64,000 bases of DNA from Balamuthia mandrillaris (lineage: Eukaryota). This document shows positions 1 to 64,000 of the stretch, in pieces. The first letter of the stretch is position 1. Every line of letters begins with the position of its first letter. The position numbers were made by a program, and so were the translations under genes. Under the pieces are notes generated by a model. That model made no database searches, was not told the origin of the DNA, and was given only the letters and a program-made list of their open reading frames with translations. The stretch covers positions 1 through 64,000 of the forward strand of contig JAVKOQ020000073.1 in assembly GCA_031835245.2 (NCBI GenBank), written 5' to 3'.

Positions 1-1064
1 CAGAATCAGCAGATAATACTGTACATTGAATCGATACCAGGTCTCTGGATGATGGGTGGAGATTTTTAGGCTATGTCGCTTGCTCTTGGCTTTGCCGCTT
101 TGGGTGGTGGATCTCAGCAGTGATTCCCACTCGCCGCTTGCTCTGTTGCTACTGGCTGTAGGCGGCAAGGAGGCACACGGCAAGGTTGCACTAATGCAGG
201 ACCCACCTTGCACCGGTGATATGATACCCATATCTTCCATTTCTTTACATAGGTCTATGCCTTCTTCCAAGGCCAGTGCCTTGTGCTTCACAAACCAATC
301 CACCATTTTCAGTATCGAAACGCAATGGTGGTATTGTTTGCCATCGACAACACGCTCTTTGAACTTCAGTTGAGTGGGTGGCTTCAACATTTGCGTGACC
401 ACCAGTTGAAACTAGCCATTTATGACAAAGAGGATGCGGAGTCAATGCTTAACGTTTCAAAAACAAAGGGATTAAGCTTGGTGTCCCTTGATAAATACCT
501 TGGGAGGAAGCAGTATGGTGGGGCATAGCTCTGGACACTTTTTGTCATTCCAGGGGAGGGCTCTGTAGAGGGCGTAAGCATGTGCTCTAAGAAAGCCATA
601 GTCGTACATATTGTCTCTTGTACGCAATTGTACGGATAGAAAGGCCTTTCGGTGACGGCTGCCTCCTTGTCCACAGCCCTCCTCCTGCGCTTCTTCTTGC
701 CTATCCTCGTTTTGGCTGGTCTCCGCCTTTGTGCCGCCTTCTATGATCGTTATTGTAGCTTCGGAGACCTATTTCCACAAGGTATTCCATCGCGAGAAGA
801 ACAAACACCCACATAAGAATAAAGAAGAACGAAAGCGGGAAGCAGAAGAAGAAGAAGAAGAAGAAGAAGAGCGAAACATACCCAACCAGCGGGGTTTTGA
901 ATGGTAACTTCGAGGGTCTGCACGTCCACAGAGGGCTGGTGAGAAGACTGCACAGTCCAACCCTCTAACTGCAAGGCAGTTAGGCTGGTCTGCACACCGG
1001 AGAAGAGCCACAGGAATGGCAGCTTGAACTCCCATACAGTATTATAGGTAGTGGTGCCAGACAT
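1..1064 (-). CDS. DEP-domain-containing protein (multi-exon; 3' part runs off the left edge)
   Basis: Splicing at AAG|GTATT (498) and GCTAG|TTT (411) gives FQLVVTQMLKPPTQLKFKERVVDGKQYHHCVSILKMVDWFVKHKALALEEGIDLCKEMEDMGIISPV, which fits the DEP pattern. The frame stays open to base 1. The start codon is uncertain. Confidence 0.6.
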
Positions 1065-1535
1065 AGCGGCACCTGCCTCCCCAAAGACGGCCCTCTTTCA
1101 CTGACGTGCTGCTCCCTTGGCTGGACAGATGAAGGCAGGAGAGCGAGAACTCGCAGACAAGGATCAACGCAAAGCTCGAGAAAGACGACGAAGAGAGCCT
1201 TGTTGTTGTTTTTCCTTGTGCTTGACTATTTCCAACGGGCGGCAGACAAAGGTGGGGTGCTATTTATTTCATAGAAGGCTGGAAGGGCAGGCAAAAAGGA
1301 GACAGCCGGCCGCTGGTCAACTTTCCTTCGCAGGAATTTTGAAGGGGGAGTGGTGGTGGTATAATGGGAGGGGGTCTAGCCCTCCTCCCCTTCCTCCGCT
1401 TTATTAATTAATTTGGAGAGGAAGGCCGGAAGGCAATTTTTGCCCAACCCTTGGTTTCTGCACTGGAAGAAGCAGCAGCACGGTTGTCAATACATGTCCC
1501 ACCACGCGTGTAGGGCGGCTTGCCGAAAGGGCTCA

Positions 1536-1746
1536 TCACGATGGCTGCTCCGCTGATGCGCAGAACAGCCAGTCACTCACGAACAAGGACAATATGCGAG
1601 AAAACGTGGGAAGATCCACCTGCCGCTGGTCAAACAATGGTCTCCACAGCTGCATTAAATGCTGCTTCTGTTCTTCTCGCAGTTGATTGCTGTTCGCCAG
1701 CATAGTAGGCAACAACTAAAATGTATCGCCAGCAGAGAACTTGTTA

Positions 1747-1785
<39 letters not shown>

Positions 1786-4700
1786 GAGTACGTTTTCAAA
1801 GAAGGACGGTGGGTGAACCACAACCATAGCGTGGATGTTGTGCACGATATCATCTTGCAAGAGAGCATGCGATCTGGAGAGGAGCACCTCCAACAGAACT
1901 TGGAGAAGACCTAGCCGCAGGCTTTCCTTGAACACATCGCGCGAGTAGAGCTGGACATGGCTTTCGTTTAACTGCTTTAGTGCTGGTCGAGAAAGCATCA
2001 GCACAGAGTGAGAGGCGGTGTTTGTTGCTTGCAACACAGCAATATGGGAAGGCAAAAGGAGAAAACAGAGGATTATAGATTTGTACCTTTGAGATTCTTT
2101 GCAACAACTATAATATCTGTAGAACGGAAAGAGTAGATGATAGATTGAAGGATAGCAATAAGGTGAGGATAGTGACGAGACGAAGAGAAATAATTCCAAT
2201 GGCCAGACACCATGTGCTTCACCAGTCGATAGAAGGAGACCATTACGTCCTGGTTTGCCTCTCCTGTTACAAGCTACACAGGTTTGCATTAAGTTAGGAA
2301 GCTGGATGAAAACTAATGCATAAAGGTGGGGCTTGCCTGTTTTTCCAGAATGGGGTTGATCTGTTCCATGGCAAGAGTATAAATAGCCGGCAAGAAAGAA
2401 GAAAACAGGTTAGATGGGTCCCGCACTACGTATGTGAGGAAGTCAAGCAGCCTGCTCAAGAGTAAAATATCAGTGATAACCATCTTTTCTCCTGAACACT
2501 TTTACGCACTTGCAGACAACGGTTATGCCAGACTCGTCTTGAGATTGCAGAATAAGTTGTATCCTTTCCCCACCGAGCAACTCCATGAAGGTTCTAGGCA
2601 CAGAGGTTAGATTTGTTTTAAGAAGGCACAACTCAGAAAACTTACCCTAGGGTTTCTTGGATAAATGTTGCTCCAAGATAAGTTTTGAGCACATCAAAAA
2701 CAATTAAAAAAAATTCCAACACGGCTTTCAGAATACCTTATATGTCTGAGTTAACAATATATTGAAGGCAGCACAACAATCATGATGATGACAACAAAGG
2801 GAAAAGACTTACGAGGTTGGTTTAAGTACATCCTAACCATGCTTAAGCAGGCCGGAATAACTGGCTCCAGCGCTTTGTATATTATATCTTTAGATGTTTT
2901 GGTGCCCTCAGTTTTTACAGCCGCTACAATACCTCCCAGAGCACTTGTTTATCCTAATATGTGAGCCGAACCACCAACCATAGCAAGTTGAGCACGCATA
3001 CCTTAGTTTTAACTCTGCTTGGCCTACACTCTCTGCGGGAAAATGTGAAGGTTCCATTTGCGCCATTTCAACAAAAGGACGAGTCAAGCTGGCTATAAAT
3101 TCTTGAAATTTGTTGTTTCTCTCGTCCCAGTGCTGGCAATGATAGAAGAGGATTAGAGAAGCTTCAGCTAATTGCGAGGTGAAAAAAAAATGCACTAAAG
3201 AGAGAGAGAGGCATTAAGACGAAGACAATACCTGCTCACTTGAATTGACAGGTACGCCTCTAGTAGGTAACAAAAGAGCATTCGAAATGGCAACATACAC
3301 ACGCACAGTTTGCTCTTTAGTGTCCGTGCTAGTAATGCGGTCTACATTCTCCATCAACCAAGATAATCGTGATACGCCCAGCAAACCTTTTGGCCGTAAC
3401 GTACTAGACACAGAATCTAGACAGTAAACAGCAGCCAAGCGAACCTCTGGTGGGGTGTTCTGCACCAAAGCGACAATATAAATTTGCCAAAGTTAACAAG
3501 AAGCAATATGATTTTAGTGACAGCGAGGAGCAATACCGCTTCGGCTATAACCAGGCAAGTAGCATCTACGCAGCGAGTTATTGTTTGCCTGAATTGAACT
3601 TGTTGAGGTGAGTCCTCCGCCCCTCCAACAGGTGCTCCTGAAGAAGTACGGCTTACAATGGGAGAGGAGGGGAGGGAGGACGGCTGTAGGCTTGATAAAT
3701 AATGCACAAACCAATGCGTATATGATCGAAGAGTGCCAAAAAGCTGTGCTTGCCTAAGTACAGGAAGACGTGGTTAAAAACATCATAACAGGTGTTGCGT
3801 TCAAGAAATAACGTACAGAGCAGAAACGTGCGGGCCTAAGGGATACAAGTGATGTTTTACTAAAAAATCTCCTACATCCAACGTTGCGTGCAATAAAACA
3901 TTACAGGCTGTAAATGTGTTTTCAAAGTTGTTAAGAAAGTATGTCTGGATACCACCCAAGGCAATGAGCAAACTTCTTTGGTCTTTCAAGATGTTATCAA
4001 TATAGTCTCTGGCTTCTTGGTTGCGCTCCACTGGTATTGACATACGTACAAAAAGAGTGTCAATTATTAAGAATAGAGGTTATTTTTTGCACGCACCCTG
4101 TGAAAGCACTTCAGTTGCCTGACATATCCTTTGGGAGTTTTCCATAAACGTGCTACATAGTTGCTGAAGGTTGGGATTCGGATAACACTCTGCGCACTTC
4201 ACTACCACTTCCATACATTTCTCCACAAATAAATCCAGTTCGGTGTGTTGCTAAGAAAAGCAATTATTAGGCCAACGACACGAAAATACAAATCGTGCAA
4301 AAGCACGACCAGGAAATGCTTACGTCATCCACTTTTTCCGTGGCGTCGAGCAATTGAAGCTGCGCTGCATTGGTGACGAACAAAGTATTCTTCATCATTT
4401 CTCCATAGAGTGAGACGATAGCATCCCTATACCTGTATTAGAGATGAAATTACTAGGTTGCTTCAGAAAAAAAAAGGAGCGCAATAAGTGGAAATACCGC
4501 TCAGAGGAAAGGCCGGAAGAAGAAGAGGGCAGTAACGCTTGCTCCCGCAGACCATCAAGGACCGATAGCCAAACATCTACACATTGCAGGAACAATTGTA
4601 ACGAGGTTTGAAGGAACGTGTATTTAAAGAGAAGAGCCAAGAATTCGTTTACAGGAAAGCTAGGGTCAGCCTCAACGCGTTGTAAATGATTGCTTACGAA

Positions 4701-6115
4701 CAAAGAGGTAAATCGGGTGCATTTTTCAATGAATCTGCTCAACAAAAGGAACCAAAGGTGAGAATGAAAGCACAAACGATGAGTAAATAGTAAACGTACA
4801 AGTCATCCAATCCTTCTAGACCGCCTTCTTTTGCCGTGAGCGACCGTAGGAGTGAAAAAACATGGGTGAAGACTTGGGTAAGCCACTCTTGCGTTTCCTT
4901 TGGTACATAGTTTTTCTCAAGAATCTCATTAATACAGTCAAAGGCGGAAACGCTGGTTGTGGCGTTGTGCAAGTGAATGTACTGAAAGATGGCTTGTAGG
5001 AGGCTTGGTACCACAAGACTTCCGTTTAACGGAATCCATGCAAAGTATCGCATCAGTGCCTCTGTGTACACAACATGAACGAGTTAGGGTAAGGGTGAGA
5101 GCGAGAGCGAGAGGATGAGAGAAGCTAAGAGAGTACCCAACGATGTACGGGCTAGCCGAATGGATTCTTCATCAAAAGTGCCTTCATAAAAATCAGTTCG
5201 GAGATACCGTTTCACAGGGGAGGCAAGAGCCTGAAAGCCCTGGCTATCTGAAATAGAAGTAACGCGCACGTTGTGCTCGAAAAGGCCTTGCAGTAATTGG
5301 CCAAGGAGCTCTGCACCGATGCAAATGGTCGATGGAATGGGGTGTAATGGAGTAAGCAAAAGGGCGAGGTGAGTTAGTGAATGCAAACCAAAGAGAGAGC
5401 GAAATGAAAAGAACCTAAAATGCCAGGCGCCGCTTCTAAAACATGAGTTTTCAACTCCAGTTTTCTGGAGGCAAGTAGATGGGAGTCTTCACGTGTAAAC
5501 TCTTCAGCAAGCAAGGCCAAGAGCTCCACACCAAGCTGACGGCTCTCCTGACTTTTCACCAGCAAGAAAATGTGGTCAAGAAACTCTGGATAGCGCTGAG
5601 GCCAGTCTTTAAGCCCAATGCTAAGATAAACCTTGGCCATCTTCTTGCCCACGAACGAAGGAAGCTCCTAAGCATCACAGCAGAGAAAGAGAAACAACAA
5701 GTACAGTGAACATTCATAGCGAATGGGAAGGGCGTGCAGTGTGAGGAAGGGAATAACCTTGTACTTGGCGTGAAGGTATTCCAGCAGAAACTTTCTCACT
5801 TCAATCTGCTCCTCGTTGGAAAGGGTTTGCCAGCGGTGCTGCAATAGAACGTCCATCATAGAAACGGCCAACCATTGCACATATTGGTCAGTTGAGTGGG
5901 TGAGCAGCGAGCGTGCCTGCGCCCAAGCCTCTGGTTGCTCTTTGGTATTGCTCAGGAGTTGCTCTGTGGAGGAGAGAGAATTCATAGAGGTCAACACAAG
6001 GAAGAAGTGGGCGGGGGGGTCCTCAGAGTTATCAACCTATTTGACTCTTGGAGGTGGCATCTTGCGCGGTGAAAAAGCGGTGAAGGGTGCGTTGAAGCTC
6101 CTCTGCGTTCTCCAT
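1536..6115 (-). CDS. XPO6: Exportin-6 (importin-beta family), multi-exon
   Basis: Exon peptides IGLKDWPQRYPEFLDHIF, LLAEEFTRED..ASRKLELK, FIEKCTRFTSLFVSNHLQRVE..FPVNEFLALLFKYTF, LLQVLLEVLLSRSHALLQDDI and C-terminal DLPTFSRILSLFVSD match recalled XPO6 signatures. ATG at 6115 (MEDAEELQRTLHRFF); TGA at 1536-1538. Confidence 0.88.
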
Positions 6116-6467
6116 CGTCGTGCCCTCTGGTATTTGTTGCAGTGGCGGTTTAAGCTCGCTTCACAAAGGGTGCTACTGCTACTGCCGCTCCTACTGCTCC
6201 TACTGGTGCTACCTCTTTGGCCGACACACAAGCAAGCATTTGAACGGTTGGTCTCACTTGCTGCTCAAGTGCTGCTGCAATGGTGTTGGGCCAGAGGGGT
6301 GGCCCCTCATGCCAGCTACAGCCGCGCAGTGCTTGGCCGTTGGCCCCCAAAGGAGCAGAGAGGCAGTAGCAGAGAGAAACTTGGGAAGCACCCGGTTTAG
6401 GCGGAGACGCACAACCCTGCCGAGAAGAAAAAGGTGGCTCCTCCCCTCTTGCGTTTGCTTCAACAAC

Positions 6468-8392
6468 ATGCAGCCCTCCCCCAACAACTCTCGTAGCTCC
6501 CCCAACTCCCCCAGCCCCACCAACCCCCTCTCAAAGTCCCAAACCCTCCGAACCTCCCACTCCACCTCACCCTCCCTCTCCAACTCTGAAAAGGCCACCA
6601 CCACGAGAAGGCGCTCCTCCTCCACTCCCATTAGGGTTATAGCAGCGGTTACTACCGCTCCCACCGCTGCCACGGCCAACAGTATCCCTACCCCACAAAA
6701 AGAAGAACCGCCCAAGGAGAGCGAGCGCCCGCCTGAAGCAGCTGAGGCTTGGTACAGCAGCCTACTGGAGGCGTTGCGCGAGCCCACCACTGGACTACAG
6801 ACCGGAGAGAGAAAGCACCACCTTAAGACCCACACAAACTGCTTTCATGGTACCTGACTACCTTCCTGCTAAGCCAAATCCTTTTACTTGAGCTCTCTTG
6901 TTGACCTTGCTTTGTTGTTGTTGCTGCTGCTGCTTGATAGGGAAGGAACTGGTCAATTGGTTGCTGGACAGAAAACTAGAAAATAGCAGAGAAGAGGCTA
7001 CCGTGTTGGGTGGAAGATTGCTCAGGGAGGGCATCATCGAAAGTGTTTCCTCCCACAACGACCACTTCAACGACTCGGCACACCTGTTTCGGTTTTCCAA
7101 AGAAGAAGAAGAAAAACGAAAGAGATCCTTGGTTCGGCCCTTTTATTTGTTTCGCTTTTTTATTTTTTGCTTCTCCTTCTCCTCTTCCTCTCTGCTTCTC
7201 TTTCTTTCTTTCTCTCTCTCTTTCTCTTTCTCTCCTTCTCTCACATATCGTATACACAGACATCAGGGCTTCACAAGTTAACACACAAGCTAAAGACTAC
7301 TACAACCAGTGCCGAAGCAAAGAAAGGAGGTGTGCGCGACATCGTACACACTATATTTAATGATGAAGCCTGGGAAGAACGACAGTACTTGCTCGCAGAA
7401 GAGGAGGCTGGCAAGAAGCCAGAAGATATCATCTGGTACCACTACTACGTTGTTGGTCGTTTCATCTGTATGTTGCTGACCAAATGATACGTGACGATTG
7501 GCAGGGCTAAACATCCCACGAATGCACAGAGGGCAAAACTGATATATGTGAATGTACTACATCAAGGCAACGTCAGTTCTGACGGTCTCCGTTGGATGAT
7601 AGGCCTAGACGGCTCCCTCGCTGCATTGGAGGCCTTCGATTGGCTGATGGACAATGTCTGCCCGGAGAAAGACCATGTCTTCTTAGTTTGTGGTTAGTTT
7701 ACGTTTTTTATTTTGCAATGCTACAGTTGTGTGTGTAGGAAACTTACAACATTTTATGGTCGTCATGTACAGTAAGGGAAAAGCCTTTGCCTGACGTGTT
7801 GGCTCTACATTCAGAACGCACGCCAGAGAGAGTTAACTTTGAATTTCTCTTGTGGAAGACCGCCAGGAAAATTGTTAAACCACTACATAAGCGGTTATCT
7901 TCCGCTGGGGTACGTTACACCTGATGGGCGTTGCTACTCGCTTTTGTTGAGCTGTAAAGTCTGACTTGCACCCAACAGATAGAACATACTATATTGACAC
8001 CAAGATCACGGGACCATCGCAAGCAGCTCGTGCAGCTTTCGAAGCGCTTCTTAGTAGACACCTTGGTATTAGGACATCACGGAGAAGGGGACCACGGGGC
8101 CGTTAACAAAGCTACCGAGTAAGTATTGTTCGTTTGTTTTCGTGTTAAGCTTCTTTGTAACTGGTTTTTGGTCCGCAGCAATTGGAGAAGCACAGTCAGC
8201 TACGTCAAAAAACATGCAAAGTGCACCGTTATAGTTCGGGTTTCCTCAAACCAAAAAGGAGGTGCGCTTGCCAACAGGCTAAGGTCGTCGGACGGTGCAA
8301 CCAAACGACGGCCAACCAAAACCACCGACCGCGCTTCATCGGATGGGGCGCTTGATGATACCAACACAAAGAAATTCACCCAAAGTATGTAA
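6468..8392 (+). CDS. DEP domain + universal stress protein (USP) domain protein, multi-exon
   Basis: DEP: ERKHHLKTHTNCFHG|KELVNWLLDRKLENSREEATVLGGRLLREGIIESV. USP: WMIGLDGSLAALEAFDWLM...VDTLVLGHHG...STVSYVKKHAKCTVIV. Canonical GT-AG introns join these exons. Confidence 0.78.
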
Positions 8393-8459
8393 GTGTTCTT
8401 TGCATAGTGCTATGCACAGCTGGAACAGATGATATAATATTGGGACACGCCACAATGTC

Positions 8460-9657
8460 ATTGCATTCCAGGTTTCCCCTCCTGCAGTGCTGTTCCTCCT
8501 TCCCGGAAGAAGACCATGTGCTTGGCCCAGTCGGGAGATTCCAGGATGGATTCCACGATGCGTTCCGTTTTGGGGCTTTCCTTGCCCCAGCCGTTGCCCA
8601 GCTGGCGACTGCGGGAGAGAAACGCGTTGGTAATCTCCTCGTCCTAGTCCTCGTCCTCGGGCTCCGGAAGGGTTTTTTTCTTTTTCTGCGCGTTCTGCTC
8701 GCTCTTCCGGTACTCTTTGTATTGACCAGGGGCCATCTCCACCAACACCACCTGGTGGGGCAGAACCACGGGATAGTCATCCGGCTGGGTGGATCCCGTC
8801 AGCCCGCTGCTGTGAGCGGTGCTCAGCCCGGCGTCCCTGGAAGCCTGGAGGGCCTTCTTGTTGGGAGTCAGCTCGAAATAGGAGAACACGCATTGGATGG
8901 CCTCGGCTATCCTCTCCGGTTCCATGTTCATCATCTTCCTGAACTCCTTGGGGTCCGTGGGCAGCCATTTGTCCTTCCCTCGATTCCCATGGGCCATGTT
9001 GGTCAGGACGGCGATGTCCTCGGGACCGTTCCGCATGGGCGTGCCGGTCAGCATCAGCACCTTGTGGTCATGGCGCAACGTTGCACGGCGGCGGAGATAT
9101 CCCCCTTGGCGTTCCTCAGACTGTGGGCCTCGTCTATCACCAGGCGCCGCAGCTCTGGGGCGGTTTCTTCTTGAACATCTCCATGGAGGAGACGGCGTAC
9201 AGGGACTTGCGGGCCACCAATCGGTGCCCCGCCAGGTTGTCCAGCTCTTCCTTGAAGTTGGGCACCAGGGAGGCGGGCACGACCACGTGCACCCTTTTCA
9301 CGGCCCCATGGCTGGCAGCGATGGCGGCCTCCACGGCGGCGATGCTGGTGATGGTCTTGCGGATCCCATGGCGTGGTACAGCACCATCCCTCTGCAGTCC
9401 GGATGCGAGAACGCGTCCTGTATGAGCAATTGGTGGCTGCGAAGCAAGAGATTCCTCTGAGCGGAGCTCCTCACGGGTATGGCGTCATCCACCGAAACCA
9501 CTTCCGTCGGCAGGGCGGTGACGGGAAGCACCACCTCGGCCGTTTCCGCAGCAGCGGCTTCGGAGATGTCCTCGATGAGCCCCAGGGCCTTGTTCAGTTC
9601 TTCATCGTCCTCGAGGGCATTGGGACGACGTCGTCGCTGCAACCGTCGTTTGGGCAT
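8460..9657 (-). pseudogene. Decayed NCLDV-like D6/D11 (VETF-S/NPH-I type) superfamily-2 helicase fragment; probable endogenous viral relic
   Basis: Intronless and GC-rich (a sampled 60-mer was 62% GC). Motifs across frames: RGMVLYHAMGS/(G)KTITSI (Walker A, 1-nt deletion at ~9360), VVVPASLVPNF, LVIDEAHSLRN (9123-9134), VLMLTGTPMRN, NAFLSRSRQLGN, SPK...KHMVF. It has three frameshifts, an in-frame TAG at 8644 and a C-terminal truncation. Confidence 0.75.
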
Positions 9658-9886
9658 AGGAGGAGAAGGAGGAGAAGGAGGAGGAGCTCCGGAGCTTCTC
9701 TTTTTCGTGTTGCCTCGTTTCTGTGGTCCGGCAGAGGTCTTCTTCCTTATCAAGTCGACGCGGTCGAAGTACTGCACTTTGTATCCTTTTTTTTTTTTTT
9801 GTGAGTTTTTGGCGGGAAAAAAATTAATTCGAAACAACGTTTCTGTGGCATGGAAACTGATGTGGCAAAACGGGAAGAGAGCAAGC

Positions 9887-12730
9887 ATGGAGGAAGAGTA
9901 TGATCAAAGCGAAGAGAGTGAACAAAAAAGGGACAAAAATATACCAGGAACACAAACGAAGCTTCCACGTTCGGCCTTTCTTTCTTTCTTTTTTTTTTCT
10001 TTTAAACTTACCCATTTCAACCTTTAATCCAAATAGTTTCTCAGTTCTTTGAGTTGAACAGTGAAGAGCTGAAAAACTGGCTACTGGGCTTGTTTAAAGC
10101 GGAGAGAACCAAAGAGCGCATCGAATCAGCCTTCAAAGAAGAAGGGGAACTGCGCGGTGAGGTCTTTTCAATCCTCTTAAACAAACAAGAGCTCCAGAGA
10201 GGACTAGCAGAGCAATTCACTGCACTCATAGCCAAGACGGTCGTAGACAACATAGACTTTCCCAGTCTCCAACCTCCTCCGAGAGCTTTCGCGCAAAGTG
10301 TTGGCTATGGGGCTTGCCCTGATGAGATCGAGAGATACTTGGGTGAGTTTGCAGAACAGTATCGTCTTGGAACGGTTACCCTTGAAGAACTGCAAGCCAT
10401 TTACGGAACTGTGCTTCGCTACCCCTTTCCCTCCTTACTCAAGGAAAGAGCCATGGATCCAATGTTCCTTCACCCCATCGGAACTGCTGCAGACAAGTTG
10501 CTAGAGCTATTACAAAAACAGTACAAGGAGGAAACTCAGACTCGCAAACTCATTGGCATTGCGGACACTAGTGGTGCTGGAAAGACCAAGGTCTATTTTT
10601 CTCTGGCTCTACTCGACAAGTCTGAGTTCAGTGTTGTCTTCATCCGCCTCTATGATGCAAGTGTATCCACACTTCCCTTCGAGGTACTCGAGCTGCAAAT
10701 CCTGACGGATCAGGCACGTGCTCGTGATGCGAAGACGGAAGAGGAGAAGATAGAATGTGCACGAACTAGTTATGACAAAGTGAAGCTCTACATTGCGTCA
10801 CATGTACGGTGGCTCTTGGGTGTTTCCAATAAGCTAGGATTGAGGAGAGGTCTGGAGCAACGGAAGGCATGGCTCTATGCCCTACGGAATGGACTGGGTA
10901 ATCAGGGTACTGCTGCTATTTTTAACGGCTTAGTTGATAGCTGCAACACATGCGCCGACAAGCATAAGTTCGCTGACAAAAGCCTTTCTGAGATGTTGCA
11001 CAAGGCAGTAGCTGACTTCGGGCCATTGCTTTTTGCCTTTGATTGAGATCGGTCATGCACAGGGAAAGGGAAACGGGCTTTTCTATCACTTTGACGATTA
11101 TGTAAAACGAGCCCCATCGATGCACCAGCGAAAGGACGAAGAGTTCTCCAAGCCAACAGGCTCTTCCAACCAACGTGCCGATCTCTTTTACATGTTTCGT
11201 GTGCAGATGAAAAGATTGCTATCGGACCTTCGAGATATTCTCATCGCTATGTCAGACACTCGGTTCTTCATGCATGATGTAATCGAACACAACAGCAAAT
11301 CTCCTCTCAATGACCTGGTAGTTCCTTGGGCGGAGTTCCACAGCTGCACAGCGGAGGACTTGTACTCATTCTTTGAACGTTACTTTCTGGCTGACTCAAG
11401 ATACAAACCAGAACTCACGACGCAATTGCGCAGGTTCGAAGGACGCCCTCATTTTTTCTTTGTCACTCTCCGAAGCAAGCTTTTCGCTCTCTGCAAGGAA
11501 CGACCCACCGACGAAGCACACCTCTGGGACCTGTTGGAAAAGAGCCAGTTCTTTGACAATTGTTTCAAGGAATGTGTGGGGTTGTTCTGCAAGAACGTCA
11601 TCGAGCCACACTGGAACACCAACTCGAGTTACGATTCTTCCTCTCCCACCACGGTCAGCAATGATATGAAGATGCTACATTTGGCCTTAGTTATGGGAAA
11701 CCGGAAGGTGATCATCAGGAATACAAAGCGGCTGAAGGATCTTATTTCTACTGGTTTGCTCTTCGCACCTGAGCTGAGTACAAAGGCTGTGGCTCATCCA
11801 TTCCAACCTGTGGAACTGGACTTAGAGCGCGAACCTGTGGTTGCTGAAGCTCTTCGTCAATATGGAGCTAGCAAGCTGAAGGACGACTCCGACCATATAT
11901 TGCAATGTTTTTCTCACCTTCTTTCCACTGCTGACCAGCAATCACAGGGCTTAACCACTGCCCTCAAAGGAGATGTAACGGAACTTCTGCTGGCCTGGAT
12001 AGTCATCAAGCAAACGAGCCATTATCGCTGGAAGAATGCTCTTTCCACCGATGGCCCTGTACCGTTGAAGCAAGTACTGCAACCACTCCTGCCTTGCGAT
12101 TTTGTCTGGCCAGAAGCCTTTGACGATACCACAGTGGCAGTCTCCCTTGGCACTCCGCTTGATAAAGGGGATCCTTATGCGCACCTCTTTGAATCAAATG
12201 CAGGCACCGCATCCCAAGAGATACTTTTCGATATTGATAAGCGAGCCCGAGCAGATATTGTTTTCCTTCATGAAACTGCGGGAAGCCCTGGCATCTGCGC
12301 CATCCAGTGCAAAGCAAAGCAGGTTGTGGACTTTCAAGACGCATTGTGGAGTGTTACTCCTGGTTGCCAATATTTCTCGACCAAAAGGGACCAGATATCT
12401 CTGCTCTACGACAACCCAATGGCCGTCGAAGTGAAAAAGTCGAAGCAGAGGCGCAAGTTTGAAGAGTGCATGCGACAAAGGGCCGATGTGCAGAATCGCT
12501 GGTTACGGGGGATCTTCTCTATAAAAAACTGGCACAGAAAAATCATTGAAGCCATCAACAAGGCCAACACAGAGAGGTGCCCAACACAACCCATCATCTT
12601 GTTGCAGGCGAGTGAGGAGCTCTTCCAAGAGGCGTTTGAAATTCTGAGGGAGAGCGTGCGAGGTAAAGTGGATTCTGTTGGGGAAAGGCTATCAAAAACC
12701 TGGTGTTTGGCTCCTCTTAAAGTTGATTAG
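9887..12730 (+). pseudogene. Crinkler/RHS (CR)-type effector: SAM-like header + P-loop NTPase + PD-(D/E)xK restriction-endonuclease-like domain; one frameshift
   Basis: ATG at 9887, one in-phase intron at 9969-10036, then an intronless body. Walker A is IADTSGAGKT. Walker B (LLFAFD/EIG) is split by an extra T at ~11043-11044. The C-terminus has RADIVF...AIQCKAK. The frameshift could be a sequencing error. Confidence 0.65.
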
Positions 12731-13406
12731 ATTTAGTAGCGAATAAAGAGTTGTGTGCAACAGCTACACCTCTCTCCCTCGCTCCGAACGTTTGGTGGAG
12801 GGTGGTAACCTCAGCAGACTCAAGGCCTCATCTGAAAATCCATGACCAGGGGCAGCTCCGGTTCTAGGTGCAATGTGACCAGATTCTTTGAGAGTTGAAC
12901 GCACATGGTCAGTACATGGTCTTGAATTGATTTTCAAGGCTGGAGCTGGCCCTGGTTTCTTGTTGTTGATAGTGAGATGGGCCGCCGCCGACACCGGTGT
13001 GAAACGGTTTCACGAATGGTATATCGCCGCAGACATCGGCTTGCTGTTCCAACTTCAACCCTCCAGGAGGGCCTGCCAACATTCTGTGGTGGTGCCACAT
13101 CCGAGGGATTCAACACCACTTGCTGAGGAATCGGGCGTGATTCTGTCGGGTCGACCTTGGGTTAATTTTGGGGCGGCGGAAAAGGAAGAAAGAAAGAAGC
13201 AGCAAGAAACAAAGAAAGAGGAGGGTTACACTCTTTTGCTTTGGGGAGGGGGCCAACCATGGAGACAAATCAACAAATACAGGACAAGTATAACAGGGTG
13301 AGCCACCTCCTCCTCCTCCTTTTTTGTTGTTTTTAGTCTGTGGCCCTTACTTTTTTTTTTGGCGGGGGGGCGGTAATCCTCGACGACGATTAAGATTATC
13401 AACATT

Positions 13407-14416
13407 ATGTTGGAGAAAGTAGGTGAACCTCTGGCTGCCTGTCAGGAAGTTATCCAGCGCATTTGTGCACTGTTGGAAATCGATCCTCCAACAGAGAGAG
13501 TTCAAGACTCGGAAGATGCAAAATCCTCCCTCATTTTCAATACTTTGTCAAAAGTACACCCGCCTCTCTTCCTTCCTCCTTCACTCCATTGTCTCAAATG
13601 TGATGTTCGCACAACGCTCTAGGCCCAAACGGTGGCGGAGGCCTTAGTATACATTGATATGTCCACGTATAAACTGGACGATGCGGCTTTTAAGATGGCA
13701 GCTGTGGAGCTTGGTGAAGGTTCTCTGCTTGGGGCACAACAATTGGAAAGCTTGGTGGATGCAATTGCCGTTCCTGAAGGTTTGTTATTGATCTTACTGG
13801 ACACAAAAGGAAGAAAGGTGGGGAGTAATGGTGGGTCTGATTAGCTAATCGAGTCTCCTCTTGCGCACCGATAGATATGCCCGGGCTGGAGAAACTCTCT
13901 ATTGGAACAAAATATAATCAACACAAAACACGAGGAAGGGACGGCAAGGAGTACACAGGCATCTCTCCCTCTCGTCCAGAACACGAAGAGTACAACAGCA
14001 AAGTATCCTATGATGACTACACCATCGAAAAGCACACCGGAGATTACAATCGAGCCTACAGCCTGGGAGAGAAGAGCACCAAACCTGCTCCTATGTTTAA
14101 TCTCACTCCTCCAATAACCACTGCAACAGCGTCAACGGCAACGGGAGCTTCATCCTCCAGGCCTGCACCAGCCCCATCCTCCACAACCACGCCACCTAAA
14201 ACTGCTGCACCTGTGGCTGCCTCTACGGCTGCTGCCGGTAGCAGCAGCGGTGGACACTATGTCGCAAAGAAGATAGAAATCCCCAAATGGACGAAAGGCC
14301 CACCGTCTACCCCCGAGGAGATTGCTGAATACAAGGCCTTCATGATAGCCAAGTACGAAGCGGAACAGCTGCTCAATGCTGAAATTTTGAAAGAAAGAAG
14401 ATCAAAAGGGCTATAA
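13407..14416 (+). CDS. Hypothetical protein (3 exons, Thr/Ala/Pro-rich linker)
   Basis: Three ORF segments can be joined by GT-AG introns (~13554-13622, ~13780-13874) and have protein-like composition. No domain recognised. Confidence 0.5.
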
Positions 14417-15100
14417 ATGTAAACCATGTATTATGCGCACCGTTTTATTGGTTATCCCACCCCACCACCCCACCAGCTAGCCCAGCCTGCCTGCCTGCCT
14501 GCCTGGAGCCTGAGCGAATGGCTAATGCCTATCAACCCAGTGGCCACTGGGAAAAAAAAAAGTGAGCGAGGGGTGGTTTGCTGAACGTGGCGAAATTTCG
14601 GAGGTGGCTTGAGGGGTGCGCCAGGCACCCCCAAATTTTTTGTGTTGGTTTTTTGGTGGTGGCGGCGCTGACCTCAGGGCAGAAGCGCTCTTCATCAGCA
14701 GCGGCGGCGGAAGAAGAAGAAGAGCCCCCACGGTCTGCACACACAACACTTGGCGCAGCCCACTAGCTCCTTTCTTCCCCTATCGAGATTCCTCCTTCAT
14801 TCCACCTCCTACAAACAAACACTGAGGAGAAGCCTCACAACAAAACAACACTCCTGGTCAGCTCCCCTATTTTCTAGAGGTAAGCAGAAATTAGGCAAGG
14901 CTCTTCTTCCTTTGATTGAGCGTAGCCACTGTGGGGAGGGACTAAAACCTCTTCTGTTCTGCCTCTTCCCCTACTCTCCTTCCAAAAGACTTGCAGCCCC
15001 ACAAATTCCCTGCCTAAATCAGACATAGAGGAGGTGGTGTAGCCAACACCAAGGCACATAGGGCTTTTGTTCTTGTTGGTTTTTCTTCTGTGACGGCCGC

Positions 15101-18100
15101 ATGGCGACACCTTCCGCAGCTACGGGTGGTTCGCCACCACCTTTAATCCCCATCAGTTCCCGCCTTAACTACTATGAAGTGCTTGGCTTGGAACCTAATG
15201 CCGATGAAGATGAGATCAAAGCAGCCTATCGAAGGCTTGCAATGAAGTGGCATCCCGACAAGAATCCGAGCCCTGATGCGACAGCTAAATTTCAGGTGTG
15301 TTCTGGTTTCCAATTCTATGGTTTGGTGGTGATAGTTGGCGGTGAAGGCCGGTGTGATTGGCTGATTTTGATTTTTTTCCCCATACTAGGAAATCTCGTA
15401 TGCGTACCGTAAACTTACAACGGATGAAAGTGATTCGGTAAGCAAGTTTCCCAGTCACTCCATCCTATAGCTTGATTTCTAACACTTTGTTGTTGTTGTT
15501 GTTGTTGTTGCAGGACGAAGACATGAGCGATTTTTCGGCTGAAGACATCTTCCTTTCTGTCTTTGGACCGCTCTTTCGATTTGGTAATATTGTCTGCAAC
15601 GTCTATTGCAATTGCCCGCTAACTTAAAGACTTTCTCAGGGAGAAGCAAAAATTCAAAGGTTGTTTTCAACATGTCCGACTTTGTTTGCCCACATCACCG
15701 GGAGTTCGCTTCTCGCTTCTTTGACAGCTCTTCCGACAGCGAATGGGATAGTGATGACTCTTATTACGACTATGAATATGACACGGATGAGGAAGAAGAG
15801 GAAGAGGACAGCGACAGCGACTTTTTCTATTCCTTTCAAACACAACCACCACAAAAACAAACGAAACCCAAAGAGCCAGGTACCCTTGCAGCTTGCCTTT
15901 TGACTGACCCTTTTGTGGCTTGGTTGTGCCCTAATTTTGTACTTTCCGCGTTAGGTCCGCCGGATCGTCCTGCACCACCGAAGCTTTTGGAAAGCACACC
16001 AATTTCTCTGAAAGTCGGCTGGGAAGCCCCTGCCTGCAACGGAGCACCCATACTTTATTACATTCTCGAAATGGACAAAAGCGCAGTGGCTGGTGCTGGC
16101 TTCCAAGAAATTTACAAAGGTACGCTTCCTTCGATTGCTTTGCAGTTTATGTGCACTTTTTTGCGTCCATTTCTGTGGTCCTTATTTTTCACTGCACAGG
16201 GAAAAAGCGAAGCTATGAAGTTAAAAAACTGAAGCCTGGCACCACCTACCATTTTCTTGTCAAAGCAACCAACAGTTTTGGTGCCGGGGGATTCAGTCGC
16301 GTCGCTTCCTTCAATACCCAAGGAGCCCCAGCACGTTACAACGGTACATATCTGTTTTTTTTTTCTTGTCCCGTATCTCCCGGTTGACCTGAAAGTTGCA
16401 GGAAAAGTGGACGATAGTGCCGCAACAAACAAGAACAAAAAAAAGAAACGTAGAAAGAGAAGAAGACATGCACAGCAACAGAATACACTCAAGCAAACGG
16501 GGAAGACTGAGGGGCGGGAAGGAGAAACGACAGAAAAGGAAACTCAAAAATATATTGCCACAACACAGAAGACCACGCTCACAAATGCAAACCGAGCAGG
16601 TATTGTTAAAAACGAAACTAGTGGGGTAGACAAGCAGCCCACGAGAACAGGAGGAGAAAAACATGCCCAAAAACAAAAGCGTAACAATAGAACCGAAGGC
16701 CACGCATCAACGGATGATGGATCAACTACCGAAAAGGCAACAAACTCGACAAGTCAACAAAAAAAACTGAAGAAACAGACTCCTGCAGAAAGAGTAACGT
16801 TGTCTACTTTCTACGATCGATTTGGGAGTTTGGATGGTAACGAATTTAGCAGCGAGGACGTAGATAGTGAGTCCCTGGAGAGGCCAGACGATGAGGAAGA
16901 AACTGAAAGTGGTAGTGGCGGAGAAAACTACGATTCCGAAGATCACCAAGAGGAGAATGGAGATGGAAACGAAGAGATAGACGACGAAAATGACGAGGAG
17001 GATGAAGACGAAGAAGATGATGGGACAGTTGTGAAAGTAAGCGGTTTACCTTGGGAAGCAACTCCCGAAGATATCAAACGGTTCTTCTCTGGATTAGACG
17101 TTGTGGAGGATGAGCTCTCAGTAGCCCTTAATTTTGATGGGAGACCAACAGGGGACGGCTATGTACGTTTCCGTACTCCACAACAGGCCTCTGAAGCTTT
17201 AGCTCGGAGCATGCAGTACATGGGCCGTCGCTATATTTGTGTGGAACCTAGTACAGCTGCTGCATTGCACTCATGCTTGGCATTTGCTCAATCCATTTCG
17301 TCGGCTAACATGACATACCCCAAGAGCGGAAAAGAGGACCGAAGCGACAGAGAATCGACGGACAAAAACAGTGTTGATACTACCTCTCGGAGTAACACTA
17401 CTGCTAGTCAAGACTTTAGCTCGAATGCTGCCAAGTCTATCACCGGTGGAAAAAAGGACCGAACAAAGGGACAGAAGCCCCTGCAAGGAGAAAAGGAAGA
17501 CAAAGATAACGATCCTTCGCGTACTCGAGCAAGTGATCTTTCCGTTTTATTAGCTATGGGATTCGAGGTTTGGTGTTTTCTCTACTTTCTGCCTTCTCTT
17601 GTGTTCGTTGTTTCAAACTGACCACCTTGCCCGTTTGTCTCACCCGCGCTTGGTAACCTTGCAGGACAAAGAGGCACAGGAGGCTTTGCGGAGAAACCAA
17701 AACATGGAACTGACGGTGGAGTGGCTAATCCAACAAAAGGCAAAGAAGGAAGCGGAAGCAGAGCGCCGATCAGAGGAAGCAAAACGGGATGGCTTGCTAC
17801 CGCAACAGACAAGGCCACGCAAAGCTGTCGCTGAAACGGCAGCACCCCCTAAAAGTGCTTCAGCTGCAGCGGGCACATCACCCGGGATTTTCAATGGAGA
17901 ACAACGCAGCGCTACATTCGCTCCGTCCACCACCCCTTATAGATCGTCGGACACTCAAGTGCGAAGAGCAAGTGTTGTCTCTGGAACGGCCAATTTGAAC
18001 GGAGTGGGCTCCTATCCAGGGGGACTAAACCACGCATGGGGGAATGTAGATCCCAGAATTAGGGCTAGGAGTTCTTCTTTGGCATCCTCTTTACATCCCT

Positions 18101-20565
18101 CAATCGCCCCAGCTTCTACCTCCTCTCCAGCAGCAGGCTTACCACTGGGACTTGTTGGTACAGCTACTGCTTACAATAGCACCCTTTCTTCTTCTATCAC
18201 CTCTTCCAGCACCTCCTTCCCAGCCAGCGGACTTTCTGACAGCAGCCTTTTGTCGCTAGACCCAAACAGAGAAAAACAACTATCCTCTTCTTTGTGGATT
18301 GGCAACGTCAGTTCGAAAGTCAGGGAAGAAGAACTGCGTGCCTTATTCGTACCGTTTGGGGAAATAACGAGCCTCAAAATTCTTCGCAGGTCACAATGCG
18401 CCTTTGTGAACTACTCCTCCCCAAGTGCTGCGACTGCTGCCAAGCGTCACATCCAAGGGCACTTACTTAGAGACATGCGGCTGGAAATTAATTTCTCCAA
18501 GCCACCAAAATCTCAGCGCCGTGAGGAACGGCCACCAATCCTCCCCTCTTCAACATCTCTAGCTTCTATTTCACCATCAACATCTTCTGCTTCTTTTTCT
18601 TCATCCTCTGCACCTTTGGGTTCTGGCCGTCCAGTAGCACCCAGCCACATGGGCCTCCCCTATAACACTTCTGTTAAGCGTGCATCTCCAAGTGAAGAGG
18701 CTCTAATACCTCCACAATTCCAACAGCAAACCTACAGCCAAACCGTCCAACAGCAGCAATCCCAAGCTAGCTCTTTAACACCAGAGACCAAGAGTGGTGG
18801 AGCAATGCCTTGGCCTGCTTCTACTCCCACTTCTTTGCGGCAAGCACCGAGAGAACTTGCCACCAGTTCCTCTTCTTCTTCCTCGAATAGCTTAGTTGTT
18901 AGTGCGGATATCTCCTCTCATCACCCACCAAGAACGTTTGCGGAAACTGTGAGCAGCCCCAGGCCGCCAGCTGTTAACGACGAGTCCTCAACTATCTCTA
19001 CTCGGAGTGGTTCTCCGACAATACCTACAGCTTCATCACCATTAGCAATGGTGCAGGATTCTAACAAGTCCCCTCAATTTCCAGAACTTGCGTCTATCCA
19101 TGACAGCGCCACCCCTTCAACTGTTGCCGCCCAAACTAAGCAGATCAATGCCTCTACTCGAAGGACCCCATCTCCCTCTGTTATTGCCCCTCCTTCGGCA
19201 GGAGGTTCAACAGCTGTTGCATCCTCAGCAACAAGCCCGCGCTTAGGGCAACCAGCCAGTGCCCAAGCAGAAGGTGGGGCACCTCGTAGTCCAACCTCTC
19301 CACAGGTTGGTAGCGGTTTGGACAACCGCCCTCCTGCCCCAACGGAAAACATGCTTCCGCTGAGCAAGGCAACTGAAAAGCCTCACCCCACTCCCAGTGG
19401 CGCAGATGCTGCCACCCTCGGCAACAATTCAAATAACAGCGGCAGTACCGCTTTTTCGTGGGGACCACTCACCAATACGCTTCCTTCCGCTGTTTCCCCG
19501 CGGGATGGTGCTACAAGTGAAGGTTCCTCGCTAGCATCAGAAGTGGTCACGCCATTGCTTGCAGCAAATCACGATCCCACGGACCCTTTATATGGCCAAC
19601 CCTCGCTCTCTTCTACTACTGACAGCTCTGCCCCATCACAACCTTTCCAACAGTTACCTTATATGCCTTTCATGGACCCAACAACATTCCAACAGACAAC
19701 CGAAAGCGAGGGTGTGGAGGCTGTTGGCAATGCTCATCATCACCAACATCGCCCACTCGCCGAGCCCATGATGAACGGCTACATCACAAGTTCGGCTGAA
19801 CAACACTTTTTCTCCCCATTTGCGGCGCAACGCCGTTCCTCTGCTAGTGGGATCTATGGGACCAACTCTTTCCTTCCTTCAAACGAGGAGTTATCCCAGC
19901 AAGCCTCCCTCCTGGCAACGGCTACCTCTTCTTCGTCCCCATCAGGACCCGTTACTTCCTCCACCGGAGAATATCACAATACTGCTTCCACCCAATCTCC
20001 TTCTGCCAGACTAAGCATGCTTGATCGTCTCAATGCTGAGGAACATAAGCAACGTCAAGGGGAAGACCTTTCTGCCGCTGCTTTGTCCTCCTCATCCCTA
20101 TCATCTACAATGGCGTCCTCTTCTTCACACACCTCGCCCTCATCCTACGGTTTGTTTGGCTGGCAACCCAAGGGTTTTGGGGGTGACACTTCCTTTTCTG
20201 GTAGCAGCCATCTCTCCATGAACATTTGGGGTGGGTACTTCCCACAACAAGGTCAGTTCTCAACTTCCCCACTCCTCTCCGCTCCATCTCCCTTTGCAAG
20301 TTCCCACGCAGTGGATTCTACAGATTACACAAACCATTTCTACCCACTTCCGCAGCAACACCCCCCTCCCCATCAACACCCTTCCTCTCAACCTCTGTCT
20401 ACACAAACTCCTCCTTATTCCCTCTATTACCCCACCGGAGAAAACAGTTTTGACTATACTTCCTCCTCTTCCCAAATACAACAACTTTCGTCTCCCACTA
20501 ACAACAACGGCCAACAAGGAACCAATGTACATTCCGCTCTTCATCATCCCTTCTATGAATATTAA
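15101..20565 (+). CDS. Multidomain protein: DnaJ - FN3 - RRM (hnRNP F/H type) - UBA - RRM - low-complexity tail
   Basis: J domain: NYYEVLGL...[16 protein letters not shown]3: [23 protein letters not shown] / [38 protein letters not shown]...[11 protein letters not shown]...MGRRYI. UBA: LLAMGFE|..[18 protein letters not shown]. Second RRM: SLWIGNV...CAFVNY. Confidence 0.75.
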
Positions 20566-20646
20566 ATAAGAGTCCTTATTACCTTATACCCCCCCCCCCC
20601 CCTCTTTCCATTAAGAGGCCCCCTTCCTCTCCTTTCCGAACATTTT

Positions 20647-20682
<36 letters not shown>

Positions 20683-20868
20683 GTTCGTTATAGATCGCGC
20701 ATGCTCAACTTGTGCGTGCATGTATTCATGTCGTCACGAAAAAACACGAACCAATGAAGAACAAGCCTGGTTAAACTTAAATTTCCTATTTTCATCCAGA
20801 ACAAACCGAACAAACAAACTATTTATTTATTTTTTTTTTCGAAGTGTTTTGCACCGCAGTATCAACAT

Positions 20869-21357
20869 ATGAAGCGCATCTTCGCTGTGTTCGTAGTGGC
20901 CTTGTTCGTAGGGTTGGCGGCGGCCCAGATGCCCACCAGCGCCAAACCCAAGGTAAAACCCTCCCTTTCCCTTACATGAAAGATGGACCGACGACTAAGG
21001 CTGGTGGTCCTTTAGCCTCCCAAAAACTTCCCTACACTGGAACAAGTGAATCACAAGATGGAAGAAAAGATGCAGGAGCTGAAGGAGTCTCTTGCTAACA
21101 AGAAGGGCCTTCGTGAACGTTTCGGCGCCTACAGGGAGACTCTGACTGAGCAACTGCAAAAGATGGGCCTTAACGGCAGAAAAGTGGAGCCCCTTGAAGA
21201 CTCAGAAATAACCCAAGTGTTGCGCCAAAGGGAGGAGGAGTACCTCAACTTCGTTAATGACTTCCGCAGGAAGGCAGAGGAGAATAAGGAACAACGCCAA
21301 AAGGAACAAGCCGAGCTGAGGGCCAGAGCTGAGGAGCTCAGAGCACAGCTTGCTTAA
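20869..21357 (+). CDS. Small secreted coiled-coil protein
   Basis: Signal-peptide-like MKRIFAVFVVALFVGLAAA. A phase-0 intron at 20953-21015 joins it in frame to the helical, charged exon 21016-21357. Confidence 0.65.
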
Positions 21358-21577
21358 AAAAAACCCTTCTTTCATTAAATGTTTCGCTTCCCATCCCACT
21401 CCCACTCACTCAGCTGTCCAGAAAATAAGCACCAACCACATCGCACACCACTATCCAAAGGAAATACCAAAAGTAACTACTCTCCGAGCTCTTCTCTTCT
21501 CTTCTTCCTCTCATCTACGCAAAAAGTTCTGATTGATAAGATGGTTTTTTGTTTGGGAACATGCAAGGGAAAAATGC

Positions 21578-22176
21578 TTATTCTTGGCTGGGAGCGTCCA
21601 TTGGGTTGTACCTGGGGCGAGGCTTGGTGTGGGCGAGGCGGACTTGACGACCATCCACTTCCTGTATTTTGGTGCACAGTGTGTGAGTGAAAAAATTGAA
21701 AGGGAGGATTGAGAGCGGAAACAGAAAGTACCATGGAACCCGTCTCAACAGCGCGGGCTGCAGAGTCTTCCTGAACGAATTCAACGAAGCCAAAACCTCG
21801 AGAACGACCGGTCTCCCTGTCCGAGACAACACGAGCTGAAGGGGAGTGTCAAGCTTCACTCTTTTACAAAAGAAACTGCGGGACTTACCAAATTTAACGG
21901 GACCAAAGCTTTCTAAGGCAGCACGAAGGCCGTGGTTATCAGTTTGCCAGTTCAATCCTCCCACGAAAATCCTTGTGGGATCGTTCTCTGGTTGCGTGCA
22001 AAGAAAGCGCTGAGAGCCGAGGCCAGCGGGGGTCTGTGTGAAGGGTCGGTAAGAGAAAATGCATGCCAGTGGGGTGGTAGAGGGTGCAAAATCTCTAAGG
22101 TGCTTACTCTGAGGGCAGGGGAGAAAGCGAGGGGAGTGCGGCGGCCAGCCAAAGACAAAGCGCGGGAGAAGCTCAT
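21578..22176 (-). CDS. Single-RRM RNA-binding protein (GRP/CIRBP-like) with probable mitochondrial presequence
   Basis: RNP2 RIFVGGLNWQTD and RNP1 DRETGRSRGFGFVEF, followed by EVDGRQVRL. The N-terminus MSFSRALSLAGRR is Arg/Ser/Leu-rich. Confidence 0.8.
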
Positions 22177-22689
22177 TGTTGTTGGAGTTTGGAGTTTTGC
22201 GAAAAAAAGCAAAATAAACGACTTGAAAGAAAAAAGGGGGATAGGTGACAAAAACCAGCGGGCAAAGGAAGGCCAGGCCAGAGGGGAGAAAGAAAACAGA
22301 AACACCTCCACCAACCCTCGATCGCGCCGTTATTCCAGGAATTATTCCGATTACGAAGAAAAAAAAGTGCCACAAAAGTTACGGGGGGCGTAGGAGATTC
22401 GCCCCTGTGCAGAGGTGGTGAAAGAACAACAAGCATTGAACTGCAGGGAGGCATCAACAGCCAAGTTGCTCCCATCATTCGGTTGGACTATTCGCCATGC
22501 GCCATGTTTCTCAACACCAAAGTTTAAATGTTATATTCCACAGAGAGAGAAAACGCACGTTCTTTCTTATTGTCCGGCTCCCGCAAGTCCACCAAATTTT
22601 GTATGGTGAGGGTTAAATTTTCTTGATTTGCGCAATATGAAGGCTTTGGATCCAACTCTATTTCGGTGATTACCCGAGTTTGGCTTCAA

Positions 22690-23560
22690 GGATGCAGCTA
22701 AATCCATTTGCACCTGTTTTACAGCCTCCCCATTAAGTCTTTACTCTTGATAGTGTGCCTTCTTTTCTCACACTAGCACTACTAATTTCTTTGTATTAAA
22801 CTGTAGTCCGTGAGCCATACCATAGTACCACTCTACAATGATACCCACTGCTGCCTCTTCTGCTCCTCTTTTGCACAATGTCCTTGCCATTATATCATGA
22901 TTTTACAAAGGCTGAACAAAAAGATGGAAGAGCAAGGGTGTGGATAAGCAATTGAATTAAGTGTGACAGTTAAAGAAATGTCTGTTGAAGAAAAGCAAGA
23001 ATCTTACTTGCTTTGCTGAGTATTAGCAAGGGTACCAAGTAGCAAGCTTGTATATGTTTACTTCTATACTTTAGCCATCAACAAAATTTCATTGCTTTGC
23101 TTTACTCTCTTAGTGCTTCAGATAGCTCAAAGAAGGAAAAAATGAAAGGAAGTCCACTTATTTCTTGTTATTCTTCTTTCTTTGCACTAGTATCATTGAT
23201 TCCTTTGCATTAAACTCAAGTCCCTGATTAATCACTGCCATCTTCTCTTGGGAGGATTGCTTTAGATTCTAGAAGGTGAATAAGGGAAATGAAAAACAAG
23301 TTGGAAGGCTGATTATAGAAGACTACATAACAACGCTATTATCAAGTGGTAAGAAATGCAATAGTGCACAAGAGATGAAAATACAAGGAAAGTTGTAAAT
23401 GAGTATGGAAATTATAGGCAGCAAGAGCAAGTTGAATGTAAGGAAGTTCTGCATATTATCAATCCTTAGAAGTAATATAAAAGTAAGACAAAGAGAAAAG
23501 AGGAAAAAGTAAAGAAAAAGATAAATATAATACAAAGCTTGTTCAACGAAGGAAAAGGAA
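22690..23560. mobile_element. Scrambled, internally deleted fragments of a non-LTR (LINE) retrotransposon
   Basis: 22700-22900 (-) matches the RT region at 25060-25500. 22905-23010 (+) matches 34240-34340. 23240-23520 (+) is an inverted copy of 23735-24010. Confidence 0.6.
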
Positions 23561-23699
23561 AAAGCTTACTCAGGTAGATTGAAACAATCCTGAGTTAATG
23601 CTAGTGAAGCAATAAAGAGGACAAAGTAACTTATATTTATTTAAATCCACCCTCTCAAGTGCAAACATGATGATTATGGATGAAGTTATGAAATAAACA

Positions 23700-25970
23700 C
23701 AATTAAAATACAACATGAAAAGGGAAAGTATCCTTCTCTTTCTTCTTTCTTCTTTTATCTTTTCCTTACTTTTACATTATTTTTGAACATTGATAAAATG
23801 CAGAAGAACTGACATACTTCCAACTTGCTCTTGCTGCTTATAAACTCCAGACTCATTTACAACTTTGTTTACATTGTTTTATCTCTTGAGCTCCATTGCA
23901 TTTCTTTTCACTTGACAGGAGCTTTTTTGTATAGTCTGACTTGTTCTTCATCTATCATTCATACTCCAGATTCTAAAGCAATCTTCTCAAAAGAAGTGTT
24001 TTGCAGTTTCTTCTTCAGCTTTGTATGCAGGTATAATAAGGCTAATAGAGGAACAACCTAATGAACACCAACTTGATGAGTGTAAGGATAAGACCTTTAA
24101 TAGAATAAAAGAAAAATATAATTATAGTACCTCTATAGGAGAGTAATATTACACAAGGCACTGACTGTCCTTTTTAATCTGCTGTATGGCTCTTTACTTT
24201 TTTTCAATGGGCAATCCACCACAATGAATAGCATTCATCAATCATTCTTTCCTTGGGTTGATCATCACTAAGCTTCATTGTTGTCTAACTAAACAGCTTC
24301 CACTTGTTCCTTTTTCTCCTTCAGCTATATACTCTGCCTTTGCTACTTCAGTAAGGCCCTCATCCTCTTGGCATTCTTTTCAATGTCACTTGTCTCTTCA
24401 CATCCCTTACCTTCTTTCTTCTCATCTTCCTCTTCCCTTGCTTATCTCTTCCAATAGCTCAAAGTGGTCATCTTGCCTTTCAGCAAGACGAATAACTGCT
24501 TGCCTTTCCAACTCAGTAAGCCTTGATGGTTGACCAGCCCAATTCTGCTCTACAAACCCCTAGCATACTCATCAGACCATGATTTGGAAAGCTCTGTCAT
24601 GCATATGTTGAGAATTACTCTCAACATATTAGTTCCGTTGCCCCTTTCCTTTCCTTTTCTTCCTGTTGACATCCTTGATGTGGACCAATCGCCTGCTGCC
24701 ACATCGCTAGGCTTCTTCCTTTTATTCCATTGCTTCCTCTTTCTTTTAGTTAGTTAGTTTTGTTTCACAGTTTTGGTTCACTCCACATTTTCCCTCTTGT
24801 TTGTTCCCTTGTTCCCTCTTTGAATAATACGTTTTGGCCCTGTCCATTCATGTTATTCGCCCTTTCTAACACATAGTCCATATAACAAGGTAGACTTGAC
24901 AATACCCTCTGCAGCAATCTGGCCAGTGTGTGCACCAAGGCCTTGAGCAATGGCTTCCCACTGCCTAAGGCTGTAGAGGACTTGCTTGGCCTTGGTAATC
25001 CTCTCCTTGGCATGAGTTGTCCACTCACCACTTTCTTCAAACCACAGTCCCAGGTACTTGGCCTGCTTCACACATTTCACAGCCTCCTCCTTAAGTCTTT
25101 ATCCTTGAAAGCAAGCCTTCTTTCCTTGTACTAGCACCACTGATTTCTTTGCATTGAACTGAAGTCCCAGAGCATTCACTGCCTCCACTGCCACATTTTA
25201 TCTTCTCTGAAGCTCAAAAGGATTACTGGCCACCACTGCTAGTTCATCTGCAAACATTCCTTGCTTTATCTCCTCTTTCCTTCTCCTTTGCCACTCGTAG
25301 CTTCTTACCATCACATCAATATACAGATAGAACAAGAAGGAAGACAAAACTCCTCCTTGCTTAACTCCTCTTTCTACTAGAAATTCCTCAAAAAGCTGCC
25401 TGTTCATATGCATGACACTTGTCATACCTTTGTACCCCTCTGTAATAATGCTTACTGCTGCCCCTTCTGCTCCTCTTTTGCCCCATGTTCTTGCATTGTA
25501 CAAGTGGTAATAAGTGCCAGGACGGATTTAGAAAAGGAAGAGGAATCATGGATCAAGTATGGCAGTTAAAGAAGTGCCTAATGAAGAAAAGCAAATATTT
25601 ATCCACCCTTGCTCTCTTGTTTGTATGTTTAACTGCACCAAGATAGCTCCCTCACACCTTGGTTGCATTGCATAAGAGAGAAATTCCTCTATAGTTTGCT
25701 GGATTCTAGGGATTTCCTGCTTTATGCAGGGGGATAATCTGGACCTGCTTCCTCTCTATGCAAACTCCCAATGGTAGAATCCTTCCTTCCCTATTTTGCT
25801 CAATGTTCCTTGAAAGCTGCCATACTACCATGGTGCTCAATAACTGCTTTGGGCTCCTCTGCTCTATGCCACTATCCTTCACATGTTGCCAATCAGTTTC
25901 TGCATTTCCTTGATATTCTCTTGTCTCTGCTGCTTCATTCAGTCTCATATGTTGGCTCTTTGAGCTGCTT
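23700..25970 (-). mobile_element. Decayed LINE ORF2 (reverse transcriptase + C-terminal CCHC remnant)
   Basis: Peptides IIPLHKAGNP*NPANYRGISLL, RGVKQGGVLSSFLFYLYID, GMFADELAVVA, VKQAKYLGLWF and EETAKHFF*EDC, with many stops and frameshifts. Confidence 0.85.
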
Positions 25971-26529
25971 GAAACACAGTATAAACAAAAAGGAGATCTC
26001 CTTTTGGAAATTTGAAAAGGCAAAAAATAATTTTTTAAATATTTTTCCAAAATCAAAAATAATTTTTTTTTCAAATTTTATTATTTATAATAAGGAAAAT
26101 CATAAATTATTTTTATAAGAATGGAATAGTATTTTATAAATATTAAAGATAACATTTTTATTATTATTGTTGTTTGAAAATTAGTATTTCAAAAACAGAA
26201 TTTAATTGTCTAATTTTGTTGGAAAACCAACAATTCGCGTCAAAATTTTGACTTCCTGTCGACACTTTCCCTGGATACCCCAAATTCTTTCACCCCTTTT
26301 TTATTTTCCCTTTTTCCTTGTGACACACTCAAAGCACACACTTTGGTCCACACCTCTTTTCTTGTGAATAAACCCAGAGTCGCTTACATGCTGTCCCTTT
26401 TTTGATCCGCAAGGTTTATCCCCCATCAACAATTTGTCTTTTCCTTTATCTTTTTTTGATTTGGTTGATTGAAAAGATGTGTTGCTATCAGAATCTGAAA
26501 AATCCTCATCACTATTATTATTGTTCTTT

Positions 26530-29500
26530 TTACTTTCTGTATTTTCTTTCTTTTTCTTTGTTTTCTCTTTCTTCTTCTTCTTCTTCTTCTTTTTCTTCTT
26601 TTTCTTCTTTTTCTACTTCTTTACTTTTATCTTTTTCATTTTGTTGTGCTTTTGATTTTTTTTGGTTTTTGGGAGTAAGCTTTGGAAATTCCTCATCTTC
26701 CTCTTCAGATTGATTACTATCTTTTGGAACTTCATCATCTTCATCATCTGCTTTTTTTGGTACTAAATCATCTTTCAGAACTTTTTGTTTTTTCTTCCAA
26801 GCATTTAAGCCTTTTTGCACCTTGTTTCTATCTAACACAGTGGTTGCTAATAATTTTGCATGCTCTGCTATTTTGTAGCCCCAGAACCAGGAAACAAGGC
26901 CAAAAAATGACGCACTGCTAACATTTATAAATGTTTTAGTGCATTACCAAAAGAAACAAGAAAAGGAAAAACAAATGGATGAACTTACTTTCCAAACAAA
27001 CTGCAGGCAAACAACCTGTTGTGGGATTAAAGGCCAACACCACATCTTTAGGCTCTGTGAATGTGTTCAGCAAATAACGATACACATTTAAAGGAGGAAC
27101 AGGAGAAGAAGAGAGATTCGCCTGATCAGCCACTTGTCCTTCCTGAGCTTGAGGTCCCTTGATTGAAATCACCACTGAAGTTGGTTGCCATGTCTCCAAG
27201 GCCAACAGAGAAGAAGTAATCGAACTAGAATCATCTTGCAACTGTGTTTGACCTTTGTTCCACACTGCCACAAAGATGCCATTCTCACACCATTGTTGTT
27301 TGTTGTTATGATTGGAATGGTGAGGTTTGTACCAAAAAACAAGAACTGTTTCTAACTTCAAGTTAATCAAAAGCTGATGTAGCTTTTGTTTATAGGCATT
27401 GATTTGATTCATGGCCAAGTGCAAGTGATTAAAACAGGTAGTTATCAACAAAACCCTTTCCACATGATGGTCTGGGAAGAATGAGAGAAAATTAGACAGA
27501 CAGCAATCTGAGTTCTTTGGAAAAAATAACCCAAAAAAGACTTACTTTGGCAGTGTACTCCCAAGGAATCAAGCATCAAGGGAGCATGTGTTGGTAAATT
27601 ATCATAAATGATCACTTTGAACTTGGTAGAAGGGGAATGAGAAGCAAGCACGTCCTTTCCCCATTTGTTGAGTTGGTGGGCCAATTGTTTGGAGAGTTGA
27701 GGAGGAGTGTTGAGTTTGGGTCTGCCACGATGATGATTTTTTGCTTTTTTGGCCTGGTGTTTGGAAGAGGTCTTTGGTTGTTGTTTTTTGCTTTTTCTTT
27801 TTTTTTCCTTTCAATATCATGAAATGGTTTTGGTGAAGGAGGTGGAGAGGGTTGAGGTGTAGTGGTGTTTGAGTGGAATGGAGGAGAAGCTGGTTCATCA
27901 GAGGGTATGTGTTGCTAGCAGCAATGAATGAATAAATGAATGAAAGATAGCAAAAGGAAATGTTAGCTAAACTTCAATGCCATAGAAACCAATGCACTTT
28001 AGAAAAGGCATACTTGAATTGTGTGGTGAAAAGCAGTATTTCCAGATAAGCCTTGTTTCTCAAAGAACTCTTCATCATACTCGCCACTGTTCACCTGATC
28101 TTGGACTTCCTCCAAGTGGGCTAAAGGAATCTCTTTTTCAGTATGATACAATTCCAGTTCTTCATGCATAGCTTTTCGACCAATGTGTTTCCACATCTGC
28201 ATGTATGCACATTTCATGAGGAAAAGTAGTAGTGACAAGATAGAAAAAGAAAAGATTACAATGCGGCTTACCAATCTTTTGAAGTTGGTACAGAACATTC
28301 TTCCTTGGGATTCTCGAGGTGCCTTGCCCATATCTCTTTCAAGGCTGCCAACAAGGTTTCATCTGATAAGGAGCTTGGCATTTTCTCTCTCAAGTGGTAA
28401 AGAGTAAACACCCAGCCTCCCTTCTCTTTGTCCTTCTCCTGAATATAACTCCAAGACTCTGGGAATTTCTGCATTTTGTTTGCCACTGTTTTCAAACATC
28501 AAACACGATCAAAGGTGAGAGCACTATGGGCATCTTGGGAGGAAGTTTGCAAATTCTAAAATACAAAACCCACCTATCACAAAAGAGAGAAAATGAGCAA
28601 TCATTTCAGAAAGCTTGCCTGCAACCAAAGAAGGCCTACCAGATAATGGAACAGCTCCTCTGGTGTTTTCGTGAGATGATTATACACAAAACAGACCATA
28701 TCCAATTCTGTCTCTTGATTGACTCCTTTGGACAACACCAGGTTGTCCCAAGCAGACAACTTCCAAGAAATATGAGTAAGTCACCTTGTTAGAAAACAGA
28801 AAAAGCAACAGAAAACTCCAAGGTATTGTACCTTGTTCAAGACAGCCACACTTGGAAGTTGTTTGCCATCAAATGGCAGCACTTTGGCCCTCCAAGTTAA
28901 CTCCTTCAGCTTTGGGGAGTTTTCAGTACAATACATGGGCTGCTGCACATCGATGGTTACCTCCAAGACATACATATTCTTGTTGATTGCTTTCTGGATG
29001 CACCCACAAAGCTGAGGGCAGTTCCATCAATAATAAAGAAGAGTGTTCATCAAAAGACAAAATGCTGCCTGAGTTGAATGTGGCCAGCAGCTTGTTCAAC
29101 CCCTCCAGTTTTAGAGGTTGATGCCAACCTGATAAAACAAATGAAGTCAATGACAGTACAAAGTTAAAAGAAGGCATGAAAAACTGTGGAGGGTGTCCAC
29201 TGTGCAGCCAATGCCCTTCAACTAGTCAACAAGAGAGAAAAAGGCCAGAGGCATGAGCTGCGCTGTACAGCGCAGCCTATAACCTTTTCTTGCCAGCCAA
29301 ACAAGAAATTTAGGCAGCAGTTGTGATCTGCGCCATATGATGCAATCATCGCCCGAACTATAAAAGGAAAGTGTTGATCTGAAGGCTGATCTGCGCCCTC
29401 CGCTGCAGCCAACACCCTCCCTTCAAAAATACCAGAGGATTTGAAGGGCTGAGCTGTGTCATATGGCGCAATTAATGATTTCCCTTTTAAAGTAATGGAG

Positions 29501-30157
29501 GATTTGAAGGGCTGAGCTCTCCAGCGTAGCAAATGAGCTGAAGGGCTGATCTGCGCTGTATGCTGCAGCCAACACCATCCCTTCAAATAATAATTTGGGT
29601 GAGAGAAGAGAAAGGGCAAAAGTAGGATGAAGCTGGACTGGCCCTTCTCCCTTGAGGAAGAAAGAAGCAAGGCGAATAGTGGCCGTTCAGCCATTAACTA
29701 TAACACCAAAATAAAAGCACAAACCTTTCATAGTAATAGCTTTCAACGGAACCAAACGAGTTCCCTCCTGAAGCCAAGTTTGACAAAGTTCTGCCACCTT
29801 TTTGGTTTCCTTATCTGCACTATCCGGTGCACAAAATAGATGCACAGCTTCCAAGTCACTCTCACACAAAATCCAATCATTTTTTGTTGGAGCACTACAA
29901 TAAAAACCTCAATTGCTCACCAGAAAAACCAAAATGGAGAGCAAGTTGTTTTACCTATTGGACAGGGAGGAAGATGAGCCTTCATCTGTTTCCAAGAGGT
30001 CCGATGGTTGGTTGGAAGAAGGGTTCAACATAGGAGTTTGGAGCATTTGCAATTTGTGTGACAAGACAGATTTGGTGTCCTTGGTGGTCCATTGTCCACA
30101 GAGGTCCTCAATCCTTTGCCGCAGTTCTTTCACTGTCAATCTCTTGTTGTTCGACAT
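26530..30157 (-). pseudogene. Spliced gene: SAP/HeH-like motif + ParB/Sulfiredoxin-like domain + beta-class N4C/N6A DNA methyltransferase-like domain + acidic/basic tail
   Basis: N-terminus MSNNKRLTVKELRQRIEDLCG..TKSVL. A phase-1 intron at 29129-29724 joins TRLVPLKAITMK-G-WHQPLKLEGLNKLLATF, followed by EYVCLGGNHRCAAA (28950-28964), WRAKV and LSAWDN..TELD. Further down are DVL..KFKVIIYDNLP, LVFWYKP and PLNVYRYLLNTFTEPKDVVLAFNPTTGCLPAVCLE|.RHFLAL. Several frameshifts and stops are present. Confidence 0.62.
29195..29590. repeat. Palindrome cluster 1 (inside the long intron of the ParB/MTase-like gene)
   Basis: Perfect 20-bp palindrome GCTGCGCTGTACAGCGCAGC at 29257-29276. Variants start at 29328, 29391, 29454 and 29551, several preceded by AAGGGCTGA(T/G) or followed by GCAGCCAACAC. 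Confidence 0.85.
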
Positions 30158-30344
30158 AATCACAACAGCAAAAATAAAAAACAAGGAATATGTGTGAACG
30201 GTGTGAATGGTTGTGCACTTTTGTGACAAAATAAAATTTTGAGAGTTTGTTTTGCTTTTAGCTTTCTTTTTCTTCTTTCAAATTTCGTTTGATTGGTAGT
30301 CAAATCGTTGTGGTTTGCTGCAGACTTTGTGGAGGGCAACCAAT

Positions 30345-30795
30345 GACCCTTTTCTGCTCTCTTTTCTTTTGTATAGCTGGCATCAGCTGCGCTGTACAGT
30401 GCAGATTAGCCCTTTTGTATGACAGGCATGGGCTGCGCTGTACGGCGCAGATCAGCCTTTTTCCACAATTTTTTCTTTTGTATGGCAGGCATGGGCTGTG
30501 CTGTGTATTATACGGTGCAGATCAGCCCTTTTCTGCTCTTTTTTCTTTTGTATGGCTGGCATTGGCTACGCTGTGCAGCACAGATCAGCCCTCTTCAGCT
30601 TTGTCTACTATTGTATGGAAGGCATTGGCTATTCTTCCTATCCAATGAAAAGCAAATTTTTTCAAATTTTTCTAGCAAGCAAGAGTGTTGAGTGCATCAT
30701 ACAATGCAAAAGCGCCCTTTCCTTTCAACAAAGAATTTAGCAACCTTCATTGTGAAGGGCAGATCTTGTGCCGTACAGCACAGCCAATACCCTCT
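30345..30795. repeat. Palindrome cluster 2: imperfect ~46-70 bp tandem units between the divergent ParB/MTase-like and transposase genes
   Basis: The unit is approximately TTTTCTTTTGTATGGCAGGCATGGG-CTGCGCTGTACGGCGCAG-ATCAGCCCTT. Cores lie at 30387, 30433, 30496 and 30566, with a degenerate copy at 30692 and an inverted-flank copy at 30766. Confidence 0.85.
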
Positions 30796-30927
30796 TATAT
30801 CCTTTTGATTATTTATCTATTCTGCTGCCATTATTTTTCTTGTAAAGTGTTTAGCTTTTATTGATTCTTCTGGTTGACTTATGAGGTTTCTTTAGATAAG
30901 ACATCATTGCAGTAGAAAAAGAGCACC

Positions 30928-33140
30928 ATGGCCTTCCAACCACCATCCAAACTGAAAAGCACTGCACATCGGTTTTTTTAAGAGCAACATATCCGGACTT
31001 CAAACAGTTACTGCTGTCAACAATACTGTCTTACCAGCATTCCATCAGAGGATCGAGAGATGCGCACCTATTATTGGACACTGGACTCAGAACAAGCCAG
31101 AACCAAATTTCTTGTGGATTGCTTGCTTCTTTCTTATGGCCCTTATCAAGAGACCAGAGCTGTCAGCCCTCCAAGCAACGATTGCTTTTGGCTGGTCATC
31201 TGGTTTGTTACAAAGCAATCCAATTATGGCTGGCCCTTTCCAATAAGAAGTTTTATGCCTGCATGGACTTGTGGAAAACAGGAGCCACTTTACCTCTTCA
31301 TCACAATCGTGGCCTGGTTTGGCACTTCACCACCTATATGCAAACCAAAGCCTGGCTCACAGTGTACTTTGCCAATATGGGAGAATCCTTGCCAAACTCT
31401 GAAGTCATTCAGATTCCAATGATATTGAATCAAAAAGCCTTGTATCAAGAAATGGTATTAAGCCTGGGACATGACCAAAGCATCAGTTATGCATGCTTTT
31501 TGCAAATGTTGCATGAAGATTTCTTTTATGTCATTTTTCCAAGGTAAGCTTTGTTTTTTGAGAGAGTTTGTCAAAAGAAAGGAATGATTCATTGTTTTTA
31601 TTCTAATAACCTGTTAATGGATAATTGTTATTGCTTTATGTATTAGCAAACCAGATTAGGAAAATGTGATCAATGTGCTCAGCTTCTAGTTCGTTTTAAA
31701 CAATGCAAGAGTGTGGAGGCATTGCAAGGTTTACAAAAGGAACGAAGTGATCATTTGCACTTTGTTCGTTTACACAAAGAGAAGTATTACAAGCATCGTG
31801 CTAAAGCCAAAGCCTCTCCTTTCAAATACATTTCCATCATTATGGATTATACAGAGGCCATTCCTCTTCCCCATCATCATACTCCCCCAAAAGGCTGGAT
31901 CATCAAAAAGTTTATTGGTGTTTCTTGTTTCGGACTGATAGATCATGAGCATCATCATCGTTATCTGTGTTATCATTTTGATCAGTGGTCACGTGATGCC
32001 AATTTAGAAATCAGGCATTAATTTTACTTTCTCATACAAACATTACAACAACCCATTCAAGCCCATCCCAACCAAACCCTCTACCTTCAAGCTGACAACT
32101 GCTACAAAGAAAACAAAAACTAGTATTTATTGGCCTTTTTATGTTGGTTGGTGCATCTCAAGATGTTTTCCAAGATCTAACTTTGCTTTTTGCCACCTGG
32201 ACATACTTATGAAGATGTGAATCAAATGTTTTCCACCTTTTGTAAAGCATTACTCAAATTTGATATTGAAACCTTGGAGCAATTCTTTTCATTCATTAAC
32301 TCTTCTTATTTAACGGATGAAACTCGTCCAGAATGACATCCTTTGGAATGGATCTGGGATTTCAAAGGTTGGTTGCATCCTTTCATGGTAAATCTTGAAA
32401 ATAATTCCCAACTTCTATTTTTCAAATTATTATTTATCCCACTCCTACAATGACCTGCCCTCCAACATAGCCCATTTTATAAGTGAAATCCAACATTCAT
32501 GCTCCTTGGAGCAAACCGATTTCATTGGTAAAAGGATTTCCAAATCTATCTTGATATTCCACTCATATTCCTCATTTGATACCCAAATCTTGTGTAGAAG
32601 AAGAATGCATTCAAGGTACTCAATCTACTTTTTCCACTAGTACACTATGTATGTACAATGCTTACTTTTTATGTATAGGTTGGTGTTGCTTTCAGAGCAA
32701 ATAAACTTCTTATTACTACTACTACTACATTTTCCACTATTTTGCTTTCTTCCAAACTTCGCTTACAAGCATTGATTTATAATTTACAACACCCTTCATT
32801 CCCTTTGGATAATCCTTTTTTTACTTTGTTTCAACCTATGACTGCTTTAAATCGACAACATACTCCTTCATTCTCTGCATCCACTTCTTTGACTTCAGCT
32901 GCTTCCTCCTCTTCAATCAAATTTTCATCTCAAGTTATAACATCTGGTTGTGCTACTTGCATACCTTTCCATATTTTATCTAATCACATTTATGCTATTT
33001 GTCCAAAAGATGGTTCTTCAAAGGACTTTTGGCTTGCATTTGTTCATTCCACAACACCTCGTAAAGCTACTGTATTATAGTATACAAAACGAGGTCAACG
33101 CTATTTTTTACAAAAGGAAACTCAAAACATCATTGCAATT
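30928..33140 (+). pseudogene. DDE/D transposase pseudogene, Sola1/DUF7869-like
   Basis: Motifs CCQQYCL, RLGKCDQC...H, SIIMDY, TLYLQADNCYKENKN*YLLAFLCWLV, FLPPGHTYEDVNQMFS, WDFKGWL and C-terminal FWLAFV. There is an intron at ~31544-31646 and multiple stops and frameshifts. The superfamily assignment is from recalled motifs. Confidence 0.8.
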
Positions 33141-33389
33141 GTTGTTGTCATTGTTGTTGCCATTGCACTTGTTTATTTTGTCTACTATCTTTTTTATCTT
33201 CTCTTTTCTTGTTCTTCTTTTGTTGAAACAGGAACAAGTAACACACACAATGGCACACATACTTTGTTCAATTGTATTAGCAGTGTTTCTCACAAGTGTG
33301 GTAAGCTCGCTGAGGCAGGCATACTGTCCCTTTTCTAAGATAGTTGTGACAAGTGGCAAGTGTGGACTGATTATTGGCCAATGGTAATC

Positions 33390-34530
33390 GAGTTGAAGGA
33401 TTCATTTTAGAAGAATTGTGATAGGGTTTGGATGGAACAATGGAAGTGGAAGTCCTACTTAGAGGAAAATCACACAAGGAGATGGGGGGAGTACAAACAC
33501 AGGTTCAAGCTTTTCTTCAAAGAAGAGGAATGGAAGGCCATAGTGAGGAAAGGAAGCCATGGTGAACAGCAGATTTAACATCCTTGAACAAGCAGGTGGT
33601 GAAAGCCTATGCTCAGTGGCTGAGAGAAGGAAAGAATGATGGGAAGGCCAGAAAGGAGTTTGTAGAACTTAGTGAAGTTGTACAAAGCCAACAAATGGGA
33701 CTGGATGAAGGAAAGGAAACAAGAGAACTTTAAGGAAATGCAGAAATGGATTGGTAACATGTAGAGAATAGTGGCAAAGTGTAGAGCAGAGCCCAGGCAG
33801 TTATAGAGCACCATGGTAGTATGGCAGCTTTCAAGGAACATTGAGCAAAGCAAGGAAGGAAGGATTCTTCCATTGGGAGTTTGCATGGAGAGGAAACAGG
33901 TCCAGAAGGACCGTCTTGGTCTGGCAGCAACTGGCTTAAGAAGAAGAGCTTTAATCTTGCATAGAGGAAAAGAAGGAGGGTGAGCAAAGCAGCTTGAGTG
34001 GACAATATTGATGGGAAAATGATGAAGTATGGAGGTAAACATGTGCAAGATGCTACTTGAACACTGATCAAGGCCTTTGAGAACCAAGGTGTATTCCCTA
34101 AGGAGTGAAAATAGGGGGTGATTATCCCCTTGCATTAGGCAAGATATCCCCAGAATTCAGCAAACTATAGAGGAATTTCTCTTCTATGCAATGCAACCAA
34201 GGTGTTTATGGGAGCTATCTTGGTGTAGTTGAACATACAAGCAAGAGAGCAAGGGTAGATAATGCATTGCCAGAATGGATTTAGAAAAGGAAAAGGAGTC
34301 ATGGATCAAAGGTGGTAATTAAAGAAATACCTAATGAAAAGAAGTAAAGAACTTACTTATATTGCAGAGATTATGGGCAGCAAGAGCAAGTTGGAAGTAT
34401 GGAAGTTTTTCTGCATTTTATCAATCTTTGAAAGTAATGCAATAATAAGGAAAAGATAAAAAAGAAAAGGAGAAAGCAAAGGATAGCTAGATGATATAAA
34501 GTTAGTCTAAAGCTCATTCAACACCTTTCA
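33390..34530 (+). mobile_element. Decayed LINE ORF2 fragment, same family as 23700-25970 but opposite orientation
   Basis: 33685-33905 is the reverse complement of ~25740-25955 (shared GAGCACCATGGTAGTATGGCAGCTTTCAAGGAACATTGAGCAAA). Remnants IIPLH..ANYRGISLLCNATKV and QNGFRKGKG are visible. Confidence 0.8.
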
Positions 34531-35580
34531 CTTGTGAACTAACATAACAATTGGGAAGGCATTGAGGATGAGGGAGTAAGAGAAGTAAGAGTACACTATG
34601 TATGTACAATGCTTACTTTTTATGTATAGGTTGATATTGCTCTCAATAGTCATCAGAAGTTTTTATAAACTTCTTATGACTACTACTACTACAATTGTGG
34701 CCTTATATATTATCACAAGTTATCTAACTTGTATAGAAAGGCCAGTTCCTGTGCTGTATCGGTTCTTTGATCATATAACTTTCCTTTTATAATTCACAAG
34801 ATTGATCGCTTTCCTTTTATAGTTCGATTCTGATCTGCACAGATCAACTTTAGATCAAATACTTTCCTTTTATAGTTTGGGTGGTAATTGCACTGTACGG
34901 TGCAGAATAGTCAACTATTCAAATTTTTAAAGAAATAATTATATTTGTCAAAAAACAAAATTGTTTCCAATAGTATTCAAATGCAGAACCTTTCGATTAA
35001 TTTACTAACATCTTGTCCATTGCACTATTTTTACTTCATTACTTTTTCCCTCAATCATGTTGATAGTTATAGTAAGATATGTACCATAAATGGTGAGATT
35101 AAAAAGAAACACAGTACAAACAAAAAGGAGAATCTCCTTTTGCTTTTCACTTGGATTATATGGCAAAAAAAATTATTTTTCTATTCACAAAAATATTATT
35201 TTTCATTTTGTAAAAAGAATAAAAAAAAAGGTTTTCTTATTTCCAAAATTATTTTTTCCTTCAAAAAAAAATAATAAACACAAAAATAACTATATTTACA
35301 ATATATTCGGTACATATCTTACTATAACTATAAAATCAAAATTATATGATAAAATTCGTGGAGCAACTATTCAATGGACACCAACTTGATAACTAAAGGA
35401 AAAGACCTTTATTTAAGTGAAGAAAAGAGAGAAGGGAGAATGGGAAATTATTATGAAAAAGTGATATAACAAAACTTTCAATATAAACATTCAGTTTAAA
35501 ACAAAACTAGAACAAAATAAATAAGGCTCTTTATAAAACAAGTTAACTACAAAGTAAAAAAAGCAATTACAAACAAAAGT

Positions 35581-38500
35581 TTAACAGGTTTGTGTTATGA
35601 GGCAGTTCCAATGCATGCTCAATAGTTGCCATAGAATAACTGAGTCAATAAGTGGTGTATTATGAGAATCTTGACCATTTTCTTCTTGCTCTTCACTGTC
35701 ACTGCTGTCACTGTGTGAAGGACCAGCAATAAAAGGAAAAGAAAAGCAACTAAAAGCTGTGGTAGAAGCTGAAATTATAGCTTGGGGTCTTGATGAAGGA
35801 ATGGGAGCAGAGGAACAAGGGAAGAGAAAAGGTAGGATTTGATATCTGTGAAAAGGTCCAAGCTCTGCAAATGTGAACATGCCTTCCATTTGATTTTTGC
35901 TACTGCTGTCCTTTAGCATAGAAATAAGCACTTTAATGAATTCAGTGGGAAGCTAGTAGATACCATTAGTACAGTGTTTGCTCTGAAAGTTAATATACTG
36001 ACCTGTTGCTTTGAGGCAATATCCTGCAAAAAGTCCTTTTTCAGTACTTGAAAGGCAAAGCCCTTCAGACTAGCATCTTTTGACTTGGTGAATAAAAGCT
36101 TCACTTCTTGTTTCCGTAAGTGCAGTTCATGTTGATAACTCTCAGAAGTAGCAAGTTGAGGCATTGGCTGCTGCAAATCAAAGTGGTCACCATACTTGAC
36201 GAGCAGAGAGAGCAGTCTTCGCTTTATGTCAAATGAGTTAAGGTGATTGATGGCTGATGGCACAAGATTGAGGGCACATGTGAGACCTTGCTTACTACGA
36301 AGTCGCCCAAAGAGGTTAATTGCCTTGATAAGAATTTTGGTGTCTCTACTTTTAAGCAACGAGACCAAAGGATTCAAATGAGCTGTAATAGTCACACAAC
36401 AAGCTTCAGCAAGCAACATAAAGGCCTGAATTTGGTTATCTGGGTCTTCAGCAAACGAATTAAGCAACTTGGTGAGCTTGAATGTGTAGTGAAAGCGAGT
36501 GATGAGCTTAGGGTTGATGCGGAGGATTTTGAGGGCAGCCTTTTTGACCATTGGGATGGTGCTGTTGAGGCTGTTGTTGATAATGGGAGGAAGGATAAAG
36601 TTGTAATACTTGTTCACAAGCAATCGTCTCTGCTTCACCCCTTGCAATTTCTCGTTAACCTGTCTTTGCATGAGGGACAAGTGGACTGCGTTTACTGGCT
36701 GCATAGCAGCTATTTTCCACCCCTCATGTGTAGCCTCCATTGCCCGCAAAAGGTATTGAATATGGTGGAGGCGCTGCTCGTTAATGTCCAGGTCAACCTC
36801 TTTCTTGTGCAGGTGTTGCAGCAGTAAGCCTGTGGCCAGAAGACACGCTTTGCAGAGTGAACCTTCCTCATTTCGCTCATTGGACAGAATGTCCATGATA
36901 TCGTGAACAAAGAGGATCAATGTTTGAGGGCCTAACTTCATAAGAACACCTAGAGCCTCTTCTCTGACAAAAGCGTCGTCATCCGAATCAGATTCCTCAA
37001 AATCGGATAAGTATAGCTCTTCCTCAAAGGACTGGTCGCCAGAAAGAGAAGGAGTCCCAGAACTGTGGTGAGGCCTCTTGGCAACGTCCTCGGTACCTAT
37101 TGAAGAGAGGGAGAGGAGGCAAAGAGGAGAGTGTGAGAGAGCGCGAGAGCGAGACTAAACGTAGATGAAGAAATGTGAAAATTCAAGTACCTCTCAGCAA
37201 TGCCCCTAGTTGCGCTATATGTTCTTCGTCAAAGGGGAGGTATGACGCTAATACTTTCAACTGATGAGCCGCAGTTTCTCGGAGACAAGAATTCTCGCTT
37301 TTAAGGAACTCTATGAAACATGGTATATAAGAGAGGGAACGCCGCCCAAAGGATGCAAGCGCTTCTAGCACAACAATCCTTAAGTGGCTTTTGGCGTTAA
37401 GAAGGCTGGCCACAGTAGCCAGCCCTTCATCTGATATATTCTCCCTAAGAAAGCATAATGCACGGATAGTTGATTCTTGAACCGCATCGTTTCCCTCTCC
37501 GTCCATGTTGCTTTCTTCCCGTAGGATTTGCAGAAGAAAGTGCTCGATTCGTTTTTGCCAGCCTGCAAATAGTGGTTGTTTGGTGGATCGTTGTGGTAAG
37601 GTTGGCACGACTGCTGTTGTCTGACAAAACATGCCAAGAGCAGTTACGGCTGTGGCTCGAATGGTAAAGAGAGGAGACTTGAGCAAAGAGCAAAGGGCAA
37701 TGATATGCTCGTCTTCCAGTCTGATGTTCATGCCTATGGTATTGCCGTAGTTATTTAGTTTGTGGTGGTGGTAGTGCCGAGCAGTGTTGTTGAGAAGTAG
37801 GTTAAGGAGGCTTGTTGCTTCCATCCGAAATGTTGGATCCGTTTCGCTTAACATAATGAGCGTTCTATTTAACATCTGCTCTACTGCATCCTTCCAATCG
37901 ATTGAAGGGTGATGAGGAGTAAATTTGCTTGGTTGAAGAGGTCCTGTGGCTGTAGCATTTTTGCGGTAATGTGATATGATTAACGGCGCCTCTTCTCTCT
38001 CTTTGTCATTGAGTACAAACAGTAGCCTTAAGCAAGAAAGTATAACCCAAGCAGACCTGTGGGAAAGCAGTTTTGCGCATCGTCTTGCCAGCTCTGCGCG
38101 AGCAGTAAGCAGGGCATTGATGATGTTCTTCTTGCTGTCACCACAACTAGTTTCTGCTGCCGCTTCTGTTTCTTCTTGTTCATCTCCTTCTACCTCTTCC
38201 TCTGTCAGCTGTTGTGACAAAGGACGAACATGGGTGATGTGTTGCGTCAACTGATTCGTTGCTACTACGTTTAACTTCTCGATAATCGCTTCTCTGAGGA
38301 TAAGGTTTCCACTATCACGGTCATGCTTTTCCAGTAGGTCCAAAAGCAAGAAGAGATAGTTCAGGTGTGTATTGCAGGTGTGAGGGAAGAGATGCTCTTC
38401 CATCGACAGGGAGAAGCGAGAGGGCAAGGACTTGAGTATGAGAAGTTGCAGATCTATGCTCAACTGTAGGGAGTTGTGGGATTGAAGTGCGGTATCTAAG

Positions 38501-41500
38501 GTGCGAGGTTTTGTGTTTGACTTGTTTGCTTCCGTTTGCATCGACGATGTTGTTGAAAGAGGCAGCTGCAGCAACCAAGATGAGAGCAAGGAAAACTTAT
38601 GCTCAGAACTATGGCTGAGCAAATGGTCTGGTATGAGGCGCAGAAGTGGAAGGATTTCCTTGATAACAAAGTCGTTTAGCCCTTCAACAAAGTCACCTTT
38701 TGAACCTCCTTCTCTTCTACCAGCTACGTCAAATGGTGCCATCATCAGCTTCTGCAGTACAAGCAAGCCATTATTTTTTGTTTCTGGGCAATTTTTGCTT
38801 GTTTTTTCTCGTTCATCTCCTTCTCCACTGTAATGGTCTTGGCGTAGACCCTCCTGCTCCTCGCTCATCTTCAGCAACAAGACAGCAGAGATGCGGGACA
38901 TGAACGTTGGTTTACACTGTAGCAGTTCCATCATCGAGGCGGCGTCAGGACATGCAGCCGCTTCCTCGCCAAAGGCATGAAAGGCCACCGACACAAAGGC
39001 TCGTACAAATGGGCGTTCCTCGTTGGTCTTGCCGAAGATAGGCGGTGATGAGGTGGTACGACGATCGACATCTTTAAGCCGCTTGAGCAAAGCTGGAGGG
39101 TAAGATGGTTGATAGGCCTGGCTAAGCATAGCCAAGACCTGACAGGAGGCCACACGTTCTGGGTCTGTTCTTTGGCGGGTTGGCAACAGGGTGTCACCAA
39201 GAGTTCCCAGCACTGTGAAGACCAGCAGGCGTAGACCGGCATCTTCACTGCCTACCCATCGTAACAGCCACTCGTAGAGATCGAACATCTTCATCATTTT
39301 TAGCGCGGAGTTCATCAACTGCTTCCATTCAAAGCTCTCAAAAACGTAGCTTAATGGCATGACTGTGCAGTGAGTGACAGCAGAAGTACCAGTGGGAGGC
39401 GGGGAGAGCCGCAACAATTGTTTGAGAAAAAATTCTCGTTGCTTGGTTCCTAGTTGGAGCAATGAGAGTTTGCCAAGCTCCTTCATTATCAGCGTGGCTT
39501 CTCTTTGCACGCCACAATCCGAGTCCTTCAGCAAGTCGATGATGAGGTGGATGATGTTGAAGTTGTTGATGTTTTCCAGGTCAGGAGAGCTTTTTCGTAG
39601 GTTTATTTGCCACAGCAAGTGAATAAGGCTCCTCCGTATTCTGATGGAGTGTTTTTCCGACTCCGCTGCTTGTGGTTTGCGCTTGGGGTCGGAACCTTGT
39701 GTTGGCGGCAGCGGCTTGGCGTTTCGCACACTTCCAAGGTTGCTACTGTGTTGTCTGGCCTTATCTCGTTTCTTTTCTTCCTCAAAGAGAGCGATAAGCT
39801 GGGATATTTTTGCCTCGTCTAGGAAATTTTCGGGCAGGAATTTGAGTAGAATGGGAACTACAAAGAGATCCAGGTTGTTCTGGTGGGAATATTTCAGCAC
39901 AGAGATGCATTTGGTGATGACCTTGTTTACCATCTTGCTGCCAAGGCAGTAGTTCAACTGTAGATAGACAGGATAGGATTGAAGATGCATAAGACTTGTC
40001 TCTGATTGCAATACTAATTCCCAAAATGTACTGCCAAGCTGCGTCACATCTTTGAGGGGGAGCGTAGCGGCCGTAGCCCCTTCTTCCTCCTTCTCTACAT
40101 GTCCTGTTTGACTTCTATCGCCACTAACATCGTCATCGTGGAGATCAAGTGCTGCAACGCCCATGCTAGCTTGAAGGAGGCAGCCCTCACATGCCTTGGC
40201 TCTCAGCAGCAGCGAGAACCTTACTTGACCAAGATCGTGCGGATCCGTTCCACAGGCTCGAAGCAAGTCCAACCACGTCTGGTAAAAGCCACAGCTGACA
40301 TGACTCGTGGATTTGGGCGAGGAGGGAGAGGGGCCGGATTGTGTTGTGGGACTAGAAGTGAGGGTTGGTGGTGAAGCTGCATCTTCTTCATGATCTACCG
40401 TTCCATCTGTTGCTAGCTGCTGGTGCTGTACCTGCGCACTGCTCACGCATTCATGGTATAGCCGTATAGGATGTTGAAGTATTCGCTCTGCCATCCACGG
40501 CATTCCTTTGCTGTAAGACAAGAACAACCATACCGCATCCCACCACCAATGGCTTATATATCTTTGTTGCGAATCCTTCGACAACCCCCACCACCATCTC
40601 TCGTCGTCAACGTGTCTGTCTGATGGTAGTTTTAGCTCATTAGCAAGTTGGTAGCACTCATTGCTGCTGCTAGAAAGGAGGATAAATATCCGAGAAGCTA
40701 AGCGTTCGTCCCGCAGAAACTCGGCCACTAAGAACTGGTGAAACAGAGTCTCCTTGAAGGATAATACTTCCAGCGATGGTCTCTGCTCTGGCAGGTGTGC
40801 ATCTTGTCCGTGGTGGTCGCTCAGTGGAACTTCCTCTCCTTCCTCAGCTCGTGGTGTACATGCAGAACGTCCTACACGCATTCCACTGCATAAGCTTTGC
40901 GGGAGTACGTCTAATAACTCATCTAATAGTTGAGAACCGTTGTGTACCGACAAAGAGCTATGAGGCAAGGCTTCTATTAGAATCTGCAACGAGTCGATGA
41001 GAAAACGTCGTTGTAGTGATGTCCGATGCACCCCCTTCGTTCGGCGTTCATCCTCCCAAAGAAAAATGAGAAACGCGAATATGCAGAGCCATTGCTTCCA
41101 GTCGCGGAAAACTTGTGCTTTCGTCTCTAAACCGCAACTTGATGGAGTTCTATCTTCAATCGCCTGCCGTTCAGTTTGCACCCGAAGATTGTGGAAGAGG
41201 TGGTCGTGCACGATGTCATCCAGCAAGTGCTGATAAAACTCGAACAGAGTCTGGGCAATATCGCCCATTCCTTCTCCTCCTGAGTGGATGGGGGCTTGTT
41301 TCTCTTCACTTGACCGCGAGACGCCTCGCATAGCGCATTCTCTTGCTAGTAGATAGAGTTGTAAGGGTGTGAAGGATGTGGTGGTTGGGGCAAAGGGTGA
41401 AGGTAGCTGTGGTGGCGTGCAAGCCACGCGCGCTGAAGGAGAGGGGGGAGGTGGATCAGGAAGCAGCCTTAGTTTCTTGTTGTAAACCAGCTTCCAAAGA

Positions 41501-43497
41501 GATGAAGAATAGACTCCCCAATGGGATAGTAGCTGACGAATAAACATGTTTTCGTCATAGTCGCTCTCAAAGTTTTGCAACTTGACAACTCGCCATTGGA
41601 TTAATTGTCCAAGGCCACTGTTTGCCCATTGGGAAAGGCTTTTGTTGGTCATCGCCCCAAATGCAGCCGCCATCTTCTCTTCTTTGCGAAGGCGCATATC
41701 TTTCAATTCGGAAATAAACTTAAGCGAGGCAGAGAGATCTCCTTGGTTTTGGTGAAGTTGTGGCTGCGGTTGTGGCGGGTGCCCTTGTTGTGGCAGCTGT
41801 GACGGCAGTTGTAGCTGAGGTGGTTCCTGTTCTCGCTCATTTTCCGTCTGCTTTTGTTTTTCCAAACTCGTATTACTGGTGTTCTCCAAATCTGTGCTGG
41901 AAGATGAGGGTGGCTCTTCAAAACAAAGAAGGCGTTTAAGGGTATCATAGCGACAAGCTGCTAATACGGTGTGTAGCCTGCCTTCGTCACGCAGGCTGTA
42001 CTTTAACTTTTTCCCAAAACTTCGCAATCTCAGTAATAACTTGGTATCCGGGCTTACGGCGGCAACCCGTACGTTGCGCTCGAACTCTCGCAGCAGTTTA
42101 GCGGATTGGGTCTTCTGCACTTGCACCTCCTCTAGCACCCCGTGTTTTTCTGTTCTCGAATCCATACTCCACACAAATCTGTGTCCTTCATTTTCTTGCT
42201 TGGCCTCTTTTTCGTGTCCTCCTCCTGCTTCTTCATCATCATCTTCTTCTTCTGCTTCTTCTTCTTCTTCTTCTTCTTCTTCTTCTTCTGCTTCTTCTTC
42301 TTCTTCTTCTTCTGCTTCTTCTCTTATCTGTTCTTGGCATCGTTTACTTTGCAGCGACTGATGTGTCTTTGGCTGCTGTTCATGGCAGTGAGGCTGCTGC
42401 AGTTGTACAGAACAAGAAGATGGGGGTACTGGATCTCTTCCTGTTTTCAACAGCCCACAGAGTAGGGGGTGAAGAAAATTCAAGGGTACCTCCTCCAAAC
42501 CGTCGAGCAATAGAATAAAGGGCAGGCTTGTATCCGCTAGTAAGCTTCGCAGTGCTTTCTTAAAGAAGTCTTCGTTGTCCGTCATTTTCTCGAATTCTCC
42601 TCCTCGATTCATTTTTGCGGGCTTGAGAGAGCTCCAGGTCTGTGCTGCAGCCTCGATTAAGGCCTCCATCTCCAGCGTAAGTTCTCCTAGCTCGTGCTGA
42701 TTGGGCTTCTGCGTGTCCTCTTTTGCTTCCTCCTCTTTATTCGTCACCTCCTTTTTCGTTTGGTTGTATTGCCGCCAAAGTTGCTGTGAGGCAAGTGAAG
42801 CTTTCCTGGTTAAGGCCCGGTCTAACGAAGAGATAAGGAAGTGACAATCTACGTAAAGGCAGAAACGAAGGGAAGCGGCCGGTAAGCCTCTCAACAAATT
42901 GCAGGGCATGCGTAACCCTTCTTCTTGGCTTGAAGGCGCAGGCCCTGCCGCAGGTTTGTCAAAAGTAGTGGCAACAGTAGGTGTAGGGAAGAAAGTGTTG
43001 AGGGTCTTCCATAAATAGTGAAACAGCGTGGTCTTGCCTTGTCCTTCGTTAGCTACTACAAGCGAATAACAAGCCTCTTCTTCCTTGGAGTTAACTCCAG
43101 GCGCGAAGGTGCCTGGTGTAACACCAGCTCCACAGTGCATCACCAGTTGCCCGAGGGAGAGTTCTAGCTCTTCTTCGTCAGGAGACCACCCACCGTCCAG
43201 CTTCCCCGAGCTCCTGTCCTTCAAGTAGGTCAGCTGACCTCGGCTCATTGCTCTGAGTCGGAAGTACTCTCTGCTTTGTTCCAGCGGCAGGCTAGCGGGA
43301 AGCCTCCCTCCCACGCACCGAAGAGAGCAGGCGGAGCCGCATTGGCATGAACAAGATGAGGACGCCCTCGCCTCGCCAGAAGGGTTTGTGGGGGAGTCCC
43401 TCGGCAGCTGCTGAAGTAATCGGTGAATAGCTCGCTGATAGGATTGGAGGAGTGGCTGAAGAGACAAATGGCCATCGCTTTGGTGCATAAAGCTCAT
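35581..43497 (-). CDS. Very large NACHT-like STAND NTPase with C-terminal HEAT/ARM repeats (~2,500 aa)
   Basis: Walker A LVVANEGQGKTTLF, Walker B ILLLDGLEEVP, sensor TVLAACR, FTPLQLYLLA, winged-helix-like SFKETLFHQFLVAEFL and WWDAVWLFL. HEAT units include LLKDSDCGVQREAT and LLKSPLFTIRATAVTALG. In-phase introns lie at 37097-37190 and ~35953-36002. The first exon is ~6.3 kb. Confidence 0.72.
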
Positions 43498-43940
43498 GGT
43501 GTACGCAGCCCCGTGCCCCCAGCGCCACCTCCACCTCCACTGCCACCAACGATGAGAGAGAGAGAGAGAGAGAGAGAAAGGCAAGCTGGCTCTCCTCCTT
43601 TCTCCGTTGTTTTGGTGGTGAGCGGATCTAGCGTTTTTTGCTAAGGGGGAGGGATACCGGGAGGCAACACACGTCATATTTTAACGTGGATGAGGTCACT
43701 CGATAACAGGCACAGGCAGGGAAGGAGCTCCTCCTCTGCTCTCTCTCTGCCCAAGGGGTGGCCACCTCTGTTTTCGGCAGCAGCCGCCTCAGCGCTGGTG
43801 GCGGCGGCGCAGAGGACGAGACGGTCTCTTCCCCCACCAACCACTAGCAGAAACCAATCGGAGGAGTAGCATTGCCTCTCCCCTCCCCTTGTCACCCTTT
43901 CCTCTGCTCTCCTCTCGGGTGTCTTGCCTTTCTATCAGCC

Positions 43941-44447
43941 ATGGCGGCGGCCAGTGACTCAGACATATTCGAATGCTTTTACATCAAACTGCTTTTGGAA
44001 GAAGATTCCGAGTTGGAAAAGAAGAACCACCGTACCACCTCGACTTCATTTTTATTGAGCCAAGAGCCAGCAGGTGTCTCTCTTCTCAAACAGCTGTTCA
44101 TCTACGCCTATGTCGTGCTGACCACCTTGGTGCTGCCTGTTGCCAGCCTCTTGGGTGGCATCTACCTTCTTATGCAAGCTGACCACAACCCTGCAACAGG
44201 GCTGTGCCTCCTCTTCTTGGGCCTGTTGTGGGTGGCCATCTGGGCCATCTACTTGCCCTACAAGTACAACCGCAGAAAACGCATTTACATGGCCCTACAA
44301 CAACGTTGGGAAGAGGAGCCTCAAGGCATGTCCTCTCTCCGCGATGAACAATACGATACAGAAGAAGAGAGGGAGGAAGACGTAGAGCGAGGCGGCGACA
44401 AGCAGAAGGCAGAGAACAAGGCCAGACAAAAGAAGCGAATCGATTAA
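43941..44447 (+). CDS. Small two-transmembrane hypothetical protein
   Basis: Single ORF with two hydrophobic segments (LFIYAYVVLTTLVLPVASLLGGIYLLM; GLCLLFLGLLWVAIWAIYLPY) and a charged tail. Confidence 0.6.
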   Translation: MAAASDSDIFECFYIKLLLEEDSELEKKNHRTTSTSFLLSQEPAGVSLLKQLFIYAYVVLTTLVLPVASLLGGIYLLMQADHNPATGLCLLFLGLLWVAIWAIYLPYKYNRRKRIYMALQQRWEEEPQGMSSLRDEQYDTEEEREEDVERGGDKQKAENKARQKKRID

Positions 44448-44619
44448 ACCTAGACGACTCGTTCTAAAAAGCCCTGGGCTTTCACCCCCATTCTACCTTC
44501 CCTTCCTCCTCCCGCGTCTAGACTCTCTTGCTCGCCTTGTGCCTATCCTTATGTTTTTTCCCCCTCTTTGTTTATTTATTTTTTGCTCTACAAACAACAA
44601 CCCATCGCTGCTTGCCAGC

Positions 44620-44666
<47 letters not shown>

Positions 44667-44669
44667 CGG

Positions 44670-46038
44670 TTACGTCTTTGAAACAGTGGGCTTTAGGTGA
44701 TGGGCGCTTTGTGCAAAGCGGTCAAATAGGGTTCGGTACTCTGAATGAACCCATACCCCAAAGTGGGGCCTCACGTCTATTGCTGATAAGTTCTTTTGGG
44801 CATCCAACCAGCATTAAAATACCAATGATTCCCCAAGCATAATTACAAAGACAGGGAGTTAGCAAACAGAGCAGCACCAAGGCGAGGAGAAGAAAGGGAG
44901 AAGTACGGGGTAGATATGGGAGGGACCAGCAGCACCAAGGGCGGGACCCTGTTCCAACAAACGAAATGCAGTCCGAAGGATGGCGTCATCAGCGTTGTAG
45001 TAGAGAAAGGTGTGCTCAGTGGCTATGGAAGAGAGGAGAATGTCCTTCACTTTTTCTTCATAGAGAGCGGGTGCACAGAGATGGATTTCGTTTGGGCGAT
45101 GGTGCACTTTCAAGAATTTAACAGCCTCCACCAACAACTTACAGCCTAATGAATGGGCAACCACTCTCACGCGCTGATATTTTTGCTTCAAGTGTTGCAG
45201 CTTGGCAGCCAAAACGTGGGCGTGCTCCTCGCAGTTTTTCATGGCCTCCCTATATTGGAAGTAAAGTTGACCTGCGAGGGTGGCTAGTGGTCAGAACAAT
45301 CTGGTTGGTTTGCACAAAAGAGCAAGGCTGAGGCTTGTCATGGGGCAGGAGAGGAGAGGAGAGGAGAGGAGAGGAGAGGAGAGGAGAGGAGAGGAGAGGA
45401 GAGGAGGAGAGGAGAGGAGAGGAGAGGAGAGGAGAGAGGAGAGGAGAGGAGAGGGGAGGGAGAGAGAGGAGAGGGAGAGGGAGAGAAGAGGAGAGGAGAG
45501 GGAGAGAGAGGGGGAGGAGAGAGAGAGAGGAGAGGAGAGAGAGAGGGAGAGGAGAGGGAGAGGGAGAGAGAGGAGAGGAGAGGAGAGGGAGAGGAGAGGG
45601 AGAGGAGAGGAGAGGGAGAGGAGGAGGAGAGGAGAGGAGAGGAGAGGAGAGGAGAGGGAGAGGAGAGGAGAGGAGAGGAGAGGAGAGGAGAGGAGAGGAG
45701 AGGAGAGGAGAGGAGAGGAGAGGAGAGGAGAGGAGAGGAGGAGAAGGAGTGGTGAAGAACGGGAGGACAATGTGAACCTGCCATAATTGCCAGCTCTTGA
45801 ACAGAAACAAGGGCCACAGTATGCAGGGACGGGATGAAGCGCAGCTGCCGTATGTTGTTGAGAACGTACCAGGCAGCGTTGATGATGGTTGCCGTTGGGA
45901 TGGGAAGATCATAGGCCGAGAGTAGGCTACCAGACTGCCATTGATAGCCATAAGCTCGATTGCCCCAGCCATATTTCAGGTGAAGTTTTTTGTGGCACTC
46001 TAACCACTTTACTCCAAGAAACTTGAGCTTCACAAGGG

Positions 46039-46088
<50 letters not shown>

Positions 46089-46461
46089 GCTGAATCATCG
46101 AAAGCTACCTTATCAAAGTGGTCAGGTCTTTCTGAAGAACTAAGAAATCCTTTTATGTAGACGGTAACTTCTTTTTTCTCCCATGCATGGGAATGCGCCA
46201 AGTGGACCAACCGGTCCTCTGTTGAGTGATTGAGTGAGTGTGCGCTGGCAACGAGGAGGAGGGAGGAGGCCACGCACGCGAAGGTGGTAAAGTGTAATCG
46301 GAAGAGTTATCGGAGGAGTAGGGGGAGAGAAAGACAGGTCGTGGCAGTCTTGCAAGGAGAGCAAATAAAGAAGTAGGCGGTAGGCTGCTCCTCCTGGCTG
46401 TTGATAGCAAGGTCCCTTGTGGTAGTAGTAGGTTGCGAGTGGGTGGCCGTGGTCGCAACAT
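44670..46461 (-). CDS. DUF726/TMCO4-like alpha/beta hydrolase, multi-exon
   Basis: Motifs VYIKGFLS, YQWQSG, nucleophile elbow VVAHSLGCKL, HLCAPA, YYNADDAIL and VHSEY. TAA at 44670-44672. The 5' end is uncertain. Confidence 0.65.
45347..45745. repeat. Intronic (GAGAG)n purine-rich microsatellite
   Basis: About 400 bp of near-pure G/A pentamer repeats. Confidence 0.95.
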
Positions 46462-46763
46462 GCCCGTACTCTCTGGCAGACCGGCTTCTCACGGACAGCG
46501 CGTTGGTTAAGTGGGGGTGGGTGGTGGTGGTGTTGGGTATTAGTTCAGGGAAGCTTCTTTTGTCTTCTCCTCCTAGCGGCAGGGAGGGTGCCCCATGCTA
46601 CTCACTACCACAACTGTGCTTGCTGCGAAGGGGGTGGAGGAGGGTGGGTGGGTGGAACCTCACTCACTCTTTTATTTTTATTTTTTGTTTTTATTATTAT
46701 TTATTTGTTTGTGGGGAAGCAAGCAGCAAGCAGCAAGCAGCAAGCAGCCACAAGGGAATAATA

Positions 46764-48648
46764 ATGGCCGCTAATGGACGCTTGTTCTTGACCTCGAAAG
46801 AGGGGGCAAAAATGGTGCGCAACCCCGCCTTCACCAAACGCTTTGCGGTGGCCTGCAGCGGCGGCCTCCACACCCGCCAGTTCCAAGGAAAGGCCCAGCG
46901 TCTGGCCAACGTGCTGTTGTTGCACCACAAGGCCGTTCTTGGCAAGGAAAAGCGCTGCCGGGAGAACATCTTTCAAGTCATTCAAGTGGTGGTCGCCAAG
47001 CTCTTGAGGGAGAGAAGCAATTGTACCACAGGAGAAAACCTTGAAGGAGGAGGCTTACACGCCGCCATGACACTCTTTCAAGCAGTTTATGATCTCCGCA
47101 GCTATTTTACGTTAGTTTCTCCTTTTTGTGCTCATGCTCGTTGTTGTTATTGTCTTTTGTGCTTGTGCTTGTTCTTCTGTTCTTCTTGTTCTTCTTCTTG
47201 TTCTTGTTCTTCTTGTTCTTCTTGTTCTTCTTGTTCTTCTTGTTGTTCTTCTTGTTCTTCTTCTTGTTCTTCTTCTTGTTCTTGTTCTTCTTCTTCTTCT
47301 TCTTCTTCTTCTTCTTCTTCTTCTTCTTCTTCTTCTTCTTCTTCTTCTTCTTCTTGTTCGTCTTCGTCTTCGTCTTCGTCTTCGTCTTCTTCTGCCGTTT
47401 TAATTGCATTTCGTGGAATCTTTTGGCAGGACAGCACAGCAACAAGCGCTAGCAAAATGGAAGGAAGAGCTTGGCCAAGTCTGTGATATGGGAAGTTCCT
47501 CGTCAGCTGAGCTACCATCTCCGCACCAGACGTTCAAGGTGGAAGCCTTGCGGCCTGCCGCCTTTGCTACAACGTTTGCGAAGGGGACCCACCAATGCCC
47601 CAAATGTAACGCTAAACGTGCACTCTACTGTTGGAACTGTTATGAGCCTTCCGTACCCATTGCTTCTGTAGGAGAGAGCCCCCACCGTGGCGTCAAAAAA
47701 ACGAACAAGAACAAACAAGCAAAACGGGAATCGATCGTTGGTGAAGAGCGCCGACAGCCAGAGGGGCACGCCCTCGTTCTGCCGCTGCGCATTGACATAG
47801 TGATCCATCCTTCGCTGCGGCCTAGCCGCTGCACATCAATCCACGCTGCTGTGCTGTGTCCTAGAGAACAAGTCAGAGTATTTACTGCTTTTCCAAATGG
47901 TATCCCTCGATATGATCCGACCACAACTGTAGTGTTGTTCCCTTCCAAGGATGCTACCTACCTAAAGGACGTTGTGTGGCCAGCCAGTGATCCTGATGAC
48001 GGTAATTACATTAGTACACACTTGTACTTCCTTTGCTATCTTTTCTCTTTTGGTGTGACCGTTCATGAATGATTATTCTCTTCTATTTGCGGGCGACTTT
48101 GACCACCAGAACAAAATCAACCCTGGAGACGGATAGAACGAGCGGTGTTCATAGAGTCAACATGGGAAGGGGCTGATCTGGTACTAAACCACGAACACAT
48201 CCGCCAGCTTCCGAGGGTGAAGCTAGGCCCTGGCAAAGAGACCTTCTTTTGGCGATTCCAACCGCTGGGCAACCATTGCTTGTCTACTATAGAGGCCATT
48301 TACTATCTTTGCTGTGAATTTGAACAATTGAAGCGAGAACTAGTTCCATCACTGGACTCGGCTCAAGAGGAAGCCGGTTCTGCAGCGGCTGCTGGCGAGG
48401 AAGTGGACGACCACAAATACGACGACTTACTCTACTATTTCTGTATAGGACATCAGCGTGTTGCCACTTTTTATGCTCAACGACCGCAACTGCTTCCTCC
48501 AGTCAGTTGGAACCGACAGAACACGGCCCCGGCAGCATTGGGTCCTACACCCGTGAATGCATCCACCCATTGTGGTGCATTCGTGCAAGATTTGCAAAAT
48601 GTGCAAGTCCCCTCACACCCAGAGGGATTGGGCGAAGCGCCCCAGTGA
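46764..48648 (+). CDS. DTWD1: DTW-domain tRNA-uridine aminocarboxypropyltransferase (DTWD1-like) with N-terminal extension
   Basis: Motifs CPKCNAKRALYCWNC, LPLRIDIVIHP, TSIHAAVL, VVLFPSKDA, AVFIESTW, TFFWRFQ, LSTIEAIYY and YDDLLYYF. Confidence 0.8.
47165..47395. repeat. Intronic (TTC/TTG/GTC)n trinucleotide tract
   Basis: Directly visible in the sequence. Confidence 0.95.
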
Positions 48649-49181
48649 GGACAGTGCTGTGCTAACGCTTTTGTTGACAGTAAACAAAAAATCAGCGAAA
48701 AGCAAATGAAACAAAACGAAAAGAGAACAGATATGGGAGCACAGACGCAATAGCTGAGCAAAGGGTAAGACCAAGACGGTGCACAGCAACAGATCATCCG
48801 GAGGAGGAGGAGGGGATTGGGTGGGCGTGGTAGGAGCGTGGCCACCACTAGCCCGCAATTACCTTTTCGGGACAGTTGACCGAAAAGGTGTGGTGGCTGT
48901 GAGAGCGGTTTCCCCGATCCCACCATGCTATATTGGTTTGTGCCAAGTTCTTTGGTTCCCAGCCACGTTGCTTCTTCTTTGGCCACTTATGGTTCCCCTG
49001 ACTGTGACTCCTTCCCGAAATGGGGATGCTGCTCATATTATTTTTTTTATTATTATTCATTCTGTATTAGCCCGTCGTAGGCGCCAAGACGGCCTTTATT
49101 GGGTAGAAAGGCTTTCTGTCACATCCACACACACCGCTACTCGTACGTCTTGTTGGCGCGTCCCACAGAATCCTCACCGAA

Positions 49182-49880
49182 ATGGCCTTTATACAGGACT
49201 GGTTCCTTGACAACGATTTTGAAGAGTTCCCAAGAGACCCTTTCGAGGGAAGGTGGCCATTGCAAGAAGCCGAAGAGAACTTTCTCTTCAAGCCTGACTT
49301 GACCACCGACCCCCACGACAGAGAAGGCTTTCTGACAGACCTGTACCTCAGCCCTGATGTCATGGGACAAGAGGACACCTGTAAAACGGCCGAAAATGAC
49401 CTCTCCTCAACATTATGCAGAGTAGAAGAGGATGCTGTGTTCCTTGGAAGCAACCCTGCCGATGAGGATAGGACGAAATCCCACCTGAAACCATGGGATG
49501 ATAGGAGAAATGGAGGAGGAAAAGCTGCACATGGAGGAGCAGGAACAATTGAACCTAGTGCCGCCCAACCTCGATGCGAAACAGGACGGGCACATGCCGA
49601 TCTTTTGACAAAGGCAAAGGCCGCTACAACGAGAGCCGAGCAGGTCTTTCCCCCGTTGGTATTCCCTTCTACTCTGTGGACGTATTTGGGCTGCGAAATG
49701 TCCTCCGGCCAGCCTCAGCGGCAGTGCACCTCCTTGGATCCTGGAAGCGCTGCCGTTGTTGCAAGGGTGGCCGTCCCTCCCACAGCAAAGCAACCTTCCC
49801 TGGGCTCTGGCCTTGCCTTCATCAAACCTTACAGGAGACGGCGCCGCCGTGCCGATAATCATTTTGGCTCAATGGAGTAG
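49182..49880 (+). CDS. Hypothetical protein
   Basis: 232-aa ATG-initiated ORF filling the gap between genes, with an acidic N-terminus and basic C-terminus. No domain recognised. Confidence 0.4.
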   Translation: MAFIQDWFLDNDFEEFPRDPFEGRWPLQEAEENFLFKPDLTTDPHDREGFLTDLYLSPDVMGQEDTCKTAENDLSSTLCRVEEDAVFLGSNPADEDRTKSHLKPWDDRRNGGGKAAHGGAGTIEPSAAQPRCETGRAHADLLTKAKAATTRAEQVFPPLVFPSTLWTYLGCEMSSGQPQRQCTSLDPGSAAVVARVAVPPTAKQPSLGSGLAFIKPYRRRRRRADNHFGSME

Positions 49881-50094
49881 CTGTACAAAGCTAAAACCCG
49901 CGCACACCCAACAACCATCGCAACACACCAGCCAGCCTTAGTTAAAAGACATACCTCTTACAATGTAACTTCAAATGTATAAAAACAAACGGTGCAACAA
50001 AGTACCTACCTAGTAGTGGTGACGGTGGTGTTAAAGTGGAGAACAACTTCGCCAGGGCCAAGTTAAGAAGCAGCTGATGGAGGAAGAAAAGGGT

Positions 50095-51840
50095 TCAGGA
50101 GGAGTAGGAGGATAGCGCCATTTTTTGAATTTCCTCCAAGAAGTGAGAACAAGTGGCTAAGGCATCTTCCTCCGTCCCCGCCTCGCCGATGACGCGAATG
50201 ATCGGCTCTGTGTTGGACTTGCGCAGGTGCACCCATCTTTTGTCAGAAAGAAGTTGGGTCTCCTCTCCGTTTTCCTGTTGGTGGAGCATGGCATAGTCAA
50301 TGTCAATCTTGAGGCCATCGCTTTCATCTAAGGCAAGTGCCTTGTCCGACCACGCTGCCTTGAAATGGCGAACGACGGCCTCGGGGTCGATACCCTCTAT
50401 AGGGGCCTTCAGTTTGACGATATGGTATTGGGGGAGGGTGCCCTTTAGCGTGCTGATGGTTTGCTTGCTTTGCTGGGCTTGAGAAAAGACGGCCAAGTGC
50501 TGAAGGGCAAGGGCGGCGGCCACGAGAGAGTCCCTGCCTATATGAACGTCAGGTAGCATTACACCTCCATTGCCTTCACCGCCGATGACGGCGTGCGTTT
50601 CCTCCATCATCTTGGCCACGTGTATCTCGCCAACGGGGGTGGCGTAGACTGGGCAGCTATAGAGGGCGGCCACGTCATCCACGGCTCGAGAGGAGGACAA
50701 GTTTTTGCAAACAGGGCCTCGTTTGCCGCAATGTCCCAATATGAAGTTCACGGCCATCACCAAGGTGTACTCCTCTCCCAAAGGTTGCCCGCTCTCGTTG
50801 ATGAAAACGCACCGGTCAGCATCGGGGTCGAGAGCAATGCCAAGGTCCGCCCTTTCTTCCCTCACCTTGTCGCAGATCTGTTGCAAGTGAGCAGGCACAG
50901 GTTCGGGAGAGTGCGCAAAGAGGCCGGTTGGTTCCAGGTTCAAGCCCACCACCTCTACTCCCAGTCGTTGCAGCAGGGAGAGCATGATAGGACCACCTGC
51001 CCCATTCACTGCATCCAACACCACCTTCAAGCCCAGCTCCTTTATGCTCTCTGGCTTTATGTAGGGCAGCTCTAGGATGGCTTCTATGTGTTGCTGCGCT
51101 GCGCTGTCAAGCGTCTCCACGTGACCCACTTCCGTGTACGCTGGAAAGGAGAACTGGCCCTCCTCCGCTAGCTTGAACATCTGGTCGCATTGCTGAGGGG
51201 ACAGAAAGAGACTATCTCTATCCACAAACTTGAGGCCATTCCACGGCTCCGCATTGTGGCTGCTTGTGATTATAACGCCTCCCTCCGCACTCAGCTTCTT
51301 CACCATGTATTGTACCTTTGTTTGTTTGTTGGGTGGAGTGAGACTCTTGGCAGCAAAACAACCCCACCACCACCCACCACCCACCACCCACCAACATAAG
51401 ACAACACCAACAGAGCCGCACACCCAGCAGTAAAAAGGCGCTAACCGTTGGAGTAGGAACTATGCCAATGTCCACCACGCGAAAGCCAAGGGACATGAGA
51501 GCGCCATAAACCAGCTGTAGCACCCAAGGCCCGCTCACCCTGGAGTCTCTGCCCACAACGAGTGTGCCTCCACTGCCGCTTCCCGTGCGAGAACGCAGCA
51601 GGCTTCCAAATGCAGCCACATAGGTGCACACCACGGCTGGCGTGAAACTCTGCCCGACGATTCCCCTCACCCCCGAGATCGTTACCTATCGTTGCTGTCG
51701 TTAGTAGCAACTTCACCCCACAAGACCGCTTGCCAGCATGGAGAGCAAAAAGAGAGGAGAGAGAGCAGAGAGCAGAGAGCAGAGAGCAGAGAGCAGAGAG
51801 CAACACTAACTCATAAACACACCATCAATGGAGAAGACAT
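50095..51840 (-). CDS. Alpha-D-phosphohexomutase (phosphoglucosamine mutase / PMM-like)
   Basis: Motifs ISGVRG, GRDSRVSG, PTP, catalytic ITSSHN..WNGLKF, metal loop DPDADR, GGEGNGG and RKSNTEPIIRV. Two introns. Confidence 0.9.
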
Positions 51841-51950
51841 CTTGGACCAAAGACTTTGAGCCGCCGCAAGCTCTGTGTCCCCTCCCCTTTATTTCCTCTT
51901 CTGCTGCAAATATAATTAAGAACGAAGAAATATAAAAATAAAAAAGAAAG

Positions 51951-53799
51951 ATGGAGAGGCGGGCTGCTGCTCCTGTAAACAACATGAAGGAGGGGAGCTC
52001 CGCGGCAGGCTACACAACGGACAAGGAAGGGCTACTTGCGTTGCGCAGACGGTTCCTATGGTATGTATTGTGCCTCATGAATGTCTGCAAAACGGCAACA
52101 ACAACAACACACGGCATTGTGACTGATGGGCTCCTCATACGCGCACAGCGGCGCCCAGTCTATTTCGTATAAGCAGCCATTGCTCATTGTGAAAGGGCGT
52201 GGCGCCTTTCTTTATGATGAGAACGACCGTCCCTACCTCGACCTGGTTAATAATGTTTGTCACGGTTCATCACTCCCTCTCCCTCTGCCTCTCCTTCGTC
52301 CTCTCCCTCCGCCTCCCTCCCCCCTCTCAGGTCTTCTTTGTCTCCTCTTTTTGCTCTCCTTTTTCTCACACCTGCTTCACTGCTGCTTCGCATGGCTGAT
52401 GATAACAATATTATGGCTGGGCAGTGGGTCACTGCAACGAGCGGGTGGTAAAAGCAGCGGCGGAGCAATTGGCCACGTTGAACACCAACACGCGTTACCT
52501 TCAGTAAGTTAGGCCCGCCACTGCCTTGTTATTTATATGAGCGAACTCTAACGACCGCTGCGTCATGTGATCACTCCCATTCTCCTCCTAATCCCAGTCC
52601 CAACATTGTAAAACTGGCGCAACGGCTGGCAGCTACAATGCCGGAGCAGCTGCAAGTCTGCTTCTTTGTGAACTCCGGAGCCGAGGCCAACGACTTGGCG
52701 CTACGCTTGGCAAGGTGCTACACGGGAAGACGGGACATACTGTCGATGGCCACGGGATACCATGGGGCCACCACCGCCACCATCGAGATCAGCCCTTACA
52801 AGCTTGATGGAAAAGGTGGCTTCGTTGCGCCACCTTACTGCCACAAGGTCCCCATTCCGGACCTCTTCCGGGGACCCTACAGATACGGCGATTCTAATGC
52901 AGGCCACAAGTACGCCAGCCAAGTGGCTGACAAGCTCGCCCACATCCAAAAGACCAGCAGCAGCGGTGGCATTGCTGCCTTCTTCGTGGAGCCCGTGATG
53001 AGCTGTGCTGGGCAGATAGTTTTGCCGGATGGATACTTGCAGGAAGTCTTCCGCCATGTACGAAGTGCTGGAGGCGTTTGCGTGAGTGATGAAGTACAAG
53101 TCGGCTTTGGCCGGGTAGGCACCCATTTCTGGGGATTCCAGACGCAAGGCGTTGTTCCTGATATTGTAACCATGGGAAAGCCCTTTGGCAACGGATTTCC
53201 CTTGGCCGCTGTTGTAACCACAAAGCCTATCGCTGATGCCTTTGCTAACAACGGCATGGAGTACTTCAGTACGTTTGGAGGTATATAAGCGTTTTTTAAA
53301 GTCCTCTTTACTACTCTCCTTCCCTTTGCTTTACTCATTCTCTCTCTTTTGTTTAGGTAATCCGGTTGCATGTGCAGTCGGGTTGGCTGTGTTGGACGTA
53401 ATAGAAGAGGAGAAGCTACAGGATAACGCATTAAAGGTCGGGCAATACTTTGTGGAGGAGCTCCGCAAGCTGCAAGCAAAATATCCGATGATTATAGGGG
53501 ATGTAAGAGGCATAGGCTTGTTTCTGGGAGTAGAGTTGATTAGGGATAGGAGCACGTTGGAGCCTGCCCCAGAAGAGACTTCCTGGATCGCCGAAGCCAT
53601 GAAAGAGAGGGGCGTGCTGATAGGCACGGATGGTCCCTTCCATAACGTGCTCAAAATCAAGCCACCCATCGTCATTACCTGTTCCCAAGTGGACCTCGCC
53701 ATCCGCGCTCTTGATGCTGCTTTGGAAGAACTGTGTGCCAAACATTCCACCCTGTTGCCCTCTATTCCTTCCAGCCAACATTTGACAGCTCGACTTTAA
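51951..53799 (+). CDS. Class-III PLP aminotransferase, AGXT2L/ETNPPL/PHYKPL-like
   Basis: Motifs [73 protein letters not shown] and NVLKIKPP. Confidence 0.92.
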
Positions 53800-53831
53800 A
53801 TGTATTGTATTGTTTATCCGCTTCTCTTCTC

Positions 53832-53870
<39 letters not shown>

Positions 53871-54021
53871 CTCGTTTTCTGTGTTCATCCAAAGCAAGTA
53901 ACTGACCTTTTTCGCTAAAGACAGTAGTACTATCAGTACTAGAGTTTTATGTAGGGTATTTATAATAGGGAGGAAAAAAAGGGGTTCGTGCATGCCTTTA
54001 TCAACGCTGGCTGTTGTTACA

Positions 54022-54673
54022 TTACTGCTCGTGCGGCTTGACTACCAGGACTGGAATGGGAGAATTGGTGACGACGTAGGAGCTTACAGAGCCAAGCAGA
54101 AGCCTTGTTATGCGAAGTAGAAGAGAGAGAGAGAGCAGTAAGTATGTTAACAAGTTCCCTACAGAGACGTTGGTGGGCACCTTTTAATAAGGCCGAGGCC
54201 CCTGCTACCTACAACGATAAGGTCAGCAGCTTCCTCTTGTGCCTTTTCAATGATGGCCTCTCTTACACTGGTTGAATGGGAGTTCACCAGCTTTATGTTG
54301 TGCTCTGGTACCTATTTACTCGCCCACACGTTACATTACACCTTCATGAAGGAACAACACAAAGGGGCACAGGGTAAGTGAGGCGCGTGTGTACCCCTTT
54401 TTCCATCAGAAATGCCTTTTCCTGTTCCAAGATGTTCTGGGCTCGGTTCATTCTTCGCAGTCGTTCCTCGTCTTCCTGCTCTTGCATCAGTTGCACGGGA
54501 GGTAAGCCTGTCACCACCACGTCGAAATTGCTGGTGGGCATCAGAGTGTTGGGTTCCTCCCAGAAGCTGGCCACAACTACCTCGTCCTTTTTTCCAGAGC
54601 CAAGGAAGCTGCAGGCAAACTCCAGTGCCTGCCTGCTGTTCTTGGAGCCATCGGTGCATACAAAGTACTTCAT
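54022..54673 (-). CDS. Universal stress protein (USP)
   Basis: MKYFVCTDGSKNSRQALEFA...VREAIIEKAQEEAADLIVVGSRGLG..|LLLGSVSSYVVTNSPIPVLVVK. Confidence 0.92.
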
Positions 54674-55001
54674 TTTTTTAAATGGTTTGTCAGTGCTTAG
54701 GCGGATGCTCTGTGGTATTGCCACTGGTCTCTTTGTTTTTTTTTTTTCCTCCAACGGATACGACAACGAGGCAAGGACAGGAGGGGGGCATGCTGTGATA
54801 ATGCAGCTGGCAGGGGCGTCGTTTACTTGCTGGCAACCAAATTTCCTCATGTTCTCCATGATCACCACCCCAATTTCACTGATCGATCTATTACCTTTTT
54901 AAGCATTAAGGTACCTCCTTAGCAAACATAAGGTACCTCCTGAACACCGATATTAAGGTGCTCCCCTTGGTTTTGGCGGCACAAGGGGAGAGCACCACCA
55001 C

Positions 55002-55789
55002 ATGGAGCAGCAGGGGCAGCAGCAGGAGGAAAACGGGACAGCTGAAGGAGCAGCCAGCGGCCAGCCTCATGAGCTCCGCCACCAGGAGGAGGATGAAACG
55101 GAGGAAATGCCTTTCCACAACGAGTTTTTCTTTGACTATGGGGACCTTTCCAAGAAGGCTCCCTTCTGCGTGACTCCCCCTCACCTGGCTCAGCTGTTTG
55201 TGACGCTGGCCGGTGTTACCAAGGAGGACCTTGTGGTGGACCTGGGCTGTGGCGAAGGAGATGTGCTCAACCAATGCGCGTTGGCAACGGGTTGTAACGC
55301 GTTAGGGCTGGACATCAAGGAAAAGCTCGTCAATACGGCCACGCAACGAGCAAAAGAACTAGGCCTCGACGTGGAAACAAGCGTTCGGTATCGTGTCTCC
55401 GACTTTATACGGGACACTTCATGGATCGACGAGGCCACTAAGGTTTGCCTAACTTCCCAAACCACAGCAAACAAAAAACAAGAAACCAGAAACAAAATAG
55501 ACGACCAGCCATTCATTTGTGTTGTTATTGTAAACAGGTGTACATATGGACGGTGCCCGCTCAGATGGAGGACCCTGCATTACAGCATGCCCTTGCCGCA
55601 TTTGTGCAACGGAAACCTGGAAACGTGTTAGTGTCGCGAAACCTTCCGGTGCCGGGGCTCACCCACGTACATTGCGAGAAGCCAGCCTACTATTTTGTAT
55701 ATTGCCATCCTCTATCGTGTGCCCCTCCTTCTGTTCACACATTTTCTTCGACTCCTCTTTCTTCTGCCCCTGACCACAAGCTTGGATGA
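55002..55789 (+). CDS. Class-I SAM-dependent methyltransferase (FAM173/DOT1-like protein methyltransferase)
   Basis: Motifs APFCVTP, LVVDLGCGEG and GLDIKEKLV; a second exon encodes VYIW...LVSRNLPVPG. Confidence 0.78.
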
Positions 55790-55911
55790 AGCAGGCAGTA
55801 GGCATGTTGAACGCCAACAACAACATATTTTTCTTTTGAATAGCCATTATCTCAGTTGTTCTGATACAGAACCGCTTGACTTGGCGTTTAGTGATGCGAG
55901 TCTATTGTTTC

Positions 55912-56751
55912 TCATTTGAGCGTGGCCTCAAAGTCATCAACGGCTTGCTTGGCGCTCGGCAAAAGATTATGTTCAGGTTCCCAGCTGTTGGCTTGTTCAT
56001 CGAAATCCTTCCACTTGACCAGATATTCCACAGCCACTTCTTTACTCTCTGCGTCCCAAAACATGCGTTTGTCCAGAATAGCGCCCACTTCATACTCCTC
56101 TCCCCCCTCTTCCTCCTCATCTTGCTTGCCATTTCCCTCTCCCTTCCGCTTTTGGTGTTGCTGCTTAGGCGCTGCAGCGTTTTCGGTTGTAGAGGCAGCG
56201 ATGTCGGAGGGCAGTGATAACTCGGCATTGCTGCGGAGAGCGGCAACAACCGCCACCCTGGAACGAAGCTTCTGACCGCTGGGAGTGTACCAGTAGGTGT
56301 CAGTCCTGCCAATCGTTGCTCCTGCTTGCCTTTGCTTCGTTTCTACCTTCCAGCCGTCAGGTAGCAAGCCCTCTTGTAAAAAGGCACGCACCTGGGGGTG
56401 TGGATCATCGCTTCCCTTCCTTGCGCTGCTCGTCCGCTCGTTGGCTTTCTTTTTGGTACTCTTGCTTTTGTTCTTTTTCTGTTTACTTTTCCTGCTCTTG
56501 TTGTTGTCATCGTCGGTGGGTGGCGTGCCGCCTTCCGACGTTTCCTTGCCCGCCACTACGCCTATCTCCTCCCCCAGGCGTTCCCCTTCTTCTTGTTGTT
56601 TTCTCTTCTTGGTAGCACTGCGCAGTTGTCTCGACTCAGGGCCACCACCATCGCTAGAAGGGGGACGTTCAGCAGCAGCCGCAGCAGCAGGCCGCTTGGT
56701 GGGGGGGCTTGCTCTCGTCCGTTGTTGCAGTTGTTGTTGTTGTTGGTTCAT
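55912..56751 (-). CDS. Methyl-CpG-binding domain (MBD) + chromodomain protein
   Basis: MBD: LPDGWKVETKQRQAGATIGRTDTYWYTPSGQKLRSRVAV. Chromodomain: EYEVGAILDKR...EYLVKWKDFDEQANSWEPEHNL. Confidence 0.88.
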   Translation of the reverse strand: MNQQQQQLQQRTRASPPTKRPAAAAAAERPPSSDGGGPESRQLRSATKKRKQQEEGERLGEEIGVVAGKETSEGGTPPTDDDNNKSRKSKQKKNKSKSTKKKANERTSSARKGSDDPHPQVRAFLQEGLLPDGWKVETKQRQAGATIGRTDTYWYTPSGQKLRSRVAVVAALRSNAELSLPSDIAASTTENAAAPKQQHQKRKGEGNGKQDEEEEGGEEYEVGAILDKRMFWDAESKEVAVEYLVKWKDFDEQANSWEPEHNLLPSAKQAVDDFEATLK

Positions 56752-56929
56752 CCCACCACCACCACCCGCCCAACAACCCCCCTTCTACTTTGTTTTTTGC
56801 TAGAAAACTATTTCTATAGCCGCTTTGCCTATTGTGAATATTATTATATTATAATGTTGCTTCGCCGGGAAGGGTTGCGGGGAGGAGCTCACATTCTTTT
56901 TAATCTATTTATTTATTTATTTATTGTGG

Positions 56930-58883
56930 CTACAGTTGCAGTAAGGAGCGAAGCGCAAGCAACGCTTGTAACGCGCCGCTTTCCACCGCTATGTAGTCCT
57001 CGCTGTTGTATGGCACTTGGCTCTCCCACCTGTTCACTCGCACCAGCTTGGCATGCGGCCGCAGCACAGAGACCGTGAACTCGCTATTGTAACGGACTGA
57101 ATAGACAACAAGAAAAAAATAGGTTGCAGGTGTGAGACACCTGTCGACAAAGCAAAGAGAGAAGGTGCTCACCCGTAGGCACGGAGTTGCCCGCTCCAAA
57201 CTCCAATATGACGAGCGGTACTTTGTCCTCGCGTATCTGCTTAAGCCACTTGTCATACAGAAGTTGCTGCTGTCTTGTGCGCCTTGGTATCCAGCCCTTG
57301 TCATCAAACACTGCAAAGAGGTGAGAAAGTGGTACAACGCATTCACAAAAAGAATGAACAGAGAAGATAGTCACTCAAGATATTAGGTCGTGGGAGATCA
57401 GAGCAGTGGGGACAATCCGGAAACGGTTCAAAGGCTGTCATTTCTTCCTCGTCCACAGCTATGTTGATATGGGAGGCATCCCATATTTGGTTGCGTTTGT
57501 TACAATGCGTATGACATTGCCAATGATGGATGGATCCTGTATTGTTCGAGACCTTTTCAGTTAGTTGGAGCTCACTTCACATGTATGCATACACCAAGAA
57601 GAATAATACCATGATATTCAACTATTTTGTTATCGTCAAAGCCTGCTTTTTGAAACTGCAACACAAAAAGATAAGTACAAGGAAGATTGCCGTGGAGAGA
57701 GCAAGCAGAGAGCAGAGAGCAGAGAGCAGAGAGCAGAGAGCAGAGAGCAGAGAGCAGAGAGCAGAGAGCAGAGAGCAGAGAGCAGAGAGCAGAGAGCAGT
57801 AAGAGGGAGAGAACTACTAACATGACCATCAACATTGCTGGTAAAAATAAAGTAATTATTGTCCTTTTGTTTGACTATATCCAGCAGCACTGAAAAGCCA
57901 GCATGTGGTGGGACTCTCCGGTACATGTTCATTCTGTGTCCATAGAATCCTAACGCTATATTATATTGCCCATGTAGGCATATCTTTTAGCGGCCCGACA
58001 ACTACCAGAAGAAAAAGAGAGAGAGGAATAGAGACAAAAGAGAGAATAGAACCCGAGACGCAAAGGAGCAGAGAACTAGTGAAGAGAAACGGGGAGAGAA
58101 CCTAGCTCAGGGTTATCATCAAACCATCGAGGGTTGGCCATTTCCACAAAGGTAATATCCTTGTCTCTCATGGCGGGATAAGCCCTCCAAAAGCCTGCTC
58201 TCCACCACAATAATCACACAAATGATAAGAACGAGGCTCACAATAAAGAAGCAGAGGAGGAGCGTATGGAAGGGTACCTTCGTTGCCTCTAAAGTCAGGC
58301 AGGCCAGAGTCCACCCTGCATTCGTATGTTTGTATGTTTTGTTCGTGTATGCATGCGTGAGCAACATCCACAAGCTTACTGCTGACAGTGAAAAACGAGC
58401 GGTACGGACTAACCCCATTCCTGCGGCAATGACGAAGCAACAAGCAGCATGGCGCGCCATCACCACCAGCGGCAGCAGACTTCATAAGGTTAGGGCCGGT
58501 AGTAAATAAAACAGAACAACAACGCAAACAAACGAGCAAGCAAGCTACAGGCACGAAGAAACAAAGAAGAGAGGTACAAAACCAGCTCCGGCACAGATCA
58601 ACACCGCCTTGGCCTCCCGGATGGCTGCCGCTGCCTTCTCCATGCTTGCAGCCGTTTGGCTGGCATCACCGGTACCGGCAGTGGTGGTAGCCGTTGGCGA
58701 GGAGGACCCTCCACCAAAACGAGGCGGAGTGGTGCTGCTGGCGAAGGTCCGCCGTCCCCCTGCGGCTCTCACACAACGAGCTGCCGCAGCTCGTTTGCTG
58801 CCTCCGAAACAACAACCTGCAGCGAAATGCCAACCATCCCCACTGCTGATGCCCCGAGTGGGGAGCAAGGCAAACCTGGGCAT
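56930..58883 (-). CDS. Sir2-family NAD-dependent deacylase with probable mitochondrial presequence, multi-exon
   Basis: Spliced AGAG-MG-VDSGLPDFRGNEGFWRAYP, FYGHR, FTSNVDGHFQKAG, EYHGS, QC..C/CPHC, RPNIL and EFGAG. Confidence 0.88.
57704..57798. repeat. (AGAGAGC)n heptamer tandem repeat, intronic (second copy at ~51760-51802)
   Basis: Directly visible in the sequence. Confidence 0.9.
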
Positions 58884-59092
58884 GGGCAATGTCTTCTGAG
58901 CACGCGGCCCGCACCTGTTTTTTTTTTTTTTTTTTTTTTTTTGCTGGGAGGAAGCGTTCCTCCTCCTTCCTGTCCTCCTTCCTGTCCTCCTTCCTGTCCT
59001 CTTACCAATTTTTAAAATTTGCTTGGCTGGGAAGCCAGTCCACTTCTTTCTACGCCACCCACCACCCACCACCCACCACCCACCACCCACCG

Positions 59093-60320
59093 ATGGAGAG
59101 CCCAGCACCAGGAGGAGGAGGAGGAGAGGAGTCCATGCCGCAGACGCAGCTGCCACCATTGTTTATGTTGGATGAGAACGCGCTGTTGCTGATTTTGTGC
59201 CATTTGGAGGAGAGGGACGTGGCGGCTCTCTCTGCCACTTGCTCGGCCATGCGCCAGGCGTGCAACTCCACCTCTTTGTGGCTGGTGCTCTACCTTCGTG
59301 CCTTTGGCCACGATTTTTGGGGAGAGAATTACCACGGTCCTCATCCTTACCTCTTCGAAGCACGTCGCCTCTCTTTCACTTTCTTTTCCTATCTTGTCGT
59401 TTCTTTCTTTCTTTCTTTCTTGTTGTTTCTTTCTTGTCGTTTCTTCATTTCTTTCTTTCTTGTCGTTTCTTTCTTGCTTAACACCACTAACCAACACCAA
59501 CAAGGCAGTCTGGAGTAGAGGAGGAGAAGCCCGAACCTGGAAGCAAGATATGGCCATTACGGTTGACGAGGGATGCACTACACAACCCATGGAAGGACTG
59601 CGCACCTCAAGACGTACTTACGCGCTTTGCAGAGTGGTATCCCCCTCCCTGTTGGGGCGATGCCAACCAGATATCGTTCGACCTTCGGCAGATAATGGTC
59701 AATGGGACTGCTGGCCCGTGTTCCAACCCCATCAAAGACTTATACCACTGCCATTGGACTATGTTCAAGTATCTTCTTCTTTGCTGTTTCTTCTTTCTCT
59801 TCGCTGCTTTCTGCTTTCTTCTTTCTTTTCTCCAGTGTGGCTCACCAGTTAGCAACAGAACATGGACGCAGTGCGAGGAGTACGAATGGGACTGCACGAT
59901 CTTTATTGCAGGATTGAACCAGGGCCACATTGATTTGATGTTTTCTCTTATCTCCAAGTACTTGGAAGGGGATCCTCCTTCACGACCATCCCCTCGCTTG
60001 CACAGTCCCTCAGGAGCATGCAGCATGCTGTCCCACACGTATAAATACTATTCTGAAGACGAGGCAACGGTTCGTCTGTTAAAGGTGAGGCGACCCAGAG
60101 GCTGGATTAGGGCCCGCGGATACAGAGTGTCAAAGTTGGTTTATATGGTATGCACTCTTTCTTCTCTAGAGTTCTTTCGCATATCTAATACTTGTTCACC
60201 GTCAGGTGGACGGTGAAGAGTTTATGAAGGATAGCAAGTTCCGCGAGGAGGTAAGGGGAGAGAGGAAGAAAAAGATAAATAGGGAGATAGGATCCCGGGA
60301 GGAGAGAGAGAAAGAGAGAA

Positions 60321-60380
<60 letters not shown>

Positions 60381-60918
60381 CTGAGAGCGGATGTTCACCT
60401 CGCTACTGTTCTTTTCGCAGCTCTACACAGAGTTTCATGGCACTCTCGGAGAGGTTAAGTACAGCAATTGCACATTCGTATCGTTGATGGTGGTAGCGGA
60501 GAATGCATCGCGAGGATTGCTAGGCAAGGTCCTGAATCACCTCAAGATCTCTCAAAATGATCGGTTGGATGACATTTGCTGTAACTACTATGGCCCAGTG
60601 CTAGTCGCTGCTTCCTTGGTAAGCATGTACCACGAAGATGGGACAGGCAACTCGCTGGCACAAGGACTGGCCGATGTCACACAAGCTTTGCAGAGTATTG
60701 CTGACAAGCCAAATGAGCAAGACAACAAGCAACAATGTAGGGACAGCCAGGAGGCATTAGAGCCACTCCTAAGCAAGAACACCGCTTTGGCGTCGTTCTA
60801 CTGGCTACTAACGCAACCTGATCGCACTCACGAGATGGACTTTTTCACGTCAAGACCTATTTGGATGGGACTGTTGAAGGATAAATGGATCCCGTCCAAC
60901 GGCTGGCCTGAAGAATAA
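59093..60918 (+). CDS. F-box protein, multi-exon
   Basis: F-box-like LFMLDENALLLILCHLEERDVAALSATCSAMRQACNSTSLW. Downstream exons have no recognised domain. Confidence 0.68.
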
Positions 60919-61072
60919 CACAAGGCAAACATGTGAACACGAATTTTTTGTATTTGTTTACAGGGAACCAAAAGAAACAAAACTTGTTGGGTTGGAAGGA
61001 AAAAAGAGGGCCTCTGTTTCGTTGGAAGGATGAAGAGCTTCAGCATTCTGGCCTTGCTTCCCTTCCCTGCCC

Positions 61073-64000
61073 TCAGCGATAGCCGGGAGATCGTTTGAAA
61101 AAGAAATTATACGGGTGAAACCGTGAATCAGCGTTGGTTTCGTCTTCCTCCTCTTCGTCCTCTTCCTCTTCAGACCCATCTTCGTCCTCCTCCTCTTCCT
61201 CGCTTTCTTCCTCTTCCGCATCATCGTCATCATCATCCTCTTCTTGGCTTGTTTGGGCAGATTGTTGGTTGAGGGATAACGTTCTGCTGCTACGACTCTT
61301 TCTTCTTCTCTTCGTCTTTCGTTTGGGGGCGCGACTACCACCACTGCTGCCACCGCTTTTCCGTTTCCGTTTTTTCTTGGCAGAACCAGTAAGGCGATGG
61401 GAGTAGCCTGACCGCTTTTTCTTGTTGCCTCTCTTGGCTATCAACTCTTCTTCCTCGTCTTCATCACTGGATGTCCACTCTCCTTCTTCCAAGAGCAAGC
61501 ATCTGGTTTTGGGACGTTCCTCATCGCCAAAGCTATCATCATCCTCGTCATCATCCTCATCCTTGCCTCGGAGACGCTCCTCCTCCTTCCTCCGAAGATA
61601 GGGGTGTATGCCCTCGCAGGCTTCGGCACTTCGTCTCTCAGCCATCTTGGCCCGCATGGCCTCCATCTCCGCCTTGTTGAATCCTCTAGCGAGGGCCAAC
61701 GCGCAATCATTGAGAGAGACCTTGTCGTTGCCTTCCATGTAGAGACGAAAGGGCGTGGAGACTATGCCGCTAGGAGGCATGCCATATCCTAGGAAATGTA
61801 ACGCCTGTCGAAGTTCTTCTTTACGGATCACGAACGCTACCAACTTCTCAACGACCGGCTCTATGAGCGAGGCAGCCTCTTCCATCGCACTGGATGCGGA
61901 AGTGGAGGAGGAGGAAGCATTATGGCTGTTGCTCCTCCAGGAGGAGAAACCCTTGCCCTTTATAAAACTAGTGATCTTCTCTGCGATTTCCGTTTTCCAA
62001 AAGTCTAGCTCATAGTGCTCCCACACGTCGTATGTGTCCTCATCGAGGGCAAACAGCTGCCATAGTTTCTTGAGGATGACCTGGTTGTTGTTGCTGCGGC
62101 CTCGCAGCTTGTCATCAATGAGCCGTTTTACCAATGCTTTCCTGCGCTCACGAGCTTCCCTCAGCGCCACTAATCGTTCCACTTCCTGTCTCACTAACAG
62201 CCGCTGCTCATCCGCTCTGCTAGGTCCCAACAGATTCCACCCGGCCATGGCTTCCCTCTTGTACAGCTTCCAGGGCTTCTGCCCTTCCTCTCCCTCCTTT
62301 TGGTCCCTGGCATTATTACGGACCCACCGCCAAGGAATGCCTTGCTTTTCCAGAACCTGGCGAATAGTCTGCAGCACCATCTTCACCATGCTCCACTTCA
62401 GTCCATCCGCCATTGCCCTTCGCACGCCCTCTTCTCCGGTCACAACGCTTGATTTTCCTTTCTGTTTGCTTTCACCACTATTTTCACCTTCTCCTCCATT
62501 TGGGGTCGCAGCAGGTCCTCTTATCTCTCCAGTGAGAACCCACTCGTAGAAGGCCAGACTCTCATCTTTGATTAAGTCCTCGAAAATGTCTTCCCCAAGA
62601 CCCACCTCCGCAAAGGCTGCTTTGATCCTCTCTGCCCGTTTCTCTATGTCTACGGTGAGGGCGTTCCGCTGCTCTAGTTTCTTTTGCAGTTCGGTTCGCT
62701 TGCGGCCCACTTCGCGGGCAAGGCCCAGCAAATCTGCTCTTGTGACTTCTTTCGTGTATTGCGTTATGTACTTCTTGACTAAGCGATGCCGGTGAACCAA
62801 TGACCAGTCGATCCCTCTGTTCAAGAAGAAAGCCATCACCCGCTGTCTTCTTTCTTTCATCACGCGATAATTTTGTAGTCTCCAAAGACTCTCCTTCAGT
62901 GCCTTTGATGTATTTGGTTTCCTCATCAACAAAGCTGCCGATGGAAGGAAGCCCTTCTTTTCCAGTTTTTTGCCAAGGTCCTACATGATGGAGTAGATAG
63001 GGTCATTACAACACCAAGAGGGGTTGGACGAGAATGCGCGCAAGGAGGCAGGATGGAAGTAGGAGAGGGAGGGAGGGAGGGAGAGAGAGGGAGAGAGGGA
63101 GAGAGAGAGAGAGAGAGAGCAGACAATACCAATTTAACATTTCCTTTCTTCTTGGCCCGTTCCATGGACTTCAGACGCTTTCTCTCCCGCAACTGCCTCA
63201 AGCCAACGGGACCGTGCTTGGAGAGCGAGTAACGCATGACCTCGCGAAGGCGCCACCACTTCTTCCCGCTTGCACGGTCCCTCTTGTAGAGGGCCTCTCG
63301 CTCCTGCGGATTGAGGCCCCAGTCCCTCGTCACCTCCCCCTCTTGGAGAGGGTAGGCCTCGGCGCCCTCCACCGGAGGAGCATTGTATCGGTAGGGAAAG
63401 CACGAGTGACAGAGGGCCAGAGTGGCATCGGCATAGCTCAACCCTGTAGAGGGAGGAGAGGGCTCCTCCACCTGGCTCTTCTTTTTCTTGCCTTTCTTCT
63501 TTCTTCCGTCGGCCAGCATGGCTGCCGTGTCGATCGTGTTGTTGCTTGTGGTGGTGGTGGCGGCGGTGGTAGAAGTGGAGGCAGTAATCGGCAGAAGAGG
63601 TGAGAAGCAAAGAGAACATTTGTGACGCTTCTTCATGGCACGAAGCACGTACTCATGCTTCCACATTAGCGGGCTGCTGCCAGCCTCTGGTCGTAACAGC
63701 AGATGATCCTCTTCACCTGTAGCCGTGCTGTTGCCACCAACACCCATTTCCTCTGAAGAGGCACCTCCTCCGCCTTCTGCTGCCATGGTGTTGCTGGAGG
63801 AAACGGAGGATCCTCCGGGTGGCTGCGCGTTAGCATCCGTGGAGGACAGCAGGAGACCCTCTTTCTTCATTTGGCCCTTCCACAGCCCAGCAGAGTCATC
63901 GATGAGGGCCTTGTAGCGCTTTGACAGGCAGCACAGCCGCCCAAGATCTGCTCCCTCCACAAAACTCAGAACGTGGGCCACCGTTTCCAAGGAGAGCTGG
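61073..64000 (-). CDS. F-box protein with XPA-C-like helical segment and acidic tail (5' end beyond the window)
   Basis: F-box LSLETVAHVLSFVEGADLGRLCCLSKRYKALIDDSAGLWK, CxxC pairs and WRLREVMRYSLSKHGPVGLRQLRERK. An intron at ~62960-63140 links it to the 619-aa ORF. Confidence 0.68.

What the first reader, a model, noticed from the sequence alone, without database searches (positions are those of the whole stretch)
25972..35360. Candidate new cargo-carrying DNA transposon: Sola1/DUF7869-like transposase divergently paired with a spliced ParB-methyltransferase gene and its own palindrome arrays
Seen: a transposase pseudogene (30928 onward, +) and a multi-exon gene (30157 to 26530, -) point away from each other across ~770 bp filled with palindromic repeats. 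Both are similarly decayed and lie between two near-identical hairpin motifs. Established: ParB-N plus N4/N6-MTase fusions are common in phages and other prokaryotic mobile elements, and some eukaryotic DNA transposons carry DNA-modifying cargo (e.g. KDZ elements with TET/JBP). Inference: this is one mobile unit in which a prokaryote-derived ParB/MTase module has gained introns and marks, coats or protects the element's own DNA. I do not know of a described Sola-like element with this cargo.
Basis: partly seen in the sequence, partly recalled or inferred. Interest (0 to 1): 0.9.

Follow-up and report, generated by a model that had tools for sequence, protein, structure and literature searches.

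The report
Amoeba transposon carrying ParB pseudo-methylase gene
This is a broken copy of a repeated, likely cut-and-paste jumping gene, apparently of the amoeba Balamuthia, whose passenger gene is predicted to bind palindromes in the element's own DNA; the same design is already described in algae, but here the methylase part likely no longer methylates.

Summary
The anatomy is real. A DUF7869 transposase pseudogene (30928 onward, +) and a nine-exon gene (30157 to 26202, -) point away from each other. They are equally decayed, 93% and 94% identical to other copies. Near-identical Balamuthia mandrillaris gene models exist on 12 contigs. In 3 of the 4 other contigs with a transposase, the passenger gene is the next record, ParB end first. 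The passenger has predicted ParB-N and N6/N4-methyltransferase folds. An 18-bp palindrome recurs between the genes, inside the passenger's second intron and near the right end. Corrections: (1) The two flanking hairpin motifs are direct repeats, not terminal inverted repeats; ends and target duplication are unresolved, so Sola1 membership is not shown. (2) The design is not new: Ectocarpus Sola1-1_Ec32 carries an opposite-strand ParB-methyltransferase, and red-algal Plavaka elements pair ParB with palindrome arrays. (3) The catalytic and SAM-binding motifs are replaced in every Balamuthia copy that covers them, so the passenger likely coats rather than marks DNA. Verdict: a new amoebozoan member of a known kind, with a likely pseudo-enzyme.

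The parts
25971..26006 (+). Left copy of the 37-nt motif with an 18-bp palindrome; abuts a decayed LINE on its left. Candidate left subterminal sequence, not a shown terminus
26202..30157 (-). Passenger pseudogene, nine exons (30157-29955, 29894-29725, 29128-28832, 28759-28640, 28555-28272, 28196-28014, 27914-27546, 27471-26989, 26917-26202): ParB-N-like domain, helical middle, N6/N4-methyltransferase-like fold, acidic tail; one in-frame stop and several frameshifts
28832..29760 (-). ParB-N-like domain (end of exon 2 plus exon 3), split by the palindrome-bearing intron; GxxRxxA-type motif GGNHRCAA kept in 5 of 6 other gene models that cover it and in this copy
   Evidence: TM 0.56-0.64 to ParB_N clusters, under the Atlas bar for naming a family
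26790..27690 (-). N6/N4-methyltransferase-like fold with replaced catalytic and SAM-binding motifs (approximate limits)
   Evidence: TM 0.53-0.61 to N6_N4_Mtase clusters, meets the bar; PHROG methyltransferase E 1.4e-4
26212..26435 (.). 219-bp nested high-copy insertion with a 5-bp AATTT duplication, interrupting the passenger's last codons; skipped by contigs of other copies
   Evidence: joint 26211 to 26431 in 4 of 4 runs
29251..29571 (-). Array of six decayed palindrome units inside intron 2 of the passenger, mostly 63-70 bp apart, inverted relative to the intergenic array
30386..30786 (+). Intergenic array of five palindrome units (core CTGCGCTGTACAGCGCAG); four in + orientation 46-70 bp apart, one reversed
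30928..33130 (+). DUF7869 DDD-type transposase pseudogene, one intron; third acidic residue is N in this copy and D in two other copies; 3' end approximate
32640..32739 (+). 100-bp LINE 3' stub with (TAC)n tail and 10-bp target duplication, inserted in the transposase; absent from gene models P0006 and P0013
33276..34698 (+). 1.4-kb decayed LINE insertion with the same tail and a 7-bp target duplication
   Evidence: the related left-flank copy hits RVT_1 at E 1.9e-11
34828..34914 (+). One clear palindrome unit (34887) and one partial unit near the right end
   Evidence: score 20.2 against a null maximum of 17.9
35060..35334 (.). 26-bp inverted repeat pair (35060-35085 and 35309-35334) enclosing the right copy of the 37-nt motif (35106-35142); candidate end structure or small derivative element

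Best explanation
This is a dead copy of a multi-copy, likely cut-and-paste, Sola-like DNA transposon, apparently of Balamuthia mandrillaris, whose passenger protein is predicted to bind and coat the element's own palindrome arrays through a ParB-type domain, while its methyltransferase fold is likely a non-catalytic DNA-binding module. Shown: the two genes, their divergent layout, equal decay, several copies, adjacency at three other loci, three palindrome clusters, and replaced methyltransferase motifs. Inferred steps: (1) The DDD transposase of an intact copy excised and reinserted the roughly 7.7-kb unit (span minus later insertions). (2) The passenger, transcribed from the shared intergenic region, loads at the parS-like 18-bp palindromes and spreads along the element as bacterial ParB does. 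(3) The coat would shield the promoter and ends from host silencing or help bring the ends together, and the array inside its own intron would give feedback control. (4) After insertion this copy was silenced and eroded by transitions, and was hit by three later insertions.
For: Unit: transposase gene models lie on 5 contigs and passenger models on 11, 12 contigs in all. Leaving out the contig whose records carry this window's own substitutions, 3 of 4 transposase contigs have a passenger model at the next accession number: KAL6068537/38/39, KAL6070433/34/35, KAL6063529/30. In each the ParB part is nearest the transposase, as here. Summed contig depth is raised to a similar level over passenger, intergenic region and transposase in 3 of 4 runs (X1 299-695 against 36-74 in flanks; X3 107-348 against 15-23; X4 20-96 against 3-9; X3 and X4 are one sample). 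Equal decay. Folds; 6 of 9 weak phage hits are annotated DNA methylases on the same stretch. Pseudo-enzyme: against four phage methyltransferases, DPPY-type becomes DNLP, HPxQKP becomes SPVPP, DFTMGSG-type becomes AFNPTTG and GIE becomes ALF. DNLP is in 8 of 8 models, AFN in 6 of 6 and ALF in 5 of 5 that cover these sites. Palindromes: a matrix trained on three intergenic units finds four more units above the null maximum, three in intron 2 and one at 34887, and none outside the element. Silencing: CpG observed/expected is 0.21-0.28 in the two genes and 0.05-0.09 in the LINEs, against 0.56-0.68 in host sequence. Precedent.
Against: No terminal inverted repeat or target duplication was found at the proposed ends, so cut-and-paste mobility of exactly this unit is inferred. 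On 7 of 10 other passenger contigs no transposase model was found; 5 of the 7 are only 13-42 kb, and the transposase search covered only proteins of 470 aa or more plus one cluster. On 1 of 4 other transposase contigs no passenger was found. Adjacency rests on accession order and contig length, not on DNA; short contigs may be allelic duplicates. In run X6 the unit is at about flank depth (2-30 against 16-23), so it is not amplified everywhere. Summed contig depth is not a copy number. The ParB call is under the Atlas bar for naming a family, and Pfam, NCBIfam and PDB sequence searches found neither passenger domain. The alignment at the DPPY site is by eye: MAFFT and hhalign aligned only the C-terminal 56 residues well (probability 87%). 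No sequence-specific DNA-binding helix-turn-helix was identified. Most gene models split the passenger between the ParB and methylase parts; only P0019 and the chimeric P0002 bridge them. The element is CpG-depleted, so any protection was incomplete. No intact copy was seen: P0006 and P0013 skip a stretch that is conserved in P0007.
Confidence: 0.6

Rival explanations
1. Same mobile unit, but the passenger is an active amino-methyltransferase with non-canonical motifs that writes 4mC or 6mA on the element (the first reader's 'marks' reading and the published hypothesis for the algal elements).
For: The fold is retained. The first acidic residue of the DPPY site is kept as D in DNLP. PMC4738411 notes eukaryotic clades with unusual strand-4 motifs (section 8). 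The motif IV alignment is by eye.
Against: All four diagnostic sites are altered together, including the glycine-rich loop and the acidic residue after the next strand. The changes are shared by all copies, so they are not decay of this copy.
Confidence: 0.15
2. The palindromes are transposase-binding or promoter elements, and the passenger is a hitchhiker or acts elsewhere on host chromatin; it does not act on its own element.
For: One palindrome unit lies near the right end, where transposase sites are expected. No binding data exist. No DNA-recognition domain was identified in the passenger.
Against: Eleven of 13 units lie in or next to the 5' part of the ParB gene, not at the ends. Red-algal ParB accessory genes also have adjacent inverted-repeat arrays, beside an unrelated transposase.
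Confidence: 0.15
3. The two genes were copied together by another route: as part of a larger element whose ends lie outside this span, or by segmental duplication. The 37-nt motifs would then belong to a small, more abundant element that happens to flank both sides.
For: The motifs are direct repeats, and the right one sits inside its own 26-bp inverted repeat pair. Depth at the motif is higher than over the genes (35122: X1 1968, X3 1694). No target duplication was found.
Against: Depth falls to flank level in the host gene beyond 35900 and in unique stretches on the left (X3 records at depth 12.7-16.7), so host flanks were not co-amplified. The unit contains its own transposase.
Confidence: 0.1

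Closest known systems
Sola1-1_Ec32 of Ectocarpus (PMC12477816; passages, section 5 part 2 and one supplementary row read; figures not seen)
   Same: Sola-type DNA transposon with a second gene on the opposite strand that fuses a ParB-like domain to an N4C/N6A methyltransferase domain; nested insertions; proposed to bind and modify its own sequence.
   Different: 21.5 kb with a 282-bp imperfect TIR, AACCG termini and a 4-bp TSD; 1104-aa cargo, transcribed. Here about 7.7 kb without later insertions, ends unresolved, amoebozoan host, cargo about 900 aa with replaced motifs. I could not compare sequences, nor see whether its genes are head to head or whether it has palindrome arrays.
Plavaka accessory genes PAG2 and PAG3 of Bostrychia and other red algae (bioRxiv 10.1101/2025.02.11.637652; passages read; supplements closed)
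   Same: ParB-domain accessory gene with adjacent tandem arrays of inverted repeats, proposed to bind its own element; a DNA methylase (PF01555) accessory gene in the same element; cassettes move between transposon families.
   Different: EnSpm/Plavaka transposase; ParB is fused to a 2OG oxygenase and the methylase to a SET domain, in separate genes.
Phage and bacterial beta-type N6/N4 DNA methyltransferases (PF01555), some fused to ParB_N (PMC4738411 passages and section 8)
   Same: Predicted fold and order of motifs; one Atlas cluster of the matches carries ParB_N in 29% of members.
   Different: They keep DPPY-type, HPxQKP, DxxxGSG and GIE motifs and lack introns; sequence identity is only about 27-35% over 43-79 residues.
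Inactive methyltransferase domain of DIRS1-type retrotransposons (PMC4738411 passage)
   Same: A transposon-borne amino-methyltransferase fold whose catalytic residues are substituted in all copies.
   Different: Retrotransposon polyprotein, PCIF1-derived group-2 fold, no ParB, no palindrome arrays.

Membership tests
Sola1 DNA transposons | DDD transposase of the Sola1 clade | tested here: inconclusive
   DUF7869 met. Acidic triad IIMD / QADNC / GHTHEDVD in P0006 and P0013. No Sola1 reference sequence was available, the founding paper is not held, and no paper in the library names DUF7869; the link DUF7869 = Sola1 is recalled.
Sola1 DNA transposons | Terminal inverted repeats | tested here: inconclusive
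   The proposed end motifs are direct repeats, and no inverted match between the end regions exceeds shuffles. The true ends may be truncated by the left LINE or be the 26-bp pair at 35060/35334; they were not defined from other copies.
Sola1 DNA transposons | 4-bp AWWT-type target site duplication (PMC3845634 passage) | tested here: inconclusive
   By eye, no 4-bp AWWT duplication flanks 25972-25975 and 35334-35354, but the ends are not defined.
ParB-methyltransferase accessory-gene transposons (Sola1-1_Ec32 type) | Second gene on the strand opposite the transposase and travelling with it | tested here: met
   Window layout; adjacent records at 3 of 4 other transposase contigs.
ParB-methyltransferase accessory-gene transposons (Sola1-1_Ec32 type) | ParB-like domain and N4C/N6A methyltransferase domain in one polypeptide | tested here: inconclusive
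   Both folds are predicted (meets the bar; one search is under it). Fusion follows from frame-compatible GT-AG joins and P0019, but most gene models split the gene and no transcript was examined.
Active N6/N4 amino-methyltransferases (PF01555) | Catalytic (D/N/S)PP(Y/F) motif | tested here: not met
   DNLP in 8 of 8 models; position assigned by eye against four phage enzymes. Motif names are recalled.
Active N6/N4 amino-methyltransferases (PF01555) | Glycine-rich SAM-binding loop and the acidic residue at the end of the next strand | tested here: not met
   AFNPTTG and ALF align with DFTMGSG-type and GIE in the well-aligned block (hhalign probability 87%); shared by all covering copies.
ParB CTPase clamps | GxxRxxA motif in a ParB-N fold | tested here: met
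   GGNHRCAA in this copy and 5 of 6 other models; one has Q for R. Fold lead. The motif definition is recalled.
ParB CTPase clamps | CTP-dependent loading at a palindromic parS site and spreading | not testable with these tools
   Palindrome arrays are present; binding is untested.

The most novel reading that the evidence does not exclude
An amoebozoan transposon has turned a phage-type ParB-methylase into a pure DNA-coating protein: a eukaryotic ParB/parS clamp that loads at palindromes in its promoter and inside its own intron and uses a dead methylase fold as a DNA or modified-base reader to hold off host CpG methylation. The element might also move with ends that are not simple terminal inverted repeats.
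Probability: 0.3. Interest if true: 0.7.

Novelty: new member of a known kind. Interest (0 to 1): 0.42.

Why it matters
It extends the ParB-methylase accessory-gene design from algae to Amoebozoa, so the design is recurrent across eukaryotes. It also gives a natural test of the published self-marking hypothesis: here the family spread with methylase motifs already replaced, which points to DNA binding, not methylation, as the part under selection. The 18-bp palindrome and the ParB domain form a concrete pair for a binding assay. The CpG depletion of repeats hints at host cytosine methylation of transposons in this amoeba; one search found no paper on that in the library.

Tried and rejected
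No whole genome is held, so copies were counted from protein records and contig depth. AlphaFold2 models of the passenger (single sequence, mean pLDDT 33) and of the transposase (4-row alignment, pLDDT 34) were unusable, so no fold search was run on them. Pfam, NCBIfam and PDB sequence searches named neither passenger domain. Search of 1.84 billion representatives with P0009 gave 4 hits, all B. mandrillaris: the passenger has no detectable sequence relative outside the species. Transposase relatives: none in viral contigs; 2 loci in metagenome contigs, 1.4 and 3.2 kb, too short to show neighbours, with no match to the passenger. The ends were not examined with reads at fine scale. Rfam and ARAGORN found nothing. 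Rejected: hairpin motifs as TIRs (same orientation); 26530 as the passenger's stop (frameshift); the NCBI names of these models, such as 'digestive organ expansion factor' (no support); P0008, P0011 and P0020 as independent copies (they carry this window's own substitutions and were left out of the counts). Searches for an earlier description in amoebae; none found in the held library, which lacks most subscription papers and Repbase.
Full report
Observation. The plus strand from 30928 encodes a broken transposase: the core hits Pfam DUF7869 at E 7e-43, and it aligns with a 607-aa Balamuthia mandrillaris gene model, P0006, at 553 of 597 residues. It has one GT-AG intron at 31544-31646. The minus strand from 30157 holds nine exons joined by eight GT-AG introns that match gene models of other copies at 550 of 587 residues. 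All close homologues of both genes are labelled B. mandrillaris, so the window is apparently from that amoeba. The passenger's shared end is at 26202, not 26530: a frameshift and a 219-bp insertion interrupt its tail.

Later insertions. A 100-bp LINE stub with a 10-bp target duplication sits in the transposase at 32640-32739, and a 1.4-kb LINE with the same tail and a 7-bp duplication at 33276-34698. Related LINE pieces fill 22700-25970; one hits RVT_1 at E 1.9e-11. Removing the three insertions leaves a unit of about 7.7 kb.

One mobile unit. One contig carries this window's own substitutions and was left out. Of the other 4 transposase contigs, 3 have a passenger model at the next accession, each time with the ParB part nearest the transposase. 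Of the other 10 passenger contigs, 7 have no transposase found; 5 of those are under 42 kb, and the search was limited to long proteins plus one cluster. Laid contigs of four runs give a raised, roughly even summed depth over both genes and the gap in X1, X3 and X4 (two samples) and flank-level depth in X6, where both genes are present but about 4-5% diverged. The tool warns that such depth is not a copy number; I use it only as agreeing with the record count.

Ends. The 37-nt motifs at 25971 and 35106 are 94.6% alike but in the same orientation. No inverted match between the end regions exceeds shuffles (107 against a maximum of 117). The right motif sits inside a 26-bp inverted pair, 35060-35085 and 35309-35334, and the left motif abuts a LINE that may have removed the true end. 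No 4-bp AWWT duplication is visible. The ends remain open, so I say the element works like Sola1 but do not file it as a member.

The passenger. Sequence profiles barely see it: Pfam and NCBIfam give nothing, and PHROGs gives a methyltransferase at E 1.4e-4. The Atlas model of copy P0009 matches N6_N4_Mtase clusters at TM 0.53-0.61 and meets the bar for that name. The N-terminal part of copy P0002 matches ParB_N clusters at TM 0.56-0.64, under the bar, and keeps a GxxRxxA-type motif (motif recalled). Four phage methyltransferases from the weak hits were aligned. In the well-aligned block, HPxQKP is SPVPP, the DFTMGSG-type loop is AFNPTTG, and GIE is ALF. The DPPY site, placed by eye, reads DNLP. 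These states are shared by every copy that covers them, so the family spread with them. The domain is likely a pseudo-enzyme, though a non-canonical active site is not excluded.

Palindromes. The core CTGCGCTGTACAGCGCAG occurs 4 times at up to 3 mismatches, against 0.02 expected. A matrix trained on three intergenic units finds three units in intron 2 and one at 34887 above the best score of 30 simulated windows, and none outside the element. By eye there are 13 units: five intergenic, six in intron 2, two near the right end. Intron 2 splits the ParB domain itself. P0002 and P0025 translate the same intron sequence, so other copies have the array there too.

Mechanism. Most likely the transposase of an intact copy cut and pasted the unit (inferred). 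The passenger is predicted to load at the palindromes like ParB at parS and coat the element, with the methylase fold as a binding module, shielding promoter and ends from silencing or helping to pair the ends (inferred, by analogy). CpG is depleted in both genes (0.21, 0.28) and more so in the LINEs (0.05, 0.09) against 0.56-0.68 in host DNA, which suggests host cytosine methylation of repeats as the pressure; methylation itself was not measured. I give this whole account 0.6, and the narrower claim of one co-mobile unit about 0.9.

Comparison. PMC12477816 (passages, section 5 part 2, one supplementary row) describes Sola1-1_Ec32 of Ectocarpus with an opposite-strand ParB plus N4C/N6A methyltransferase gene and proposes self-binding and self-modification. 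BioRxiv 10.1101/2025.02.11.637652 (passages; supplements closed, and they may hold alignments that bear on the comparison) reports ParB accessory genes beside inverted-repeat arrays in red-algal Plavaka elements. PMC4738411 (passages and section 8) covers ParB-linked methylases of phage origin and the inactive DIRS1 methylase. PMC3627910 (passages) shows Sola2 elements with Fanzor cargo in other Amoebozoa. PMC3845634 (passages) gives the Sola1 AWWT hallmark. BioRxiv 10.1101/2025.02.25.640156 (passages) says Balamuthia transposons await dedicated annotation. PMC5751038 and 10.1101/2021.09.26.461848 (passages) added nothing diagnostic. An unchecked note of this scan reports the same design in a probable invertebrate. 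I found no description of this family in amoebae.

Verdict. Real, multi-copy and correctly read as a cargo-carrying transposon, but a new member of a known kind. What is new is the amoebozoan host, the likely dead methylase and the array inside the ParB gene's own intron. Interest 0.42.

Noticed in passing
window 22700-25970, 33276-34698, 32640-32739: A very high-copy LINE-like family with a (TAC)n 3' tail and 7-10-bp target duplications. It also interrupts the passenger in other copies: P0002 and P0019 contain the same LINE-derived peptides, so this transposon family is a repeated target.
   Followed up: partly
window 26212-26435: A 219-bp high-copy insertion (depth about 3000 in X3 against about 130 over the genes) with a 5-bp AATTT duplication and GTTG...CAAC ends; no Rfam or tRNA match. 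Possibly a MITE or SINE.
   Followed up: partly
window 22700-34700 against host DNA: CpG observed/expected is 0.05-0.36 in repeats and 0.56-0.68 in host sequence, suggesting cytosine methylation of transposons in this amoeba.
   Followed up: partly
window 29251-29571: Successive units in the intron array are 70, 63, 63, 63 and 34 bp apart; 63 bp is six helical turns, which would put bound proteins on one face of the DNA.
   Followed up: no
window 35060-35334: A 275-bp segment bounded by a 26-bp inverted repeat holds the right-hand motif, and depth at the motif exceeds that over the genes. It may be a small non-autonomous relative that preserves the family's true ends.
   Followed up: partly
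P0002 residues 285-395 (exon 3 equivalent, window 28832-29128): Atlas feature search ranks unnamed eukaryotic clusters (Cnidaria, Ascomycota) and fungal DUF3723 (0.93) above bacterial ParB, hinting at a wider family of eukaryotic mobile-element ParB domains.
   Followed up: no
records KAL6063526, KAL6063529, KAL6063530 (170,729-nt contig): Passenger fragments lie on both sides of one transposase record, one fused to LINE sequence; perhaps two nested or adjacent copies.
   Followed up: no
window 35913-43680 (-) and 16233-22378: Host neighbours: a very long HEAT/ARM-repeat gene (2165-aa open frame without introns) on the right and RRM-domain genes on the left.
   Followed up: no

What the first reader, a model, noticed from the sequence alone, without database searches (positions are those of the whole stretch)
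29195..30795. parS-like array: about 11 copies of a 16-20 bp palindrome in the intron and upstream region of the ParB-like gene
Seen: the perfect palindrome GCTGCGCTGTACAGCGCAGC at 29257-29276, with variants at 29328, 29391, 29454, 29551, 30387, 30433, 30496, 30566, 30692 and 30766. The flank (ATCAGCCCTT) mostly faces opposite ways in the two clusters. Cluster 1 lies inside an unusually long 596-bp intron (29129-29724) that splits the ParB domain. Most differences are transitions at CpG, pointing to an ancestral TGCGCCGTACGGCGCA. Established: ParB dimers load at clustered ~16-bp palindromic parS sites near their own gene. Inference: these are cognate loading or operator sites for the ParB-MTase protein, or alternatively transposase-binding sites.
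Basis: partly seen in the sequence, partly recalled or inferred. Interest (0 to 1): 0.8.

Follow-up and report, generated by a model that had tools for sequence, protein, structure and literature searches.

The report
Amoeba transposon with parS-like palindrome array
A decayed, multi-copy jumping gene of the amoeba Balamuthia carries about a dozen evenly spaced copies of one 16-base palindrome around the start of its second gene, and these are likely landing sites for that gene's ParB-like, methylase-like protein, a design already proposed for algal transposons.

Summary
The array is real: 13 matches to the CpG-decayed palindrome against 0.92 expected, 11 of them in 29259-30782. It is an internal part of a multi-copy Balamuthia mandrillaris DNA transposon: a DUF7869 (Sola-like) transposase head-to-head with a ParB-like/methylase-like gene, neighbours in two further annotated loci. 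Other copies keep both clusters and mostly restore TGCGCCGTACGGCGCA; only 2-3% of laid records in the two deep runs run into foreign DNA, so a scattered MITE is unlikely. New here: the clusters are inverted duplicates, most spacers are 47 nt (63-bp period), extra copies lie in exon 2 and beyond the transposase, and one spliced contig enters the 'intron' array and stops early. Weak points: ParB likeness rests on a motif and sub-threshold structure hits (all HMM and fold tests failed); the methylase part (E 1e-4) lacks its usual motifs; binding is untested. The design is published: ParB-methylase in Ectocarpus Sola1-1 (PMC12477816) and repeat arrays beside red-algal PAG3 (10.1101/2025.02.11.637652); this scan noted it on other DNA too. 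New member of a known kind; my searches found no amoebozoan report.

The parts
29206..29590 (.). Cluster 1 of the palindrome array, inside intron 2: cores at 29259, 29329, 29392, 29455, 29552; partial units at about 29206 and 29518
   Evidence: inverted duplicate of cluster 2 over 29206-29428, score 97 against shuffle maximum 39
29257..29276 (.). Perfect 20-bp palindrome, best-preserved site
29816..29831 (.). Palindrome copy inside coding exon 2
   Evidence: 1 mismatch to the degenerate pattern; other copies move 29821 toward the consensus; low PWM score 12.5, could be partly chance
30340..30790 (.). Cluster 2, between the two divergent genes: cores at 30388, 30434, 30497/30504, 30567, 30693, 30767; flank-only unit at 30630
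   Evidence: unit number varies among copies (joints)
34837..34916 (.). Further unit downstream of the transposase (core 34889-34904), inverted copy of 29319-29396
   Evidence: score 77 against shuffle maximum 38
29129..29724 (-). Intron 2 (596 nt, GT..AG) of the ParB-like gene; an alternative acceptor at 29651 gives a 74-nt intron
   Evidence: gene models P0001, P0010, P0013; X8 record 25 lacks 29651-29724
29895..29954 (-). Intron 1 (60 nt, GT..AG)
   Evidence: removed in X8 record 25 (my reading of the joint 29896-29958)
26300..30157 (-). Accessory gene, broken in this copy (frameshift near 28926): short helical N-terminus, ParB-like part, helical part, methylase-like part, acidic tail. 3' end approximate
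   Evidence: tblastn of P0010, P0025, P0003
28941..28964 (-). GGNHRxAA motif of the ParB-like part
   Evidence: likeness to the ParB/sulfiredoxin motif is recalled; partition ParBs aligned here have GSRRR
26920..27620 (-). Methylase-like part with degenerate motifs (YDNLP and AFNPTTG where DPPY and FxGxG are expected; expected motifs recalled)
   Evidence: phrog_18293 methyltransferase, E 1.4e-4 for P0025 and 4.2e-4 for P0024; no Pfam PF01555 hit
30928..33260 (+). DUF7869 (Sola-like) DDE transposase gene, broken by stops, frameshifts and a short insertion; 3' end approximate
   Evidence: PF25273 E 2e-38; P0014 maps across it
32639..32747 (+). Short 3' end of a high-copy retroelement inserted in the transposase gene
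   Evidence: 81% to 34590-34696; interrupts P0014 between residues 490 and 494; very high depth
33271..34696 (+). Nested high-copy retroelement fragment (LINE-like, inferred), not part of the element
   Evidence: no Pfam hit for the one frame tested
22700..35500 (.). CpG-depleted repeat island that holds the element; the element's own ends were not found
   Evidence: CpG observed/expected 0.19 against 0.68 and 0.64 in host DNA, 0.38 in the array; single-copy depth resumes near 35460

Best explanation
The palindromes are a family-wide internal array of a two-gene Balamuthia DNA transposon, and they are likely the binding sites of the element's own ParB-like/methylase-like accessory protein, which would use them to find copies of its family and keep them transcribed against host CpG methylation. 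Shown: the array, its consensus, its confinement to the family, the two-gene layout, CpG decay. Inferred: a dimer of the ParB-like part binds each 16-bp palindrome; the 63-bp period (six helical turns) puts dimers on one face of the DNA; the two inverted clusters flank the promoter and first two exons and could be bridged. Because the methylase motifs look degenerate, the protein more likely shields or recruits than methylates (inferred). The intronic cluster likely adds feedback on the gene itself; one transcript splices into it and stops after 22 codons. The window's copy is dead.
For: Array statistics. 10 of the 13 listed differences that fall in cores move toward the consensus, 3 away, all three CpG decay (only 40 of 179 rows were shown). 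Share of laid records running into unlike DNA 0.02 and 0.03 in X1 and X3. Even depth over accessory gene, intron and transposase, roughly ten times single-copy in X3 (the tool warns that summed depth is no copy number). Accessory-gene pieces on 11 contigs; transposase next to them by consecutive accessions on 3 of the 5 transposase contigs returned, one probably this locus. 12 of the 13 recognisable cores surround the accessory gene's 5' end, one lies near the right end, none was found at the left. Seven 47-nt spacers whose middles differ between clusters (8-12 of 23 letters). 5 of 6 Atlas structure rows are ParB clusters. Methylase hit. Precedents: PMC12477816, 10.1101/2025.02.11.637652, PMC5735166. 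CpG methylation of repeats in the relative Acanthamoeba (PMC12344493).
Against: No binding data. ParB likeness is unproven: no hit in Pfam, PHROGs, NCBIfam or PDB, hhalign probability 0.1% against seven partition ParBs, custom HMM no better than shuffles, AlphaFold pLDDT 36 and 31, Atlas TM 0.24-0.32, under its bar, and its feature hits point to DUF3723 instead. No helix-turn-helix was shown. Equal spacing also follows from tandem duplication; three of the seven spacers use partial units that I placed by their flanks, other spacings are 70, 34, 46 and 74, and most other copies have 64 between 29329 and 29392. Cluster 1 is dispensable in some copies: a diverged X3 contig has at most 51 letters where the window has 608. 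Depth peaks 4-5 fold at 30454-30601 and the shallow run X6 has 0.37 of records running on unlike, so some extra copies of cluster-2 units elsewhere are not excluded. Cores kept only 14 of 44 CpGs, so this copy was not protected in the long run.
Confidence: 0.5

Rival explanations
1. The palindromes are binding sites of the transposase: end-type sites that were amplified inside the element and let the transposase control both promoters.
For: One unit with 78 nt of shared flank lies near the right end, inverted to cluster 1. Cluster 2 also lies just upstream of the transposase gene. A 2026 preprint reports that transposases and TnpA proteins activate their own family through motif clusters (10.64898/2026.08.24.746577; abstract start and passages).
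Against: 12 of 13 cores are internal, none was found at the left end, and no terminal inverted repeat was found. In red algae the inverted-repeat arrays are reported next to the ParB-like gene.
Confidence: 0.2
2. The array is a neutral minisatellite: a 63-bp unit with a chance palindrome that expanded by slippage, was duplicated in inverted form into the intron and rode along with the element.
For: Tandem Repeats Finder calls periods 46 and 70 in cluster 2; unit number varies among copies and cluster 1 is missing from a diverged copy; the clusters are collinear inverted duplicates; the family is young enough that shared sequence needs no selection.
Against: Cores and short flanks are kept while spacer middles diverge at the same length; copies also lie in an exon and 4 kb away; the same kind of array lies beside ParB-like genes in red algae.
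Confidence: 0.15
3. The units are promoter modules for host transcription factors (palindrome plus CCAAT-like and TATA-like flanks) that drive the two divergent genes.
For: Cluster 2 fills the gap between two start codons; several flanks hold GCCAAT and one spacer holds TATAAAAG (factor consensus recalled).
Against: One half-site in 51 kb of gene-dense host DNA; a cluster in an intron and a unit beyond the transposase fit a promoter poorly.
Confidence: 0.1

Closest known systems
Sola1-1_Ec32 of Ectocarpus (PMC12477816; passages, section 5 part 1 of 2 and supplement rows seen; figures and FASTA supplements not seen)
   Same: DNA transposon with an accessory gene on the strand opposite to the transposase, encoding a ParB-like domain plus an amino-methylase domain, proposed to bind and mark its own element.
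   Different: Brown alga, 21.5 kb, 282-bp inverted ends, 4-bp target duplication, methylase predicted active; no palindrome array in the main text. Here: an amoeba, about 8 kb, ends not found, methylase motifs degenerate, phased array described. No sequence comparison was possible.
PAG3 of red-algal Plavaka (EnSpm/CACTA) and other transposons (Petroll et al., 10.1101/2025.02.11.637652; passages seen; supplements closed)
   Same: ParB-like accessory protein detected only by weak remote homology (their best hit E 0.29), with tandem arrays of inverted repeats beside the gene, proposed as its sites.
   Different: PAG3 carries a 2OG-oxygenase domain and the methylase is on a separate gene (PAG2); other transposase superfamily; arrays adjacent, not described inside an intron.
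VANC/VANDAL anti-silencing system of Arabidopsis (PMC5735166; passages seen)
   Same: Element-encoded protein binds motifs amplified as tandem repeats in introns, between genes and near ends; repeats are gained and lost among copies. Closest tested model for how it would work.
   Different: Mutator-like elements (recalled), unrelated protein, short motifs; shown by ChIP and methylomes, whereas nothing is tested here.
F-plasmid sopC / SopB (ParABS partition; NC_002483.1)
   Same: About a dozen tandem units (11 counted, 43-bp period), each with a 16-bp inverted repeat, next to the gene of a ParB protein.
   Different: Direct tandem units after the gene, a ParA partner, GSRRR motif and a plasmid to segregate. 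Here two inverted clusters, no ParA seen, GGNHR motif, no detectable sequence likeness.
DUF3723 (PF12520) fungal proteins
   Same: Best Atlas feature hits for P0003 (0.90; 10 of 10 named hits share the family).
   Different: No Pfam hit, 163 of 256 shared features is below the tool's mark for the same family. Their link to Starship elements is recalled; no held paper has both DUF3723 and ParB.

Membership tests
Transposons with ParB-like accessory gene (Sola1-1_Ec32 / PAG3 type) | DDE transposase and accessory gene travel together in one repeated element | tested here: met
   Consecutive accessions on 3 contigs, one probably this locus; even depth over both genes
Transposons with ParB-like accessory gene (Sola1-1_Ec32 / PAG3 type) | Accessory protein has a ParB-like domain | tested here: inconclusive
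   Motif and sub-threshold Atlas hits for; HMM, hhalign and fold tests blank
Transposons with ParB-like accessory gene (Sola1-1_Ec32 / PAG3 type) | Fused DNA-modifying domain | tested here: inconclusive
   phrog_18293 methyltransferase E 1.4e-4 over 43 residues; no Pfam or Atlas support
Transposons with ParB-like accessory gene (Sola1-1_Ec32 / PAG3 type) | Tandem array of inverted repeats beside the accessory gene | tested here: met
Sola DNA transposons | Sola-type DDE transposase | tested here: inconclusive
   PF25273 DUF7869 met; equating DUF7869 with Sola is recalled and taken from earlier notes; no held paper names DUF7869; no tree was built
Sola DNA transposons | Terminal inverted repeats and 4-bp target duplication | tested here: inconclusive
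   No significant inverted match between 25960-26420 and 34700-35600 (score 62, shuffle maximum 81); nested insertions may hide the ends; no genome held
ParABS partition system (parS centromere) | Clustered 16-bp palindromes near the parB gene | tested here: met
ParABS partition system (parS centromere) | ParA ATPase partner in the locus | tested here: not met
   26300-33260 is filled by the two genes; no third frame of that kind seen
ParABS partition system (parS centromere) | Arginine-rich CTP motif (GxRRxxA type) | tested here: inconclusive
   GGNHRxAA here against invariant GSRRR in seven partition ParBs
ParABS partition system (parS centromere) | Helix-turn-helix that binds the palindrome; CTP-dependent sliding | not testable with these tools
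   Models too poor to show a helix-turn-helix; binding needs bench work
Active beta-class amino-methyltransferase (PF01555) | Intact catalytic (D/N/S)PPY and SAM-binding FxGxG motifs (recalled) | tested here: not met
   All copies aligned that reach these places show YDNLP and AFN(P/S)TT; placement by eye
Independent MITE or scattered minisatellite | Copies in many unrelated flanks | tested here: not met
   0.02 and 0.03 of laid records run on unlike in X1 and X3; limited to copies of at least 80% identity; X6 0.37 of 19 records

The most novel reading that the evidence does not exclude
A bacterial-type ParB clamp works in an amoeba nucleus: it loads, CTP-dependently, at a helically phased parS-like array, slides over its own transposon carrying a catalytically dead methylase that shields the CpG-rich sites from host methylation, and tunes its own level because occupancy of the intronic array shifts splicing toward a truncated product.
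Probability: 0.15. Interest if true: 0.8.

Novelty: new member of a known kind. Interest (0 to 1): 0.45.

Why it matters
ParB-like accessory genes of algal transposons are proposed to bind their own elements, but the passages I read give no defined site or test. This family offers a defined 16-bp site, a spacing rule and near-intact natural gene copies, so the idea is directly testable in vitro. It also extends the design to Amoebozoa (no such report in searches), which suggests a widespread transposon counter-silencing module, and a site-specific protein with a 16-bp target could be useful as a tool. It is not a new kind of system.

Tried and rejected
No genome is held, so the genome-wide scan was replaced by laying contigs. 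No RNA holder listed; the raw RNA runs X14 and X15 (3-5% read) put almost no reads on the array or either gene: not used as evidence. Pattern and protein scans of viral and metagenome contigs found nothing. Profile search of 1.84 billion proteins returned only 7 pieces, 81-94% identical to the query; three homolog searches returned only Balamuthia copies for the accessory gene and two distant DUF7869 proteins. AlphaFold models were unusable and their fold searches meaningless; VIA-align was not run for that reason. Weak tblastn hits H1 and H17 lie on the strand opposite to annotated genes: chance. Atlas gave no usable hit for the methylase part. Rfam: three weak hits far under gathering scores: no RNA family. 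The intron as a complete inserted element was rejected: its ends are no inverted repeats, though AGGT stands at both junctions. Cluster 1 as the left end of a transposase-only element was rejected: it would cut the accessory gene in two, and a diverged copy lacks it. The genome search for PF01555 and PF02195 gave no loci. The original Sola paper is not held.
Full report
Observation. The degenerate 16-mer has 13 matches in the window against 0.92 expected, none of 100 shuffles reaching 13: eleven in 29259-30782 (including an unreported one at 29816), one at 34889, one in host DNA. Half-site density is 7.06 per kb in the array, 0.36 in the rest of the repeat island and 0.02 in 51 kb of host DNA. 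Of 42 differences from TGCGCCGTACGGCGCA in 11 cores, 31 are CpG transitions. The island 22700-35500 has CpG observed/expected 0.19 against 0.64-0.68 outside.

Setting. The exon behind the intron finds only Balamuthia mandrillaris proteins, 90-95% identical. The minus-strand gene runs from 30157 to about 26300; head-to-head from 30928 lies a broken DUF7869 transposase (E 2e-38). Pieces of the accessory gene were returned from 11 contigs of different length and transposase pieces from 5. On 3 of those 5 the two carry consecutive accessions (KAL6070433-35, KAL6068537-39, KAL6066937/39/40, the last probably this locus); for the other 2 transposase contigs and the other 8 accessory-gene contigs no partner was returned, but the searches were capped and length-limited. 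Laid contigs of run X3 give depth 103-274 over both genes, the intron and most of the array against 15 in the flanking host gene (a rough sign of a multi-copy family, not a count). High-copy retroelement fragments are nested at 32639-32747 and 33271-34696 and fill 22700-25960. The element's ends were not found.

Anatomy of the array. A unit is a flank GGGCTGATC, the palindrome and a flank GCCAATGCC-like. Cluster 1 (29206-29428) and cluster 2 (30630-30413) align as collinear inverted duplicates (score 97, shuffle maximum 39), and 29319-29396 is an inverted copy of 34837-34916 beyond the transposase (77 against 38). Seven spacers are 47 nt long, a 63-bp period or six helical turns, although their middles agree at only 8-12 of 23 letters between clusters. 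Three of these seven rest on partial units, other spacings are 70, 34, 46 and 74, and one spacer is a base longer in most other copies, so phasing is a hint only.

Other copies (779, 290, 19 and 5 records of X1, X3, X6, X8). Of 40 difference rows shown (179 in all), 13 fall in cores: 10 move toward the consensus, 3 away by CpG decay. Many copies lack the 7-nt insertion at 30505-30513. Only 0.02 (X1) and 0.03 (X3) of records run on into unlike DNA, so the motif is not a scattered MITE at 80% identity or more; X6 shows 0.37 of 19, largely diverged copies, and depth peaks at 30454-30601, which cross-mapping among units or expansions could explain but extra copies could too. Joints show units gained and lost in cluster 2. 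A diverged X3 contig (record 11, about 83% identical, intron 1 kept) joins 29113 to 29722 with at most 51 letters between: it lacks cluster 1 and perhaps the whole intron (my inference from coordinates). Gene models P0002 and P0003 read into the array, so those copies have it.

The intron. 29129-29724 is GT..AG, long for a species whose introns average 113 nt (10.1101/2025.02.25.640156, passages), and three gene models splice it so that ITMK joins GWHQ. No read across that joint was listed. X8 record 25 lacks two GT..AG pieces exactly, the 60-nt intron 1 and a 74-nt piece 29651-29724, so it is a spliced transcript that enters cluster 1; in the window's frame it stops after 22 codons. It is one contig of depth 5.9: the family is transcribed somewhere, and an unproductive isoform exists; nothing more follows.

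The protein. A GGNHRxAA motif and 5 of 6 Atlas structure rows from ParB clusters (TM 0.24-0.32, under the bar) are all that supports ParB. Pfam, PHROGs, NCBIfam, PDB sequences, hhalign and a custom profile of seven partition ParBs gave nothing, and AlphaFold failed. The Atlas feature hits are DUF3723 proteins of fungi. The C-terminal part matches a phage methyltransferase family at E 1.4e-4 over the stretch that precedes the SAM-binding loop in beta-class amino-methylases (recalled), but the expected DPPY and FxGxG motifs read YDNLP and AFNPTTG: a likely pseudo-enzyme.

Mechanism. Best reading (0.5): the array is the cognate target of the accessory protein, which marks out its own family and counters CpG silencing, as VANC does through tandem motifs in introns, between genes and near ends (PMC5735166, passages). 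Host CpG methylation of repeats is shown in Acanthamoeba (PMC12344493, section 6) and inferred here from CpG loss. A symmetric 16-mer suits a dimer, and the sites crowd round the accessory gene, not the ends. Rivals: transposase sites (0.2), neutral minisatellite (0.15), host promoter modules (0.1). Partition in the bacterial sense is unlikely: no ParA, and the element is chromosomal, although the layout recalls F-plasmid sopC (11 units of 43 bp counted).

Known work. Ectocarpus Sola1-1_Ec32 has an opposite-strand ParB-like plus amino-methylase gene (PMC12477816). Red-algal PAG3 genes have a ParB-like domain and adjacent tandem inverted repeats proposed as their sites (10.1101/2025.02.11.637652). 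[quoted passage not shown] PMC5751038 and 10.64898/2026.05.21.726589 were checked by passages and added nothing on this element. Eight unchecked notes of this scan describe the same design in other genomes; one gave me the lead to the red-algal paper. Searches showed no report from an amoeba.

Verdict. Observation confirmed and extended; interpretation plausible, precedented and untested. New member of a known kind; interest 0.45.

Noticed in passing
window 25971-26236 and 35106-35372: Two AT-rich stretches in the same orientation (score 89, shuffle maximum 70) begin with one shared 36-mer that holds an 18-19 bp hairpin; depth near 35122 is about 100 times single-copy in X3. Perhaps a high-copy MITE or a shared terminus.
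   Followed up: partly
window 35060-35085 and 35309-35334: 26-bp inverted repeats, 96% complementary, 223 nt apart, enclosing the right-hand stretch above: a candidate MITE.
   Followed up: no
window 34780-34880: Three short repeats of a TATA-like word with core-deleted units just before the 34889 palindrome.
   Followed up: partly
window 22700-25960 and 33271-34696: Scrambled fragments of a very high-copy retroelement in both orientations; relatives at under 95% identity are abundant in raw RNA reads. The same family interrupts the intron in the copy behind P0002.
   Followed up: partly
window 30347: Contigs in X1, X3 and X6 leave the window's sequence here with one shared other sequence and rejoin near 30391: a subfamily with a different first spacer in cluster 2.
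   Followed up: no
window 29033-30869: One X3 contig skips the whole array and both first exons: a deletion derivative.
   Followed up: no
window 30040-30157 (-): The first 40 residues of the accessory protein form two helices in the low-confidence model and look like a SAP/HeH DNA-binding motif by eye (recalled); no HMM support.
   Followed up: partly
window 16233-20565 (+), 35581-43680 (-), 50095-51459 (-): Host genes: RRM proteins, a very long HEAT/ARM-repeat protein and a phosphoglucomutase/phosphomannomutase.
   Followed up: no
P0004, P0009, P0014, P0021, P0022, P0025: Public names of these transposon gene models (anaphase-promoting complex subunit, ATP binding, vacuolar transporter chaperone and others) look like mis-annotations.
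   Followed up: no
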